This document shows positions 1 to 64,000 of a stretch of DNA of 64,000 bases, piece after piece (the stretch's first letter is position 1; each line of letters opens with the position of its first letter). The stretch is from the NCBI RefSeq assembly GCF_000027125.1, contig NC_017626.1; one strand, written 5' to 3'. The stretch comes from Escherichia coli 042. GTDB lineage: Bacteria; Pseudomonadota; Gammaproteobacteria; Enterobacterales; Enterobacteriaceae. The position numbers were made by a program, and so were the translations under genes. The notes below the pieces were generated by a model. That model was not told the DNA's origin. It did no database searches and worked only from the letters and a program-made list of their open reading frames with translations.

Positions 1-502
1 AGATCGCTTCACCGATCAACCACAGAAAATCGTAGATCGTTTGCAGGGAAGGGTACATTTGCGCCAGCGTTTGACCGTTGCTCATGGGCAAATCGCCGAT
101 CACATTGCGAAAACCGAGGATCAAACCGCCGCTAATCAACGCGGGCAGCAACGGGAAGAAGATCTCCGCGAAATGAGAGATCAACTGCTCATGCCATTTC
201 ATATTCTGCCGGGCGGCTTTTTTTACCTGCTCTTTATCAACCTGCGCCTGTCCGGTTGACGCTATCAGTGCTTGATAGTAATCACCCACGTTGGTGCCAA
301 TCACCACCTGAAATTGCCCGGCATTGGTGAAACAGCCTTTCACCATGGGGAGTTGCTCAATTTCTTTCGGTCTGGCATTGGCCGGTTGGTTGAGGACAAA
401 GCGCAGGCGAGTAATACAGTGGCTCACCGTCGCAATATTGCCGCGCCCGCCGACCAGTTCAATCAACCGATCGATATCCGTTTGGTTTATTTTGCTCATC
501 AT
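1..502 (-). CDS. treB: PTS trehalose-specific EIIBC, N-terminal part (gene runs off the window start)
   Basis: My translation of the minus strand from the ATG at 502-500 gives MMSKINQTDIDRLIELVGGRGNIATVS... and stays open to position 1. It lies upstream of treR as in K-12. Confidence 0.85.
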   Translation of the reverse strand, partial: MMSKINQTDIDRLIELVGGRGNIATVSHCITRLRFVLNQPANARPKEIEQLPMVKGCFTNAGQFQVVIGTNVGDYYQALIASTGQAQVDKEQVKKAARQNMKWHEQLISHFAEIFFPLLPALISGGLILGFRNVIGDLPMSNGQTLAQMYPSLQTIYDFLWLIGEAI

Positions 503-621
503 AAAGCCCCATGGCAGATGACATTTTTGGTTGGCTGCAGAATATATTGCGCGGAAAAATTTAAAAAACGGGAACGTTCCCGAAACGCAGCGAAGATCAC
601 AATTTATCGTTCAGGAAACGA

Positions 622-1569
622 TCAGGACAGGGTGGCGGGGATGATGATTTGTTGCGGTTCGCTGCGTCCGGTTACCTGCGCGATCAACTGGCAGGCCGCC
701 TGGCGTCCAGCTTCGGCGTAACCAGGATCTACGGTGACGATCTCCGGATGAAGGAATTTCATTAACGGCGTATTACCGACGCTCGCCAGTTGCAAGGTCT
801 CGATGCGTTGCTCTTGCAGGTATTTACTTGCGCCAAGTGCCAGCGTGTCGGTTGCGCACAGTAACGCGGTAGTTTCAGGCGTAATCACTTTTGCTACGTT
901 CTCATAGCCTTGCTTCATAGCAAGCCCTGGCAGAGCGGCAACGGGATGCAATTTATGCGCTTTGCAGAACGCCAGGTAGGCTTCGTGACGTCGCTTACCG
1001 GTCGTCACGTCACTGTGCGGCACGCCGAGATAACTGATATTACGATGTCCCTGGTCATACAGCCGTTGCATCAGGATCTTGATTGCCCCTTCGTCGTCAT
1101 AACAGACCGAAGCAAAGCCTTTTGCGTCACGCGCCAGCAGAACCAGCGATGACTGCCAGTGGGCTAACATTTCTTCTGTTATGCCGGTAAAACCGAACAG
1201 CACTACGCCGTCGATATTACGCCGTTTCAGCACCCCCAAATGTTCGGCAACTAATTGCGGGGAAAACTGACTTTCCATCATGATTGGGTCGTAACCTTGT
1301 TCATAGAACGCTGGCAGCATGGTTTGAACGGCGAGATTTTCTGACAACGAATCCAGACGGGTAACAATGATGGCGACCACTTTATCGCTTTGCCCACGCA
1401 TAGCGCGCGCAGAGCGGGAAGGGGAAAATCCATGCTGATTCATCACTGCTTCAACACGCTCGCGCGTGCGCTGGCTCACGCCGCTTTCGTTATTCAGCAC
1501 CCGGGAAACCGTAGATTTCCCCACGCCGCTTAAGCGTGCGATGTCTTTGATGGTCAGCCGATTTTGCAT
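622..1569 (-). CDS. treR: Trehalose operon repressor, LacI family
   Basis: 315-aa ORF starting MQNRLTIKDIARLSGVGKSTVSRVLNNE (LacI-type HTH), with treB/mgtA synteny. Confidence 0.97.
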   Translation of the reverse strand: MQNRLTIKDIARLSGVGKSTVSRVLNNESGVSQRTRERVEAVMNQHGFSPSRSARAMRGQSDKVVAIIVTRLDSLSENLAVQTMLPAFYEQGYDPIMMESQFSPQLVAEHLGVLKRRNIDGVVLFGFTGITEEMLAHWQSSLVLLARDAKGFASVCYDDEGAIKILMQRLYDQGHRNISYLGVPHSDVTTGKRRHEAYLAFCKAHKLHPVAALPGLAMKQGYENVAKVITPETTALLCATDTLALGASKYLQEQRIETLQLASVGNTPLMKFLHPEIVTVDPGYAEAGRQAACQLIAQVTGRSEPQQIIIPATLS

Positions 1570-1643
1570 CCTGTTGTCCCGTAACGTGTTGTTTAATTAT
1601 TTGAGCCTAACTTTACCCGTGCATTCAGCAATGGGTAAAGTCT

Positions 1644-1660
1644 GGTTTATCGTTGGTTTA
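1644..1660 (+). promoter_or_regulatory. PhoP box of the mgtA promoter
   Basis: Direct repeat GGTTTA-TCGTT-GGTTTA read in the sequence. It matches the (T/G)GTTTA-N5-(T/G)GTTTA PhoP consensus, upstream of mgtL/mgtA. Confidence 0.7.
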
Positions 1661-1683
1661 GTTGCCTGCAGGTATTATATCGC

Positions 1684-1947
1684 CATAGATGCTACGAATA
1701 TTATTGGATTCTCCTTATTATTTGCGGCGCTTTTTTCACTTACCGGAGGTTATATGGAACCTGATCCCACGCCTCTCCCTCGACGGAGATTAAAACTTTT
1801 CCGGTAAGCCCGTCTTTTCACGGCGTTACCGGATGCGTAAGGCCGTGACGTTTTAACGTCCCTGCTCAGCTTTATTACCTTCAGGTAAGGCTTCGCCACG
1901 CCTGAAGACATTTCTGTACTGTTTCAGACAGTGTGGAGGGACTCCTT
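1684..1947 (+). promoter_or_regulatory. mgtA 5' leader (Mg2+/proline-responsive attenuator region)
   Basis: Long untranslated region between the PhoP box and the mgtA start that contains the mgtL mini-ORF. The 5' boundary is approximate and from memory of a ~264-nt leader. Confidence 0.6.
1754..1807 (+). CDS. mgtL: mgtA leader peptide (17 aa, proline-rich)
   Basis: ATG at 1754 encodes [17 protein letters not shown] followed by a stop. This is the tail of track ORF 1466..1807. Confidence 0.85.
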
Positions 1948-4644
1948 ATGTTTAAAGAAATTTTTACCCGGTTCATTCGCCATTTACCTTCCCGTCTGGT
2001 TCATCGCGATCCATTGCCTGGCGCGCAGCAGACAGTGAATACGGCGGTCCCGCCCTCCTTAAGTGCGCATTGCCTGAAAATGGCGGTGATGCCCGAAGAA
2101 GAATTGTGGAAAACGTTCGACACCCATCCGGAAGGATTAAATCAGGCGGAAGTGGAATCTGCCCGCGAACAACATGGTGAAAATAAATTACCCGCACAAC
2201 AACCGTCGCCGTGGTGGGTTCATTTATGGGTCTGCTATCGCAACCCCTTTAATATTTTACTCACCATTCTCGGCGCTATTTCTTACGCCACGGAAGATTT
2301 ATTTGCCGCGGGCGTTATCGCGCTAATGGTCGCTATTTCTACGTTGCTGAACTTTATTCAGGAAGCACGTTCCACTAAAGCGGCAGATGCCCTGAAAGCG
2401 ATGGTCAGCAATACCGCGACGGTGCTGCGCGTAATTAACGACAAAGGCGAAAATGGCTGGCTGGAGATCCCGATCGACCAGCTGGTGCCCGGCGATATTA
2501 TAAAACTGGCGGCAGGGGATATGATCCCGGCAGATTTACGTATCTTGCAGGCGCGGGATCTGTTTGTCGCTCAGGCGTCGTTAACCGGTGAGTCTCTGCC
2601 CGTGGAAAAAGCCGCTACTACTCGCCAGCCGGAGCACAGCAATCCACTGGAGTGCGACACCCTGTGTTTTATGGGCACCACCGTGGTGAGCGGCACGGCA
2701 CAAGCAATGGTGATTGCTACAGGAGCCAACACCTGGTTTGGTCAACTGGCGGGGCGTGTTAGTGAGCAGGAAAGCGAGCCGAATGCCTTTCAGCAAGGGA
2801 TCAGCCGCGTCAGTATGCTGCTGATTCGCTTTATGCTGGTGATGGCTCCGGTGGTGTTGCTTATCAACGGTTACACCAAAGGTGACTGGTGGGAAGCGGC
2901 ACTGTTTGCGCTTTCGGTTGCGGTAGGCTTAACGCCGGAAATGTTGCCGATGATTGTTACCTCGACGCTGGCGCGCGGCGCAGTAAAGCTGTCGAAACAG
3001 AAAGTGATCGTCAAACATCTGGATGCTATTCAGAACTTTGGCGCAATGGATATTCTGTGCACTGATAAAACTGGCACCCTGACACAGGACAAAATTGTGC
3101 TGGAGAATCATACCGATATCTCCGGTAAAACCAGCGAACGCGTGCTGCATAGCGCGTGGTTGAACAGTCATTATCAGACCGGACTTAAAAACCTGCTCGA
3201 TACAGCGGTGCTCGAAGGTACGGATGAAGAGTCAGCGCGCTCGCTGGCCAGTCGTTGGCAAAAAATCGATGAGATTCCGTTTGATTTCGAGCGTCGCCGG
3301 ATGTCGGTGGTAGTGGCAGAAAATACCGAGCACCATCAGCTGGTTTGCAAAGGTGCATTGCAGGAAATCCTCAATGTGTGTTCGCAGGTGCGTCACAATG
3401 GCGAGATTGTGCCGCTCGATGACATCATGCTGCGTAAGATTAAGCGGGTTACTGATACGCTGAATCGTCAGGGGCTGCGCGTGGTTGCGGTGGCGACGAA
3501 ATACCTGCCAGCGCGTGAAGGAGATTACCAGCGGGCGGATGAATCCGACCTGATCCTCGAAGGATATATTGCTTTCCTTGATCCGCCAAAAGAGACAACT
3601 GCTCCGGCACTGAAGGCATTAAAAGCGAGTGGAATTACCGTAAAAATCCTTACTGGCGACAGTGAGTTAGTTGCAGCGAAAGTGTGCCATGAAGTGGGGC
3701 TGGACGCGGGAGAGGTGGTCATTGGTAGTGATATTGAAACGCTATCTGACGACGAACTGGCAAATCTCGCACAGCGCACCACGCTGTTTGCTCGTCTGAC
3801 GCCGATGCATAAAGAACGCATTGTGACCTTACTGAAGCGCGAAGGGCATGTGGTTGGCTTTATGGGCGATGGTATTAATGATGCGCCCGCCTTACGCGCT
3901 GCGGATATCGGCATTTCTGTGGACGGCGCGGTAGATATTGCCCGTGAAGCGGCTGATATCATCCTGCTGGAAAAAAGCCTGATGGTGCTGGAAGAGGGGG
4001 TTATTGAAGGACGTCGCACTTTCGCCAACATGCTGAAATACATCAAAATGACGGCGAGCTCCAACTTCGGTAATGTGTTCAGCGTGCTGGTGGCGAGTGC
4101 TTTCTTGCCCTTCCTGCCGATGTTGCCGTTACACTTGCTTATTCAGAACCTGCTGTATGATGTGTCACAGGTGGCGATCCCGTTTGATAACGTCGACGAC
4201 GAGCAAATTCAAAAGCCGCAGCGTTGGAACCCGGCGGATCTGGGGCGCTTTATGATCTTCTTCGGACCGATCAGCTCGATCTTCGATATTCTGACGTTTT
4301 GCCTGATGTGGTGGGTATTCCATGCCAACACGCCGGAAACGCAAACGCTGTTCCAGTCGGGATGGTTTGTGGTGGGCTTACTGTCGCAAACGCTGATTGT
4401 GCATATGATCCGCACCCGCCGTGTGCCGTTTATTCAGAGCTGTGCATCGTGGCCGTTAATGATCATGACCGTGATCGTGATGATTGTCGGGATCGCATTG
4501 CCGTTTTCACCGCTGGCCAGTTATCTGCAATTACAGGCGCTGCCGTTAAGCTATTTCCCGTGGCTGGTTGCGATTCTGGCAGGGTATATGACATTAACCC
4601 AGTTGGTGAAAGGGTTCTATAGCCGTCGTTACGGCTGGCAATAA
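1948..4644 (+). CDS. mgtA: Mg2+-importing P-type ATPase
   Basis: Track ORF 1933..4644. The internal Met giving MFKEIFTR... matches the known N-terminus. P-type motifs DKTGTLT and GDGINDAP are present. Confidence 0.97.
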   Translation: MFKEIFTRFIRHLPSRLVHRDPLPGAQQTVNTAVPPSLSAHCLKMAVMPEEELWKTFDTHPEGLNQAEVESAREQHGENKLPAQQPSPWWVHLWVCYRNPFNILLTILGAISYATEDLFAAGVIALMVAISTLLNFIQEARSTKAADALKAMVSNTATVLRVINDKGENGWLEIPIDQLVPGDIIKLAAGDMIPADLRILQARDLFVAQASLTGESLPVEKAATTRQPEHSNPLECDTLCFMGTTVVSGTAQAMVIATGANTWFGQLAGRVSEQESEPNAFQQGISRVSMLLIRFMLVMAPVVLLINGYTKGDWWEAALFALSVAVGLTPEMLPMIVTSTLARGAVKLSKQKVIVKHLDAIQNFGAMDILCTDKTGTLTQDKIVLENHTDISGKTSERVLHSAWLNSHYQTGLKNLLDTAVLEGTDEESARSLASRWQKIDEIPFDFERRRMSVVVAENTEHHQLVCKGALQEILNVCSQVRHNGEIVPLDDIMLRKIKRVTDTLNRQGLRVVAVATKYLPAREGDYQRADESDLILEGYIAFLDPPKETTAPALKALKASGITVKILTGDSELVAAKVCHEVGLDAGEVVIGSDIETLSDDELANLAQRTTLFARLTPMHKERIVTLLKREGHVVGFMGDGINDAPALRAADIGISVDGAVDIAREAADIILLEKSLMVLEEGVIEGRRTFANMLKYIKMTASSNFGNVFSVLVASAFLPFLPMLPLHLLIQNLLYDVSQVAIPFDNVDDEQIQKPQRWNPADLGRFMIFFGPISSIFDILTFCLMWWVFHANTPETQTLFQSGWFVVGLLSQTLIVHMIRTRRVPFIQSCASWPLMIMTVIVMIVGIALPFSPLASYLQLQALPLSYFPWLVAILAGYMTLTQLVKGFYSRRYGWQ

Positions 4645-4703
4645 AGAATAAACTGGGCACGATAGCCCCGATTCAGATTGCAGACAAAGTAAGCTTTGTT
4701 CAT

Positions 4704-4791
4704 GCCGGATGCGGCGTAAATGCCTTATCCGGCCAACAAATTCAATAAATTGCAGGAATCACGTAGGCCTGATAAGCGTAGCGCATCAGGC
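4704..4791. repeat. REP/BIME-type extragenic palindromes
   Basis: GCCGGATGCGGCGTAAATGCCTTATCCGGCC and TAGGCCTGATAAGCGTAGCGCATCAGGC are typical E. coli REP units between convergent genes. Confidence 0.7.
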
Positions 4792-4849
4792 GATTTTGCG
4801 TTTGTCATCAGACTTAATCCGGGCATGATAGCCCGGATTTCCATCAAGA

Positions 4850-5236
4850 TTAGCGACGAACAGCGATCGCTTCGATCTCAATCTTCACGTCTTTCGGCAG
4901 ACGGGCGACTTCAACGCAAGAACGTGCCGGGAAGGTGGCGTTGTGTTCGGTGAAGAAGGCTTCGTAGGTAGCATTAACGGTAGCGAAGTCGTTCAGATCT
5001 TTCACAAACACGGTGGTTTTAACGATGTCGCCCACTTTCAGGCCAGCGGCTTCGACGATCGCTTTTACGTTATCCAGCGACTGACGTGCCTGTGCAGCGA
5101 CGTCTGCCGGTACTTCACCCGTTTTCGGATTTACCGGGATCTGACCGGAGGTGATGATCATATTGCCCAGATCAACGCCCTGTACGTAAGGACCGATAGC
5201 TGCCGGTGCATTTTCCGTCGCGATAGTTTTGCTCAT
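4850..5236 (-). CDS. ridA: Enamine/imine deaminase (RidA/YjgF)
   Basis: Internal Met of track ORF 4850..5308 gives MSKTIATENAPAAIGPYVQG... (128 aa). Confidence 0.95.
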   Translation of the reverse strand: MSKTIATENAPAAIGPYVQGVDLGNMIITSGQIPVNPKTGEVPADVAAQARQSLDNVKAIVEAAGLKVGDIVKTTVFVKDLNDFATVNATYEAFFTEHNATFPARSCVEVARLPKDVKIEIEAIAVRR

Positions 5237-5308
5237 GATTTCTCCTTTATTACAGCGGTAAAAAGTCTGGCTCATTATAGGGAGCCAGACTTTTATTACC
5301 AACCGCAA

Positions 5309-5770
5309 TTAATTGGCCAGCACCACATTATGGGAAAACTCTTTTTCACAGTATTTGCATTTGAGCGCGATGTCATTGGCGCGTTTTCGCACGGCAAAGC
5401 TGGAAGAAACCGGTTCGGCATGGCTGATACAGTTGCTGTTCGGGCAGACCAGCACATTGTCGATGCGCTCTGGCAGACTGGGGCGCGATTTACCCACCAC
5501 TTCATAGTTGTCGATACGGTTAACCGTGGCTTGCGGCGCATACAATGCCAGTTGATCTACCTGATCTTCACTCAAAAAGGTATTTTCGATTTTGATCAGA
5601 TCTTTGCGGCCCATCTCGCCAGAAGGCAAGTTCAGACCGATGGTGATGCGCTGATCCGTTTCGGTCAGCTTGAACAGACTCAACAGCTTAAAACCGATCT
5701 GGGCGGGGATATGGTCAATTACCGTGCCGCGTTTAATAGCTTCAACCTGCAATTTATTATCGTGTGTCAT
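5309..5770 (-). CDS. pyrI: Aspartate carbamoyltransferase regulatory chain
   Basis: 153-aa [25 protein letters not shown]... with C-terminal Zn cysteines (CPNSNC...CKYC). Confidence 0.97.
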
Positions 5771-5782
5771 CTCTATTTCCCC

Positions 5783-6718
5783 TTACAGTACCAGATCGCG
5801 ATTCAGAACCAGTGCCAGTAACGCCTGGCGAGCGAAAATCCCGTTGCCTGCCTGCTGGAAGTACCAGGCGTGTGGCGTTTTATCCACATCGGTGGCAATC
5901 TCATCAACACGCGGCAGCGGATGCAGCACTTTCATATTGGCTTTGGCGTTGTGGAGATCGCTGGCGCGAAGAACAAACTGCGCTTTCACGTTGGCGTACT
6001 CGGACGGGTCCAGACGCTCTTTTTGCACGCGGGTCATGTACAGGATGTCTACTTCCGCCATCACTTCTTCAATAGAGCTGTGCAGACTCCATGCGATCCC
6101 TTTTTCATCGAGCATATCCAGAATGTATTGCGGCATTGCCAGCGCGTCCGGCGCGATGAAGTAAAAACGGTTGCCATCGAACTTCGCTAACGCCTGAGTC
6201 AGGGAGTGAACGGTGCGGCCATATTTCAGGTCACCAACCATTGCGACGTGGAGATTGTCCAGACGCCCCTGGGTTTCCTGAATAGTGAATAAGTCCAGCA
6301 AGGTTTGCGTCGGATGTTGGTTGGAGCCATCACCGGCATTCAGTACCGGTACATTGCCGGAAAACTCGGTGGCCAGGCGCGCCGCACCTTCCTGCGGATG
6401 ACGCATCACTATCGCATCGACGTAAGTGCTGATAACCGAAATGGTATCGGCCAGCGTTTCGCCCTTTTTACCCAGTGATGTATTGGCGCTGTCGGAGAAG
6501 CCCACCACGCTGGCACCCAGGCGGTGCATAGATGTTTCGAAAGAGAGGCGGGTACGGGTAGAGGCTTCGAAGAAACAGCTGGCAATGACTTTGTGCTTCA
6601 ACAGCTCTGGTTGCGGGTTTACTTTCAGTTTCGCCGCTGTCGCCAGCACCAGATTAAGGTCATCGCGACTAAGGTCGTTTATGGAAATGATATGTTTCTG
6701 ATATAGCGGATTAGCCAT
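5783..6718 (-). CDS. pyrB: Aspartate carbamoyltransferase catalytic chain
   Basis: 311-aa [23 protein letters not shown]... containing the STRTR and HPxQ motifs. Confidence 0.97.
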
Positions 6719-6721
6719 CTT

Positions 6722-6856
6722 TTATCTCCTGACGCCTGGGCAAAAAAAAGCCCCTCGATTGAGGGGCTGGGAATGGGTGATCAACGGGAAGAAAAACGGC
6801 AGGCCAGCGTCTTTTTTCAGACGCGGTAAGACAAAATGTCGAACACACTGAACCAT
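6722..6856 (-). CDS. pyrL: pyrBI operon leader peptide (44 aa)
   Basis: Internal Met of track ORF 6722..6922 gives MVQCVRHFVLPRLKKDAGLPFFFPLITHSQPLNRGAFFCPGVRR. Confidence 0.85.
   Translation of the reverse strand: MVQCVRHFVLPRLKKDAGLPFFFPLITHSQPLNRGAFFCPGVRR
6741..6770 (-). terminator. pyrBI attenuator hairpin with U-tract
   Basis: On the minus strand, AGCCCCTC/GAGGGGCT forms a stem followed by T8, inside the pyrL coding region. Confidence 0.8.
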
Positions 6857-7136
6857 ACATCCTCCCGGCAAATTGTCCGGCATTATACTCATAGCCAGAA
6901 GCGGTGCAAGCATTTGATGCAATATTTTGTCAGCGCAAACGGTTTATTTGAATTAAAAGTCAAAATGTATGCATTTTTATTTGCTTTGATTCTGGAGGAG
7001 AACTGTCGTTCGGTATCAATAATTGCAGACATTTCCTGCTTTTTTCTTTTTCACTTTCACGCAATCAGATATGCATTTTATTCCATTCATCCGACTTATA
7101 CGGCGGAGTGTGAAAACGAACGGCTAACACTATTGC

Positions 7137-7532
7137 TTACAGCTCAGGGATGCGCGCTATCACTTTAATTTCAAAATCAAAGCCTGCCAGCCAGGTAACG
7201 CCCACCGCCGTCCAGTTTGGATAAGGAGGGGCGCTAAATATTTCATTTTTGACCGTCATGATGTCTTCAAATTGTTTTTCCGGATCGGTATGAAAGCTCG
7301 TAACATCAATGATATCGTCAAAAGTGCATCCCGCAGCTGCCAGGGTCGCATGCAAATTATCAAATGCCAGTCTGACTTGTTGCTGAAAATCGGGTTCTGG
7401 TGTTCCGTCCTCTCGACTTCCTACTTGCCCGGAAACAAACAGCAAATCGCCGGAACGAATAGCCGCCGAATAACGATGTTCAGCATACAGTGAATGTCGG
7501 CCAGCAGGGAAAACAGCGGTTCTTTCTACCAT
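7137..7532 (-). CDS. yjgH: RidA/YjgF-family protein
   Basis: 131-aa ORF in the K-12 syntenic position. Confidence 0.9.
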   Translation of the reverse strand: MVERTAVFPAGRHSLYAEHRYSAAIRSGDLLFVSGQVGSREDGTPEPDFQQQVRLAFDNLHATLAAAGCTFDDIIDVTSFHTDPEKQFEDIMTVKNEIFSAPPYPNWTAVGVTWLAGFDFEIKVIARIPEL

Positions 7533-7662
7533 TTGGTTATCCTCAAGATTTACGACATGAACAGAAGATTTATATTTACCGGGAGCCGCTTTTAGGGAAC
7601 GACGTGAGTAAACAAAACCCAGACATCATGGATAATGGCTGGGCTTAATTGAGCGTAGTCGG

Positions 7663-8376
7663 TTATGCCCCAAACGCGCCATCAATGGTATGCATCGCGC
7701 CGGTAACAAAACTGGCTTCTGGCCCTGCTAACCATGCGACCATTCCAGCGACCTCTTCCGGTTGCCCATGTCTTTTGATAGCCATAAAACTATGCAACAT
7801 ATCGCGCATTGGCCCGTTGGCGGGATTAGCGTCGGTATCTATTGGCCCTGGCTGGACGACGTTGATGGTGATCCCACGCGGTCCAAAATCACGGGCCAGC
7901 CCGCGCGCCATGCCTTGCAGGGCAGATTTACTGGCGGCATAAGCAGCCATGCCTGCAACAGGCATACGATCGCCATTCACGGAGCCGATGATTAAGATGC
8001 GCCCGCCTTCGGGCATCTGCCGGGCGGCTTCAACAGAGGCATGGTAAGGGGCATGAATATTGATTTTGAAAAGGCGATCAATATCGTCGGCATTTAATTC
8101 CAGGGCATCGCCAAAGACGCCAATACCTGCATTTACCACCAGGATATCCAATGCGCCGCTCTTACGAACGACATCAATAACAGCGTCTCTGTCAGCACTA
8201 TCTGTGAATACTGCTGTCGCTCCAGTCTCATGTGCCAGGCGTTCAGCGGCATCTTTCGACCCCGCATAGGTGAATCGTACATTGGCTCCATCGGTGACGA
8301 AACGACGTACGATAGCGGCACCTATTCCACGGCTACCACCGAGGATGAGAACTGTCTTACCTGTAAAAGCGCCCAT
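7663..8376 (-). CDS. bdcA: Short-chain dehydrogenase/reductase (biofilm dispersal, c-di-GMP-related BdcA)
   Basis: Internal Met of track ORF 7663..8454 gives MGAFTGKTVLILGGSRGIGAAI (Rossmann TGxxxGIG motif). Confidence 0.9.
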   Translation of the reverse strand: MGAFTGKTVLILGGSRGIGAAIVRRFVTDGANVRFTYAGSKDAAERLAHETGATAVFTDSADRDAVIDVVRKSGALDILVVNAGIGVFGDALELNADDIDRLFKINIHAPYHASVEAARQMPEGGRILIIGSVNGDRMPVAGMAAYAASKSALQGMARGLARDFGPRGITINVVQPGPIDTDANPANGPMRDMLHSFMAIKRHGQPEEVAGMVAWLAGPEASFVTGAMHTIDGAFGA

Positions 8377-8446
8377 AAGGACTCCTTGATTTATTATGTA
8401 ACATGCATTACAAAACTGTTTTAACTTTCTGTCAACAAGTTTTGTA

Positions 8447-9040
8447 ATGGTCACTAAAAAACAATCTCGCGTTCCAGGTCGTCCCAGACGTTTCGCTCCT
8501 GAGCAGGCAGTCTCTGCGGCAAAAGTGCTTTTTCACCAAAAAGGTTTCGATGCTGTCAGTGTTGCTGAAGTTACTGATTATCTTGGTATTAACCCCCCGA
8601 GTCTCTACGCGGCTTTTGGCAGTAAGGCTGGGTTATTTAGCCGTGTACTCAATGAATATGTCGGTACGGAAGCTATTCCGCTTGCCGATATTCTTCGTGA
8701 TGATCGTCCGGTAGGGGAGTGCCTGGCTGAGGTATTAAAAGAAGCGGCGCGCAGATATAGCCAAAACGGCGGCTGCGCTGGCTGTATGGTTCTTGAAGGC
8801 ATTCATAGTCATGATCCACAAGCGCGTGATATTGCCGTTCAATATTATCACGCCGCAGAAACGACCATTTATGACTATATCGCCAGGCGGCATCCACAAA
8901 GCGCACAATGTGTGACTGATTTTATGAGTACCGTGATGTCAGGGCTTTCTGCGAAGGCACGAGAGGGGCACTCCCTCGAACAACTCTGTGCAACAGCTGC
9001 ACTGGCGGGGGAAGCGATAAAAACTATTCTCAAGGAGTGA
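8447..9040 (+). CDS. bdcR: TetR-family regulator
   Basis: 197-aa ORF with an N-terminal TetR HTH, divergent from bdcA. Confidence 0.9.
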   Translation: MVTKKQSRVPGRPRRFAPEQAVSAAKVLFHQKGFDAVSVAEVTDYLGINPPSLYAAFGSKAGLFSRVLNEYVGTEAIPLADILRDDRPVGECLAEVLKEAARRYSQNGGCAGCMVLEGIHSHDPQARDIAVQYYHAAETTIYDYIARRHPQSAQCVTDFMSTVMSGLSAKAREGHSLEQLCATAALAGEAIKTILKE

Positions 9041-9172
9041 TGCTGACCTTGATCCGAAAGGCGGGAACGCGCCTGCCGATAAGTTGTGATAAGACAATAA
9101 TTCACGCGTTAAGGCTGGCGGAATTGATCATCTTTTCGTATAACGGTGGAAATGAAACATTGTTTTAATTAA

Positions 9173-9637
<465 letters not shown>

Positions 9638-9759
9638 TGACTTTTCGCCGTAAATAACTCCAGGTTTACGGCGAGTTTGTGAAAAGAGCGTTTTTTGATA
9701 TTTTTTTGTGAGTAGCATTTGTAATGCTTAGACGTTCTTATTAACTCAAGGAGTCCGTC

Positions 9760-11271
9760 ATGGCAAAAATATCAGATTTGAATTGTTATCAACACATAGC
9801 ATCAGCCGACAATGTTAAACCAAAAAATGAAGTCTTAAATACCTGGTGTGTGGGAATGAATGATTTTGCTCGTAATGCCGAGGGGCAGGATAGCAGAAGG
9901 AATATTCTATCTCCTGGAGCATTTTTGGAGTTTTTGGCAAAAATATTTACCCTGGGTTATGTGGATTTTAGCAAACGCTCCAACGAAGCGGGTAGAAATA
10001 TGATGGCTCATATTGAGTCCTCATCTTATATCAAAAATAATGATGGCAGTGAAATAATGAATTTTGTTATGAATAATCCTGAAGGTGAGCGTGCGGATTC
10101 ATCTAAGGTGATTATAGAAATTTCACTTTCTACTACCACTACTATGGGGACTCGTCAAGGACATACAGCCATTATATTTCCACAATCTGATTTTTTGAGT
10201 TTTCGTTATGAAGGTAAGTCTTTTGAAAGAAAAGATGATAGTTCATTACATCTGATTACTAACAAGGTTCTGGCGTGTTACCAACGCGAAGCTAACAAGA
10301 ATATGGCGCTTCTATTAAATAATCATCAGTTGAACTGGAAGGACGCAATTGATTATAACGAGTTATTAGAAAAGCCATTAGCCAGTACATTAGAAAAAAT
10401 AAAGAAAGAACATCTGCTATTAATGCCTCATGTATGTGATGACACGATTCCATACTTACTAGGCGAAGGTGGTATACTTGAAGAAATAAATGATCTGAAA
10501 GCGTTACATGATACCAGAATTGCTAGTGGTACAGAAGGTAATGATGAAATTAATAACATCAAAATTAACCTGTCTAATATTCTTATTGATTCCTTAGATG
10601 ATACAAAAGTTAATCTCGAAAAGGTCATCGATTCGATGTTGAAGACTTTTTTAAAATTGCCATATATTAATGATGTAAAAATTCTGGAGTGGTGTTTTAA
10701 TCAAAGTATGCAATATTCTGATGATACTACAAAGATAAAGCATGCCCGCTCCGTGATCGATCATATTGATTTTAACTGCGATCAGTCTAAAATAGCTGAG
10801 ACATTATTTTTCAACCTCAATAAAGAACCCTATAAAAACAGCCCTGAGTTACAGGAATTGATTTGGGAGAAGTTGGTTGTATATGTCAATGATTTTAACT
10901 TAAGCAATCAAGAAAAATCACGCTTAATACTAAGGTTATTTGATGATGTTAAGTTGCTATTTAATGAAGTGCCTGTCAGCATTTTAGTAAATGATATTTT
11001 TTTGAAGGATTTTTTCATGAAGCAACCTGATTTTGCGAAGTGGTACTTCTATCAATTAATTAAGAAGTATGAGGGCGAACAGCTGTATCTTAATGAGTTA
11101 GGATATGTTTATGGTAATGAAGAAAAAACAAATGAAATTGTAAAAAAACATCCGGGTTATGTCATTAAGATTTTTGAAGAAAAGATGGGTAATGAATTAA
11201 AAATTAGAACAAGAATGATGAAAATCCTCCGGAATGGCAAAATCAATATATATGAATATATAAATATATGA
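9760..11271 (+). CDS. yjgL: Uncharacterised AT-rich protein in the yjgL position
   Basis: 503-aa ORF between tabA and argI. It is very AT-rich: one 60-nt line at 10561 counts 15 G+C. Confidence 0.7.
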   Translation: MAKISDLNCYQHIASADNVKPKNEVLNTWCVGMNDFARNAEGQDSRRNILSPGAFLEFLAKIFTLGYVDFSKRSNEAGRNMMAHIESSSYIKNNDGSEIMNFVMNNPEGERADSSKVIIEISLSTTTTMGTRQGHTAIIFPQSDFLSFRYEGKSFERKDDSSLHLITNKVLACYQREANKNMALLLNNHQLNWKDAIDYNELLEKPLASTLEKIKKEHLLLMPHVCDDTIPYLLGEGGILEEINDLKALHDTRIASGTEGNDEINNIKINLSNILIDSLDDTKVNLEKVIDSMLKTFLKLPYINDVKILEWCFNQSMQYSDDTTKIKHARSVIDHIDFNCDQSKIAETLFFNLNKEPYKNSPELQELIWEKLVVYVNDFNLSNQEKSRLILRLFDDVKLLFNEVPVSILVNDIFLKDFFMKQPDFAKWYFYQLIKKYEGEQLYLNELGYVYGNEEKTNEIVKKHPGYVIKIFEEKMGNELKIRTRMMKILRNGKINIYEYINI

Positions 11272-11435
11272 ATATATGAATATATTAATAATGAACAGTT
11301 GGGAAAATTAAATCCTCCGGAAAATTTACGTATAGCAATAGAAAAATATGGATGGAATAATTGAACTATTACTGCATAAAATAATGTGATGCCGGGATGT
11401 TTTTGTATTTCCCGGCATCTTTATAGCGATATCAA

Positions 11436-12440
11436 TTATTTACTGAGCGTCGCGACCATCACCGCTTTGATGGTATGCATGCGGTTTTCCGCCTGATCAA
11501 AAACAATGCTGGCGGCAGATTCGAAGACCTCATCAGTCACTTCCATTCCGCCATGTAGGCCAAACTCTTCCGCCATTTTCTTGCCAAGCGTCGTTTGGTC
11601 GTCATGAAACGCGGGCAGGCAGTGGAGGAATTTGACCTCCGGGTTACCAGTCAACTGCATCATCTTGCTGTTCACCTGATAATCACGCAGCAATGCAATG
11701 CGTTCAGCCCATTTTTCTTTTGCTTCACCCATCGACACCCATACATCGGTATAGATAAAGTCAGCACCTTCAACTCCTTTAGCTATATCTTCCGTCAGCG
11801 TAATATTCCCGCCATTTTGTTGTGCCAGGGCGCGGCATTCCGTAACCAGCGCAGCTTCTGGCCAGCACGCCTGTGGCGCGACCAGACGCAAATCCAGACC
11901 GGTAAGCGCTGCAGCTTCGAGCATCGAATTGCCCATGTTGTTACGTGCGTCACCTGCATAGACCAGCGTCATTTCGTTGAACGCTTTGCCGGGCAAATGC
12001 TCCTGCATGGTGAGGAGATCCGCCAGCAGCTGCGTTGGGTGAAACTCATTGGTCAGGCCGTTCCATACCGGCACGCCAGCGTATTCCGCCAGTGTTTCGA
12101 TAATCTCCTGACCATAGCCGCGATACTGAATACCGTCATACATGCGACCAAGCACGCGGGCAGTGTCTTTAATCGACTCTTTATGACCAATTTGGCTGCC
12201 GCTTGGACCGAGATAAGTAACGCGAGCACCCTGGTCATATGCGGCAACTTCGAAAGAGCATCGGGTACGAGTCGAGTCTTTTTCGAAGATGAGCGCGATG
12301 TTTTTACCAGTGAGTTTGGCTTCTTCTTTACCGCTTTTCTTATCGGCTTTCAGCTTCGCGGCTAACTGCAGCAGGCTGTTGAGTTCAGCTGGCGTGAAAT
12401 CGAGTAATTTCAGGAAATGCTTATGATAAAACCCGGACAT
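11436..12440 (-). CDS. argI: Ornithine carbamoyltransferase
   Basis: 334-aa [27 protein letters not shown]... with the STRTR and HCLP motifs. Confidence 0.97.
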
Positions 12441-12464
12441 AGATCCCTCCTGTGGCTAACGCCT

Positions 12465-12505
12465 CAATGAATTAAAATTCAATTTATATGGATGATTATT
12501 CATTT
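12465..12505 (-). promoter_or_regulatory. Tandem ARG boxes (ArgR operator) in the argI promoter
   Basis: AATGAATTAAAATTCAAT and ATGGATGATTATTCAT lie just upstream of the argI start and resemble the TNTGAATWWWWATTCANW consensus. Confidence 0.65.
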
Positions 12506-12601
12506 GCAAGTCTAAAGCATAAATCTTTGTCACAAAGGTGGAGGCAATGTCAGTGGTGTGTGACAATAAGAGTATCGGCAGGACATTAAGAGGAATGAGC
12601 C

Positions 12602-13018
12602 ATGGCAAACCCGGAACAACTGGAAGAACAGCGTGAAGAAACACGTTTGATTATTGAAGAATTACTGGAAGATGGCAGCGATCCGGACGCGCTGTACACC
12701 ATCGAACACCATCTTTCCGCAGACGATCTGGAAACTCTGGAAAAAGCGGCAGTTGAAGCGTTTAAACTCGGTTACGAAGTGACCGATCCAGAAGAGCTGG
12801 AAGTTGAAGATGGTGACATCGTGATTTGCTGCGACATCCTCAGCGAGTGCGCATTGAATGCCGATCTGATCGATGCCCAGGTTGAACAACTGATGACGCT
12901 GGCGGAGAAATTTGACGTTGAGTACGACGGTTGGGGCACTTACTTTGAAGATCCTAATGGCGAAGATGGCGACGATGAAGATTTTGTCGATGAAGACGAT
13001 GATGGGGTTCGCCACTAA
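12602..13018 (+). CDS. rraB: RNase E regulator RraB (acidic protein)
   Basis: 138-aa [32 protein letters not shown]... Confidence 0.95.
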
Positions 13019-13063
13019 TTAATTGATTAAAATGCCCGATAGCACATACTAGCGGGCATTTTT

Positions 13064-13567
13064 TTAGAGTTCGCGTAGCATCCGCACTTCACAATCGACA
13101 TGGCCCGTGCAGCCAAGCGCATAGTCGATATGCTCAAAGCCCAAATGCTCATAAAGCGCAATGGCTTCCTTTAAAAAAGCGGTCGTTTCCAGATAGCAGC
13201 GTTTGAAACCCATCTCTCGCGCCTGCTCCATCGCCATTAAGGCCAGTTTTTTTGCCAGCCCTTTGCCGCGGATAGCCGGAAGAAAATACATCTTTTGCAG
13301 TTCGCAAATGTCCGACTCACTCCCGGTTAATGGCGCTATCCCACCGCCGCCGACCACTTCACCCTCGTACTCAACGACCCAATATGCATGGCCAGGCTGA
13401 CTATACACTTGATACAGCTCGTCAAGATTCGGATCGGCGACGGTGTAGCCTTTATCAGCGGTAAGACCGTATTCGGCGGATACCTGACGAATGACGCGGG
13501 CGATAGCAGGATTATCCTGCAGTGTCAGGCGACGCATTACAGGTGATTGCGGCGCAATGTTATTCAT
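13064..13567 (-). CDS. yjgM: GNAT-family N-acetyltransferase
   Basis: 167-aa ORF with the acetyl-CoA motif RGKGLAKKL, in the K-12 syntenic position. Confidence 0.9.
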
Positions 13568-13759
13568 AGTTTAACCCAATAAAAATAAAGTAATTATACA
13601 TTTGTTTAATACCACTCTCTTCTTACGTGCGCAAGCGTCTTATAAAGAAATAAAGTTTTTGCCAGCCTATTACTGATAAGAGTATTGTAACGTGGCAGAA
13701 CATTTTACTGTCTGTATCTATAAATTATATCAATGGATTTTTTAATTCAGGGAATTTTT

Positions 13760-14956
13760 ATGGCTCAAGTTATTAATGAAATGGATGTTCCGTCCCATTC
13801 GTTTGTTTTTCATGGTACAGGTGAGAGATATTTTCTTATTTGTGTGGTGAATGTGTTGTTAACGATTATAACGCTAGGTATCTATTTACCATGGGCATTA
13901 ATGAAATGTAAGCGTTATCTTTATGCTAATATGGAAGTTAACGGACAACGATTTTCTTATGGAATTACCGGTGGGAATGTTTTTGTTAGTTGTCTTGTTT
14001 TTGTTTTTTTCTATTTCGCAATCTTAATGACAGTGTCAGCAGATATGCCGCTTGTTGGTTGTGTTTTGACTTTGTTACTGTTGGTTTTGCTTATATTTAT
14101 GGCAGCAAAAGGACTGCGTCATCAGGCCTTAATGACCAGTCTCAACGGCGTAAGATTTAGTTTTAATTGCTCTATGAAAGGGTTCTGGTGGGTGACCTTT
14201 TTCTTGCCGATTTTAATGGCCGTTGGGATGGGGACTGTTTTCTTTATCTCGACAAAGATGCTACCTGCCAATAGTTCAAGTAGTGTTATTATATCCATGG
14301 TTCTGATGGCAATAGTTGGTATTGTTTCCATTGGTATTTTTAATGGTACTTTATATAGTCTGGTAATGAGTTTTCTCTGGAGCAATACCAGTTTCGGTAT
14401 CCATCGTTTCAAGGTGAAATTAGATACTACGTATTGTATCAAATATGCCATTCTCGCATTTTTAGCTTTATTGCCTTTTCTCGCTGTTGCTGGTTATATT
14501 ATCTTCGATCAAATATTAAATGCGTATGATAGTTCTGTGTATGCAAATGATGATATTGAGAATTTACAGCAATTTATGGAAATGCAACGTAAAATGATAA
14601 TCGCGCAGTTAATCTATTATTTTGGGATTGCTGTTAGCACCAGTTATTTAACGGTGTCGTTGCGAAATCATTTTATGAGCAACCTGTCACTGAATGATGG
14701 GCGTATTCGTTTTCGCTCAACTTTAACGTACCACGGTATGCTTTATCGCATGTGTGCGTTGGTGGTGATATCCGGGATTACGGGCGGTCTGGCTTATCCA
14801 CTGCTGAAAATATGGATGATTGACTGGCAGGCAAAAAATACGTATTTGCTGGGCGATTTGGATGACCTTCCTTTAATCAATAAAGAAGAACAACCAGATA
14901 AAGGCTTCTTAGCCAGGATTTCACGGGGAATTATGCCTTCTTTACCATTTCTGTAA
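13760..14956 (+). CDS. yjgN: Inner-membrane protein, DUF898 family
   Basis: Internal Met of track ORF 13733..14956 gives MAQVINEMDVPSHSFVFHGTGERYF. The protein is multi-pass hydrophobic. Confidence 0.85.
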   Translation: MAQVINEMDVPSHSFVFHGTGERYFLICVVNVLLTIITLGIYLPWALMKCKRYLYANMEVNGQRFSYGITGGNVFVSCLVFVFFYFAILMTVSADMPLVGCVLTLLLLVLLIFMAAKGLRHQALMTSLNGVRFSFNCSMKGFWWVTFFLPILMAVGMGTVFFISTKMLPANSSSSVIISMVLMAIVGIVSIGIFNGTLYSLVMSFLWSNTSFGIHRFKVKLDTTYCIKYAILAFLALLPFLAVAGYIIFDQILNAYDSSVYANDDIENLQQFMEMQRKMIIAQLIYYFGIAVSTSYLTVSLRNHFMSNLSLNDGRIRFRSTLTYHGMLYRMCALVVISGITGGLAYPLLKIWMIDWQAKNTYLLGDLDDLPLINKEEQPDKGFLARISRGIMPSLPFL

Positions 14957-14967
14957 GAGATAAAAAA

Positions 14968-14987
14968 GGCCGGAGCATGCTCCGGCC
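14968..14987. terminator. Bidirectional hairpin between yjgN and valS
   Basis: Perfect palindrome GGCCGGAGC-AT-GCTCCGGCC, flanked by an A-run and a T-run. Confidence 0.7.
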
Positions 14988-15011
14988 TTCGTTTTCATTA
15001 CTGTGTTTTGA

Positions 15012-17867
15012 TTACAGCGCGGCGATAACAGCCTGCTGTTCAATCAGCTTCGCTTTCGCTTCTGCATAGCCTTCCAGCTTTTCACGCTCTTTCGCGATGA
15101 CCGCTTCCGGTGCGCGGGCGACAAAGCCTTCATTCGCCAGCTTGTTCTCGATACGGCTGATTTCACCTTCAATCTTCGCCACTTCTTTCGCCAGACGCGC
15201 CAGCTCATCTTCTTTGTTGATGAGGCCAGCCATCGGGATCAGCAGCTCTGCACCGTCGATGATCTTAGTAACGGAAACCGGACCTTTGTCATCGGCAGGC
15301 AGCACGGTGATACTTTCCAGACGCGCCAGCGTTTGCAGGAAGCCACGGTTTTCATTTACGCGACGTTCTGCATCCGCGCTGCAACCACGCAGTAGCAGCT
15401 CCAGCGGTTTGCCCGGCGCGATGTTCATTTCTGCACGGATGTTACGTACCGCAACGATCGCCTGCTTCAGCCACTCTGTGTCGGCCAATGCGGCTTCATC
15501 AACCTGAGATGCATCGTACTGCGGGAACGGCTGCAGCATGATGGTGTCGGCAGTGATACCGCAAAGTACTTTCACACGTTGCCAGATGGTTTCGGTGATG
15601 AACGGAATGATCGGATGCGCGAGGCGCAGCAGACCTTCCAGCACGGTCACCAGCGTATGGCGAGTACCGCGCAGTTCGGCTTCGGTGCCACCGTTCATTA
15701 CCGGCTTAGTCAGCTCGAGATACCAGTCACAGAACTGGTTCCAGGTGAACTCATACAGAATGCCTGCGGCGATATCGAAGCGGAAGCTGTCCAGCGCTTC
15801 GCGGTACGCTTTGATGGTCTGGTTGAACTCCGCCAGAATCCAGCGGTCCGCCAGCGACAGCGTCATTTCGCCGCCGTTGAAGCCGCAATCCTGACCTTCT
15901 GTGTTCATCAGCACAAAGCGGCTGGCGTTCCACAGCTTGTTACAGAAGTTACGGTAACCTTCCAGGCGCTTCATATCCCAGTTGATGTCACGACCGGTAG
16001 ACGCCAGCGCCGCCAGGGTGAAGCGCAGGGCATCGGTACCGTGCGGCTCAATGCCGTTCGGGAACTGTTTCTCGGTGCGCTTACGGATTTTGTCCGCCAG
16101 CTGCGGCTGCATCATATTGCCGGTACGTTTTTCCAGCAGTTCTGGCAGCGAAATACCGTCAACCATATCCAGCGGGTCGATAACGTTACCCTTGGATTTG
16201 GACATCTTCTGGCCTTCGTCGTCACGAATCAGACCGGTCATGTAAACAGTGTGGAACGGCACCTGCGGTTTGCCATTTTCATCTTTGATGAAGTGCATGG
16301 TCATCATGATCATGCGGGCAATCCAGAAGAAGATGATGTCGAAACCAGATACCATCACGCTGGTTGGGTGGAACTGACGCAGGGCGTCGGTATTTTCCGG
16401 CCAGCCAAGGGTAGAGAAGGTCCACAGCGCAGAAGAGAACCAGGTATCGAGAACGTCTTCGTCCTGACGCAGGACAACATCAGCACCGAGGTTATTTTCT
16501 TTACGCACTTCGTCTTCGTTGCGGCCAACATAAACGTTACCCGCTTCGTCATACCATGCCGGGATACGGTGACCCCACCACAACTGACGAGAGATACACC
16601 AGTCCTGAATATCGCGCATCCAGGAGAAGTACATGTTTTCGTACTGCTTCGGTACGAACTGAATGTCGCCGTTCTCAACCGCTTCAACCGCCGGTTTCGC
16701 CAGGACATCGGCACGCACGTACCACTGGTCGGTCAGCATTGGTTCGATAACTACGCCGCCACGGTCGCCGTAAGGAACGGTCAGGTCGTGCGGTTTAATT
16801 TCTTCCAGCAGGCCGAGTGCGTCAACCGCAGCAACGACTGCTTTACGTGCGGCAAAACGCTCCAGTTTCTGGAATTCTGCCGGGATCTCGCTGGAATAAA
16901 CGTCAGATTCGTTACCTTTGGTATCGAACACCTGGGCGCTTTCACGGATATCGCCGTCAAAGGTCAGGATGTTGATCATCGGCAGGGCGTGACGTTTACC
17001 GACTTCATAGTCGTTAAAGTCGTGCGCCGGGGTGATCTTCACGCAGCCGGTGCCTTTTTCCATGTCGGCGTGTTCGTCGCCAACGATCGGAATACGACGG
17101 TTAACCAGCGGTAGAATGACATATTTGCCAATCAGGTCTTTGTAACGCGGATCTTCCGGGTTAACGGCTACACCGGTATCGCCCAGCAGGGTTTCCGGAC
17201 GGGTAGTCGCAACCACCAGGTAATCTTTACCGTCTGCGGTTTTCGCACCGTCAGCCAGCGGATAGCGGATGTGCCACATCGAACCTTTCGATTCGCGGTT
17301 TTCCACTTCCAGGTCAGAGATAGCGGTGCGCAGTTTCGGGTCCCAGTTTACCAGGCGTTTGCCACGGTAAATCAGGTCTTCTTTATACAGACGAACGAAA
17401 ACTTCTTTCACCGCATTGGACAGGCCTTCGTCCATCGTGAAGCGTTCACGCTCCCAGTCGACGGAGTTGCCGAGACGGCGCATCTGACGGGTAATCGTGC
17501 CGCCGGATTCCGCTTTCCATTCCCAGATTTTGTCGATGAAAGCTTCGCGGCCGTAGTCGTGACGGGTTTTACCTTCTTCTGCGGCAATCTTGCGCTCAAC
17601 GACCATCTGGGTAGCGATCCCGGCGTGGTCAGTACCGACCTGCCACAGGGTGTTTTTGCCCTGCATGCGCTGATAGCGGATCATGGTATCCATGATGGTT
17701 TGCTGGAAGGCGTGACCCATATGCAAACTGCCGGTGACGTTCGGCGGCGGGATCATGATGCAGAAACTTTCCTGGCTTTCATCGCCATTAGGCTTAAAGT
17801 AGCCCTGCTTTTCCCAGTGCTCGTAAAGCGGCTGTTCGATATCTTGTGGGTTATATGTCTTTTCCAT
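15012..17867 (-). CDS. valS: Valine--tRNA ligase
   Basis: 951-aa ORF with the HMGH and KMSKS motifs. Confidence 0.98.
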
Positions 17868-18310
17868 TATTTCCAGGTTGCCGTATTCAGGTTGAAACCA
17901 GCCACGCGGTAGGCTTTATAGCGTTCGCGCGCCAGTTGTTTCAGAGAATCTTCATAAGGAACGAAGTCTACCACTTCTGTGAAAGCGGTGGCAAAATCTG
18001 CAAAGCTTGTTCGCAGACTAATCAATATATCGCGCGGGCTGCTGCTGCGTTTTTGCGGCCAGGCGATCTCCACCGGCGCACCGCCGCGCGGTCCTTCTCC
18101 CGCTAAATTATGCGGAACAAAGCTTTCTGCCGGACGCGCCCACAGGGCTTCATCCAGCCGGTAAGCCTGCTTTTCATCTTCACAGGCGATGAGTACGCGC
18201 TTACCGCTGCGCCAACGTTCTGCGGCAATTTCACACACCAGTTGCTCAACGGCGCTTAAGCCATCGACGGTGGTGTCATTGTCCAGAAGGTAGAACGTCG
18301 CGTTTTTCAT
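17867..18310 (-). CDS. holC: DNA polymerase III chi subunit
   Basis: 147-aa [52 protein letters not shown]. Its stop overlaps the valS start by 1 nt. Confidence 0.95.
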
Positions 18311-18340
18311 ATCTGGGGCTTCTTGTGGTGGATTTAAATA

Positions 18341-18446
<106 letters not shown>

Positions 18447-18469
18447 AATAACAGCCTTGCCTGACGCAA

Positions 18470-19984
<1,515 letters not shown>

Positions 19985-20247
19985 CTACGCTCCTGAATCT
20001 TAAAGACAACGGCGGTGGCTACAGATAGAATTGCAAGCTTTCGTAACTCATGTCCGCTGTTGCGATGACTTCGTGTTAATCTTAACGTTATTACGGCATT
20101 GGCACGTCAGAACAAAATCTGAGAGGTGAATCCGTTGAGTATAATTATCTTAGCGACGATTTCGACGACTCAAGAGAATAAATGACGTTTAAGCCATGAA
20201 ACAAGCTAAAATCCTGCAAAAGACGAGTTTTTACGGGCGTATTTAAA

Positions 20248-21348
20248 GTGATAATCATAAGATATCTGGTGCGGGAGACGCTCAAAAGCCAGCTGGCGAT
20301 ACTCTTCATCTTGCTTTTGATCTTCTTCTGTCAAAAGTTAGTGAGGATCCTCGGCGCAGCGGTTGACGGCGATATTCCGGCGAATCTGGTGCTCTCCCTT
20401 CTCGGGTTGGGCGTGCCGGAAATGGCGCAGCTTATCCTGCCATTAAGCCTGTTCCTCGGGCTGCTGATGACGCTGGGCAAACTGTATACCGAAAGTGAAA
20501 TTACGGTAATGCATGCCTGCGGCCTGAGCAAAGCGGTTCTGGTGAAAGCGGCAATGATCCTTGCGGTATTCACGGCAATCGTCGCGGCGGTTAACGTGAT
20601 GTGGGCGGGACCGTGGTCATCGCGTCATCAGGATGAAGTGTTAGCAGAAGCGAAAGCGAACCCTGGCATGGCGGCGCTGGCGCAAGGGCAATTCCAGCAA
20701 GCGACTAATGGCAGCTCGGTGCTGTTCATCGAAAGCGTTGACGGCAGCGATTTCAAAGATGTGTTCCTCGCGCAAATTCGACCAAAAGGTAATGCACGTC
20801 CTTCTGTGGTGGTGGCCGATTCCGGACATTTAACCCAGCTGCGCGACGGCTCCCAGGTCGTCACTCTCAACCAGGGAACGCGCTTCGAAGGCACTGCACT
20901 GTTACGTGATTTCCGCATTACGGATTTCCAGGATTATCAGGCGATCATTGGTCACCAGGCGGTGGTGCTCGACCCGAACGATACCGACCAGATGGACATG
21001 CGCACATTGTGGAACACTGACACCGATCGTGCTCGCGCAGAACTGAACTGGCGTATCACGTTGGTATTCACCGTGTTTATGATGGCACTTATGGTCGTAC
21101 CGCTGAGCGTGGTTAACCCACGTCAGGGACGCGTACTGTCGATGCTGCCAGCCATGCTGCTGTATCTACTTTTCTTCCTGATCCAGACCTCCCTGAAATC
21201 GAACGGCGGTAAAGGTAAGCTAGACCCGACGCTGTGGATGTGGACCGTTAACCTGATTTATCTGGCTTTGGCGATTGTTCTCAACCTTTGGGACACCGTG
21301 CCGGTCCGCCGCCTGCGCGCCAGTTTTTCGCGTAAAGGAGCGGTGTGA
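20248..21348 (+). CDS. lptF: LPS export ABC transporter permease LptF
   Basis: 366-aa ORF (GTG start) MIIIRYLVRETLKSQLAILF... Confidence 0.95.
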   Translation: MIIIRYLVRETLKSQLAILFILLLIFFCQKLVRILGAAVDGDIPANLVLSLLGLGVPEMAQLILPLSLFLGLLMTLGKLYTESEITVMHACGLSKAVLVKAAMILAVFTAIVAAVNVMWAGPWSSRHQDEVLAEAKANPGMAALAQGQFQQATNGSSVLFIESVDGSDFKDVFLAQIRPKGNARPSVVVADSGHLTQLRDGSQVVTLNQGTRFEGTALLRDFRITDFQDYQAIIGHQAVVLDPNDTDQMDMRTLWNTDTDRARAELNWRITLVFTVFMMALMVVPLSVVNPRQGRVLSMLPAMLLYLLFFLIQTSLKSNGGKGKLDPTLWMWTVNLIYLALAIVLNLWDTVPVRRLRASFSRKGAV

Positions 21349-22430
21349 TGCAACCTTTTGGCGTACTTGACCGCTATATCGGTAAAACTATTTTCACCAC
21401 CATCATGATGACACTGTTCATGCTGGTGTCGCTGTCGGGCATTATCAAATTTGTCGATCAGTTGAAAAAAGCCGGGCAGGGGAGTTACGACGCGTTAGGC
21501 GCAGGAATGTATACCTTGCTGAGCGTGCCGAAAGATGTGCAGATCTTCTTCCCGATGGCGGCTCTGCTTGGGGCGTTGCTTGGTCTTGGGATGCTGGCGC
21601 AGCGCAGCGAACTGGTGGTGATGCAGGCTTCTGGTTTTACCCGTATGCAGGTGGCGCTGTCGGTGATGAAAACCGCCATTCCGCTGGTCTTACTGACGAT
21701 GGCGATTGGTGAATGGGTCGCGCCGCAGGGCGAGCAGATGGCGCGTAACTACCGTGCGCAGGCGATGTACGGCGGCTCGTTGCTCTCTACCCAGCAAGGT
21801 TTATGGGCGAAAGATGGCAACAACTTCGTCTACATTGAGCGGGTTAAAGGTGACGAAGAGTTAGGTGGCATCAGTATTTATGCCTTTAACGAGAATCGTC
21901 GTCTGCAATCCGTACGCTATGCCGCTACCGCGAAGTTTGACCCGGAACATAAAGTCTGGCGTCTGTCGCAGGTTGATGAATCTGATCTGACCAATCCGAA
22001 ACAGATCACCGGTTCGCAGACGGTGAGCGGCACCTGGAAAACCAACCTCACGCCGGACAAACTGGGCGTGGTGGCGCTGGACCCGGATGCACTCTCCATC
22101 AGTGGTTTGCACAACTACGTGAAGTATCTGAAGTCGAGCGGTCAGGATGCCGGGCGTTATCAGCTCAACATGTGGAGCAAAATCTTCCAGCCGCTATCCG
22201 TGGCGGTGATGATGCTGATGGCGCTGTCGTTCATCTTTGGCCCACTGCGTAGCGTACCGATGGGTGTGCGTGTGGTCACCGGTATTAGCTTCGGTTTTGT
22301 CTTCTACGTACTGGACCAGATCTTCGGCCCGCTGACGTTGGTTTATGGCATCCCGCCGATCATCGGCGCACTGTTGCCAAGCGCTAGCTTCTTCTTAATC
22401 AGCCTGTGGCTGTTAATGAGAAAATCGTAA
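21348..22430 (+). CDS. lptG: LPS export ABC transporter permease LptG
   Basis: The ATG overlaps the lptF TGA stop (GTGATG). The product starts MQPFGVLDRYIGKTIFTTIMM... Confidence 0.95.
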   Translation: MQPFGVLDRYIGKTIFTTIMMTLFMLVSLSGIIKFVDQLKKAGQGSYDALGAGMYTLLSVPKDVQIFFPMAALLGALLGLGMLAQRSELVVMQASGFTRMQVALSVMKTAIPLVLLTMAIGEWVAPQGEQMARNYRAQAMYGGSLLSTQQGLWAKDGNNFVYIERVKGDEELGGISIYAFNENRRLQSVRYAATAKFDPEHKVWRLSQVDESDLTNPKQITGSQTVSGTWKTNLTPDKLGVVALDPDALSISGLHNYVKYLKSSGQDAGRYQLNMWSKIFQPLSVAVMMLMALSFIFGPLRSVPMGVRVVTGISFGFVFYVLDQIFGPLTLVYGIPPIIGALLPSASFFLISLWLLMRKS

Positions 22431-22444
22431 CCGAATGAACGAAT

Positions 22445-22470
22445 AAAGGGAGCGAAAGCTCCCTTTATTA
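22445..22470 (+). terminator. Rho-independent terminator after lptG
   Basis: AAAGGGAGC-GAAA-GCTCCCTTT followed by a T-rich stretch. Confidence 0.6.
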
Positions 22471-22590
22471 TTGTTAGCATAGTGTGCTTCGTTCATTTAT
22501 GAAAAATCATTAAAATTCAATATATTGCAGTGGTGTGGGCATAATAAGACGCGCCAGCGTCGCATCAGGCAAAGACAAATCGCACCTGGC

Positions 22591-24093
22591 TTACCTTTTT
22601 CTCCCCCCCAGCAAACTCCCCAACATTCCACGCACAATCTGATTCGTCACCTGGCGGGCGGCGCTTTTCGCCATTGTTTGCACAACACCATCTTTCTTCC
22701 CGCCGCGTGGTCCGGTAGTGCCGAACAAAATATCCTTCAATCCACCAAGAATGCCGTCATCTACCGCTACCTCTTTCCCTTTCGCGGGGGGATTATTTTG
22801 CTGCTCGGTGCTTGCCTGTACGCCTTTTTGCAACATCTCATAGGCGGATTCCCGGTCCACGTCATCCTCGTACTTGCCATACACCGGAGAGTGATTAATC
22901 AAGCCATTACGCTCATCTTCCGTCACCGGTCCCATCCGCGAACAAGGCGCAATCACCATCGCCCGTTCCACCACAGAAGGACTTCCTTTTGCATCGAGAA
23001 ACGAGATTAACGCCTCGCCGGTCCCCAGTTCCTGGATTGCCTTTTCCGTATCAAATGCAGGGGTGGGGCGCATGGTTTGCGCCGCAGCTTTTACCGCTTT
23101 CTGATCTTTGGGCGTAAAAGCACGCAAAGCGTGTTGAACGCGATTACCGAGCTGGCCGAGCACATTATCTGGAATATCAGACGGGTTTTGCGAAACGAAC
23201 CAGACGCCCACGCCTTTTGAGCGAATAAGCCTTATCACCTGCTCAATCTTATCCAGCAGTACCTGCGGGGCATCGTTAAATAGCAGATGTGCCTCGTCGA
23301 AGAAAAACACCAGTTTTGGTTTCTCCAGATCGCCCGCTTCCGGCAATTGTGCATACAACTCTGAAAGCATCCACAGCAGGCTGGCGGCGTACAGTTTCGG
23401 CATCTGATAAAGCTTCTCGGCGCTGAGGATATTGATAACGCCTTTACCGTTGGCATCGGTGCGCATCCAGTCTTTGATATCCAGCATCGGCTCACCAAAG
23501 AAGTGTGCTGCGCCTTGCTGTTCCAGCGACAACAGCCCGCGCTGGATGGCACCAACCGATGCGCTACTGATATTTCCGTACTGATTCTGGAAGGATTTGG
23601 CGTTATCGCCGATGTACTGGGTAATTGCCCGCAGATCTTTAAAGTCGAGCAGTAACAGCCCCTGATCGTCAGCAATGCGGAAAATGATATCCAGCACGCC
23701 AGATTGCACATCGTTGAGATTCAACAGTCGCGCCAGCAACAGCGGTCCCAGATCCGAAACCGTCGCCCGCACCGGATGGCCTTTCTCGCCAAAGATATCC
23801 CACACCACCACCGGATTGGCATGCGGTTGCCAATCATTGACGCCGATATTTTTAAGCCTTGCGAGCAGTTTTTCCGACGCCGTTCCTGCCTGCGCGATAC
23901 CGGTCAGATCGCCTTTCACATCAGCCATAAACACCGGCACGCCGATTTCCGACAATGACTCTGCCAGTTTTTGCAGCGTAACGGTTTTACCCGTCCCCGT
24001 TGCGCCGGTAATCAGCCCGTGACGGTTCGCCATTCCCGGCAGTAAAAACAGTTCTGTGTCCGGCGTGCGGGCAATTAACAGGGGTTCGCTCAT
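22591..24093 (-). CDS. yjgR: P-loop ATPase, DUF853 (HerA/FtsK-like)
   Basis: Internal Met of track ORF 22591..24141 gives [18 protein letters not shown]... Walker A motif GATGTGKT is present. Confidence 0.9.
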
Positions 24094-24222
24094 GAGATTT
24101 CCTCCAGTTTCCTGCCTGGAGTATAGGCAACGGCTGCGCACTCTTCACCGCTAAATTCAGCAGATTGCGAGACGCCTTCCAAAGAGATTTAAGTGCCGGG
24201 CGACAGGCACCCGGCAAAGAGA

Positions 24223-25242
24223 TCAGAAGTCAGCTTTCAGAACCACGCGGTAACGCGCCTTACCGTCGCGCACATGCTTGATGGCATCGTTAATTTTCGA
24301 CATCGGGAACAGTTCGGTGGTCGGCGCAACCTTGCTACGGGCGGCAAAGCGCATCAGCTTTCGCAGCTCATAAGGCGTGCCGGTAGCAGAACCAGAGATG
24401 CTGCGGTCGCCCGCAATTAACGTAAAGGCTGGAACAGACAGCGGCGTGAGAACCGCACCGACCGTATGGAAATTACCGCCATAGGTCAGCGCCTCAAAAT
24501 AAGGCGGCCAGTCGAGGCTGACGTTCACAGTATTGATAATGAGATCAAACTGCCCCGACAGGGCTTTCAGTGCCTGCGGATCGCGGCTATTCACCACTTT
24601 ATCGGCACCCATCGCCAGTACTTCCTGCTCTTTCTCCGGATTAGAACTAAAGGCCGTCACCTCGCATCCCATTGCGTGCAGAAGTTTTATAGCGATATGC
24701 CCCAGCCCGCCAATACCAATTACCCCAACGCGGCTGGTAGCAGTGATATGGTGCATCAACAGTGGTTTAAAGACCGTGATACCGCCGCACAACAGCGGCC
24801 CGGCGGACTCGATATCAATATTTTCTGGCAGTGGAATCACCCATTGCCAGTCCGCACGCAACTTCTCGGCAAAGCCACCGCGATTCATAATCGTCGGCAC
24901 AGCACCTTGCTCGCAGTTGATCTGATTACCGCTAATACAGGCGTCGCAGTGACCACAGCTACGCGCCGTCCAGCCAATCCCGACACGCTGACCGACCTGC
25001 AAACCTTTATCCTGCGCGGCGCTCCCGAGTGCCACCACGCGCCCAATCACTTCATGCCCGGCAACCAGCGGATATTGTGAAAATCCCCATTCGTTATCGA
25101 TCATCGACAGATCGGAATGGCAGATCCCGCAGTAATCCACCTGCACTTCAATATCTTGTGGCTTCAGCTCACCGGGATCGTACTCATAAACTTCCAGTTC
25201 GCCGCCCGCTTCTTTTGCGGCATAGCTTCTTATCATCGACAT
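24223..25242 (-). CDS. ahr: NADPH-dependent aldehyde reductase (Zn-dependent ADH family)
   Basis: Internal Met of track ORF 24223..25284 gives [26 protein letters not shown]... The GICHSD Zn motif is present. Confidence 0.92.
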
Positions 25243-25380
25243 TTTTTGGTCCTTCTCTGGTGTTGTCTGGGAAGTGTAGAGCATGGCAGGGCGGGGTGCC
25301 TGGAGTGTGACAAAGGTTACACATCGCTGTATGCAATGCTGAAAATTTCAGCACTTAGCGAGATGCGAGCAAGCTGGCGC

Positions 25381-25408
25381 TTGCATGGTGGCGTGCGACA
25401 GGTATAAT
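25381..25408 (+). promoter_or_regulatory. Likely leuX promoter
   Basis: TTGCAT (25381-25386), a 16-nt spacer and TATAAT (25403-25408), about 30 nt upstream of the tRNA 5' end. Confidence 0.6.
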
Positions 25409-25437
25409 CCACAACGTTTTCCGCATACCTCTTCAGT

Positions 25438-25522
25438 GCCGAAGTGGCGAAATCGGTAGACGCAGTTGATTCAAAATCAACCGTAGAAATACGTGCCGGT
25501 TCGAGTCCGGCCTTCGGCACCA
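25438..25522 (+). tRNA. leuX: tRNA-Leu (anticodon CAA)
   Basis: GCCGAAGTGGCGAAATCGGTAGACGCAGTTGATTCAAAATCAACCGTAGAAATACGTGCCGGTTCGAGTCCGGCCTTCGGCACCA. It has a long variable arm, CAA at 25472-25474 and an encoded CCA end. Confidence 0.95.
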
Positions 25523-25721
25523 TCGGAACATCAATAGACGTCAACGGACGTCTTTTTTTGTGCCTGAAATCCAGTATCCGCAAGGCTTTCCTCGATTTTC
25601 CTTTCAACAGAAGTCAATCTGAGTCAACCCACATCAAGTCGCTTGTGAGTATAGAACCGAGTATATATGCTGGTTCGATAATGGTTGTATACTCACAGCG
25701 GCACATGGAAGGAGAACTTTT

Positions 25722-26975
25722 ATGGCTCTGACAGATATCAAAGTGCGTTCTGCAAAACCACAGGAAAAGGAGTATACCCTTGCCGATGGAGATGGCATGT
25801 TTTTGCTCATTCACCCTAACGGCTCAAAATACTGGCGGTTTCGCTTTCGCTTTGGTGGTAAGCAGCACCTGATGGCATTTGGGGTTTATCCTGAAACGTC
25901 ACTGGCTGATGCTCGTCAAAAAAGGGAAGAGGCCAGAAAACTTGTTGCTGCAGGCATCGATCCCCGTGAACACAAACGTGCAGTGAAAGAAGAGCAGACG
26001 AAAGAGGCTATTACCTTTGAGTCAGTTGCCAGAGAGTGGCACGCAGTAAATAAAAAATGGACAGAAGAACATAGCCGACGGGTGCTGAAGAGCCTGGAAG
26101 ATAATTTGTTCCCAGCAATTGGGAAGCGGAGTATTGATAGTTTTAGTACGCGCGATCTCCTTGTCCCTATCAAAGTAGTTGAGGCTACAGGGCGTCTTGA
26201 AGTGGCTTCGCGTCTTCAGCAGCGTACCAATGCGATTATGCGTTGTGCAGTGCAAAGCGGTTTGATCGATTACAATCCTGCTCAGGAGATGGCTGGGGCA
26301 GTTGCTTCAAGTAATCGTGTCCATCGACCAGCACTTGAACTGAAACGCTTACCTGAACTACTCCAGCGAATTGATAGCTACTCCGGACGACCTTTAACCC
26401 GTCTGGCTGTTGAGCTCACGTTATTAATCTTTATTCGTTCCAGTGAGTTGCGCTTTGCCCGTTGGCCAGAGATCGATTTTGAAAGGGCAATGTGGACAAT
26501 CCCGGCAGAACGAGAAGCTATTGAAGGAGTGAAGCATTCGGAACGTGGCTCGAAAATGCGTACTCCTCATTTAGTGCCGCTTTCTCGTCAGGCACTGGCA
26601 ATCCTTAAACAGGTTCATAAGCTTAGTGGCGAGCGCGATTTTGTTTTCGTTGGAGATCACAATCCTTGTAAACCGATGAGTGAAAATACAGTGAACAAGG
26701 CGCTGCGCGTGATGGGATATGACACTAAGATTGAGGTTTGCGGTCATGGCTTCAGGACCATGGCATGTAGCTCGTTGATTGAATCAGGGCTGTGGTCTAG
26801 GAACGCTGTTGAAAGGCAGATGAGCCATATGGAGCGTAACTCTGTACGTGCTGCTTACATTCATAAGGCTCAACACTTGGATGAGCGTAAAATGATGCTG
26901 CAGTGGTGGGCAGATTTTCTTGATGTAAATCGGGTGAAGGGCGTCAGCCCATTTGATTTTGCCAAGGAGAAATGA
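25722..26975 (+). CDS. P4-type tyrosine integrase (IntB/IntS family)
   Basis: 417-aa ORF 200 nt downstream of leuX. N-terminus MALTDIKVRSAKPQEKEYTLADGDGMFLLIHPNGSKYWRFRF is the DUF4102 arm-binding type. The C-terminal HGFR...Y catalytic region is present. Confidence 0.92.
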   Translation: MALTDIKVRSAKPQEKEYTLADGDGMFLLIHPNGSKYWRFRFRFGGKQHLMAFGVYPETSLADARQKREEARKLVAAGIDPREHKRAVKEEQTKEAITFESVAREWHAVNKKWTEEHSRRVLKSLEDNLFPAIGKRSIDSFSTRDLLVPIKVVEATGRLEVASRLQQRTNAIMRCAVQSGLIDYNPAQEMAGAVASSNRVHRPALELKRLPELLQRIDSYSGRPLTRLAVELTLLIFIRSSELRFARWPEIDFERAMWTIPAEREAIEGVKHSERGSKMRTPHLVPLSRQALAILKQVHKLSGERDFVFVGDHNPCKPMSENTVNKALRVMGYDTKIEVCGHGFRTMACSSLIESGLWSRNAVERQMSHMERNSVRAAYIHKAQHLDERKMMLQWWADFLDVNRVKGVSPFDFAKEK

Positions 26976-27243
26976 GCTATGGTAATGAGGTTATAGATAA
27001 GAGAGAATACTACTTTATCGCGGGTTTTTAGTGGCTGGCAGGTCTAGATGAGTAGAAAATTCAAGTAATCTACACTCACTCGACTTAAAGATGGGGCCTT
27101 TTAAAAGGTCCTGCTTTGATGCTTACTGGAATGATAACCGTCCTAATCGTTGGCGAGTTTGTTCCATAAGTCCTGAATCCATAGGTTTTCTCTCTCATTG
27201 ATATTAAGTAGCACCCATAAATTTTATTCAAGGATAAGAGATA

Positions 27244-29628
27244 ATGGCAAATTTTTCGGTAGCTGCGAGAACATTAATTCATTTAGGGGCGGAACTGATT
27301 ACCTCAGATGAAGTTGCTATAAATGAACTTGTTAAGAATGCTTTTGATGCCGAATCTAAACGGGTTAGGATAAATGTATTCATACCTATTTCGCATTCGT
27401 TAATAGATGACTGCCTTGCAATACTCGACAATAGTAAAAAAGAGGAAGCTCTTCAAGATGATATTTTTCATATAAAGAAAATGTTAATTGAAAGTGTTTC
27501 TGAACCTTCTATTGCAGCCCAAGTAGAAGAGTTGTTGCTAAACTTAACTTCAGATTCTAGCAAGGATGAAGCAAAAAAAATAGTCGAGTCGATAAACTAT
27601 ATAACAATCGAAGATTCTGGTTGTGGAATGGATTTAGCGACACTTGAAACGGTATTTTTGGCAATAGGCACTCCCTCTAAAGTAAACTCTGAAAGTACAA
27701 AAGACTTAAATAGAAAAATCCTAGGCAATAAAGGTATTGGACGTTTAGCAATGATGAGACTTGGGGATATTGCCAACGTTACATCTTGGGTTGAACAAGG
27801 TAGTGCCCATGAAATTGAATTCGACTGGCGAATGTTTGACGATCCTGAAAAAATAATCACCGATATTGAATTTGAAATAAAACCGACCACTTGTCCAAGG
27901 CCAACACCTTCAGGGACTGTAATAAAGATAACAGCACTTAAAAGCTCTTGGACTGAAGAAAAAGTTCGCGAAAAGCTCGTGGGTGATTTTTTTAGAAGGT
28001 TACAAAACCCATTTGTGATGTCATTGGATGAAGGTAGCTCCGATAACACAAAAAAAAATAAAAAGAATAGAACTGTAGGCTTTCCAATAGATGTTCATAT
28101 TAATGGAGGAACTCGAATACCTATCGAAGGTATGAAGAAAGTGTTAACAGATTTAGTTCAGGCTGATATGGAGCTCTGGTTTGACCCAAACGGGATTGGT
28201 GATACACCTGAAGTTATTCTCCGTACGAGTTTGACTGACTACCAACGTGGAAATGAACCTGAAAATACTAATAGAACAATAGAAGAAGTAACACATGTTT
28301 TAAATGTTAATTTTGAAGCACTTAAGAAAATTGGCCCCGTAAGAGCTACTATTAGATGGTTTAATAGAGAACGGTTACGCCAGCAAGCTACTTTGCATGG
28401 TAACTGGAAAGCAGCGAAGGCCGAATTAGATTTATGGTGTGGAGGAATAGCAATATATCGAGATGGTTTTCGCATTGGATTTTCTGGACAATCAACCGGC
28501 GAAGACTGGCTGGGACTAGATAGTTCTGCTCTTAAGAGAGGAGGTTTTGCTGTAAACCGTATTCAGACTGTCGGTGCGTTAGAGATTTCAAGAAAAGAAA
28601 ATCCCGGTTTGGTTGATAGATCTAATAGAGAAGGATTGATTGAATCACCAGAATCCAATCTTGTAAGAGATATGCTGTCGAAATTTGCTATTGATGAACT
28701 TCGTCGCTACATCGGTCATGAAGGGCAAGAAGAGAAGAAAGCACGTCTAAATGATATAGTTGAAAGCGCTCCTGCAACTATACGCGCTCGGATACTGCAA
28801 GCTGAGCAAGGACTCACATCTATAAGGTCTAAGGTTCCCGCAGATGTTCAAGAATCAGTACAATCAATCGCAAATAATTTACACTTTATAAAAAATGAAG
28901 TAACTCGTTTTGAAGAGGCTAGCAAACTAGCAACAGAGAGACGTGAGGATATTCTTGAACTTGCTGGTGTTGGAACCGTAATGTCTGGTGTACTACATGA
29001 GCTCACTAGGACAACAGGCCACACTCGACAGCTGTTACAAAAGTTATCTAAAGATGAGTCTCCTGGTACTAAAGCTTTATTAACGAAGCTAGATTCGGAA
29101 ATTAAAGCGATCAATACGCGACTTCGACAGTTAGATCCTTTAACACCTTCTGGAAGGCATCGCAAAGAAATATTTAATTTGTCAGCATTGCTGAATACTA
29201 TATTAGAAGGGTATGGAGCTCGCTTTGAACGGCATAATATAATTCCAGAATTCAAAATCTCTGGAGTTGATGATACTCAACCTGTCGAAGTAAATATGGT
29301 ACGTGGTTTTGTTAGCCTTGCAATTGAGAATTTAATTACAAACTCGGTTTATTGGGTTCAGCAGGGGGGGAGAAGTGATCGTCGTATTACTTTAGAACTA
29401 GATGCAGAATCTAGGACATTAACTTTGCGTGATAATGGGCCAGGTATTTCTCCTGCAGATAAAGACAGAATTTTCACTGCAGGATTTACAATGCGACCTA
29501 AAGGGCAGGGTTTGGGTCTTTTCATTGCAGCTGAAGTGGCTACCTATCATGATGCGAGGCTTTTGTTGGACTCTGCTGATGAGGATGGCCGATATAGAGG
29601 TTTTGTCTTGGAGCTTCCAAAGGAATGA
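27244..29628 (+). CDS. Cytoplasmic dual-GHKL protein: N-terminal MORC/Hsp90-like ATPase plus C-terminal histidine-kinase-like module
   Basis: 794-aa ORF. N-terminal Bergerat motifs are E28-LVKN32-AFDA, D124-SGCG128 and G161-NKGIGRLA. The C-terminus has an H-box-like SGVLH585ELTRTTG, an N-box ENLITN700SVYW, G1 D730-NGPGI and G2 GQGLGL. I see no obvious TM segment. Confidence 0.6.
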   Translation: MANFSVAARTLIHLGAELITSDEVAINELVKNAFDAESKRVRINVFIPISHSLIDDCLAILDNSKKEEALQDDIFHIKKMLIESVSEPSIAAQVEELLLNLTSDSSKDEAKKIVESINYITIEDSGCGMDLATLETVFLAIGTPSKVNSESTKDLNRKILGNKGIGRLAMMRLGDIANVTSWVEQGSAHEIEFDWRMFDDPEKIITDIEFEIKPTTCPRPTPSGTVIKITALKSSWTEEKVREKLVGDFFRRLQNPFVMSLDEGSSDNTKKNKKNRTVGFPIDVHINGGTRIPIEGMKKVLTDLVQADMELWFDPNGIGDTPEVILRTSLTDYQRGNEPENTNRTIEEVTHVLNVNFEALKKIGPVRATIRWFNRERLRQQATLHGNWKAAKAELDLWCGGIAIYRDGFRIGFSGQSTGEDWLGLDSSALKRGGFAVNRIQTVGALEISRKENPGLVDRSNREGLIESPESNLVRDMLSKFAIDELRRYIGHEGQEEKKARLNDIVESAPATIRARILQAEQGLTSIRSKVPADVQESVQSIANNLHFIKNEVTRFEEASKLATERREDILELAGVGTVMSGVLHELTRTTGHTRQLLQKLSKDESPGTKALLTKLDSEIKAINTRLRQLDPLTPSGRHRKEIFNLSALLNTILEGYGARFERHNIIPEFKISGVDDTQPVEVNMVRGFVSLAIENLITNSVYWVQQGGRSDRRITLELDAESRTLTLRDNGPGISPADKDRIFTAGFTMRPKGQGLGLFIAAEVATYHDARLLLDSADEDGRYRGFVLELPKE

Positions 29629-31475
29629 TTATGGATATTCAAAAGTCATTTACTGAATCAAAAATTTTAAAAGTAGCGATCGTTGACGACGATTTGTCCG
29701 ATTTAATTACTATGGACGATCTGAATACTATAGACAAGGATATTGCCAGTTTGCTTGGTGATCCATCCGATCCTGATTGTGAAAGTTACCATGAACTACT
29801 AGCATCTGAAGGCTATGATCTTGACGAAATAGAAGATCTTGCTCAACCTCTTTCAAATAAATCAATTAGAGAAAAAGCTCCTGAGCGTCTAAAAAATGCG
29901 GCAAATAAAATTATCGAATTTCGTTATGATAACGCCAAGCCAATTAGACGTGTTAAACAATTACTACTGGAAGCTGGCATTTTAGAGGATAATATTCATT
30001 ATTATTTTAGCCCTGAAATACCTAATGAAGAGTTTTATGATCTTTTAGTGATAGATTACTTCTTGGTAAAAAATTCCTCCAAGCATACTTTACCTTTTAT
30101 CAAAAAAATACTCTCAACTCATGAAAAGGCACCAAAGCCTTTACAAGTTATTCTGATGTCGACTTATGAGGCAGAGTTAAAAGCAGAATTCAGGAATATT
30201 CGTCCCGAGATAAGAACTTCAAGCTCAAGAATGAGAATCATGAGCAAACCAATGTCTGATGATGATTTAGTATACTGGCGCTCTGCTTTGTTCCAGTTAT
30301 CTTCAGATCGACAATTTGTCGATGCAGTAGAAAAATTTGTTACTGAAACAATAAGTGGTTTTCAACATGCTGCACAAGAACAAGCTAAAAGATTATGGGA
30401 GCTTGATCTTCAGGCAATGGATATTCTCCATGAAGCTGCAACATCTGATAATGATGATTTTTGCCGCTATGTTGAAGAATGTCTAAGTAGACAATTATTA
30501 ACGGCTCTAGAAGAATGCTCTGGTATAAGAAAATCATTAGGTGTTTTAGGTGAATCATTAATAAAACATAGAGCTAACAACGTAATTGCGCCTGTTACTG
30601 AAATTGGTGATTCGAGGGCGGCAATTAGAACACTAATGAGGAGTATGGAATGGCGTGGGGGAAATACCCCTAGCATGACAGAGTTTAAAGACCCTAAAGA
30701 CAGAGCAAAGTGGATTCAGAAAAATCTGAGATTTGGAATGGTACTAAAATCACCAGATGATAAAAGATGGCTTAATTTAACTCAAGCGTGTGATCTTGCA
30801 CAAACAAAAGAGGATAATTTAAATTCGGTATCTCTCTTGCTTATTAGTGGTTCCTATGCTCGGCCAGTTGGACGTGAGAATGGGCAATCATTAGTGTATT
30901 TGAACACATCATTATCTGATGCAGGTAGTGAGGTTTTGTGTTGGGATGTACGTAATGTTCAAACGCCCTCAATATTTGATTTTGCTCAAACGTTTTATAA
31001 TGGCTGGTCAATTACTGGAGAGCTTCGTCTAGACCAGGCTCAAAGTATAGCTGCTTTATATAGTTCTCGAACTTTAAGGGTTGGTCTTCAAAAAAGGCTA
31101 AGTAGCTGGTGTCTTGATGGTAAAGCTTTATTCATAAACAAATTAAATAACAGCGCTCCAAGTGATAAAATCGAGGGTACGACTATTTCTGGTCATGCGA
31201 TGAATCGTGGTAAACCCGACGAAGTACATATCGATAAAGATAGCATGATAAAGCTTCAAAGAGATTTTCCTAATAGTATTAATAAAATATCTCTGAAATT
31301 ATATATGGGAATGCAGCTAAAGCCTGGTTCAAAAAACCAAGAAGAAGGTATTTTGATTTATTGTGCTGAAAAGCCGGAGAATATAGAATCACTTCGTAGG
31401 GCTATTAATGATAATGATTTTTTAAATCGTGATGTTAATCAAAATAAAGTGGTAATAGCTCTATGGCATAAGTGA
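29625..31475 (+). CDS. Divergent receiver(REC)-like N-terminus fused to an unknown ~400-aa C-terminal domain
   Basis: 616-aa ORF. Its ATG overlaps the upstream stop (ATGA), and an alternative ATG at 29631 has better AAGGA spacing. REC-like landmarks are LKVAIVD21D22D23, YDLLVID144YFL, LQVILMS179T180 and IMSK208P. I recognise no output-domain motif. Confidence 0.5.
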   Translation: MIMDIQKSFTESKILKVAIVDDDLSDLITMDDLNTIDKDIASLLGDPSDPDCESYHELLASEGYDLDEIEDLAQPLSNKSIREKAPERLKNAANKIIEFRYDNAKPIRRVKQLLLEAGILEDNIHYYFSPEIPNEEFYDLLVIDYFLVKNSSKHTLPFIKKILSTHEKAPKPLQVILMSTYEAELKAEFRNIRPEIRTSSSRMRIMSKPMSDDDLVYWRSALFQLSSDRQFVDAVEKFVTETISGFQHAAQEQAKRLWELDLQAMDILHEAATSDNDDFCRYVEECLSRQLLTALEECSGIRKSLGVLGESLIKHRANNVIAPVTEIGDSRAAIRTLMRSMEWRGGNTPSMTEFKDPKDRAKWIQKNLRFGMVLKSPDDKRWLNLTQACDLAQTKEDNLNSVSLLLISGSYARPVGRENGQSLVYLNTSLSDAGSEVLCWDVRNVQTPSIFDFAQTFYNGWSITGELRLDQAQSIAALYSSRTLRVGLQKRLSSWCLDGKALFINKLNNSAPSDKIEGTTISGHAMNRGKPDEVHIDKDSMIKLQRDFPNSINKISLKLYMGMQLKPGSKNQEEGILIYCAEKPENIESLRRAINDNDFLNRDVNQNKVVIALWHK

Positions 31476-31513
31476 TTTGATTTATTGCTAATTTATCAGG
31501 TGTATTATTTTCT

Positions 31514-31550
31514 CAATGTGAGCTAATTATTTCTTTATTAGCTCACATTG
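31514..31550. terminator. Perfect 14-bp-stem hairpin between the two convergent operons
   Basis: CAATGTGAGCTAAT (31514-31527), a 9-nt loop, then ATTAGCTCACATTG (31537-31550), with AT-rich flanks on both sides. Confidence 0.6.
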
Positions 31551-31623
31551 ATATCCATTTATGTTAAATGATAAGGGGAAATTGTACTATAAAATATAGA
31601 CCAGATTAATTTACCCCTTCTTT

Positions 31624-32463
31624 TTATTTATGGCAAATTGCGCATGAGCCTCCGCCTTCATCTTCCCCATAAATTTCATCAATATCAATGAGAGTCTCAC
31701 CAGGGCGTAGTGGGTTAATGATTTTTTTCGCTTTGAGTCTGGCTTGCCGCTTTTCAAAATCAGTGACAATTTGAGCAATTCTTTCAGGCTCCTCAAGTGA
31801 CTCTAGTGATTCACCTTTAGTCCAAGTAAAGGGAGAACCATGTTCAATTGCATTTTTTTCATATCGTTTAGCTTCTTCAAATGCCTCTGGGTGACGCTCT
31901 TTTAATCTTACCCACTCAATCTTTTGTTGGAAGAAGCAAAAAGTACAGCCGCTACGTGATCGCCATTCATAATATTTTGGAAGACCAACTCCTGATGAGT
32001 CAAGAATATCCATAACACCTTTCCGATCTATTCCGGCATCTCTAAATGGTAAACTAATAGTTAAATTTGCATTTTTCGAACTATATCCTTCACGGTAATC
32101 TTCGTCTGCTCTTATTGCTACATAGCTTGTAACTTTATCACCAGCATTAAGCATCGGACGAACCCACTGTTCGAAGGGCGCGAGTTTTAACTGACGAGTA
32201 CACCAACGAGTCTGCGGCGAGGGTAGAAAATGATTATATTCACGTAACCAGAAATCAAAACCACGTCTAGGGTTTAGTCTGGCAATTGGTTTGCCTAAAA
32301 ATCCTTCTAATCGCCCCAAAAACTCATAGACTTCAGGTAATTCTTTACCTGTATCAGTAAAGAAATAGTCGATATCTAACTCGGGGCGTGTCTGGCGCAT
32401 GAAAACAGCAAGTGCAGCACTGTCTTTACCCCCAGAAATACCAAGTACATGCTTTTCAGTCAT
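31624..32463 (-). CDS. sspD: PP-loop ATP pyrophosphatase, PAPS-reductase-like (SspD/DndC-like)
   Basis: Track ORF 31624..32481. The Met at 32463 has a GAGG Shine-Dalgarno and gives MTEKHVLGISGGKDSAALAVFM (SGGKDS PP-loop). C-terminal cysteines are CTFCFF and CAICHK. Confidence 0.7.
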   Translation of the reverse strand: MTEKHVLGISGGKDSAALAVFMRQTRPELDIDYFFTDTGKELPEVYEFLGRLEGFLGKPIARLNPRRGFDFWLREYNHFLPSPQTRWCTRQLKLAPFEQWVRPMLNAGDKVTSYVAIRADEDYREGYSSKNANLTISLPFRDAGIDRKGVMDILDSSGVGLPKYYEWRSRSGCTFCFFQQKIEWVRLKERHPEAFEEAKRYEKNAIEHGSPFTWTKGESLESLEEPERIAQIVTDFEKRQARLKAKKIINPLRPGETLIDIDEIYGEDEGGGSCAICHK

Positions 32464-35400
32464 TCTTAACCTCAACATCATGCTGAGCGATTTTAATACA
32501 AGCTTTACCTAATGCAGCCATTATAATATCTGGGTTTAATCCTTTTCCAGATAATGTTCTAATTAACTCACCGGCGAGGTTGTCAATCTGATGGTTGAAT
32601 TGCTCAGGTATACTGAATTCGTGTTTGAATGTTTTCATTTCTGAACCAGCTCCAATAACCACTGCAAATGCCTCGCTTGATGGTTTTCGTCCTTGGATCG
32701 ATACTAATGCTTCGGATTGGCGAAACCGCAGTGCAAAATTGGCTATTTCCATAAGTGCTAAATCAATATCTCGATCATTCCAGTCTCTTGGAGGCTTGTT
32801 TGCAGCTAGGCTGAGTATACCTTCTATAGAATAATGACTACCATCGTACGTAGCTAAACGTGTTGAAAAGGCATCTTGCCGAAGTTCGCCAGTGATACCG
32901 GATAACGTTTCAGCACGTTTTCGTAGTGTAGATAAGTCATCTTTATTAGCATTCAGAGCTTTTAGCATTCTTGATGCAAATTGGTCTAAGAGTTTGTCAT
33001 AGGCACTCCAAAGTTCTTTTACTGGAGCCTGTAATGCATCAACATAATTTTTCCCACTTTCTACATTTAGAGCCGCGGCTAAATCAATAAATAAAACTTT
33101 ATGAGGATCGCTAGCTTTTAATAGTGTATCTCGTACCTTCTTCGCATTAGATGAAAGTCTCGCCGTCCTTTGTGTCCAATTTGGGAGTCCAACAATCATG
33201 GCAACTAGACTTCTGGCAGCTTCTAACGGTTCAGCTGAATTAGACATGAGACCAATAGAATCAAGAAGTTTACCAATTCCTACTAGAATCTTTTGTTTTT
33301 CATCATCAATTACAATCCACCGCAAGGAAAAACGTTTTTCATCCTGCAAGTATTCATCAATATCTGCATCAGTAAAAGTAGGAATAAATAATCCATCTTT
33401 ATAAATAGCAATATTACTTTTAGATGCCAGAAGGAAGGCCATAAATATTATCGGTATAACACCTTTTTTTAAACCAAATGGAGGTTTAGCCCAAAGGGTA
33501 TGAATATCAGATACTGATATCATTTGATTTTTATTTTTAATGAAATCATGCGTTTTCTTCCAAAGACCATAAAACGACGAATGCTTGTCGCTGACCGCAG
33601 GAAGAAAATGATAATACCCATCATGATGCTTCGCATACAAGCCGGTACGATGGAGAATCGTTTCATATAGGCCGCGTGAGGCAGGATATCCCTCAATTCC
33701 AAGATGGAGTTCACCCTCATTTTCTAGCATTCGATATAACAATTCTTTCCTGGCTTTTACGCTATTGCTGGATAAATTATCACGATTAACTAATTCACTC
33801 CATAACCTTGGAGCTTTGTAGTAAATATTATCTGCAAGAGAGGATGCAATTGATGATAAAGTACCTTTAGGTTCCGCCTGAGCAGAATCTATACACCATT
33901 CCGCAGTCGCTAATGCCTCTGCTAACTGTTCTTCTAATGTTGATTGCGTTGCACTTATCCTTGCTTGGACTTCTCTTCGTGCAACAGCATCACCTTGTAA
34001 TTCATGTCCACGTTTAGTTTGGACTATTTGAAGTGCTAGGAGTTCGGCACCTAAATCTTCTATGCGCAGGTAGTTATGTGGAATCCCGGCAACAATGGGC
34101 CATGGCTTTGAACGAGAAGCATCAGCACAAATTATTTTAGCTTGTTCTTCATTTACATTTCTTTCAGGAAGTGCCAGAAGAAATAATCCAAACTCTCCGT
34201 TACGTGGCTGGAACTCTTCTGAATATTTTTTTACCTCGTTAAGGTGACAAAGTGCAATATTCATCCAGCGAAAAGTACCAGTTTGATGGTAATGCCTTTT
34301 TGCAATTACAGGATAAAGATTAGCAATTTTATTCAGTTGACTAAAATCTGTTCCAAGCATGGTTGCACGTGATTGTGCAACGGCTTGGTCAATATTAAAA
34401 TCACTTCCTTCAAAAACAGACCATGCCCCGGTATGTTTTTTGAATATGATAACACGCCATTTAGAAAGATCTTCGAGTGCGGATCTAATATTTTCAATAG
34501 AAGTATTCAAGAATAATGATTCTAGTATGCTTGTTTCAGCGGTCAATCCTGAACCATCTTTGAAAAGGTCAAGTATTGCAATACATTTAATTAAATCAAT
34601 ATGCAATATATTATCAGATTTTGCCTCCGCACGTTCTACAGCGTCTACCGCTTGTGCCCAACGATGTCCATCATTAGAGGCCAAAATTAATTGTTCAAGA
34701 TTTGCTCTTAAGTAATCGAAATAGTTTGAGGGAAGATACCAAGTAGCCTCTTCAAATGTGGTTAGATTGAGATAGTTTTGAAACCCGAAAGGTTCAGAGG
34801 ACGAGAGAAAACCAAAAGTTGAACGCTCGTTCTGTCCAAACTGACGTTTTGATATAGGTCCTAATAAAGCAGCCATTACCGGGTGTAAAGGCCAACACTT
34901 GGATAATGCATAATCATATTGCTTTCCAACCATTGGGCGTCGATCATAAATAGCATCCGCGACTACTTGCGCTACTTTTTGAGTGTATTTGGGTCTTTTT
35001 TTAACATCTAACGCTTTACCTATAAGTTCAACAACTTCATCACTCCCTGCAACTAAGGGAATATCAGCATAACGGCCTTGGATTTTAGTCCACTCTTCAC
35101 GAGTTTCAAGTCCAAGTCGAACAGCATATTGTCCAAAAGATTGATGTAATATACCTAAGATAATGACTTTACCATTTGTACGTGCTGCAGATTCAGCAAG
35201 CTCTTGGTAAAAATAAATATCATCGCCATTTCCTAAAGCTGATGCTTCAAGGAACTTACCTAGCTCGTCAATGATAAGCAAGGTACCATCTAACTTCGCT
35301 TCATCTGCAGCACTGCATATGTGTTTAATAAGTAATGATGCTGATTTTTTATAATCTTTATCACTACCACAAACATTATTCAGAGTTTGCGAAATTTGTT

Positions 35401-35788
35401 GGATTATGCTACCTCTGCGGCCAATAACTGGAAGTATTAACCATCCTTTTTTAACTTGGAATGCTTTATCAAAATCACTTTGTGAATCGACATTTAACAA
35501 TGACCTTGCTTTTTCACGTAGAGCTTTGTTAGGTGATAATGAACTTGCAAGAACTAACGCTAATGATGATTTCCCACTTCCATACGGACCAGTCCATGTG
35601 AAAGCTCGCTGTTGGCTATTCAGAACCTGCTTGGACATGTTTTCAAGAACGCTTTGTGCCGTGCCATTGCATACATATCCATCAAGCGCATCTTCGCGGC
35701 CAAGATCAGCATCAATACGGATGGAACGTTGGTATTGTCTCGCAATGCGAACCTGTTCTGAAAGAAGGTTTTTATTATGTTTAGTCAT
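32456..35788 (-). CDS. sspC: Large P-loop ATPase (DUF499/BrxC-like; SspC-like)
   Basis: Track ORF 32456..35800 starts at a TTG; the ATG is at 35788. Walker A is GPYGSGKSS and Walker B is LLIIDELGK. The ~1110-aa size fits DUF499-type ATPases. Confidence 0.65.
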   Translation of the reverse strand: MTKHNKNLLSEQVRIARQYQRSIRIDADLGREDALDGYVCNGTAQSVLENMSKQVLNSQQRAFTWTGPYGSGKSSLALVLASSLSPNKALREKARSLLNVDSQSDFDKAFQVKKGWLILPVIGRRGSIIQQISQTLNNVCGSDKDYKKSASLLIKHICSAADEAKLDGTLLIIDELGKFLEASALGNGDDIYFYQELAESAARTNGKVIILGILHQSFGQYAVRLGLETREEWTKIQGRYADIPLVAGSDEVVELIGKALDVKKRPKYTQKVAQVVADAIYDRRPMVGKQYDYALSKCWPLHPVMAALLGPISKRQFGQNERSTFGFLSSSEPFGFQNYLNLTTFEEATWYLPSNYFDYLRANLEQLILASNDGHRWAQAVDAVERAEAKSDNILHIDLIKCIAILDLFKDGSGLTAETSILESLFLNTSIENIRSALEDLSKWRVIIFKKHTGAWSVFEGSDFNIDQAVAQSRATMLGTDFSQLNKIANLYPVIAKRHYHQTGTFRWMNIALCHLNEVKKYSEEFQPRNGEFGLFLLALPERNVNEEQAKIICADASRSKPWPIVAGIPHNYLRIEDLGAELLALQIVQTKRGHELQGDAVARREVQARISATQSTLEEQLAEALATAEWCIDSAQAEPKGTLSSIASSLADNIYYKAPRLWSELVNRDNLSSNSVKARKELLYRMLENEGELHLGIEGYPASRGLYETILHRTGLYAKHHDGYYHFLPAVSDKHSSFYGLWKKTHDFIKNKNQMISVSDIHTLWAKPPFGLKKGVIPIIFMAFLLASKSNIAIYKDGLFIPTFTDADIDEYLQDEKRFSLRWIVIDDEKQKILVGIGKLLDSIGLMSNSAEPLEAARSLVAMIVGLPNWTQRTARLSSNAKKVRDTLLKASDPHKVLFIDLAAALNVESGKNYVDALQAPVKELWSAYDKLLDQFASRMLKALNANKDDLSTLRKRAETLSGITGELRQDAFSTRLATYDGSHYSIEGILSLAANKPPRDWNDRDIDLALMEIANFALRFRQSEALVSIQGRKPSSEAFAVVIGAGSEMKTFKHEFSIPEQFNHQIDNLAGELIRTLSGKGLNPDIIMAALGKACIKIAQHDVEVKND

Positions 35789-36671
35789 AAGCCTTTCCAA
35801 GCATGTTCAATTTAATTACTTCTGTTTCTGATGTTTTACGATGAACCTGGCGTAAACCAGCTGTATCAGTCCATATAAATGAACCTTCAGTTAACTCTTC
35901 TAATGCGAATAATCGTTCTGCAATAGAGTCTTCATCGAGCTTAAATACTCTACCCGGAGAACCGTCCCCATATGCAATTGTTTCGAAGGATAATGAGCTG
36001 AGATTTAGGGCCTTACGCTCCCAATAATCGATCAGAGCATAAGCAAATACACCATCAGACAAAGTAATCTTTGGACCTCGACGAAATGAAAAGTGTCCTT
36101 TTTTTTCTTCAGCTAGTAAACCTAATTCACCAAGCATAGGTTCGGCAAAGTCTTCAGGAGTGGTTCCACTCGACCGCGGTGCATAACTACGCAAACATGT
36201 CTCAATATCTCGAGAAAGTGTCATTGGTGATAGTTTTCTCCCAGGACAACATTGCGTAGCATAGTCAGCTAAAAGAGCCCGGAGGTCTTCTTGTGTAAAA
36301 GATGAAGAAACAACATGGTTAAATAACCAGTACCAAGTTGTCGAGCGTTCTCCTTTTCCTGAAAGCTTCCAATGGCTAAGCCATGCTGTCGAGGGATGCT
36401 CTGAATAAGGATCAAGCCCATGTTCGCTAAATATTTTAATAGCAAATTCTGTAAGTTTGAATTTACCATCCTCTTCTCGCATTACTTCACAGGCGAGTGC
36501 CCAATGCTTGATTGATGCGACCATGTTTTTGCCTACACCAAATTTGGCAATGGCCTCATCATTCGAAAAAACCGATTTGTCAATAGAACCATCCGGCGCT
36601 GCATAACTGCAGGTTTTTTTTAACCACATTTGTCTTAGTGGGAAGGTCTCGTGACCTGAAAAGTGAGCCAT
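35781..36671 (-). CDS. sspB: DUF4007-family protein (SspB-like)
   Basis: 296-aa ORF. The N-terminus MAHFSGHETFPLRQMWLKK matches my recollection of the DUF4007 signature. It is the first gene of the three-gene overlapping operon. Confidence 0.65.
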   Translation of the reverse strand: MAHFSGHETFPLRQMWLKKTCSYAAPDGSIDKSVFSNDEAIAKFGVGKNMVASIKHWALACEVMREEDGKFKLTEFAIKIFSEHGLDPYSEHPSTAWLSHWKLSGKGERSTTWYWLFNHVVSSSFTQEDLRALLADYATQCCPGRKLSPMTLSRDIETCLRSYAPRSSGTTPEDFAEPMLGELGLLAEEKKGHFSFRRGPKITLSDGVFAYALIDYWERKALNLSSLSFETIAYGDGSPGRVFKLDEDSIAERLFALEELTEGSFIWTDTAGLRQVHRKTSETEVIKLNMLGKAYD

Positions 36672-37502
36672 GACTTATCCTAATGCGATAACAACTTTGT
36701 ATAAGCTGATTGTACAGGAACTGGAGAGTTTCACCAGTGGCGGCTTTTGGACATCATTGGGGTGGCGTAGCGGTTTTTTTTTTATTTTTTTCGTTAAAAT
36801 ACATATTGTTAATTGTTTTTTATTGCGGAGGGGAACTGTCTATATCTTCTCATGCATCGGGATTTTTAACAGGCCTGAGCTGGCATGTTCTACCGTTTCA
36901 CACAGAAAGGAACAGTTAGTTTCAAACGGATACTTATCAATCAGTGGTGTGAGAAATGCTAAGAGTGGGAAACGCACTTAATTTTATGATTTCTTAGTGA
37001 CCAGTTTTTAACCATGAGCTAATCTTAAAATCTGATTTTTATCAATGAGTTAATGTTGATGTACTATGCGGCAATGAATGAAGTGTATTGCCATTCCGAA
37101 TTTTTGCTCATTTTTTAGCCATTTCCATACTTTTTTGCGTGAATATTTTATGAACAATGTTCCTTTCATAACTTATCTGTCTCAAATGATACGTTTGGAG
37201 TTTACAATTACTAAATATTTAATGTAAGTGGGAACAGCTATTTTTTGTTCATATTAGCTCCCAGCAGCAAAAGATGATGTAATTCATCCGGTGCAGAGAT
37301 AATATAGGAATGGATAATCTGGAGAGCGACTCTGCAGGCTGATATTGCGGTTTTGCGGCAAGTTTTTGGCATCCGCTTCTACGCCAAATACCTGAAGTAG
37401 GAATGGATGCGTTAGCAGCATACATCCGGATCTGCGCGGGGAATAGCCGGAAACGGCTATCCCTACCACAATAGCTAACTTTGTAATAGTGCCCTTTTAG
37501 GC

Positions 37503-38534
37503 TCATGTACTCTGACGTAATTCTATCTGGTAGTTGAATTGCACGATACGCGACTCTTCTGATTCATCATGATTATTATTCAATAGCCCAATCAGTAACT
37601 TACCCGTCTCTATCCCCATTTTTTTGTAGTCAATACGGATGGATGTCAAGGTTGGGTGTGTTTGATCGCAATTGTCTGAACCATCAAGACAAGCTACAGC
37701 GATATTTTCAGGAATTTTTAACAAACGCCGCTGGCACTCAAACATGATACCCAGCGCAATCTCTTCGTGGCTGCAAATCACAGCATCCAGCTCTGGTTGT
37801 CGCAGTAATATCTCGTTTAATGCGTAACGCCCCAATTGCAGACTTGCGGCATCCGGCATGGTGATAACAAGATCAGAGTTCTGGTAATGGCTCAACATTG
37901 CTTTATGCCAGCCGTTCAGTTGCTGACGTTGCAGGCGGTTGTCCATATGCGCACCGATAAATCCGATATTCTTATAACCCTGTTCCAGCAGATGTTCGGT
38001 CAGTTTATGTGATGCTTCAAAAAATGCTGTTTCGATGGTAATTTGAGCCGGACTGAAAGGGGAACCGACAACGTTAATGGTAGGTATATTTGTTTTCTCG
38101 AGTATCTGGTGAGTTTTATCAGCCAACTGAGAACCAAAAATAACTAACGCCGCCGGGTTGCCTTGAAGAAGCGTCATCAGAATTTCAGCTTCTTTGAGCT
38201 GATTATACTCATGACACCCAAGCAGTAGCTGGAATTCATTTTTATTAAGCACCTGCTGCAACGACTGCATAAAGCGGGAGCTGGCTTTATCTGTCAGGGA
38301 AGGAACCAGTACGGCGACTGTATCACTGTGACCAGATGCAAGGGCGCCAGCAGTTCTGTTGGGAATATAACCCAACTCTTCTACGGCCTGTTCTATCTTT
38401 TCCCTCAGCTTGTCAGATACCTGTTCCGGTGTTCTCAGCGCACGGGAAACGGTCATGGTTCCGACACCTGCAAAGTTAGCGACCTCCTGCAGCGTCACCC
38501 GTCCGGTACCACGGCGCTTACGTGTTTTTTCCAT
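37503..38534 (-). CDS. LacI-family regulator (GntR/IdnR-like)
   Basis: 343-aa ORF with the HTH VTLQEVANFAGVGTMTVSRALRTPEQVS and a periplasmic-binding-protein-like core. Confidence 0.85.
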   Translation of the reverse strand: MEKTRKRRGTGRVTLQEVANFAGVGTMTVSRALRTPEQVSDKLREKIEQAVEELGYIPNRTAGALASGHSDTVAVLVPSLTDKASSRFMQSLQQVLNKNEFQLLLGCHEYNQLKEAEILMTLLQGNPAALVIFGSQLADKTHQILEKTNIPTINVVGSPFSPAQITIETAFFEASHKLTEHLLEQGYKNIGFIGAHMDNRLQRQQLNGWHKAMLSHYQNSDLVITMPDAASLQLGRYALNEILLRQPELDAVICSHEEIALGIMFECQRRLLKIPENIAVACLDGSDNCDQTHPTLTSIRIDYKKMGIETGKLLIGLLNNNHDESEESRIVQFNYQIELRQST

Positions 38535-38679
38535 TTCGACTCCATGGATAATTACAACCAGCTGTTTTCATTACTTTTATTTCACCATTACTCTTTCCAG
38601 TTTTTGCCCACGGTAGCAAATATCCTGTTGCATTGTATATGCAGGAACCGAATATAGCCAAAGCATGGCGGCAGAGAAA

Positions 38680-38727
38680 TGATAGCGCTATCACAAAGAT
38701 TGGTAGCGTTATCAGATAGCGCTATCA
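38680..38727. promoter_or_regulatory. Three LacI-type palindromic operators
   Basis: TGATAGCGCTATCA (38680-38693, perfect), TGGTAGCGTTATCA (38701-38714) and AGATAGCGCTATCA (38714-38727), in the divergent regulator/PTS intergenic region. Confidence 0.7.
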
Positions 38728-38804
38728 AATGCGACAATCATCACATTAATTAATGCGTAAAATATCTACTCTCCTGTTAATTATCATCGGGAGTTATCAG
38801 TAGC

Positions 38805-39248
38805 ATGTTAAAAAATCTATTAAATACAGAGGTCGTTCAGGTCGTGGAACAGGCCAAAGACTGGCGGGAAGCCGTGGCGATTTCATGCCGGCCGTTGATT
38901 GAAAACGGTTCTATCGAACCGCGTTATGTTGATGCGATCTATCGCTCGCACGACACTATCGGTCCGTACTATGTGGTTGGCCCTGGTATTGCGATGCCTC
39001 ATGCGCGCCCGGAAGAGGGAGCTAACAAGCTGTCATTAGCACTGACCCTGATCCCTTCAGGTGTGAATTTTGATGCCGATGAAAACGATCCAGTGAAATT
39101 ACTGATTGTGCTGGCTGCAACCGACAGTACCAGCCACATTGAAGCGATTTCTCAACTCGCCAAGTTATTCGATAACGAAAAAGACATACAGGCCATTTTG
39201 ATGGCCAAAACGACGCAGGACATTTTGTCTGTTATTGCGCGCTATTAA
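38805..39248 (+). CDS. PTS EIIA component (EIIA-2, UlaC-like)
   Basis: 147-aa ORF with the GIAMPHARPEEG phosphorylatable-His motif. Confidence 0.85.
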   Translation: MLKNLLNTEVVQVVEQAKDWREAVAISCRPLIENGSIEPRYVDAIYRSHDTIGPYYVVGPGIAMPHARPEEGANKLSLALTLIPSGVNFDADENDPVKLLIVLAATDSTSHIEAISQLAKLFDNEKDIQAILMAKTTQDILSVIARY

Positions 39249-39263
39249 TCCAGAGGAACATTT

Positions 39264-39551
39264 ATGAAAATTACAGTGGTTTGCGGTAACGGCTTAGGCA
39301 CCAGCCTGATGATGGAAATGAGCATTAAAAGCATTTTGAAGGATTTGTCCGTCAGCGCTGATGTTGATCACGTCGACCTGGGCTCCGCGAAAGGGACGCC
39401 GAGTGATATCTATGTCGGCACCAAAGACATTGCCGAGCAGTTAGTCGCGCAGTCTGTCGCAGGCAAAATCGTCGCACTGGAAAATATGATTGATAAGAAA
39501 GCCATGAGAGAACGTTTATCCGTGGTATTAAACGAATTAGGCGCACTGTAA
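39264..39551 (+). CDS. PTS EIIB component (UlaB/SgaB-like)
   Basis: 95-aa ORF MKITVVCGNGLGTSLMM with the active-site Cys near the N-terminus. Confidence 0.85.
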   Translation: MKITVVCGNGLGTSLMMEMSIKSILKDLSVSADVDHVDLGSAKGTPSDIYVGTKDIAEQLVAQSVAGKIVALENMIDKKAMRERLSVVLNELGAL

Positions 39552-39563
39552 GCTGGGGGCGAT

Positions 39564-40820
39564 ATGGATTTCTTTCGTTTTTTGATGAGCGATGTACTTT
39601 CCGAACCCGCAGTGCTGGTCGGTTTAATCGCCCTGATTGGCCTGATTGCACAGAAAAAACCGGTAACCGAATGCATTAAAGGTACCGTCAAGACCATTAT
39701 GGGGTTTGTGATTTTAGGCGCAGGGGCGGGTTTAGTTGTGTCGTCACTGGGTGACTTCGCAAACATTTTCCAGCATGCCTTTGGTATTCAGGGTGTAGTG
39801 CCGAACAATGAAGCCATTGTTTCCGTAGCGCAGAAAAGCTTCGGGAAAGAAATGGCGATGATTATGTTCTTTGCGATGGTTATCAACATTATGATTGCCC
39901 GTTTCACACCGTGGAAATTTATCTTCCTGACCGGTCATCACACGTTGTTTATGTCGATGATGGTAGCGGTAATTCTGTCAACAGCAGGCATGACCGGCAT
40001 TACGCTTATAGCCGTTGGCTCTTTGGTTGTTGGCGTGGCAATGGTCTTTTTCCCGGCTATTGCGCATCCGTACATGAAGAAAGTGACCGGTTCTGATGAC
40101 GTTGCCATCGGCCACTTCTCAACATTATCTTATGTATTGGCTGGTTTCATCGGCAGCAAGTTTGGTAATAAAGAGCACTCGACTGAAGACATGAATGTGC
40201 CGAAAAGTCTGCTGTTCTTGCGCGACACGCCGGTTGCTATCTCTTTTACCATGAGCATAATTTTCCTGGTGACGTGCCTGTTTGCGGGTGCAGATGCGGT
40301 GAAAGAGCTTAGCGGTGGTAAAAACTGGTTCATGTTCTCTATCATGCAATCCATTACCTTCGCAGCTGGCGTGTACATCATTCTGCAGGGTGTGCGCATG
40401 GTGATTGCGGAGATTGTCCCGGCATTCAAAGGTATTTCAGACAAGCTGGTTCCGAATGCCAGACCTGCTCTCGATTGCCCGGTCGTCTTCCCTTACGCAC
40501 CTAACGCTGTACTGGTTGGTTTCCTGAGTAGCTTTGCTGCAGGTTTAATCGGTATGTTCACGTTGTATCTGCTGAACATGATCGTGATTATTCCTGGTGT
40601 GGTGCCGCACTTCTTCGTAGGTGCAGCTGCAGGGGTATTCGGTAATGCAACGGGTGGACGTCGTGGTGCGATTTTGGGTGCCTTCGCTCAAGGCTTGCTT
40701 ATTACCTTCCTGCCAGTATTCTTATTGCCGGTGCTGGGTGATATTGGTTTTGCTAACACCACCTTCAGTGATGCTGACTTTGGCGCACTGGGTATTTTGT
40801 TAGGGATTATCGTTCGCTAA
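39564..40820 (+). CDS. PTS EIIC component (UlaA/SgaT L-ascorbate family)
   Basis: 418-aa polytopic ORF. IKGTVKTIMGFVILGAGAG and ILQGVRMVIAEIVPAFKGISDKLVPNARPALDC resemble UlaA as I remember it. Confidence 0.85.
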   Translation: MDFFRFLMSDVLSEPAVLVGLIALIGLIAQKKPVTECIKGTVKTIMGFVILGAGAGLVVSSLGDFANIFQHAFGIQGVVPNNEAIVSVAQKSFGKEMAMIMFFAMVINIMIARFTPWKFIFLTGHHTLFMSMMVAVILSTAGMTGITLIAVGSLVVGVAMVFFPAIAHPYMKKVTGSDDVAIGHFSTLSYVLAGFIGSKFGNKEHSTEDMNVPKSLLFLRDTPVAISFTMSIIFLVTCLFAGADAVKELSGGKNWFMFSIMQSITFAAGVYIILQGVRMVIAEIVPAFKGISDKLVPNARPALDCPVVFPYAPNAVLVGFLSSFAAGLIGMFTLYLLNMIVIIPGVVPHFFVGAAAGVFGNATGGRRGAILGAFAQGLLITFLPVFLLPVLGDIGFANTTFSDADFGALGILLGIIVR

Positions 40821-40833
40821 TATTTTGATGACA

Positions 40834-40873
40834 TTAATATCCTCCAGGATTTCAGGAACGTGGAGGATATTAA
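40834..40873 (+). terminator. Rho-independent terminator after the PTS operon
   Basis: TTAATATCCTCCA...TGGAGGATATTAA (13-bp stem) followed by a T-rich tail. Confidence 0.6.
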
Positions 40874-40929
40874 TTCCTCTTATTTTCTCCATTTTTCTTT
40901 CTTCCAGTCAGGACTGCATCCGATTAATC

Positions 40930-41496
<567 letters not shown>

Positions 41497-41741
41497 TGAC
41501 CAGTTTTTGTTGACCACTACAAATAAATAAAAGAGTTGCAGTGCTTGCTCGGTAAGAAAACAATGGAAGTTGAGATCCTCAAAGAAGCTGTGGAGTACAC
41601 CACTCTACAGTAGTTGCGCAAATTTGGAGTGGACGATAATGTGATCGTCTATAAGGGCAACGCTATCATAGTCTTGTCCTGGCGGGTAAAAAAGCGCGCT
41701 TACCTTAACGATAAGCGCGCCGCTGTTCAGGCCTTGAGTGG

Positions 41742-42755
41742 TTATTCAATTCCTGTGGTGACTGTAAAAGTGCGCGTTTGCTGCGGTGCAACCTGAATCA
41801 GCGTGCCATTACGTTGCGCGGCAAGATACCCCTCAGGCCGACAGGTTGCAGGTAATGCAAAGGCGGCTACCTGTTGCTCTCCGTTATAAAGGATCCAGCG
41901 TGTCACATAATTTAGTTCAGCACTGTAGAAACGAGTAACAAACGTAGTGCCATCGGGAGAGATCATGCGAAACTCTGGCTGATCTGTATAAGCGTCCAGT
42001 TTGTCTGCAAAGAAGACAATTTCTGGATCATAAAATTCCGGTTGACTCAGCGTCGACAGAGAGGCTTCTCCCTGCATAATCCGTTGATTAAACGCCAGCC
42101 ACTGAGCGGTGGGATTAACATGCGAAGGCACTGATTCACGCAATCTTAATATTTCGTCCGGGATATTCTGGCTGAATGTAGCATTTGGTATATATGCATA
42201 ATTCATGTGGCACATATATTGTAGTGGCATATCTACAGAAGCCAGATTGGTTACGGCCATCTTAATATCGAACAGTGTAGAGGATTTGTGAAGGACCACT
42301 GTTGGTTGAGCCAGATAATGATGACCGAAACCCATTACATACTCGTAACGCCCGTTAAGGCGTAACATATCTCCGTCTAATTCCAGCCATGCTTCATCCA
42401 TCGCGGCACAGGCCATTTCACCGTGTAGCAGATGAGTATCTTCCGCAGATGGGCAGCCATTAGCCAGCAAACCTGAATGAAAAGCAAAACAGCCATAGGT
42501 CTCTATCACCTCTGTCGCCGGTTTAGGCTGGCGAAACATATTGCACATGGTGAGGCCGTGTCCATCAAATTGCGCATCCCAAATCATCTGCCCCATCCAG
42601 GGAAGAATAATCAAATGTCCACGACTGTTTGCAATTTTAAGCCCCTCGACACCGCTGTCATAGCGAAAAGACGTGACAGTAAAATCACTATTTTCCAGCA
42701 AGATACGAGGTTTCTCGCCAAAAAGCGCCCGCCACAAATTAATACGCGTACTCAT
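41742..42755 (-). CDS. deoX: Putative deoxyribose mutarotase (aldose-epimerase-like)
   Basis: 337-aa ORF, last gene of a kinase-permease-X operon divergent from a DeoR regulator. This is the deoQ/deoKPX arrangement known from Salmonella and pathogenic E. coli. Confidence 0.65.
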   Translation of the reverse strand: MSTRINLWRALFGEKPRILLENSDFTVTSFRYDSGVEGLKIANSRGHLIILPWMGQMIWDAQFDGHGLTMCNMFRQPKPATEVIETYGCFAFHSGLLANGCPSAEDTHLLHGEMACAAMDEAWLELDGDMLRLNGRYEYVMGFGHHYLAQPTVVLHKSSTLFDIKMAVTNLASVDMPLQYMCHMNYAYIPNATFSQNIPDEILRLRESVPSHVNPTAQWLAFNQRIMQGEASLSTLSQPEFYDPEIVFFADKLDAYTDQPEFRMISPDGTTFVTRFYSAELNYVTRWILYNGEQQVAAFALPATCRPEGYLAAQRNGTLIQVAPQQTRTFTVTTGIE

Positions 42756-42766
42756 AACGGTTCTCC

Positions 42767-44083
42767 TCAGGACGCTGTGACTTCAGCCAGTGCGGTACGT
42801 ACTTTGCTTTCACGCCAGAAGTAGACTCCGACATAGACAAAGCAGAGCATAGAAACCAGGAATGAAAGCTGTAGTGAGTGGAACATATCTGCAATATATC
42901 CCTGAATTGCCGGAACCACCGCGGCACCGACAATAGCCATAACAATGACTGCTCCTGCCATTTCTGTATGTTCGTTATCAACTGTATCCAGTGTTCCTGC
43001 ATAGATCGTCGCCCAGCAAGGGCCAAACAAAACACTTACCAGGACGGCGACATAGACCGCGCTGAAACTTGGAGCCAGTGCAACATATGCCAGGAACAGC
43101 GCCCCTATAACGGAATAGAGAATCAATACTTTTTCCGGATTAAAACGCGTCATAAGGATGTTGGCTATAAACTTGCCAATAAAGAAGCAGGCAAAGCTAT
43201 AGACCATGAAGTTTGAAGCATCACGTTCGTTGATATCGCCCAACTCCAGCGCCAGACGGATGGTAAATGACCATACTGCGACCTGCATACCCACATAAAG
43301 GAACTGCGCCACAATACCGCGACGAAAGCGCGGATTTCTAGCCAGATAGCGCAGCGTATCCATTGCTGACGGGCGTTTATAGTGACTTGTCTGTGCCACT
43401 TTACAGGTTGGGAAGCGGGTTAAAAGGAACAACACCATGACCACAACCAGAATCATAATCATATACTTATACGGTTCAAGGGTGTTCTCTAACATCAGCA
43501 CCTTAAAGTTGTGAATTTGCTCGGCGTTCATTCCGGACATCTGCTTCTCAAGGCTTTCCCCCTCGGAGAAAACCAGATATTTGCCCAATAAAATACCAGA
43601 CGCAGCACCAATCGGATAAAAGGTCTGGCTGATATTGAGCCGCAATGTGGCATAGGCTTTTGGACCGATCATTGAACTGTATGTGTTCGCTGCAGTTTCA
43701 AGGAAACTCAGGCCAATCGCAATCGCAAAAATAGCTGCAAGGAACATAGTGTAGGTTGCCATATGCGAGGCAGGGAAAAAAAGTGTACAACCACCAATAT
43801 ACAGCGTCAGGCCAATTAAAATTGCCACCTTATAACTGGTCTTTTTAATCACAAGGGATGCTGGTATTGCAATTAAAAAATAACCTCCATAAAATGCGCT
43901 CTGCACCAATGCTGAAGCAAAGTTACTTAGCGAAAATACACTTTTGAATTGAGTGATTAATATGTCATTTAATGCAGCTGCGCATCCCCATAGCGGGAAT
44001 AAACACGATAACAAAATAAACTGGAACAAGGGAGTCTTATTCAGATACCCATCAGGCATCTGAATGATGTTTTTATCGTTCAT
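42767..44083 (-). CDS. deoP: MFS sugar permease (FucP-like), deoxyribose permease
   Basis: 438-aa 12-TM-type ORF between the kinase and deoX. Confidence 0.75.
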   Translation of the reverse strand: MNDKNIIQMPDGYLNKTPLFQFILLSCLFPLWGCAAALNDILITQFKSVFSLSNFASALVQSAFYGGYFLIAIPASLVIKKTSYKVAILIGLTLYIGGCTLFFPASHMATYTMFLAAIFAIAIGLSFLETAANTYSSMIGPKAYATLRLNISQTFYPIGAASGILLGKYLVFSEGESLEKQMSGMNAEQIHNFKVLMLENTLEPYKYMIMILVVVMVLFLLTRFPTCKVAQTSHYKRPSAMDTLRYLARNPRFRRGIVAQFLYVGMQVAVWSFTIRLALELGDINERDASNFMVYSFACFFIGKFIANILMTRFNPEKVLILYSVIGALFLAYVALAPSFSAVYVAVLVSVLFGPCWATIYAGTLDTVDNEHTEMAGAVIVMAIVGAAVVPAIQGYIADMFHSLQLSFLVSMLCFVYVGVYFWRESKVRTALAEVTAS

Positions 44084-44110
44084 AGTGCTACCTTTAACTG
44101 TGCAGGATGA

Positions 44111-45034
44111 TTATTCGTTTAAGGTTAAAAATTCATTAAATTGTTCAATACTCGGATAAGATGATTGCGTACCTTTCCCTGTGACGCTGAAAGCGGCAAA
44201 GAGAGCGGCTTTTTTCAAAGCGGCTTCAACATCACCGCTTTGAACATAATAATGGGAAAAGCAACCAATAAATGCGTCACCAGCGCCACTAGTATCAACA
44301 GCATTTACTTTGAATGCAGGAACATGGACTTCCTGATCGCGGGTCATCCATAATGCGCCTTTTTCGCTCATGGTAACAATAATATTGTTCAGCCCTTTAT
44401 CAACTAACGAACGTGCGGCCAAACGAATATGATCATAAGTATCAACCGACATACCGGTTAATATTTCCAGTTCTGTTTCATTCGGGATAAAGAAATCACA
44501 TTTGCAGGCATAAGACATATCTAACTCACGCAATGCCGGAGCCGGATTTAATAACACTTCAATACCATTTTTCTTACCAAACTCAATCGCGTGGTAAACT
44601 GTTTCCAGTTGAACTTCCAGTTGTAAAACGATCAATTTGCATTTTTTCAGATCTTCTGCAGCTCGATCGATATCTTCCGGGGAAAGAAATTTATTCGCTC
44701 CCTTAATTATTAATATACTATTGCTCGAGTTGGCATTAACAAAGATCGGTGCAACACCACTGCTGGTACAGGGGACCTTCTCAACATAAGTGGTATTAAT
44801 TCCCCATGATTCAAGATTACGAATAGTATTATCCGCAAAAATATCATCACCTACTTTAGTCAGCATCAGGACTTTTGAATTCAATTTAGCCGCCGCCACC
44901 GCTTGATTAGCACCTTTCCCACCACATCCGATTTTGAAGGCAGGTGCTTCCAGAGTTTCTCCTTCTTTAGGCATCTGATTAGTGTAAGTAATGAGATCCA
45001 CCATATTGGAACCAATAACTGCAATGTCCATTTC
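44111..45034 (-). CDS. deoK: Deoxyribokinase (PfkB/ribokinase family)
   Basis: Internal Met of track ORF 44111..45058 gives MDIAVIGSNMVDLITYTNQMPKEGETL... The PfkB motifs GGKGANQAV and DTSGAGDAF are present. Confidence 0.8.
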   Translation of the reverse strand, partial: EMDIAVIGSNMVDLITYTNQMPKEGETLEAPAFKIGCGGKGANQAVAAAKLNSKVLMLTKVGDDIFADNTIRNLESWGINTTYVEKVPCTSSGVAPIFVNANSSNSILIIKGANKFLSPEDIDRAAEDLKKCKLIVLQLEVQLETVYHAIEFGKKNGIEVLLNPAPALRELDMSYACKCDFFIPNETELEILTGMSVDTYDHIRLAARSLVDKGLNNIIVTMSEKGALWMTRDQEVHVPAFKVNAVDTSGAGDAFIGCFSHYYVQSGDVEAALKKAALFAAFSVTGKGTQSSYPSIEQFNEFLTLNE

Positions 45035-45336
45035 ACTACCTCTTATAAACTTTCGCATAACAATGGTATTTAAATAACATTAGCATGTTACTTTTGCATC
45101 ATTTGTGACTGAGATCGCGATTAGCACATCAACCCGATGTTTATTTAATAGACTTCCAGTCTCATCACTCAGGCCAACACTATCTAATCATAAGCAACCT
45201 AACAAGATTAGTGCCCAAAACTCAGCAGCCTATACCCTTTTCATTTCAAAGGGGCGGTCGTATAGTATGGTAATGAAAACAATGTTTACTAACGCCAAAA
45301 TGTTATTTTTATAACATTCTTACGGAGAGAGAGTTG

Positions 45337-46119
45337 ATGGAAACGAAGCAAAAAGAGCGTATCCGACGTTTGATGGAACTGCTTAAGAAAACCGACAGAA
45401 TCCATTTGAAAGACGCAGCGCGAATGCTGGAAGTTTCTGTAATGACTATTCGTCGCGATCTCCATCAGGAAGATGAACCTCTGCCACTGACCCTACTGGG
45501 TGGCTATATTGTAATGGTGAATAAACCCGCGCCATCCATGCCAGTAATCCATGACGTTCCAAAAAATCATCGTGATGACTTACCTATTGCAATTCTGGCT
45601 GCCGGAATGGTTAATGAAAATGATCTGATCTTCTTTGATAATGGCCAGGAGATACCACTCGTTATAAGCATGATCCCGGATGCAATCACCTTCACCGGCA
45701 TCTGTTACTCACATCGCGTCTTTGTTGCGTTGAATGAAAAGCCTAATGTAACAGCAATACTTTGTGGTGGTACGTATCGTGCCAGAAGTGATGCTTTTTA
45801 CGATGCCAGTAACTCTTCGCCATTAGACTCTCTCAATCCGCGAAAAATATTTATTTCCGCCAGCGGTGTGCATAATCACTTTGGCGTCAGCTGGTTTAAC
45901 CCTGAAGATCTTGCCACTAAGCGTAAAGCGATGAACCGTGGACTACGGAAAATTTTGCTCGCCCGCCACGCGTTGTTCGATGAAGTGGCCTCTGCCAGCC
46001 TCGCACCGATCTCTGCATTTGACGTTCTGATTAGCGATCGTCCGTTACCGGCAGATTATGTTACGCACTGCCAGAATGGTTCTGTAAAGATCATTACACC
46101 TGATTCAGAAGACGAATGA
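45337..46119 (+). CDS. deoQ: DeoR-family repressor
   Basis: ATG at 45337 (the track starts at a TTG at 45334). The HTH is LKDAARMLEVSVMTIRRDL. The gene is divergent from deoK. Confidence 0.8.
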   Translation: METKQKERIRRLMELLKKTDRIHLKDAARMLEVSVMTIRRDLHQEDEPLPLTLLGGYIVMVNKPAPSMPVIHDVPKNHRDDLPIAILAAGMVNENDLIFFDNGQEIPLVISMIPDAITFTGICYSHRVFVALNEKPNVTAILCGGTYRARSDAFYDASNSSPLDSLNPRKIFISASGVHNHFGVSWFNPEDLATKRKAMNRGLRKILLARHALFDEVASASLAPISAFDVLISDRPLPADYVTHCQNGSVKIITPDSEDE

Positions 46120-46120
46120 C

Positions 46121-46403
46121 TTACTGAAAAAACACCACAATCTTGTTAAACATCGTCGGGTTGGACTGATTACGTTGCACTTTCACCACATATTCCAGCT
46201 TATCTATTTGGCTTATCACCTACTCCAGACGCTGGCCATCCTTGACCAGTAGCCAGATATGGCTTTTGTCGCAGTCCTGAATCGGCAGGCAGAGAATGTC
46301 TTCAACGTTAAGAGCGCGACGGGCAAAAGCCCACAAAGGTGAGTCATTACACCCGGATGGTAAACAGGCACTTCCTTGTTGTAGAAGCCGTTATATTGTC
46401 CAT
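46121..46403 (-). pseudogene. Acetolactate synthase small subunit (IlvN-like) pseudogene
   Basis: My translation gives [78 protein letters not shown]. It has an in-frame TAG at 46220-46222 and a frameshift near 46357. The 283-nt span is not a multiple of 3. Confidence 0.75.
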
Positions 46404-46992
46404 AATGTCTGGGTTTTTAATGCATACTGGGTAACAACCGGACGAATCTTCGAATATCACTGGCGCTGCCAGCCGGTTTGAATTCATCTCACAACCCTGC
46501 ATAGAGCGAATCTCCTGCCTGCACGTCACTCCACTCCATGGTATCAACTTCACACTCTTTATCTGCGGCTAGCTTCAGCCACCAGATAAGCATCGACTAT
46601 GAAAGATGAGCCATGACAACATAACGTTGGTAACGCTCTGACGCCTTAATGGAAGATGCCTGCCACCATAGGGAATGTAAACGACTGAAGTGTGGCCTTT
46701 AATGCCGTGAACGGCTCATGGTCTCCTGGCACGGTTGCCGCCCCAACCTGTAACAACATTCCACAGTACAATGTCTGTCAGAGTCAGAGCCTCCCATGCT
46801 TGTTGTAGTAACTCTACCAGTTACGAACATCCTTCCTCAAAATTGTTGTCATATCTCGCATGGAAGAAAAGATCCTGGCTAAGGAGCAACACACAACGTA
46901 TTGCGGAACTTGCATATTTTTCCTGTAACTAGTGTATTACCACATATGGTAATAGCTACCTGTGTGGTTTCGCTGGATAGCAAGGGGATTTA
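46404..46992 (-). pseudogene. Heavily decayed ThDP-enzyme (IlvB-like large subunit) 3' remnant, truncated by IS2
   Basis: Minus-strand frames give only weak ThDP-enzyme C-terminal-like stretches with several stops. The call rests mainly on its position directly upstream of the ilvN-like remnant. Confidence 0.35.
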
Positions 46993-47083
46993 TAGACTGG
47001 CCCCCTGAATCTCCAGACAACCAATATCACTTAAATAAGTGATAGTCTTAATACTAGTTTTTAGACTAGTCATTGGAGAGCAG

Positions 47084-47449
47084 ATGATTGATGTCTTAGG
47101 ACCGGAGAAACGCAGACGGCGTACTACACAGGAAAAGATCGCTATTGTTCAGCAGAGTTTTGAACCGGGAATGACGGTCTCCCTTGTTGCCCGGCAACAC
47201 GGTGTGGCAGCCAGCCAGTTATTTCTCTGGCGCAAGCAATACCAGGAGGGAAGTCTTACTGCTGTGGCCGCAGGAGAGCAGGTCGTTCCTGCCTCTGAAC
47301 TTGCTGCTGCCATGAAGCAGATTAAAGAACTCCAGCGCCTGCTCGGCAAAAAAACGATGGAAAATGAACTCCTTAAAGAAGCCGTTGAATACGGGCGTGC
47401 AAAAAAGTGGATAGCGCACGCGCCCTTATTGCCCGGGGATGGGGAGTAA
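47084..47449 (+). CDS. insC: IS2 OrfA (InsC)
   Basis: [53 protein letters not shown]... (121 aa from the ATG at 47084). Confidence 0.9.
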
Positions 47450-48381
47450 GCTTAGTCAGCCGTTGTCTCCGGGTGTCGCGTGCGCAGTTGCACGTAATTC
47501 TCAGACGAACCGATGACTGGAAAGATGGTCGCCGCAGCCGTCACTCAGATGATACGGATGTGCTTCTCCGTATACACCATGTTATCGGAGAGCTGCCCAC
47601 GTATGGTTATCGTCGGGTATGGGCGCTGCTTCGCAGACAGGCCGAACTTGATGGTATGCCTGCGATCAATGCCAAACGTGTTTACCGGATCATGCGACAG
47701 AATGCGCTGTTGCTTGAGCGAAAAACCGCTGTACCGCCATCGAAACGGGCACATACTGGCAAAGTGGCCGTGAAAGAAAGCAATCAACGATGGTGCTCTG
47801 ACGGGTTCGAGTTCCGCTGTGATAACGGAGAAAAACTGCGAGTCACGTTCGCGCTGGACTGCTGTGACCGTGAGGCACTGCACTGGGCAGTCACTACGGG
47901 CGGCTTCGACAGTGAAACAGTACAGGACGTCATGCTGGGAGCGGTGGAACGCCGCTTCGGCAACGAGCTTCCGGCGTCTCCAGTAGAGTGGCTGACGGAT
48001 AATGGTTCATGCTACCGGGCTAATGAAACACGGCAGTTTGCCCGGATGTTGGGGCTTGAACCGAAGAACACGGCGGTGCGGAGTCCGGAGAGTAACGGCA
48101 TAGCAGAGAGCTTCGTGAAAACGATAAAGCGTGACTACATCAGTATCATGCCTAAACCAGACGGGTTAACGGCAGCAAAGAACCTTGCAGAGGCGTTCGA
48201 GCATTATAACGAATGGCATCCGCATAGTGCACTGGGTTATCGCTCGCCACGGGAATATCTGCGGCAGCAGGCCAGTAATGGGTTAAGTGATAACAGGTGT
48301 CTGGAAATATGTAAGCGTAAACTGACCGCCGTATGTAGCCATCAGACGAGAATTGGTAACTTAGACGCCCATCTGATATAG
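47407..48381 (+). CDS. insD: IS2 OrfB (InsD, DDE transposase frame) with an altered C-terminus
   Basis: DDE integrase-like frame. The native stop inside the right IR (...CTGGAAATATAG) is removed by the IS66 insertion, so the frame reads 23 extra codons ([23 protein letters not shown]) into the inserted element. Confidence 0.8.
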
Positions 48382-48395
48382 ACGGACATCTAAGT

Positions 48396-48821
48396 ATGGA
48401 ATTACAGGACTGGCGAAAAGAACCTCGTAAAAACTATTCGAATGAATTCAAACTTCGTATGGTGGAACTGGCATCACAACCTGGAGCTTGTGTTGCACAG
48501 ATTGCACGTGAAAATGGCGTCAATGATAATGTTATTTTCAAATGGCTCAGGCTCTGGCAGAACGAAGGGCGTGTTTCGCGGCGTCTTCCGGTAACGACCT
48601 CTTCTGACACTGGCGTTGAATTATTACCTGTAGAAATAACGCCGGATGAGCAGAAAGAACCTGTGGCGGCCATTGCGCCGTCTTTATCCACTTCCACTCA
48701 GACCAGAGTCAGTGCCAGTTCCTGCAAGGTGGAATTCCGTCACGGTAACATGACGCTGGAAAATCCATCGCCAGAGCTGCTCACGGTGTTGATCCGTGAA
48801 CTGACCGGGAGGGGAAGATGA
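48396..48821 (+). CDS. IS66-family accessory protein TnpA (orfA)
   Basis: 141-aa ORF with an HTH-type N-terminus. Its stop overlaps the orfB start (ATGA). Confidence 0.85.
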   Translation: MELQDWRKEPRKNYSNEFKLRMVELASQPGACVAQIARENGVNDNVIFKWLRLWQNEGRVSRRLPVTTSSDTGVELLPVEITPDEQKEPVAAIAPSLSTSTQTRVSASSCKVEFRHGNMTLENPSPELLTVLIRELTGRGR

Positions 48822-49168
48822 TCTCACTCCCATCAGGTACCCGTATCTGGCTCGTTGCCGGCGTTACCGATATGCGTAAATCCTTCAACGGACTGGGAGA
48901 ACAGGTACAACATGTGCTGAATGATAATCCCTTCTCCGGTCACCTGTTTATCTTCCGTGGCCGACGGGGTGACACCGTCAAAATTCTTTGGGCTGATGCT
49001 GATGGTCTGTGCCTGTTCACCAAACGCCTGGAGGAAGGCCAGTTTATCTGGCCTGCGGTACGTGACGGCAAGGTATCCATTACCCGCTCGCAACTGGCAA
49101 TGCTCCTCGATAAGCTGGACTGGCGTCAGCCAAAAACATCCAGCCGTAACTCACTGACAATGTTGTAA
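48818..49168 (+). CDS. IS66-family TnpB (orfB)
   Basis: 116-aa ORF MISLPSGTRIWLVAGVTDMRKSFNGL..., typical of IS66 orf2. Confidence 0.85.
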   Translation: MISLPSGTRIWLVAGVTDMRKSFNGLGEQVQHVLNDNPFSGHLFIFRGRRGDTVKILWADADGLCLFTKRLEEGQFIWPAVRDGKVSITRSQLAMLLDKLDWRQPKTSSRNSLTML

Positions 49169-49198
49169 AAAACTCCTGACCGCATTATAAAAACGGTC

Positions 49199-50812
49199 AT
49201 GAGTCAGAAATACCTCATTCGCATCGCAGAGCTGGAAAGGTTGCTCTCTGAGCAGGCTGAAGCCCTCCGTCAGAAAGACCAGCAACTGAGTCTGGTTGAA
49301 GAGACGGAAGCCTTCCTGCGCTCTGCACTGACACGTGCCGAAGAAAAGATCGAAGAAGATGAACGGGAAATAGAACATCTGCGGGCTCAGATAGAAAAAC
49401 TGCGCCGGATGCTGTTCGGTACCCGTTCTGAAAAACTGCGTCGTGAAGTTGAACTGGCTGAGGCTCTGCTGAAACAACGTGAACAGGACAGCGATCGTTA
49501 CAGTGGGCGGGAAGACGATCCTCAGGTTCCCCGCCAGTTGCGACAGTCGCGCCATCGTCGTCCGTTACCGGCACACCTTCCCCGTGAAATACACCGCCTG
49601 GAGCCAGAAGAAAGCTGTTGCCCGGAGTGTGGCGGTGAGCTGGATTATCTGGGGGAAGTCAGCGCTGAACAGCTGGAACTGGTGAGCAGTGCCCTGAAAG
49701 TGATCCGCACAGAACGGGTAAAAAAAGCCTGTACAAAATGTGACTGTATTGTTGAAGCACCGGCGCCGTCCCGCCCGATAGAGCGTGGTATCGCGGGCCC
49801 CGGATTACTTGCCCGCGTGTTAACGGGAAAATACTGCGAACATCTGCCACTGTATCGTCAGAGTGAAATCTTTGCCCGCCAGGGTGTCGAACTGAGCCGG
49901 GCCTTACTCTCCAACTGGGTTGACGCGTGCTGCCAGTTAATGACACCGGTGAATGATGCCCTGTACCGTTATGTAATGAACACCCGCAAGGTTCACACTG
50001 ATGACACACCGGTAAAGGTACTGGCACCGGGTCAGAAAAAGGCGAAAACAGGGCGTATCTGGACGTATGTCCGGGATGATCGCAATGTGGGTTCGTCATC
50101 TCCTCCAGCGGTCTGGTTCGCGTACTCGCCGAACCGGCAGGGGAAACACCCGGAGCAACACCTCCGCCCCTTCCGGGGTATCCTGCAGGCGGATGCGTTC
50201 ACAGGTTACGACAGGTTGTTCAGTGCAGAACGTGAAGGTGGTGCACTGACAGAAGTTGCGTGCTGGGCCCATGCCCGGCGAAAAATCCACGATGTATACA
50301 TCAGCAGCAAAAGTGCGACGGCAGAAGAAGCCCTGAAGCGAATCAGTGAACTGTACGCCATCGAGGATGAAATACGGGGATTACCGGAGTCAGAGCGTCT
50401 TGCCGTCAGGCAGCAGCGAAGCAAAGTGTTACTGACGTCGCTGCATGAATGGATGGTGGAGAAGAATGGTACGCTGTCGAAAAAATCCAGACTGGGCGAA
50501 GCGTTCAGCTATGTACTGAATCAGTGGGATGCCCTCTGTTATTACAGTGATGACGGTCTGGCGGAGGCGGATAATAATGCTGCGGAAAGAGCGCTTCGTG
50601 CAGTCTGTCTCGGAAAGAAAAACTTTATGTTCTTTGGCAGCGATCACGGCGGCGAGCGTGGAGCACTGTTGTACGGGCTGATCGGCACCTGCCGTCTGAA
50701 CGGTATCGATCCGGAAGCGTATCTGCGCCATATCCTGAGCGTACTGCCGGAATGGCCTTCCAACCGAGTTGATGAACTCCTGCCATGGAACGTAGTACTC
50801 ACCAATAAATAA
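49199..50812 (+). CDS. IS66-family DDE transposase TnpC (orfC)
   Basis: 537-aa ORF with an N-terminal coiled-coil/leucine zipper and the CPECGGEL zinc-finger motif. Confidence 0.88.
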   Translation: MSQKYLIRIAELERLLSEQAEALRQKDQQLSLVEETEAFLRSALTRAEEKIEEDEREIEHLRAQIEKLRRMLFGTRSEKLRREVELAEALLKQREQDSDRYSGREDDPQVPRQLRQSRHRRPLPAHLPREIHRLEPEESCCPECGGELDYLGEVSAEQLELVSSALKVIRTERVKKACTKCDCIVEAPAPSRPIERGIAGPGLLARVLTGKYCEHLPLYRQSEIFARQGVELSRALLSNWVDACCQLMTPVNDALYRYVMNTRKVHTDDTPVKVLAPGQKKAKTGRIWTYVRDDRNVGSSSPPAVWFAYSPNRQGKHPEQHLRPFRGILQADAFTGYDRLFSAEREGGALTEVACWAHARRKIHDVYISSKSATAEEALKRISELYAIEDEIRGLPESERLAVRQQRSKVLLTSLHEWMVEKNGTLSKKSRLGEAFSYVLNQWDALCYYSDDGLAEADNNAAERALRAVCLGKKNFMFFGSDHGGERGALLYGLIGTCRLNGIDPEAYLRHILSVLPEWPSNRVDELLPWNVVLTNK

Positions 50813-51089
50813 GCGTCAATACGGTGCTCCGTTGACGCTTACGGAAATATAGGGGCAAATCCAATTTATTCGCAAGTAAAATGCCTGATAAAATACACGA
50901 ATCTAGTAATCATCAATATTTACTCTGGTCGAATGACGCGTGAAGTGGACGGCCAACAGACGCAGTCAGTGATCTACAGCCTGTTGAATAAAACCCCGGA
51001 TGCTTCCCCCGATTCTGCAAGTAATACTTCGGTTATTTGCACTATTTTATCCCTGTTGAATTTGGTTAAGCCGGTGCAGACGTGCCGGG

Positions 51090-51445
51090 AAACGCACACC
51101 TGAACCGGCACAATAAAATACAATACAACCCCCTGTTACTGGAGAAATGCCTGCGCCGGGGTCCGATATGGCGGTATTGTTGCAGCCTGCGGCATGGCTC
51201 AGGGGATGGATTTGATGGGCAATATGGCTCCGTTTATTCTGCGTGGTGTCACGCTGAAAGGGATTGATAGCGTCATGTTCGCGAAAGAGAAAAGAGCAGC
51301 AATCTGGCAACAGGCGATATAGTATTTGCCAGAGTCCAGAATGGATAGTCTCACTACCGTTTATCCGCTCAGTGACGCCATCACTGTGGCTGAAAAACTT
51401 CTGAGTGGCGGAATTCGCGGTCGTGCAGTCATTCAATATAGCTAA
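51090..51445 (+). pseudogene. C-terminal fragment of a YhdH/AcuI-like MDR-family oxidoreductase
   Basis: My translation gives [58 protein letters not shown]...GGIRGRAVIQYS*. It has an internal stop and an upstream frameshift, and the N-terminal ~200 codons are missing. Confidence 0.6.
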
Positions 51446-51502
51446 TTAGATGGATGCCGAGCTCAGGCTTAGTATAATAAGTTTTAGGGGCTGCGGCCCC
51501 TT

Positions 51503-51962
51503 TTACTGGCTAGTTGTTGCTTCCTGAGAAGACTGATAGCGTACCGAGGTTTTGAAATAGCTCCAGAAGTCGTACACTGGCTCAGTAGAACAATATAGTT
51601 TGGAACGCATTACCGCACCTTCCCAGCCACTCCAGAAAATAGCCGCCAGTTGTGTATTATTCATATTTGAACTTATTTCGCCTGAAGATAACGCGTCGGA
51701 CAGGCAGGCCGCAACAAGTGCCTGCCAGCTCTCAAGAATATTCTGTAGTACTTTAATGAAGGATTGGGGAAGCCCCGGACTCTCCTGCATCATATTTCCA
51801 ACCAGGCAGCCGCGGGTAAAATTGTATTTTTTAATCCCCTCACAGGCATCATTGATGAAATTTTCCAGACGTACCATTGGTGTGCAGGATGATTCATGTA
51901 GATGTTTTTTGAGGTTATGCTCGAAGAAACTGTCATAGGCGTTCAGAACGGTCTGAGCATAA
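51503..51962 (-). pseudogene. TetR-family regulator, C-terminal part (split by IS100)
   Basis: Track ORF 51503..51877 is the ligand-binding half. The frame stays open up to the IS100 junction. Confidence 0.75.
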
Positions 51963-53916
<1,954 letters not shown>

Positions 53917-54119
53917 GCATAATCCTCTTTACTCTTAAAGTAGTAATAAAATGAGCCTTTAGGGACATTGGCATTTTTAACAATGGCATCGACTCCCGTC
54001 GCAAGAAAACCATTCTGCGTCAGCAGTTCAAGGCCACTGCGGATCAGATCATTACGAGTATCTGCATAGGTACTTTCTGTCTTTCGCGGCCTTCCCCGGC
54101 CACGATTTTCGCCTGTCAT
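53917..54119 (-). pseudogene. TetR-family regulator, N-terminal HTH part (split by IS100)
   Basis: MTGENRGRGRPRKTESTYADTRNDLIRSGLELLTQNGFLATGVDAIVKNANVPKGSFYYYFKSKEDYA. The frame then runs into IS100. Confidence 0.75.
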
Positions 54120-54257
54120 GACCCATCTCCTACATTTTATTAACGCAAAAGAATAAGTGATTTTGCGCGAGAGCATCAATCAGTTTATCCCCGCAGTGGC
54201 AAAGTGTTCGCTTTTGCAGTGCCTGTCTCTACTGCGCCATCGCTGAACAGTGCAGAA

Positions 54258-55643
54258 TTAGCAACGTTTGCTTTTGGCACAAAGCATACGCCCATTCTCA
54301 CGCGAATGCTTTGCCCTTGACTTGCCAACAACCGAATTGCTTGCTCTGCAGCTATGTTTTTTATTAGAATATTCGCCACTAAATAAATTATAATAAGTTG
54401 ATTTTATTAGATATCTATCAGAATCTATATGGTCAGCACGAGTTGCATGCTCTAATGTTTCAAATGCCAGGGTATGTGCGGCTTCAGCAAATATCTCAGG
54501 CCAACCTTTACTCAGCATCGACAGTCCTTTAAGGACTCTTATCTGAATCTCCCTCATACTGGCACCATCGCGCGCGACAGGTGAGAAAAAGTCTTCCAGT
54601 AGATCGTTATTCTGAAGTGGTGCAACATGTACTGAAGGATATTTCACTTCTATTTCATCAGATTTATTCTGCGCGTAAGTGGAAAGTATACGAACACCTC
54701 TGCCAATGACATCAATGGCGGTTCCAGGATCGTTCACTGCAGGGGAAAGGGCCCGGCAGGCTATTTCGGCCATGACGCTAAGACAAAATCGAGGATCCTG
54801 AGCAAATGAACGTGCATCCGAGACAATAATCGTCTCAAGTAAATCGGTGTTGATTGACGACTCCTGGCCCTGACTCAGGTACAAAACTGGCATGGACGGA
54901 TGTATGAAACTGCCTGGCTGCGCCACGAGGTATACATGACGGGGATCATTGGTCAGCAGCTTGCTAAGTTTCACCATATCAATATATTCAACATAGCCAA
55001 TCTTCTTCGGATAAACTGCAACCGTTCCTTTCGGCTGTTCATTGTTCTCAAGCCATGGATATCCGCCGAGACAGGGATTTCTTGCTCTCGCAATAAATGT
55101 TTCGATGGCCGCCTGTTCTACTTGTGCCGTTGTCTCACCAACCCTCCCCAGAGAGGTCAAATGCTGTATCCAGCGAAGCAATGTGATGAGGATTAAGGCA
55201 ATGACAACCAGTGTGACAATGAATAAAATGACTCTCCCCCTTTCTCCATAAGCTCCCATATTGAGGGCAATAATCCCTACCAGACTGAAGAGAAAAGAAC
55301 CGATGAAGGTGGCCAGTACATTTTGTGTGGTGACGTCTTCAACAACTAAACGCGTAGCTCTGGGAGTCACATTAGTAGTGGCTGAACCGTAGGCTGTGAC
55401 CATGATACTCAGCGAAAATGTGGTCACTGCCAGCATACTCGATGCCAGTATGTTCAGAATGTTATCGACTGCTTCCGCACCAACCTTCACGGAAACCGAC
55501 TCAGGTATCATTGATTTAAAAAGAATTGATAAAAGGGCCGTTATTATCGCGACAATTGCGAATAACGTTGCCCTGAACCATAGTTTTTTAATTGTCTGCT
55601 TCAGCATCCATTTCCAGCGTGAAATCATTCTGCATTCCCTCAT
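54258..55643 (-). CDS. DUF2254-family membrane protein
   Basis: 461-aa ORF (alternative Met at 55628, MISRWKW...). It has four N-terminal TM helices followed by a soluble domain. The family assignment is from memory of the DUF2254 pattern. Confidence 0.6.
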   Translation of the reverse strand: MRECRMISRWKWMLKQTIKKLWFRATLFAIVAIITALLSILFKSMIPESVSVKVGAEAVDNILNILASSMLAVTTFSLSIMVTAYGSATTNVTPRATRLVVEDVTTQNVLATFIGSFLFSLVGIIALNMGAYGERGRVILFIVTLVVIALILITLLRWIQHLTSLGRVGETTAQVEQAAIETFIARARNPCLGGYPWLENNEQPKGTVAVYPKKIGYVEYIDMVKLSKLLTNDPRHVYLVAQPGSFIHPSMPVLYLSQGQESSINTDLLETIIVSDARSFAQDPRFCLSVMAEIACRALSPAVNDPGTAIDVIGRGVRILSTYAQNKSDEIEVKYPSVHVAPLQNNDLLEDFFSPVARDGASMREIQIRVLKGLSMLSKGWPEIFAEAAHTLAFETLEHATRADHIDSDRYLIKSTYYNLFSGEYSNKKHSCRASNSVVGKSRAKHSRENGRMLCAKSKRC

Positions 55644-55690
55644 ATTGCGGCCGGGATAATAATTGCCGCCCCCAGGACGGCATGTTGCTA

Positions 55691-57694
55691 TTAACGAACC
55701 AGGTGCAGGAAGTGCAGGTGTTTTTCGTACTGGTCCAGTATGTCATTAATCAGCTGTTCCTGGTTCCAGCCCATCACATCATAATTTTGACCGCCTTCTT
55801 TGAGATAAACCTCAGCGCGATAATATCGATGTTGTTCAGTCTGCTGCTCATCATTATCCATTGCGGCGAGCGCGAAGGTCGGTGAGATATACCCGCGAAG
55901 CCTCACTTCATATATAAAATTCAGCTCGTTGCCCAAATCGACTTCAAGACGAATACGATCGTCGACTGCATCACTAATGTGGCTTATCGTCCCCTGCTTG
56001 TTCAGTTCCTCCTGAACCAGCGTCATGGCAGGCTGGATAACGTCGTCCATAAAACGTTTCACAAGAGATCGCTTCGGCAGATACGCGATATTGCGTAACC
56101 TTCTCTGCCAAGGAATTGGGTTACGTGCAGCCGTAGGAGCAATTGTCGCCATGCTCAGGCTTTCACGCTTGGTCAAATCCCGGCGCAAAGCTTTTAAAAG
56201 TCCGTATATAGATATTAGTAAGATCACTGAGAAGGGCAATGCACTCGCTATTGTCACCGTTTGCAGCGCACTTAGCCCTCCGGCAAGGAGAAGCGCAATT
56301 GCAACAATGCCCATGAGCGAGGCCCAGAATATTCGCTGCCAGACGGGTGTGTTTGCCACTCCACCTGATGCCAGAGTATCCACAACCATTGCCCCCGAAT
56401 CAGCAGACGTTACAAAGAAGACGATGACCATCGCCATTGCAATGAATGACAGCACAGAAGAGAACGGGAAATGCTCCAGGAAATTAAACAGGGCCAGCGC
56501 CACATCCTGCTGAACAGTATTGGCGAGGTCTGTGGCCCCCTGGTTCATAATGAGATAGATCGCGCTGTTACCAAACACCGTCATCCACATTAGCGTAAAA
56601 CCCGCGGGAACAAACAGCACGCCGGTGACAAACTCGCGAATGGTTCGCCCGCGGGAGACCCGTGCGATGAACATCCCCACAAACGGCGACCATGAAAGCC
56701 ACCATCCCCAGTACAGTAATGTCCAGCCCCCCAGCCAGTTGCTCGACTTGGGCTCATACGCGTAAAGGTTGAACGTTTTACTCACCAGTTCCGAAAGATA
56801 ACCGCCCGTATTTTCCACAAATGACTTCAGCAGAAGCACGGTTGGTCCCAGACACAGGACCAGCGCCAGGAGCAACAAAGCCAGACCCAGATTGAGTTCA
56901 GACAGGATACGTATTCCCTTATCCAGACCGGACACCACTGAAATCGTCGCTAACCCCGTGATGACCACGATCAGAATTACCTGCACCGTTTCATTGATGG
57001 GCACCCCGAAAAGATGGTTCAAACCGGCATTCACCTGCAAAACACCGTAACCCAGTGATGTCGCAACGCCAAAGACCGTGCCTATAACAGCGAAAATATC
57101 AACCGCATGTCCTACAGGTCCGTATATGCGATCGCCAATAATGGGATAGAGTGCGGAGCGCAGAGTTAAAGGCAGACCGTGACGGTAACTGAAGAACGCC
57201 AGAATCAGCGCCACAATGGCATAAATTGCCCATGCGTGCAGTCCCCAGTGGAAAAAGGTCAGACGCATTGCTTCCTTAGCTGCCGCAACGGTTTCTGGAG
57301 TGCCAACGGGTGGCGAAAGATAATGCATTACAGGTTCGGCAACGCCAAAGAACATCAGGCCGATCCCCATCCCTGCCGAAAAAAGCATCGCAAACCAGGA
57401 GTGGTAGCTGAAATCAGGCTGCGCATGGTCCGGGCCCAGCTTGATATCACCGTAGCGTGAGAGTCCAAGGAACGTGACACTCAGTAAAATCAGGGCTACA
57501 GCAAGGATGTAGAACCAGCTGGCATTCGTGAAGATTTGTTGCTGAAGTAGTTTAAAATTTTTGTCGGCGACATCCGGGAATACGGCGGCAAAGGCGACAA
57601 GAAGGAAAATTAGCAAAGCAGATGTAAAGAATACCGCTTTGTTAATCTGACTTGTAGACTTCTTTGGGATTGTATCATTTTCACTCATAATCAT
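55691..57694 (-). CDS. BCCT-family transporter (BetT-like choline/betaine carrier)
   Basis: 667-aa ORF with the BCCT signature WTLLYWGWWLSWSPFVGMFIARVSRGRTIREF and a long cytoplasmic C-terminal tail as in BetT. Confidence 0.85.
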   Translation of the reverse strand: MIMSENDTIPKKSTSQINKAVFFTSALLIFLLVAFAAVFPDVADKNFKLLQQQIFTNASWFYILAVALILLSVTFLGLSRYGDIKLGPDHAQPDFSYHSWFAMLFSAGMGIGLMFFGVAEPVMHYLSPPVGTPETVAAAKEAMRLTFFHWGLHAWAIYAIVALILAFFSYRHGLPLTLRSALYPIIGDRIYGPVGHAVDIFAVIGTVFGVATSLGYGVLQVNAGLNHLFGVPINETVQVILIVVITGLATISVVSGLDKGIRILSELNLGLALLLLALVLCLGPTVLLLKSFVENTGGYLSELVSKTFNLYAYEPKSSNWLGGWTLLYWGWWLSWSPFVGMFIARVSRGRTIREFVTGVLFVPAGFTLMWMTVFGNSAIYLIMNQGATDLANTVQQDVALALFNFLEHFPFSSVLSFIAMAMVIVFFVTSADSGAMVVDTLASGGVANTPVWQRIFWASLMGIVAIALLLAGGLSALQTVTIASALPFSVILLISIYGLLKALRRDLTKRESLSMATIAPTAARNPIPWQRRLRNIAYLPKRSLVKRFMDDVIQPAMTLVQEELNKQGTISHISDAVDDRIRLEVDLGNELNFIYEVRLRGYISPTFALAAMDNDEQQTEQHRYYRAEVYLKEGGQNYDVMGWNQEQLINDILDQYEKHLHFLHLVR

Positions 57695-57798
57695 TTATTC
57701 CATTAATTAAATTCGCACTGGATAGAAGGTACTACCTCTCACAAAGTAGCAAAGTTCAACTGGCTATGCGGCGTTAATCGGAATGCATGGTGGAATGT

Positions 57799-59045
57799 TG
57801 AGGTGTACTGGCAATAGCGGACACTACCATTTGTTCTTTTTTTAAGCAGCCATCTGATGATATTTTTCCCTGAAGGCTGCCGGGGAGATATTCCCCAGAC
57901 GAGAGTGACGACGCTGACGATTGTAGAAAATCTCAATGTATTCCCGTATTACTGAGATGGCTTCATCCCGGTTATTAAAACGATAGTGGCTCAGGCTCTC
58001 ATTTTTCAGCGTTCCCCAGAAGCTTTCCATCGGAGCGTTGTCGTAACAGTTACCTTTACGCGACATTGATGTTTTCAGACCAAACTGCTCCTGTATGACC
58101 CGGTAATCGTATGCGCAGTACTGTGAACCTCGATCAGAGTGGTGGATTAGCCCGGCAGGTGGGCGCTGGCTCCTGAGCGCCATAAACAGGGCTTTACCTG
58201 TCAGCTCTTTTGTCATGCGCTCTCCCATGGCGTAGCCGACAATTTCGCACGTATAAACATCTTTGATGCCAGCGAGGTACAACCATCCCTCCTGTGTGGC
58301 AACATACGTCAGGTCCGCCACCCAGACCTGATTTGGTGCTGTAGGAGCGAACGTCTGGTTCAGCAGATTTGGCGCAACTGGCAGATTGTGGTTCGAGTTC
58401 GTAGTCGCTCTGAACTTGCGTTTCTGCTTACAGCGTAGCCTTAGCTCCTTACGAAGACGTGCCAGTCGGTCACGACCAACGATGATGCCATTCTCTGCCA
58501 GCTCCGTCTGGAGCCGCCGGGTTCCATATGTTTCGCGAGTGCGGATATGTGCCACCTTAATCTCCAGTTTTAGCCGCTCATCACTTTGTTTTCTGTCTGA
58601 GGGTTCATGCTGTACCCAGTTGTAATAACCGCTCCTGGATACACCAAATACCTGACACATCGCTTCAATGGGAAATTGTTGTCGCCATTGTTCGATTAAC
58701 GCGTATTTTTCAGCGACTCCTGTGCAATTTAATATATCTCGCTCAAGGCGAGCTTCATTTAACGCCTTACGCAGTTGCAGAATTTCAGATTCCAGTTCAG
58801 CCACCGTGCGGGAACCAGGAGTACCGAGCCCTTTTCTGGCGGCGGTAACCCATTGTCCTAAAGTGCCTTCAGGAAGAGATAATCGGGAAGCACCTTCACT
58901 GATCGAAAGTTGATTTTCAAGAACCGTTCTGACAGCTTCGGCTTTGAACTCTTTAGAGTAACGTTGGGTTTTTCTGCTCATTATTAGCTCCTTCTGATGC
59001 CATTCTATTTCAGGAAGGAGTGTCCGTTAAACTCAGGCTACCTCA
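57799..59045 (-). mobile_element. IS600-like element (IS3 family), 1247 bp
   Basis: Termini are TGAGGTGTACTGGCAATAGCGGACACT (57799) and AGTGTCCGTTAAACTCAGGCTACCTCA (ending 59045). I found no clear 3-bp TSD. Confidence 0.8.
57842..58981 (-). CDS. IS600-type transposase as a single in-frame OrfA-OrfB fusion (379 aa)
   Basis: MSRKTQRYSKEFKAEAVRTVLENQ... (OrfA HTH) runs without a stop into the DDE domain (...HSDRGSQYCA...YDNAPMESFW...). The junction reads ERDILNCTGVAEKYALIEQW. Confidence 0.8.
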   Translation of the reverse strand: MSRKTQRYSKEFKAEAVRTVLENQLSISEGASRLSLPEGTLGQWVTAARKGLGTPGSRTVAELESEILQLRKALNEARLERDILNCTGVAEKYALIEQWRQQFPIEAMCQVFGVSRSGYYNWVQHEPSDRKQSDERLKLEIKVAHIRTRETYGTRRLQTELAENGIIVGRDRLARLRKELRLRCKQKRKFRATTNSNHNLPVAPNLLNQTFAPTAPNQVWVADLTYVATQEGWLYLAGIKDVYTCEIVGYAMGERMTKELTGKALFMALRSQRPPAGLIHHSDRGSQYCAYDYRVIQEQFGLKTSMSRKGNCYDNAPMESFWGTLKNESLSHYRFNNRDEAISVIREYIEIFYNRQRRHSRLGNISPAAFREKYHQMAA

Positions 59046-59161
59046 TTGGTTCCCACTACTTATTTGGTGGACACCACTTTGTCTAATTCGTCAGATTCTG
59101 ACCAGACGGTTCAGGCTGTACGCTTACAAACAACTAGTGGAAATACTTGTACTTTATAATT

Positions 59162-60106
59162 TCAAGGGTACGGGTCCGCTTCGTTTGATTTGCGTGTTTT
59201 TAACAATTTTAAAACCCAGACATACTGTTCCGGATGTGGCCCCACCAAAATTTCCACTGTTTTGTTCATTTGTCGGGCAATCATTTTATTGTCCGCGCTG
59301 GCAATGCAAGCATCCATTGGTGGCCGAATTTCAATAGTCAGGAGATGTTTTTTTTCATCATAAACCGGGAAAAGTGGTATAATCATAGCCTGACTGATGT
59401 TCATCAGACGTCCAATGATTGGTAATGTCGCTTTATAGGTCGCAAAAAAATCAGCAAATTCACTGTATTCAGGACCATGATCCTGATCTGGGAGGTAATA
59501 TCCCCAGTATCCCTGGCGTACTGACTGAATAAATGGTTTTATCCCATCCTCCCGGGCATGTAAGCGCCCCCCGAATTTACGCCGTACTGAATTCCAGACA
59601 TAATCAATCACTGAATTTCGTTGCTGATGAAACATGGCGGCCATTTTTTTTCCCTGAGCTGCCAGCAACATTGCAGGAATATCCACGCTCCAGCCATGGG
59701 GAACCAGAAAAATCACATTTCTATTATTGTGTCGAATTTCCTCAAGAATTTCGAGGCCTTTCCAGAACACTCGTTTCTGGAACTTTTCCGGACCACGAAT
59801 TGCCAGTTCTGCCATCATCACTATGGATTGCAATGCTGTGGCAAACATTTTGTCGACAATTATTTCCCGTTCTGTATCACTCTTTTCTGGGAAACAAAGC
59901 GATAAATTAATCGTCGCCCTGCGACGAGCTTTTTTGCTCAATCTGCCCGCCCAACGCCCTATTTTTGCCAAGACAGGATCTCTGAATGAAGGGGGAAACA
60001 TTGAAATACCTGCAATCATTCCCAAAAGGAACCATGTAGACCAGTAAACAGGGGAAAGGTAATTTTTCTTAAATTCAGGAATAAACTCAGATTTATATTT
60101 TTTCAT
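59162..60106 (-). CDS. msbB2: Lipid A late (myristoyl) acyltransferase, LpxM paralog
   Basis: 314-aa ORF collinear with LpxM as I remember it (IPEF...YW, LVPHGWSVDIPAMLLAAQG, GYWGYYLPDQDHGPE). It is last in the shf-capU-virK-msbB2 order. Confidence 0.85.
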   Translation of the reverse strand: MKKYKSEFIPEFKKNYLSPVYWSTWFLLGMIAGISMFPPSFRDPVLAKIGRWAGRLSKKARRRATINLSLCFPEKSDTEREIIVDKMFATALQSIVMMAELAIRGPEKFQKRVFWKGLEILEEIRHNNRNVIFLVPHGWSVDIPAMLLAAQGKKMAAMFHQQRNSVIDYVWNSVRRKFGGRLHAREDGIKPFIQSVRQGYWGYYLPDQDHGPEYSEFADFFATYKATLPIIGRLMNISQAMIIPLFPVYDEKKHLLTIEIRPPMDACIASADNKMIARQMNKTVEILVGPHPEQYVWVLKLLKTRKSNEADPYP

Positions 60107-60170
60107 TATTTAGTGCGAATGCCTCTACCAAAATTATCATTACTGTTTTATTCAGAGAATACATCAAACC

Positions 60171-61121
60171 TTAATTTAAATTCTGATGTTCTGAGTGTAC
60201 AGGATATGCATCCAAAGAGCGGATAGTAGTTTCATGGATATAATCCAGCAAAGCGTATCGTTTTCGGTACTCAGAGCGTTTTTTACTGGCTATATCGCTT
60301 AGCGGCTTTCGAATCACCTGGGTTGGTAATCTGTACCAGTCACCACAGGTTTTTCCTGCTACAGACTCCCAGAAATCACTATAGACCGCAACAAAGGTTT
60401 TGCGTTTCTGATACCAGTATCTCAATTGCCGGAAAACATGACTGTGCTCACTGACTGCCAGACACTCAGAGATATTGCAAGCTTTCATCAACGCACAAAA
60501 TGCTTCAAAAATAATCCGTTTTGGGAAAATCCCATAACAGGCCCGGGTTGCGCACCGAATAACATCAGGTCCGGTATTTTTAGGGGCTCCCTGTAATCCG
60601 CCAATAAAAGCAATGTGTCCATTTTGAGTCAGAATGACTGAAAATGTTAACCGGGCAATAACTGTTTTATTGTAAAACAATGACAACATCAACTCTCCTT
60701 CCCGGTCAAAACCACTGGGAGAACACTGGATATCAAAATTCTCTCCATCTTTCCCGATGAATTGGACTAATGATACCGATTTTTGTGGAAACAAAAATTT
60801 AGAATATTTTTCTGGCAAATTTTGCACAAAGCGATAATGCTCAAGAATATATTGTCCACGGGTCCAGGCGCGCCCCCCTTTATGCAAATAAGGGCGATGA
60901 ATTCTTGCTGGCAACGTGGGGTGTATTGCCAGAATATCCTCAATGCACGGCAAGGAACGCAGTTCATAATAATATCGAATACTGACAACCGGATTTATAG
61001 AACATCGCAAAATGTACATGAACCGAAATTTTCTGTGTTCCCACTTCCCCGGTAGTGAATCTGAGGAAAAAATAATCCTTTTAAGGAAACCGATAAATGA
61101 TAAGTTACTTATAGAAAACAT
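60171..61121 (-). CDS. virK: VirK-family protein (DUF535)
   Basis: 316-aa ORF between the glycosyltransferase and msbB2, the position and size I recall for Shigella/EAEC virK. Confidence 0.75.
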   Translation of the reverse strand: MFSISNLSFIGFLKRIIFSSDSLPGKWEHRKFRFMYILRCSINPVVSIRYYYELRSLPCIEDILAIHPTLPARIHRPYLHKGGRAWTRGQYILEHYRFVQNLPEKYSKFLFPQKSVSLVQFIGKDGENFDIQCSPSGFDREGELMLSLFYNKTVIARLTFSVILTQNGHIAFIGGLQGAPKNTGPDVIRCATRACYGIFPKRIIFEAFCALMKACNISECLAVSEHSHVFRQLRYWYQKRKTFVAVYSDFWESVAGKTCGDWYRLPTQVIRKPLSDIASKKRSEYRKRYALLDYIHETTIRSLDAYPVHSEHQNLN

Positions 61122-61125
61122 ATTG

Positions 61126-62214
61126 TTACGTTTGCTTCGCTAATGTGAGTATTTTTAACGCAGTTTTATTAATATCAAACCGCTCTTCTATATCCTGTTT
61201 TGCCAGGCGAGCCATCTGATAAAAACGCCCAGGGTCATTAAAAAAATCATTCAGGGCGCACATCCATGCGTGCTTATTACCTGCTGGTAACAATGTCCCG
61301 GTCTGGTTGTTCTGAATAACCTCAGGGATTCCACCAATCTGAGTGGCCACTACAGGCACAGAAAATGCCGATGCTTCTGCCAGCACCATACCAAAAGATT
61401 CGTTTTCTGAAGGCAGAACCACCAGACTGGCAACCCGATATACGGGGGCGGCAGGAAAAACATTGTCAGCAATAAAAACATCATCATGCATGCCCATACT
61501 GTCAATCTGATACTGTAAATGTTCCCGCAGTTCAGGTGAACCAGACCCCACAATCAACCAACAGAACTGTCGTCCATTCATTTTTAAATGGAACAGTAAA
61601 TTCAACATAAATTCGTGCCCTTTTTCCGGGCGCAACATTCCTACCTGAGCAATTACGGGGCATCCTCTTCGGGACGCCAGCCAGGAAAGAACACTCGGAG
61701 GCAAACTGTTTCGGGAATCAACGTATAATTCCTGGAAATCAAAGCCAGGAGGCACAACAGTAACCCGAGTTCGACATCCTTCCTGCTCCAGATGTGTCTT
61801 CATATTTGTTCCGGGAACAATCACCTCATCGCAAAAATGATTTATTGAAAAAAATTTTGTTTTTCGTGTCAAATATGTCTTTTGCCTGATAATTCTGAAT
61901 GGATGTTTCCAGGTAAAAAACCGTACCAAACCAACAATATTACTATCATGTCCACTGTGACAAACGATTGCATCGGGCTGAAAACTATGAACTATTCCGA
62001 GTAATCTCCATACAGTAGGAATGTGAAGACTGTTTCGAAATAACGCGAATGTGATATCAATTCCAAACTTACTGGCTTCAAAAGCAATTTTGCTGTTCTC
62101 CCTGCAGACAAGCAGAACTGAATGCCCCATTTTCTTCAGGGCCTTCATTTGAGCAACAGCCTGTAATTCCTGACCACCTATATTCGGTGATGATTCCGTA
62201 AATAGTATATTCAT
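61126..62214 (-). CDS. capU: GT4-family glycosyltransferase (CapU/RfbU-like hexosyltransferase)
   Basis: 362-aa ORF with a C-terminal E-x7-E-type motif (ENESFGMVLAEA). Confidence 0.8.
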   Translation of the reverse strand: MNILFTESSPNIGGQELQAVAQMKALKKMGHSVLLVCRENSKIAFEASKFGIDITFALFRNSLHIPTVWRLLGIVHSFQPDAIVCHSGHDSNIVGLVRFFTWKHPFRIIRQKTYLTRKTKFFSINHFCDEVIVPGTNMKTHLEQEGCRTRVTVVPPGFDFQELYVDSRNSLPPSVLSWLASRRGCPVIAQVGMLRPEKGHEFMLNLLFHLKMNGRQFCWLIVGSGSPELREHLQYQIDSMGMHDDVFIADNVFPAAPVYRVASLVVLPSENESFGMVLAEASAFSVPVVATQIGGIPEVIQNNQTGTLLPAGNKHAWMCALNDFFNDPGRFYQMARLAKQDIEERFDINKTALKILTLAKQT

Positions 62215-62216
62215 TA

Positions 62217-63038
62217 TTAGTCATCCGGTAATCTTGGCCCCTTATGAAGGGCCAGCAACGATGAAAAAAACGGTGTTGTATAATAAAAAAGTCGTCTTTT
62301 CAGCCATACGCAATTTTCCCGTTCCTTGGTGCTTATTCTTCCTATCCGTGTAGTTCCTTTAGCAGGAGCATTCATTCTTCTTTCTGTTGTATATAAATAA
62401 TGGAATCCAAGTTCTTCAGCGATCTGAATATAATCCTTGTTATAATAACCTTCCGGCCAACACAAATGTTTACTGCATTTTCCTGTCATTTTTTTTAAAT
62501 ATTCTCTCCCGCTCAGTAAGTCCTGCCGAAGATGTTTACACTGTTCTTCTCGTGAAGTGAACTTTTTATCCCAACGTGTATGAGTATGTGTATGAACATG
62601 AAATTCGACCAGACCAGATTGCAACATTTCGTTCACTTCAGACCAGCGAAGCATAACATTATCAGCATTCCCGGTTGCTATTTGATGTTCGCAATCGCGA
62701 TGAGAATATTCCTTTCCAGGAGAGTGACGAACCGGACCATTTCCAATAAAACTGGTAATTAAAAAAATATGTGCCTGGAGATTAAACTCGTTTAATAAAG
62801 GATATACCTGAAACCAGTTGTCAAGGTATCCATCATCAAATGTCAACATAACGCTTTTACGGGGAAGTTTTCCGCCCCGATAAAAAAACTCCAGTTCATC
62901 TGATGACAGTGTTTTCCAGTTGTTTTCAGCCAACCATTTCATTTGTTTCCGGAATGTCTCGGGAGAAAGTGTAACCAGTCCTGGGCAATGGCTGACATGA
63001 TGATACATTAATACCGGAACATGATTTGCTTTAAACAA
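62217..63038 (-). CDS. shf: Polysaccharide deacetylase (NodB-homology, IcaB-like) Shf
   Basis: 273-aa ORF with the NodB motifs LTFDDGY and HTHTH. It is the first gene of the four-gene cluster. Confidence 0.8.
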   Translation of the reverse strand: MFKANHVPVLMYHHVSHCPGLVTLSPETFRKQMKWLAENNWKTLSSDELEFFYRGGKLPRKSVMLTFDDGYLDNWFQVYPLLNEFNLQAHIFLITSFIGNGPVRHSPGKEYSHRDCEHQIATGNADNVMLRWSEVNEMLQSGLVEFHVHTHTHTRWDKKFTSREEQCKHLRQDLLSGREYLKKMTGKCSKHLCWPEGYYNKDYIQIAEELGFHYLYTTERRMNAPAKGTTRIGRISTKERENCVWLKRRLFYYTTPFFSSLLALHKGPRLPDD

Positions 63039-63202
63039 AATGCCTCCTCCGTTTAAAATTTAAAGTTTCTGGCACCCAGTAAGTAGAGATAAAAGGAAAG
63101 CCTAATAAAGTTGGTGAACTTTATATACTACTAAATCAAACATCAACAATTTATAAACAATAATATATTATCATATCTTTTAAAAACGGCTCACTAAGAA
63201 CC

Positions 63203-63547
63203 TTGAGGTGGCACACTAAATTTAGCTACCTGAACAGAGGTGATATGCTCACCTCAGAACAACACAGGTGCCATAATGAAAAAAGAAATTTCAGCGCAGA
63301 GTTTAAACGCGAATCCGCTCAACTGGTCGTTGACCAGAAATACACCGTGGCAGATGCAGCCAGCGCTATGGATGTCGGCCTTTCCACAATGACGCGATGG
63401 GTGAAACAATTACGTGATGAGCGGCAGGGAAAAACACCAAAAGCCTCCCCCATTACCCCGGAACAAATTGAAATCCGTGAGCTCAGGAAAAAGCTACAAC
63501 GTATTGAAATGGAAAATGAAATATTAAAAAGGCTACCGCGCTCTTGA
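63203..63547 (+). pseudogene. IS911-type OrfA frame; the canonical ATG is out of frame
   Basis: The frame encodes ...[51 protein letters not shown]...[11 protein letters not shown]. The ATG at 63276 is followed by only six A and is out of frame with this sequence. Confidence 0.6.
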
Positions 63548-64000
63548 TGTCAGACTCCCTGAACAGTTTTCGATAATCGGGAAACTCAGGGCGCGTTATC
63601 CTGTGGCCACTCTCTGCCATGTGTTCGGGGTCCATCGCAGCAGCTACAAATACTGGAAAAACCGTCCTGAAAAACCAGACTGCAGACGGGCTGTATTACG
63701 CAGCCAGGTACTTGAACTGCATGGCATCAGCCACGGCTCTGCCGGAGCAAGAAGCATCGCCACAATGGCAACCCAGAGAGGCTACCAGATGGGGCGCTGG
63801 CTTGCTGGCAGACTCATGAAAGAGCTGGGGCTGGTCAGTTGCCAGCAGCCGACTCACCGGTATAAGCGTGGCGGTCATGAGCACGTTGCTATCCCGAATC
63901 ATCTTGAGCGACAGTTCGCCGTAACGGAACCAAATCAGGTGTGGTGCGGTGATGTGACCTATATCTGGACGGGTAAGCGCTGGGCGTACCTCGCCGTTGT
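63204..64000 (+). mobile_element. IS911-like element (IS3 family), 5' part; it runs off the window end
   Basis: IRL-like TGAGGTGGCACACTAAATTTAGCTACCTGAACAGAGGTG at 63204, followed by orfA- and orfB-type frames. Confidence 0.8.
63567..64000 (+). pseudogene. IS911-type OrfB (DDE transposase) frame, partial
   Basis: My translation gives [78 protein letters not shown]...[20 protein letters not shown]. It is open to the window end and lies +1, not -1, relative to orfA. Confidence 0.6.

Follow-up and report, generated by a model that had tools for sequence, protein, structure and literature searches.

An intact chromosomal copy of the shf-capU-virK-msbB2 operon in a leuX island of Escherichia coli

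A known operon in a chromosomal island

The genes shf, capU, virK and msbB2 form a well-known operon for envelope and lipopolysaccharide (LPS) modification. In Shigella, PhoP binds upstream of shf, as seen by EMSA and footprinting, and activates the shf promoter in a reporter assay (PMC5775216). The -10 element and the transcription start of shf have been mapped there, VirK is cytoplasmic, and resistance to polymyxin and novobiocin depends on VirK (PMC12562796). SfGtr4 is an active glycosyltransferase that binds SfPgdA (PMC7355660), and the functions of RfbU/WabB and MsbB2 have been summarised (PMC2808357). Plasmid pAA2 of EAEC carries a shf-capU-virK locus without msbB2 (PMC2808357). In EAEC 042, the shf-rfbU-virK-msbB2 genes have been described on the chromosome (Ec042-4769 to 4772), separated from fec (Ec042-4776 to 4782) by only a few locus tags (PMC2808357). 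A published table also lists Fec, VirK and MsbB2 for the leuX islands of CE10 and ED1a (PMC7545054). Nothing of substance distinguishes the locus analyzed here from the EAEC 042 locus or the CE10 and ED1a islands. The arrangement is real but ordinary, already published and present in hundreds of sequenced strains, and the novelty implied by the initial annotation does not hold.

The window (the whole stretch of 64,000 nucleotides that was analyzed) contains this operon as an intact chromosomal copy near the fec iron-uptake genes, about 34 kb into a KpLE2-like island that starts at leuX (Table 1). Positions 1-39527 and 38927-64000 were 99.96% and 99.93% identical, respectively, to the closed chromosome of E. 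coli CV839-06, the collinearity covering treR, mgtA, pyrBI, valS and lptFG and then the island. The order TetR-DUF2254-BCCT-IS600-msbB2-virK-capU-shf-IS-fec was found in O104:H4 2009EL-2050, strain 190693 and CV839-06, and the DNA differed by one nucleotide from strain 190693 over 4,251 bp and by one from CV839-06 over 5,001 bp. A chromosomal location in the leuX island, as initially annotated, was thus borne out. A mis-join of an operon that is actually plasmid-borne in the source strain might be suspected, as many plasmids, of ETEC and others, carry near-identical copies, assemblies typically break at IS elements such as those flanking the operon, and exactly the operon block lies on a deposited 21-kb "plasmid," pEC11-5. 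However, collinearity of at least 99.9% with a closed chromosome over the entire window, treR, mgtA, leuX and the adjoining island DNA included, effectively excludes this explanation, to which we give almost no probability. The junctions BCCT-IS600-msbB2 and shf-IS-fec also recur in independently closed chromosomes (O104:H4 and 190693), 522 chromosomal places were counted among complete genomes, and pEC11-5 has no replicon and is made up only of island genes.

Table 1. Features of the operon and its surroundings in the window
Feature	Position	Strand	Basis or remark
leuX, tRNA-Leu(CAA), island attachment site	25438..25522	+	
Integrase ORF adjoining leuX	25722-26975		
IS600 copy, 1,247 bp	57799..59045	-	98.0% identical to IS600 of pCP301
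IS66-family terminal remnant, 82 bp, cut short by IS600	59046..59127	-	identical 82 bp beside IS66 tnpA
Conserved module common to plasmid copies	59128..63203	-	alignments and IS junction 63203/63204
msbB2 (lpxM2), second lauroyl-Kdo2-lipid IVA myristoyltransferase, 314 aa	59162..60106	-	ORF and HMM
virK, DUF535 protein, YbjX paralogue, 316 aa, intact	60171..61121	-	ORF and HMM
capU (rfbU, Sfgtr4, wabB-like), GT4 retaining glycosyltransferase, 362 aa	61126..62214	-	ORF and HMM
shf (SfpgdA), NodB/PgaB-type deacetylase, 273 aa	62217..63038	-	ORF and HMM
Shine-Dalgarno of shf, GGAGGAGG	63043..63050	-	read from sequence
Predicted -10 hexamer, TAGTAT	63125..63130	-	alignment; 12 nt downstream of PhoP box
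PhoP box upstream of shf, TGTTTATAAATTGTTGA	63143..63159	-	pattern scan and alignment
IS911-like (ISEc52-like) IS3-family element, left end	63204..64000, runs off window	+	ORF, HMM and identity

Four intact genes and their products

Four intact, co-oriented ORFs were found on the minus strand where the initial annotation had put them, separated by 64 bp (msbB2/virK), 4 bp (virK/capU) and 2 bp (capU/shf). Their set, order and strand were as it had described, and HMM searches placed them in their families far beyond chance. The alignments with Shigella pCP301 and ETEC p1081 both start at 59128, and homology runs to the IS junction at the other end. This module is low-GC foreign DNA (40.7% GC versus 49.9% for the core chromosome) among IS elements, namely an IS66 remnant, IS600 and an ISEc52/IS911-type element. 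It was 99.1% identical in DNA to p1081 and 96.1% to pCP301, with protein identities of 98.7 to 99.7% and 93 to 96%, respectively, so that the proposed kinship with the plasmid operons stands. The pN/pS ratios of 0.24 (versus pCP301) and 0.17 (versus p1081) indicated purifying selection along the lineages compared. Synonymous divergence from p1081 was higher in msbB2 (pS of 0.045) than in the other three genes (at most 0.012), which hints at a mosaic origin.

MsbB2 matched PF03279 at 2e-95 in an HMM search and scored 442 bits on TIGR02208 (lipid_A_msbB equivalog; cutoff of 336). It has the acyltransferase motif H137-x4-D142 and a hydrophobic anchor at the N terminus. The protein was 96.2% identical to pCP301 MsbB2 and 70% identical over its full length to K-12 LpxM, with HGWSVD aligned with HGWAVD. 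This identity, together with the two lpxM-type loci (one of them the housekeeping lpxM) of the near-identical genome CV839-06, confirmed msbB2 as a second lpxM; housekeeping lpxM itself was present in 5,425 of 5,426 complete E. coli genomes. The housekeeping LpxM (MsbB1) of K-12 resembles MsbB2 in its H-x4-D motif, but K-12 lpxM belongs to the core genome, with mepM and pyk as its neighbours, and is outside any four-gene operon. No clear intrinsic terminator was found downstream of msbB2.

VirK matched DUF535 (PF04393) at 2e-89 and was 93.0% identical to pCP301 VirK, and a search of solved structures gave none related to it by sequence. CapU matched the Glycos_transf_1 and Glyco_transf_4 families (PF00534, PF13692 and PF13439) and carries an E272-x7-E280 motif. 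It was 95.8% identical to pCP301 RfbU and 59% identical to the RfbU-like protein of pO157, and its closest solved relatives were the GlcNAc transferases MshA and BshA.

Shf matched PF01522 (Polysacc_deac_1) at 1e-28; its best NCBIfam matches were PgaB and IcaB, and its best solved relatives BpsB/PgaB. The motifs TFDD (residues 66-69) and an HxHxH run (149-153) are present, and no signal peptide is visible in the sequence. The start codon is a TTG at 63038, 4 nt past the Shine-Dalgarno; the 273 residues are colinear with pO157 ecf1, whose ATG is at the same position. Published roles of Shf conflict, as it has been described as a peptidoglycan deacetylase, a biofilm factor and an LPS-core deacetylase. 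A cytoplasmic Shf would fit poorly with a role on mature peptidoglycan.

The pO157 ecf1-4 operon had been listed initially as the same gene set, which it is not. It encodes a deacetylase, a GT4 transferase and a second LpxM in the order found here, at protein identities of only 70% (ecf1), 59% (ecf2) and 65% (ecf4). However, ecf3 encodes a 573-aa sulfatase-family protein (PF00884) without similarity to the DUF535 protein VirK. In addition, the region upstream of ecf was not homologous to that upstream of shf, and the ecf operon had no DNA similarity to the module at the megablast level. This operon is therefore a distant analogue only.

Probable promoter and proposed function

A scan of the 64 kb gave two matches to the PhoP-box pattern, versus 0.14 expected by chance, one upstream of shf and the other in the mgtA promoter (1644-1660). 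The shf box is kept in the alignment with pCP301 and p1081; in Table 5 of PMC5775216, the entry for shf of pCP301 matches TGTTTATAAATTGTTGA except at a single spacer base. Directly after the PhoP box, the pINV promoter that has been studied has about 47 bp more than this allele, a segment confined to pINV-type plasmids, with 139 plasmids and no E. coli chromosome carrying it. Because this allele lacks the segment, TAGTAT sits where Shigella has the mapped -10 TAAATT, and the 5' UTR is shorter. TAGTAT is the probable -10 of the shf promoter, as judged from the alignment, and with a differing -10 and a shorter 5' UTR the strength of regulation may differ from that on pINV. The pCP301 copy has the order, the orientation, the PhoP box (bar the spacer base) and the IS911-type left-end junction upstream of shf seen here, but it is plasmid-borne, has the extra 47 bp or so between the PhoP box/-10 and shf, and carries IS630 on its msbB2 side instead of the IS66 remnant and IS600. 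The ETEC plasmid copies (such as p1081 of ETEC 1392/75 and the E24377A plasmids) and the EAEC pAA shf-capU-virK locus, 99.0 to 99.6% identical in DNA to the present locus, have its short promoter variant and IS junction, but on a plasmid backbone (IncF repA, ccdAB).

We consider it very likely that the chromosomal allele is one PhoP-activated transcription unit for envelope remodelling under PhoQ signals, with its regulation and biochemical activities inferred from the Shigella, EAEC and O157 orthologues. A promoter about 80 to 120 bp upstream of shf would drive all four genes. The most likely role of the operon would be to remodel the envelope in response to low Mg2+, acid pH or cationic peptides, as sensed by PhoQ. 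MsbB2 would add a secondary myristoyl chain onto penta-acyl lipid A and back up or supplement the housekeeping LpxM, so that lipid A stays hexa-acylated. CapU, as a GlcNAc-type GT4 transferase, and Shf, as a deacetylase lacking a signal peptide, may modify a sugar-containing envelope polymer. One candidate target is GlcN on the LPS inner core, which has been reported for WabB of pO157; another is peptidoglycan, which has been reported as a substrate of Shigella SfPgdA. The cytoplasmic YbjX paralogue VirK would support outer-membrane barrier function and polymyxin resistance.

The locus was matched in 562 of 5,426 complete E. coli genomes, mostly on the chromosome and including O104:H4. About a quarter of the carriers (131 of 562) keep less than 80% of it, individual carriers showing truncation, IS1 or IS5 insertions, msbB2-only remnants or a virK stop codon, which suggests that the locus is often dispensable. 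Such decay, the stop codon in virK of the closest genome, CV839-06 (at the equivalent of window position 60857), and the supply of the same activity by housekeeping lpxM would fit a silent, decaying relic better than an active second system of LPS modification. However, the window shows no damage to any of the four frames, the catalytic motifs, the Shine-Dalgarno or the PhoP box, and the pN/pS ratios point to purifying selection. We therefore regard a relic as improbable and favor a working PhoP-activated operon.

Flanking IS elements and transfer history

The left bracket was confirmed as IS600. In this copy, a 17-bp deletion has removed the slippery site, so that OrfA and OrfB form one fused ORF of 379 aa (57842-58981), which matched an IS3-family transposase HMM at 8e-120. 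A target-site duplication was absent around IS600 (flanking triplets tgt and ttg) and likewise around the right-hand element. For the latter, the label "IS911-like" is acceptable for an IS3-family element but loose, since its identity was about 98% to elements named ISEc52 and 91 to 92% to those named IS911. Its orfA start is frameshifted (A6 instead of A7), and in matching genomes it is annotated as an IS3-family pseudogene with a frameshift. The initial annotation missed the IS66-family end remnant that separates IS600 from the module. This remnant is identical to DNA next to an IS66 tnpA at another place in the island (L002 9290-9371 and L001 42664-42745).

The chromosome, p1081 and pCP301 were identical at the point where the IS911-type element meets the DNA upstream of shf. 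Since every copy examined has this junction, the IS911-type element was attached before the copies dispersed. Chromosomal places outnumber plasmid ones in complete E. coli genomes (522 versus 115). IS-mediated capture from a plasmid, as first proposed, is thus plausible but not demonstrated, because the shared junction, the absence of target-site duplications and these counts would allow transfer either way. The module has probably moved between plasmids and the leuX island through IS-associated recombination, in one direction or the other. Tentatively, IS elements could have picked up the leuX-island copy and so given rise to the copies on E. coli (ETEC/EAEC) plasmids. Besides the counts, this reading is consistent with the longest flanks being on the chromosome (the IS66 remnant and a full-length IS911-type element, of which p1081 has only about 100 bp) and with the identity to the chromosomal sequence of 99.0 to 99.6% for E. 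coli plasmid copies versus 96 to 97.7% for pINV copies. However, at 40.7% GC the module is foreign to E. coli regardless, and the more diverged pINV copies are widespread in Shigella. The direction of transfer bears on the history of the locus alone and not on its identity. In some relatives, a group II intron lies inside the flanking IS.

The operon and its place in the chromosome

The initial annotation had described four minus-strand genes of the window as a shf-capU-virK-msbB2 operon, and ORFs were found at exactly the positions it had assigned to them. The genes share one strand and the pINV/EAEC-type order, and the gaps between them, in the coordinate order msbB2, virK, capU and shf, are 64, 4 and 2 bp. 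The identification was correct: the locus is a real, intact and chromosomal operon, and it had been described before. Its position is also known already, because the EAEC 042 genome paper lists a chromosomal shf-rfbU-virK-msbB2 locus (Ec042-4769-72; rfbU is another name for capU), with the fec genes (Ec042-4776-82) a few genes away (PMC2808357), and because a review table lists Fec, VirK and MsbB2 as cargo of the leuX islands of CE10 and ED1a (PMC7545054); the locus is annotated in hundreds of genomes.

Features of the operon region and of the island (window positions)
Feature	Position	Strand	Remarks
mgtA promoter PhoP box	1644-1660	plus	classical; internal positive control
leuX, tRNA-Leu(CAA)	25438-25522		only tRNA in the window
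Integrase ORF	25722-26975		follows leuX
IS600 copy	57799-59045	minus (ORF 57842-58981)	98.0% identical to the IS600 of pCP301; inverted-repeat ends intact
IS66-family terminal remnant	59046-59127		82 bp; minus-strand reading GTAAGCGTACAGCC...; between IS600 and msbB2
msbB2	59162-60106	minus	ORF of 314 aa
virK	60171-61121	minus	ORF of 316 aa
capU	61126-62214	minus	ORF of 362 aa
shf	62217-63038	minus	ORF of 273 aa
shf PhoP box	63143-63159	minus	TGTTTATAAATTGTTGA; 105-121 bp upstream of shf
IS911-type element	from 63204, past the window end		about 98% identical to copies named ISEc52 by NCBI; 91-92% to copies named IS911

The start of shf is probably the TTG at 63038, and the ATT start at 63059 in RefSeq (280 aa) is probably wrong, because the TTG lies four bases after the Shine-Dalgarno sequence GGAGGAGG and occupies the same position as the ATG of ecf1 of the EHEC plasmid pO157.

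Positions 1-39527 and 38927-64000 were 99.96% and 99.93% identical, respectively, to the closed chromosome of E. coli CV839-06, which is collinear with the window from treR, mgtA, pyrBI, valS and lptFG through leuX and into the island. The order TetR-DUF2254-BCCT-IS600-msbB2-virK-capU-shf-IS-fecEDCBARI was also found in O104:H4 2009EL-2050 and in strain 190693. A plasmid sequence mis-joined to the chromosome, named in the initial annotation as what would overturn its claim of a chromosomal, leuX-island location, is excluded by this collinearity and by the repeated gene order. The region has the features of a leuX (KpLE2-like) island, namely a tRNA gene, an adjacent tyrosine integrase, multiple IS elements and a lower GC content (44.8% in the island and 40.7% in the operon module, against 49.9% in the core chromosome part of the window).

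A phosphorothioate-modification module encoding SspB, SspC and SspD was found immediately past the leuX integrase, on the minus strand (31624-36671; PADLOC scores of 1e-140 for SspD, E = 0 for SspC and 7e-115 for SspB). Next to it are two large plus-strand genes (27244-31475) encoding 794 and 616 aa. Since one of them weakly matched a type II restriction enzyme, the pair may be the restriction partner.

Predicted functions of the four products

MsbB2 scored 442.1 bits against the LpxM equivalog model TIGR02208 (cutoff, 336.05), with residues 8-313 of 314 aligned, and matched PF03279 over model positions 2-295 of 295 (2e-95). It is 70% identical to K-12 LpxM, whose HGWAVD lines up with H137-G-W-S-V-D142 of MsbB2. 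This H-x4-D/E motif is the catalytic dyad of the lysophospholipid acyltransferase superfamily. The earlier assignment as a second LpxM-type myristoyltransferase is thus upheld at the level of sequence. The Shigella orthologue, which is 96% identical, acylates Kdo2-lauroyl-lipid IVA with myristate at the 3' secondary position, according to work cited in PMC2808357 and PMC12562796; by orthology, MsbB2 is a predicted second lipid A myristoyltransferase. Housekeeping lpxM was present in 5,425 of the 5,426 complete genomes; CV839-06 carries this gene plus a second lpxM-type locus.

VirK matched DUF535 (2e-89), and a sequence search of solved structures returned no related structure. In Shigella, VirK is cytoplasmic, has a predicted GNAT-like fold and is required for resistance to polymyxin and novobiocin (PMC12562796).

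CapU contains GT4/GT1 domains, with the GT-B fold domains PF13439 and PF00534 and an E272-x7-E280 motif, and its nearest solved relatives are the GlcNAc transferases MshA and BshA. Shf matched the NodB-type (CE4) polysaccharide deacetylase family PF01522 with 100 bits, its best named relatives being PgaB and IcaB. It has the metal-binding motifs TFDD (66-69) and H149-T-H-T-H153, although the register of the second His relative to PgaB is not fixed by the alignment. No signal peptide was visible in Shf. A cytoplasmic Shf deacetylase and CapU, as a putative GlcNAc transferase, could together carry out a two-step addition of GlcN to the LPS core, similar to the WabH/WabN scheme of Klebsiella. RfbU, renamed WabB, reportedly attaches GlcN to the R3 LPS core in alpha-1,7 linkage (summarised in PMC2808357). 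SfGtr4, the CapU orthologue of Shigella, is an active glycosyltransferase and a binding partner of SfPgdA, the Shf orthologue, which was itself reported as a peptidoglycan deacetylase (PMC7355660). Because Shf lacks a visible signal peptide and is paired with a putative GlcNAc transferase, addition of core GlcN would fit it better than action on mature peptidoglycan. No paper found in the literature search directly names Shf as the deacetylase that works with WabB to produce core GlcN.

Plasmid copies and the shf promoter

The part shared with the plasmid copies spans 59128-63203. At the DNA level it was 99.07% identical to the ETEC 1392/75 plasmid p1081 over 4,179 bp and 96.1% identical to the Shigella pINV plasmid pCP301 over 3,997 bp; low identity to the plasmid-borne operons, which would have spoken against the proposed relationship, was thus not what we saw for these two. 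The proteins were 98.7-99.7% identical to those of p1081 and 93.0-96.2% identical to those of pCP301 (full-length values of 96.2, 93.0, 95.8 and 95.6% for MsbB2, VirK, CapU and Shf). The pN/pS ratios were 0.24 versus pCP301 and 0.17 versus p1081, and the module genes have therefore evolved under purifying selection. Synonymous divergence from p1081 was 0.045 in msbB2 and at most 0.012 in shf, capU and virK. The sequence comparison suggests that the module is mosaic, consistent with the EAEC plasmid pAA2, which lacks msbB2; the EAEC 042 genome paper describes a plasmid copy without this gene (PMC2808357).

The relationship to pO157 was looser. No DNA-level match to pO157 was obtained by megablast with the module, and the proteins were compared instead. 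Counterparts of ecf1, ecf2 and ecf4 were found in the matching order, with 70, 59 and 65% protein identity. However, ecf3 encodes a 573-aa sulfatase-family protein (PF00884), whereas the third gene of the window encodes a DUF535 VirK, and BLASTP gave no significant similarity between the two (best E = 0.16). The label "ecf-like" is therefore apt for three of the four genes and not for the third. Because its third gene is virK and not the sulfatase-family ecf3, the window locus is an analogue of the pO157 ecf operon rather than a member of it.

The window was scanned over its whole 64 kb for the PhoP-box pattern (T/G)GTT(T/G)A-N5-(T/G)GTT(T/G)A. Two matches were found, against 0.14 expected by chance: one in the mgtA promoter and the other upstream of shf. 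The latter, TGTTTATAAATTGTTGA, is one spacer base off the pCP301 shf box in Table 5 of PMC5775216. In Shigella, EMSA and footprinting showed binding of PhoP upstream of shf, and induction of the shf promoter by low Mg2+, by acid pH and by polymyxin depended in each case on PhoPQ (PMC5775216). The mapped Shigella -10 element is TAAATT (PMC12562796). It lies within about 47 extra bp that directly follow the PhoP box in pINV of Shigella and EIEC (pCP301, about 9964-10012). Both the window and p1081 lack this segment, and their -10 position reads TAGTAT, 12 bases downstream of the PhoP box (about 63124-63131 in the window). By sequence, the PhoP-box/-10 architecture is kept, with a -10 hexamer and a 5' UTR length that differ from those of pINV; because of these two differences, we treat PhoP control of the window allele as predicted. 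The long variant was found in 139 pINV-type plasmids and 0 E. coli chromosomes by megablast with a 183-bp pINV-type promoter, a search blind to the short variant, whose frequency it does not give. The ecf1 upstream region of pO157 was considered as an outgroup for the 47-bp indel and rejected since it is not homologous. In a general promoter scan, promoter-like sites were no more numerous than in shuffled sequence, and a terminator scan found none downstream of msbB2.

A carrier strain would thus have a second, putatively PhoP-inducible LpxM, a transferase/deacetylase pair and VirK, and the practical relevance is modest. Given this second LpxM, a single lpxM knockout, as in detoxified vaccine or protein-production strains, might not yield penta-acyl lipid A in carriers. 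Envelope remodelling and polymyxin tolerance in carriers may also differ from those of K-12.

Distribution, flanking IS elements and mobility

The four-gene core matched 562 of the 5,426 complete E. coli genomes, 431 of which hold at least 80% of it, at 522 chromosomal and 115 plasmid places. Among the carriers are O104:H4, porcine ETEC and many clinical isolates. About a quarter of all carriers have disrupted or truncated copies. Between 59000 and 64000, CV839-06, the closest genome, differs from the window by one base, a C to A change at 60857 that creates an internal stop in virK. Other genomes have IS1 or IS5 insertions in the locus or retain msbB2 alone. The frequency of damaged copies and the virK stop of CV839-06 argue that the locus is often dispensable and that its decay is recurrent; the window copy is intact.

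In the IS600 copy, a 17-bp deletion (AAAAAGCAACAGCGTAT) removes the A-rich slippery site for programmed frameshifting and fuses orfA and orfB into a 379-aa ORF. Such a frameshift-independent transposase could act unlike that of wild-type IS600. A 379-aa IS3-family ORF was also seen at the matching position in O104:H4, strain 190693, CV839-06 and pEC11-5 (NZ_CP060942.1). An exact copy of the 82-bp IS66-family remnant adjoins an IS66 tnpA at another site in the island (9290-9371 in L002, the CV839-06 sequence). Because this remnant sits between IS600 and msbB2, at least three IS types are layered on the msbB2 side. On the other side, the IS911-type element has a frameshift at the start of orfA and is annotated as a pseudogene in matching genomes.

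No target-site duplication was found for IS600 (flanking triplets, tgt and ttg) or for the IS911-type element, the far end of which was taken from CV839-06, and a simple transposition event therefore cannot be reconstructed. The point at which the shf upstream region meets the left end of the IS911-type element did not differ between the chromosome, p1081 and pCP301, which means that this element was joined to the module before those copies spread. Capture from a plasmid by IS elements, as proposed in the initial annotation, is no more than plausible, given this shared junction, no target-site duplications and more chromosomal than plasmid copies (522 versus 115).

The deposited 21-kb circular "plasmid" pEC11-5 has no replicon or mobility genes and contains only fecIRABCDE, an IS911-type element, shf-capU-virK-msbB2, IS600, a BCCT transporter, DUF2254 and an IS3 element. 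The record represents either a faulty assembly or a circular form excised from the island. Since the content of pEC11-5 is precisely this block, in a circle that lacks a replicon, and since the 17-bp deletion frees the IS600 OrfAB from frameshifting, the IS-bounded, roughly 21-kb block (fec, the IS911-type element, the shf operon, IS600, BCCT and DUF2254) might be an actively mobile translocatable unit and not a fixed island segment, a reading that we consider improbable. If true, such a unit could account for the shuttling of the operon between plasmids and leuX islands. A group II intron (ltrA; 25475-27712 in L001 and 14474-15982 in L009, sequences of relatives that extend past the window end) interrupts the IS911-type element adjoining shf in strain 190693 and O104:H4 and is missing from this element in CV839-06 and the window lineage.
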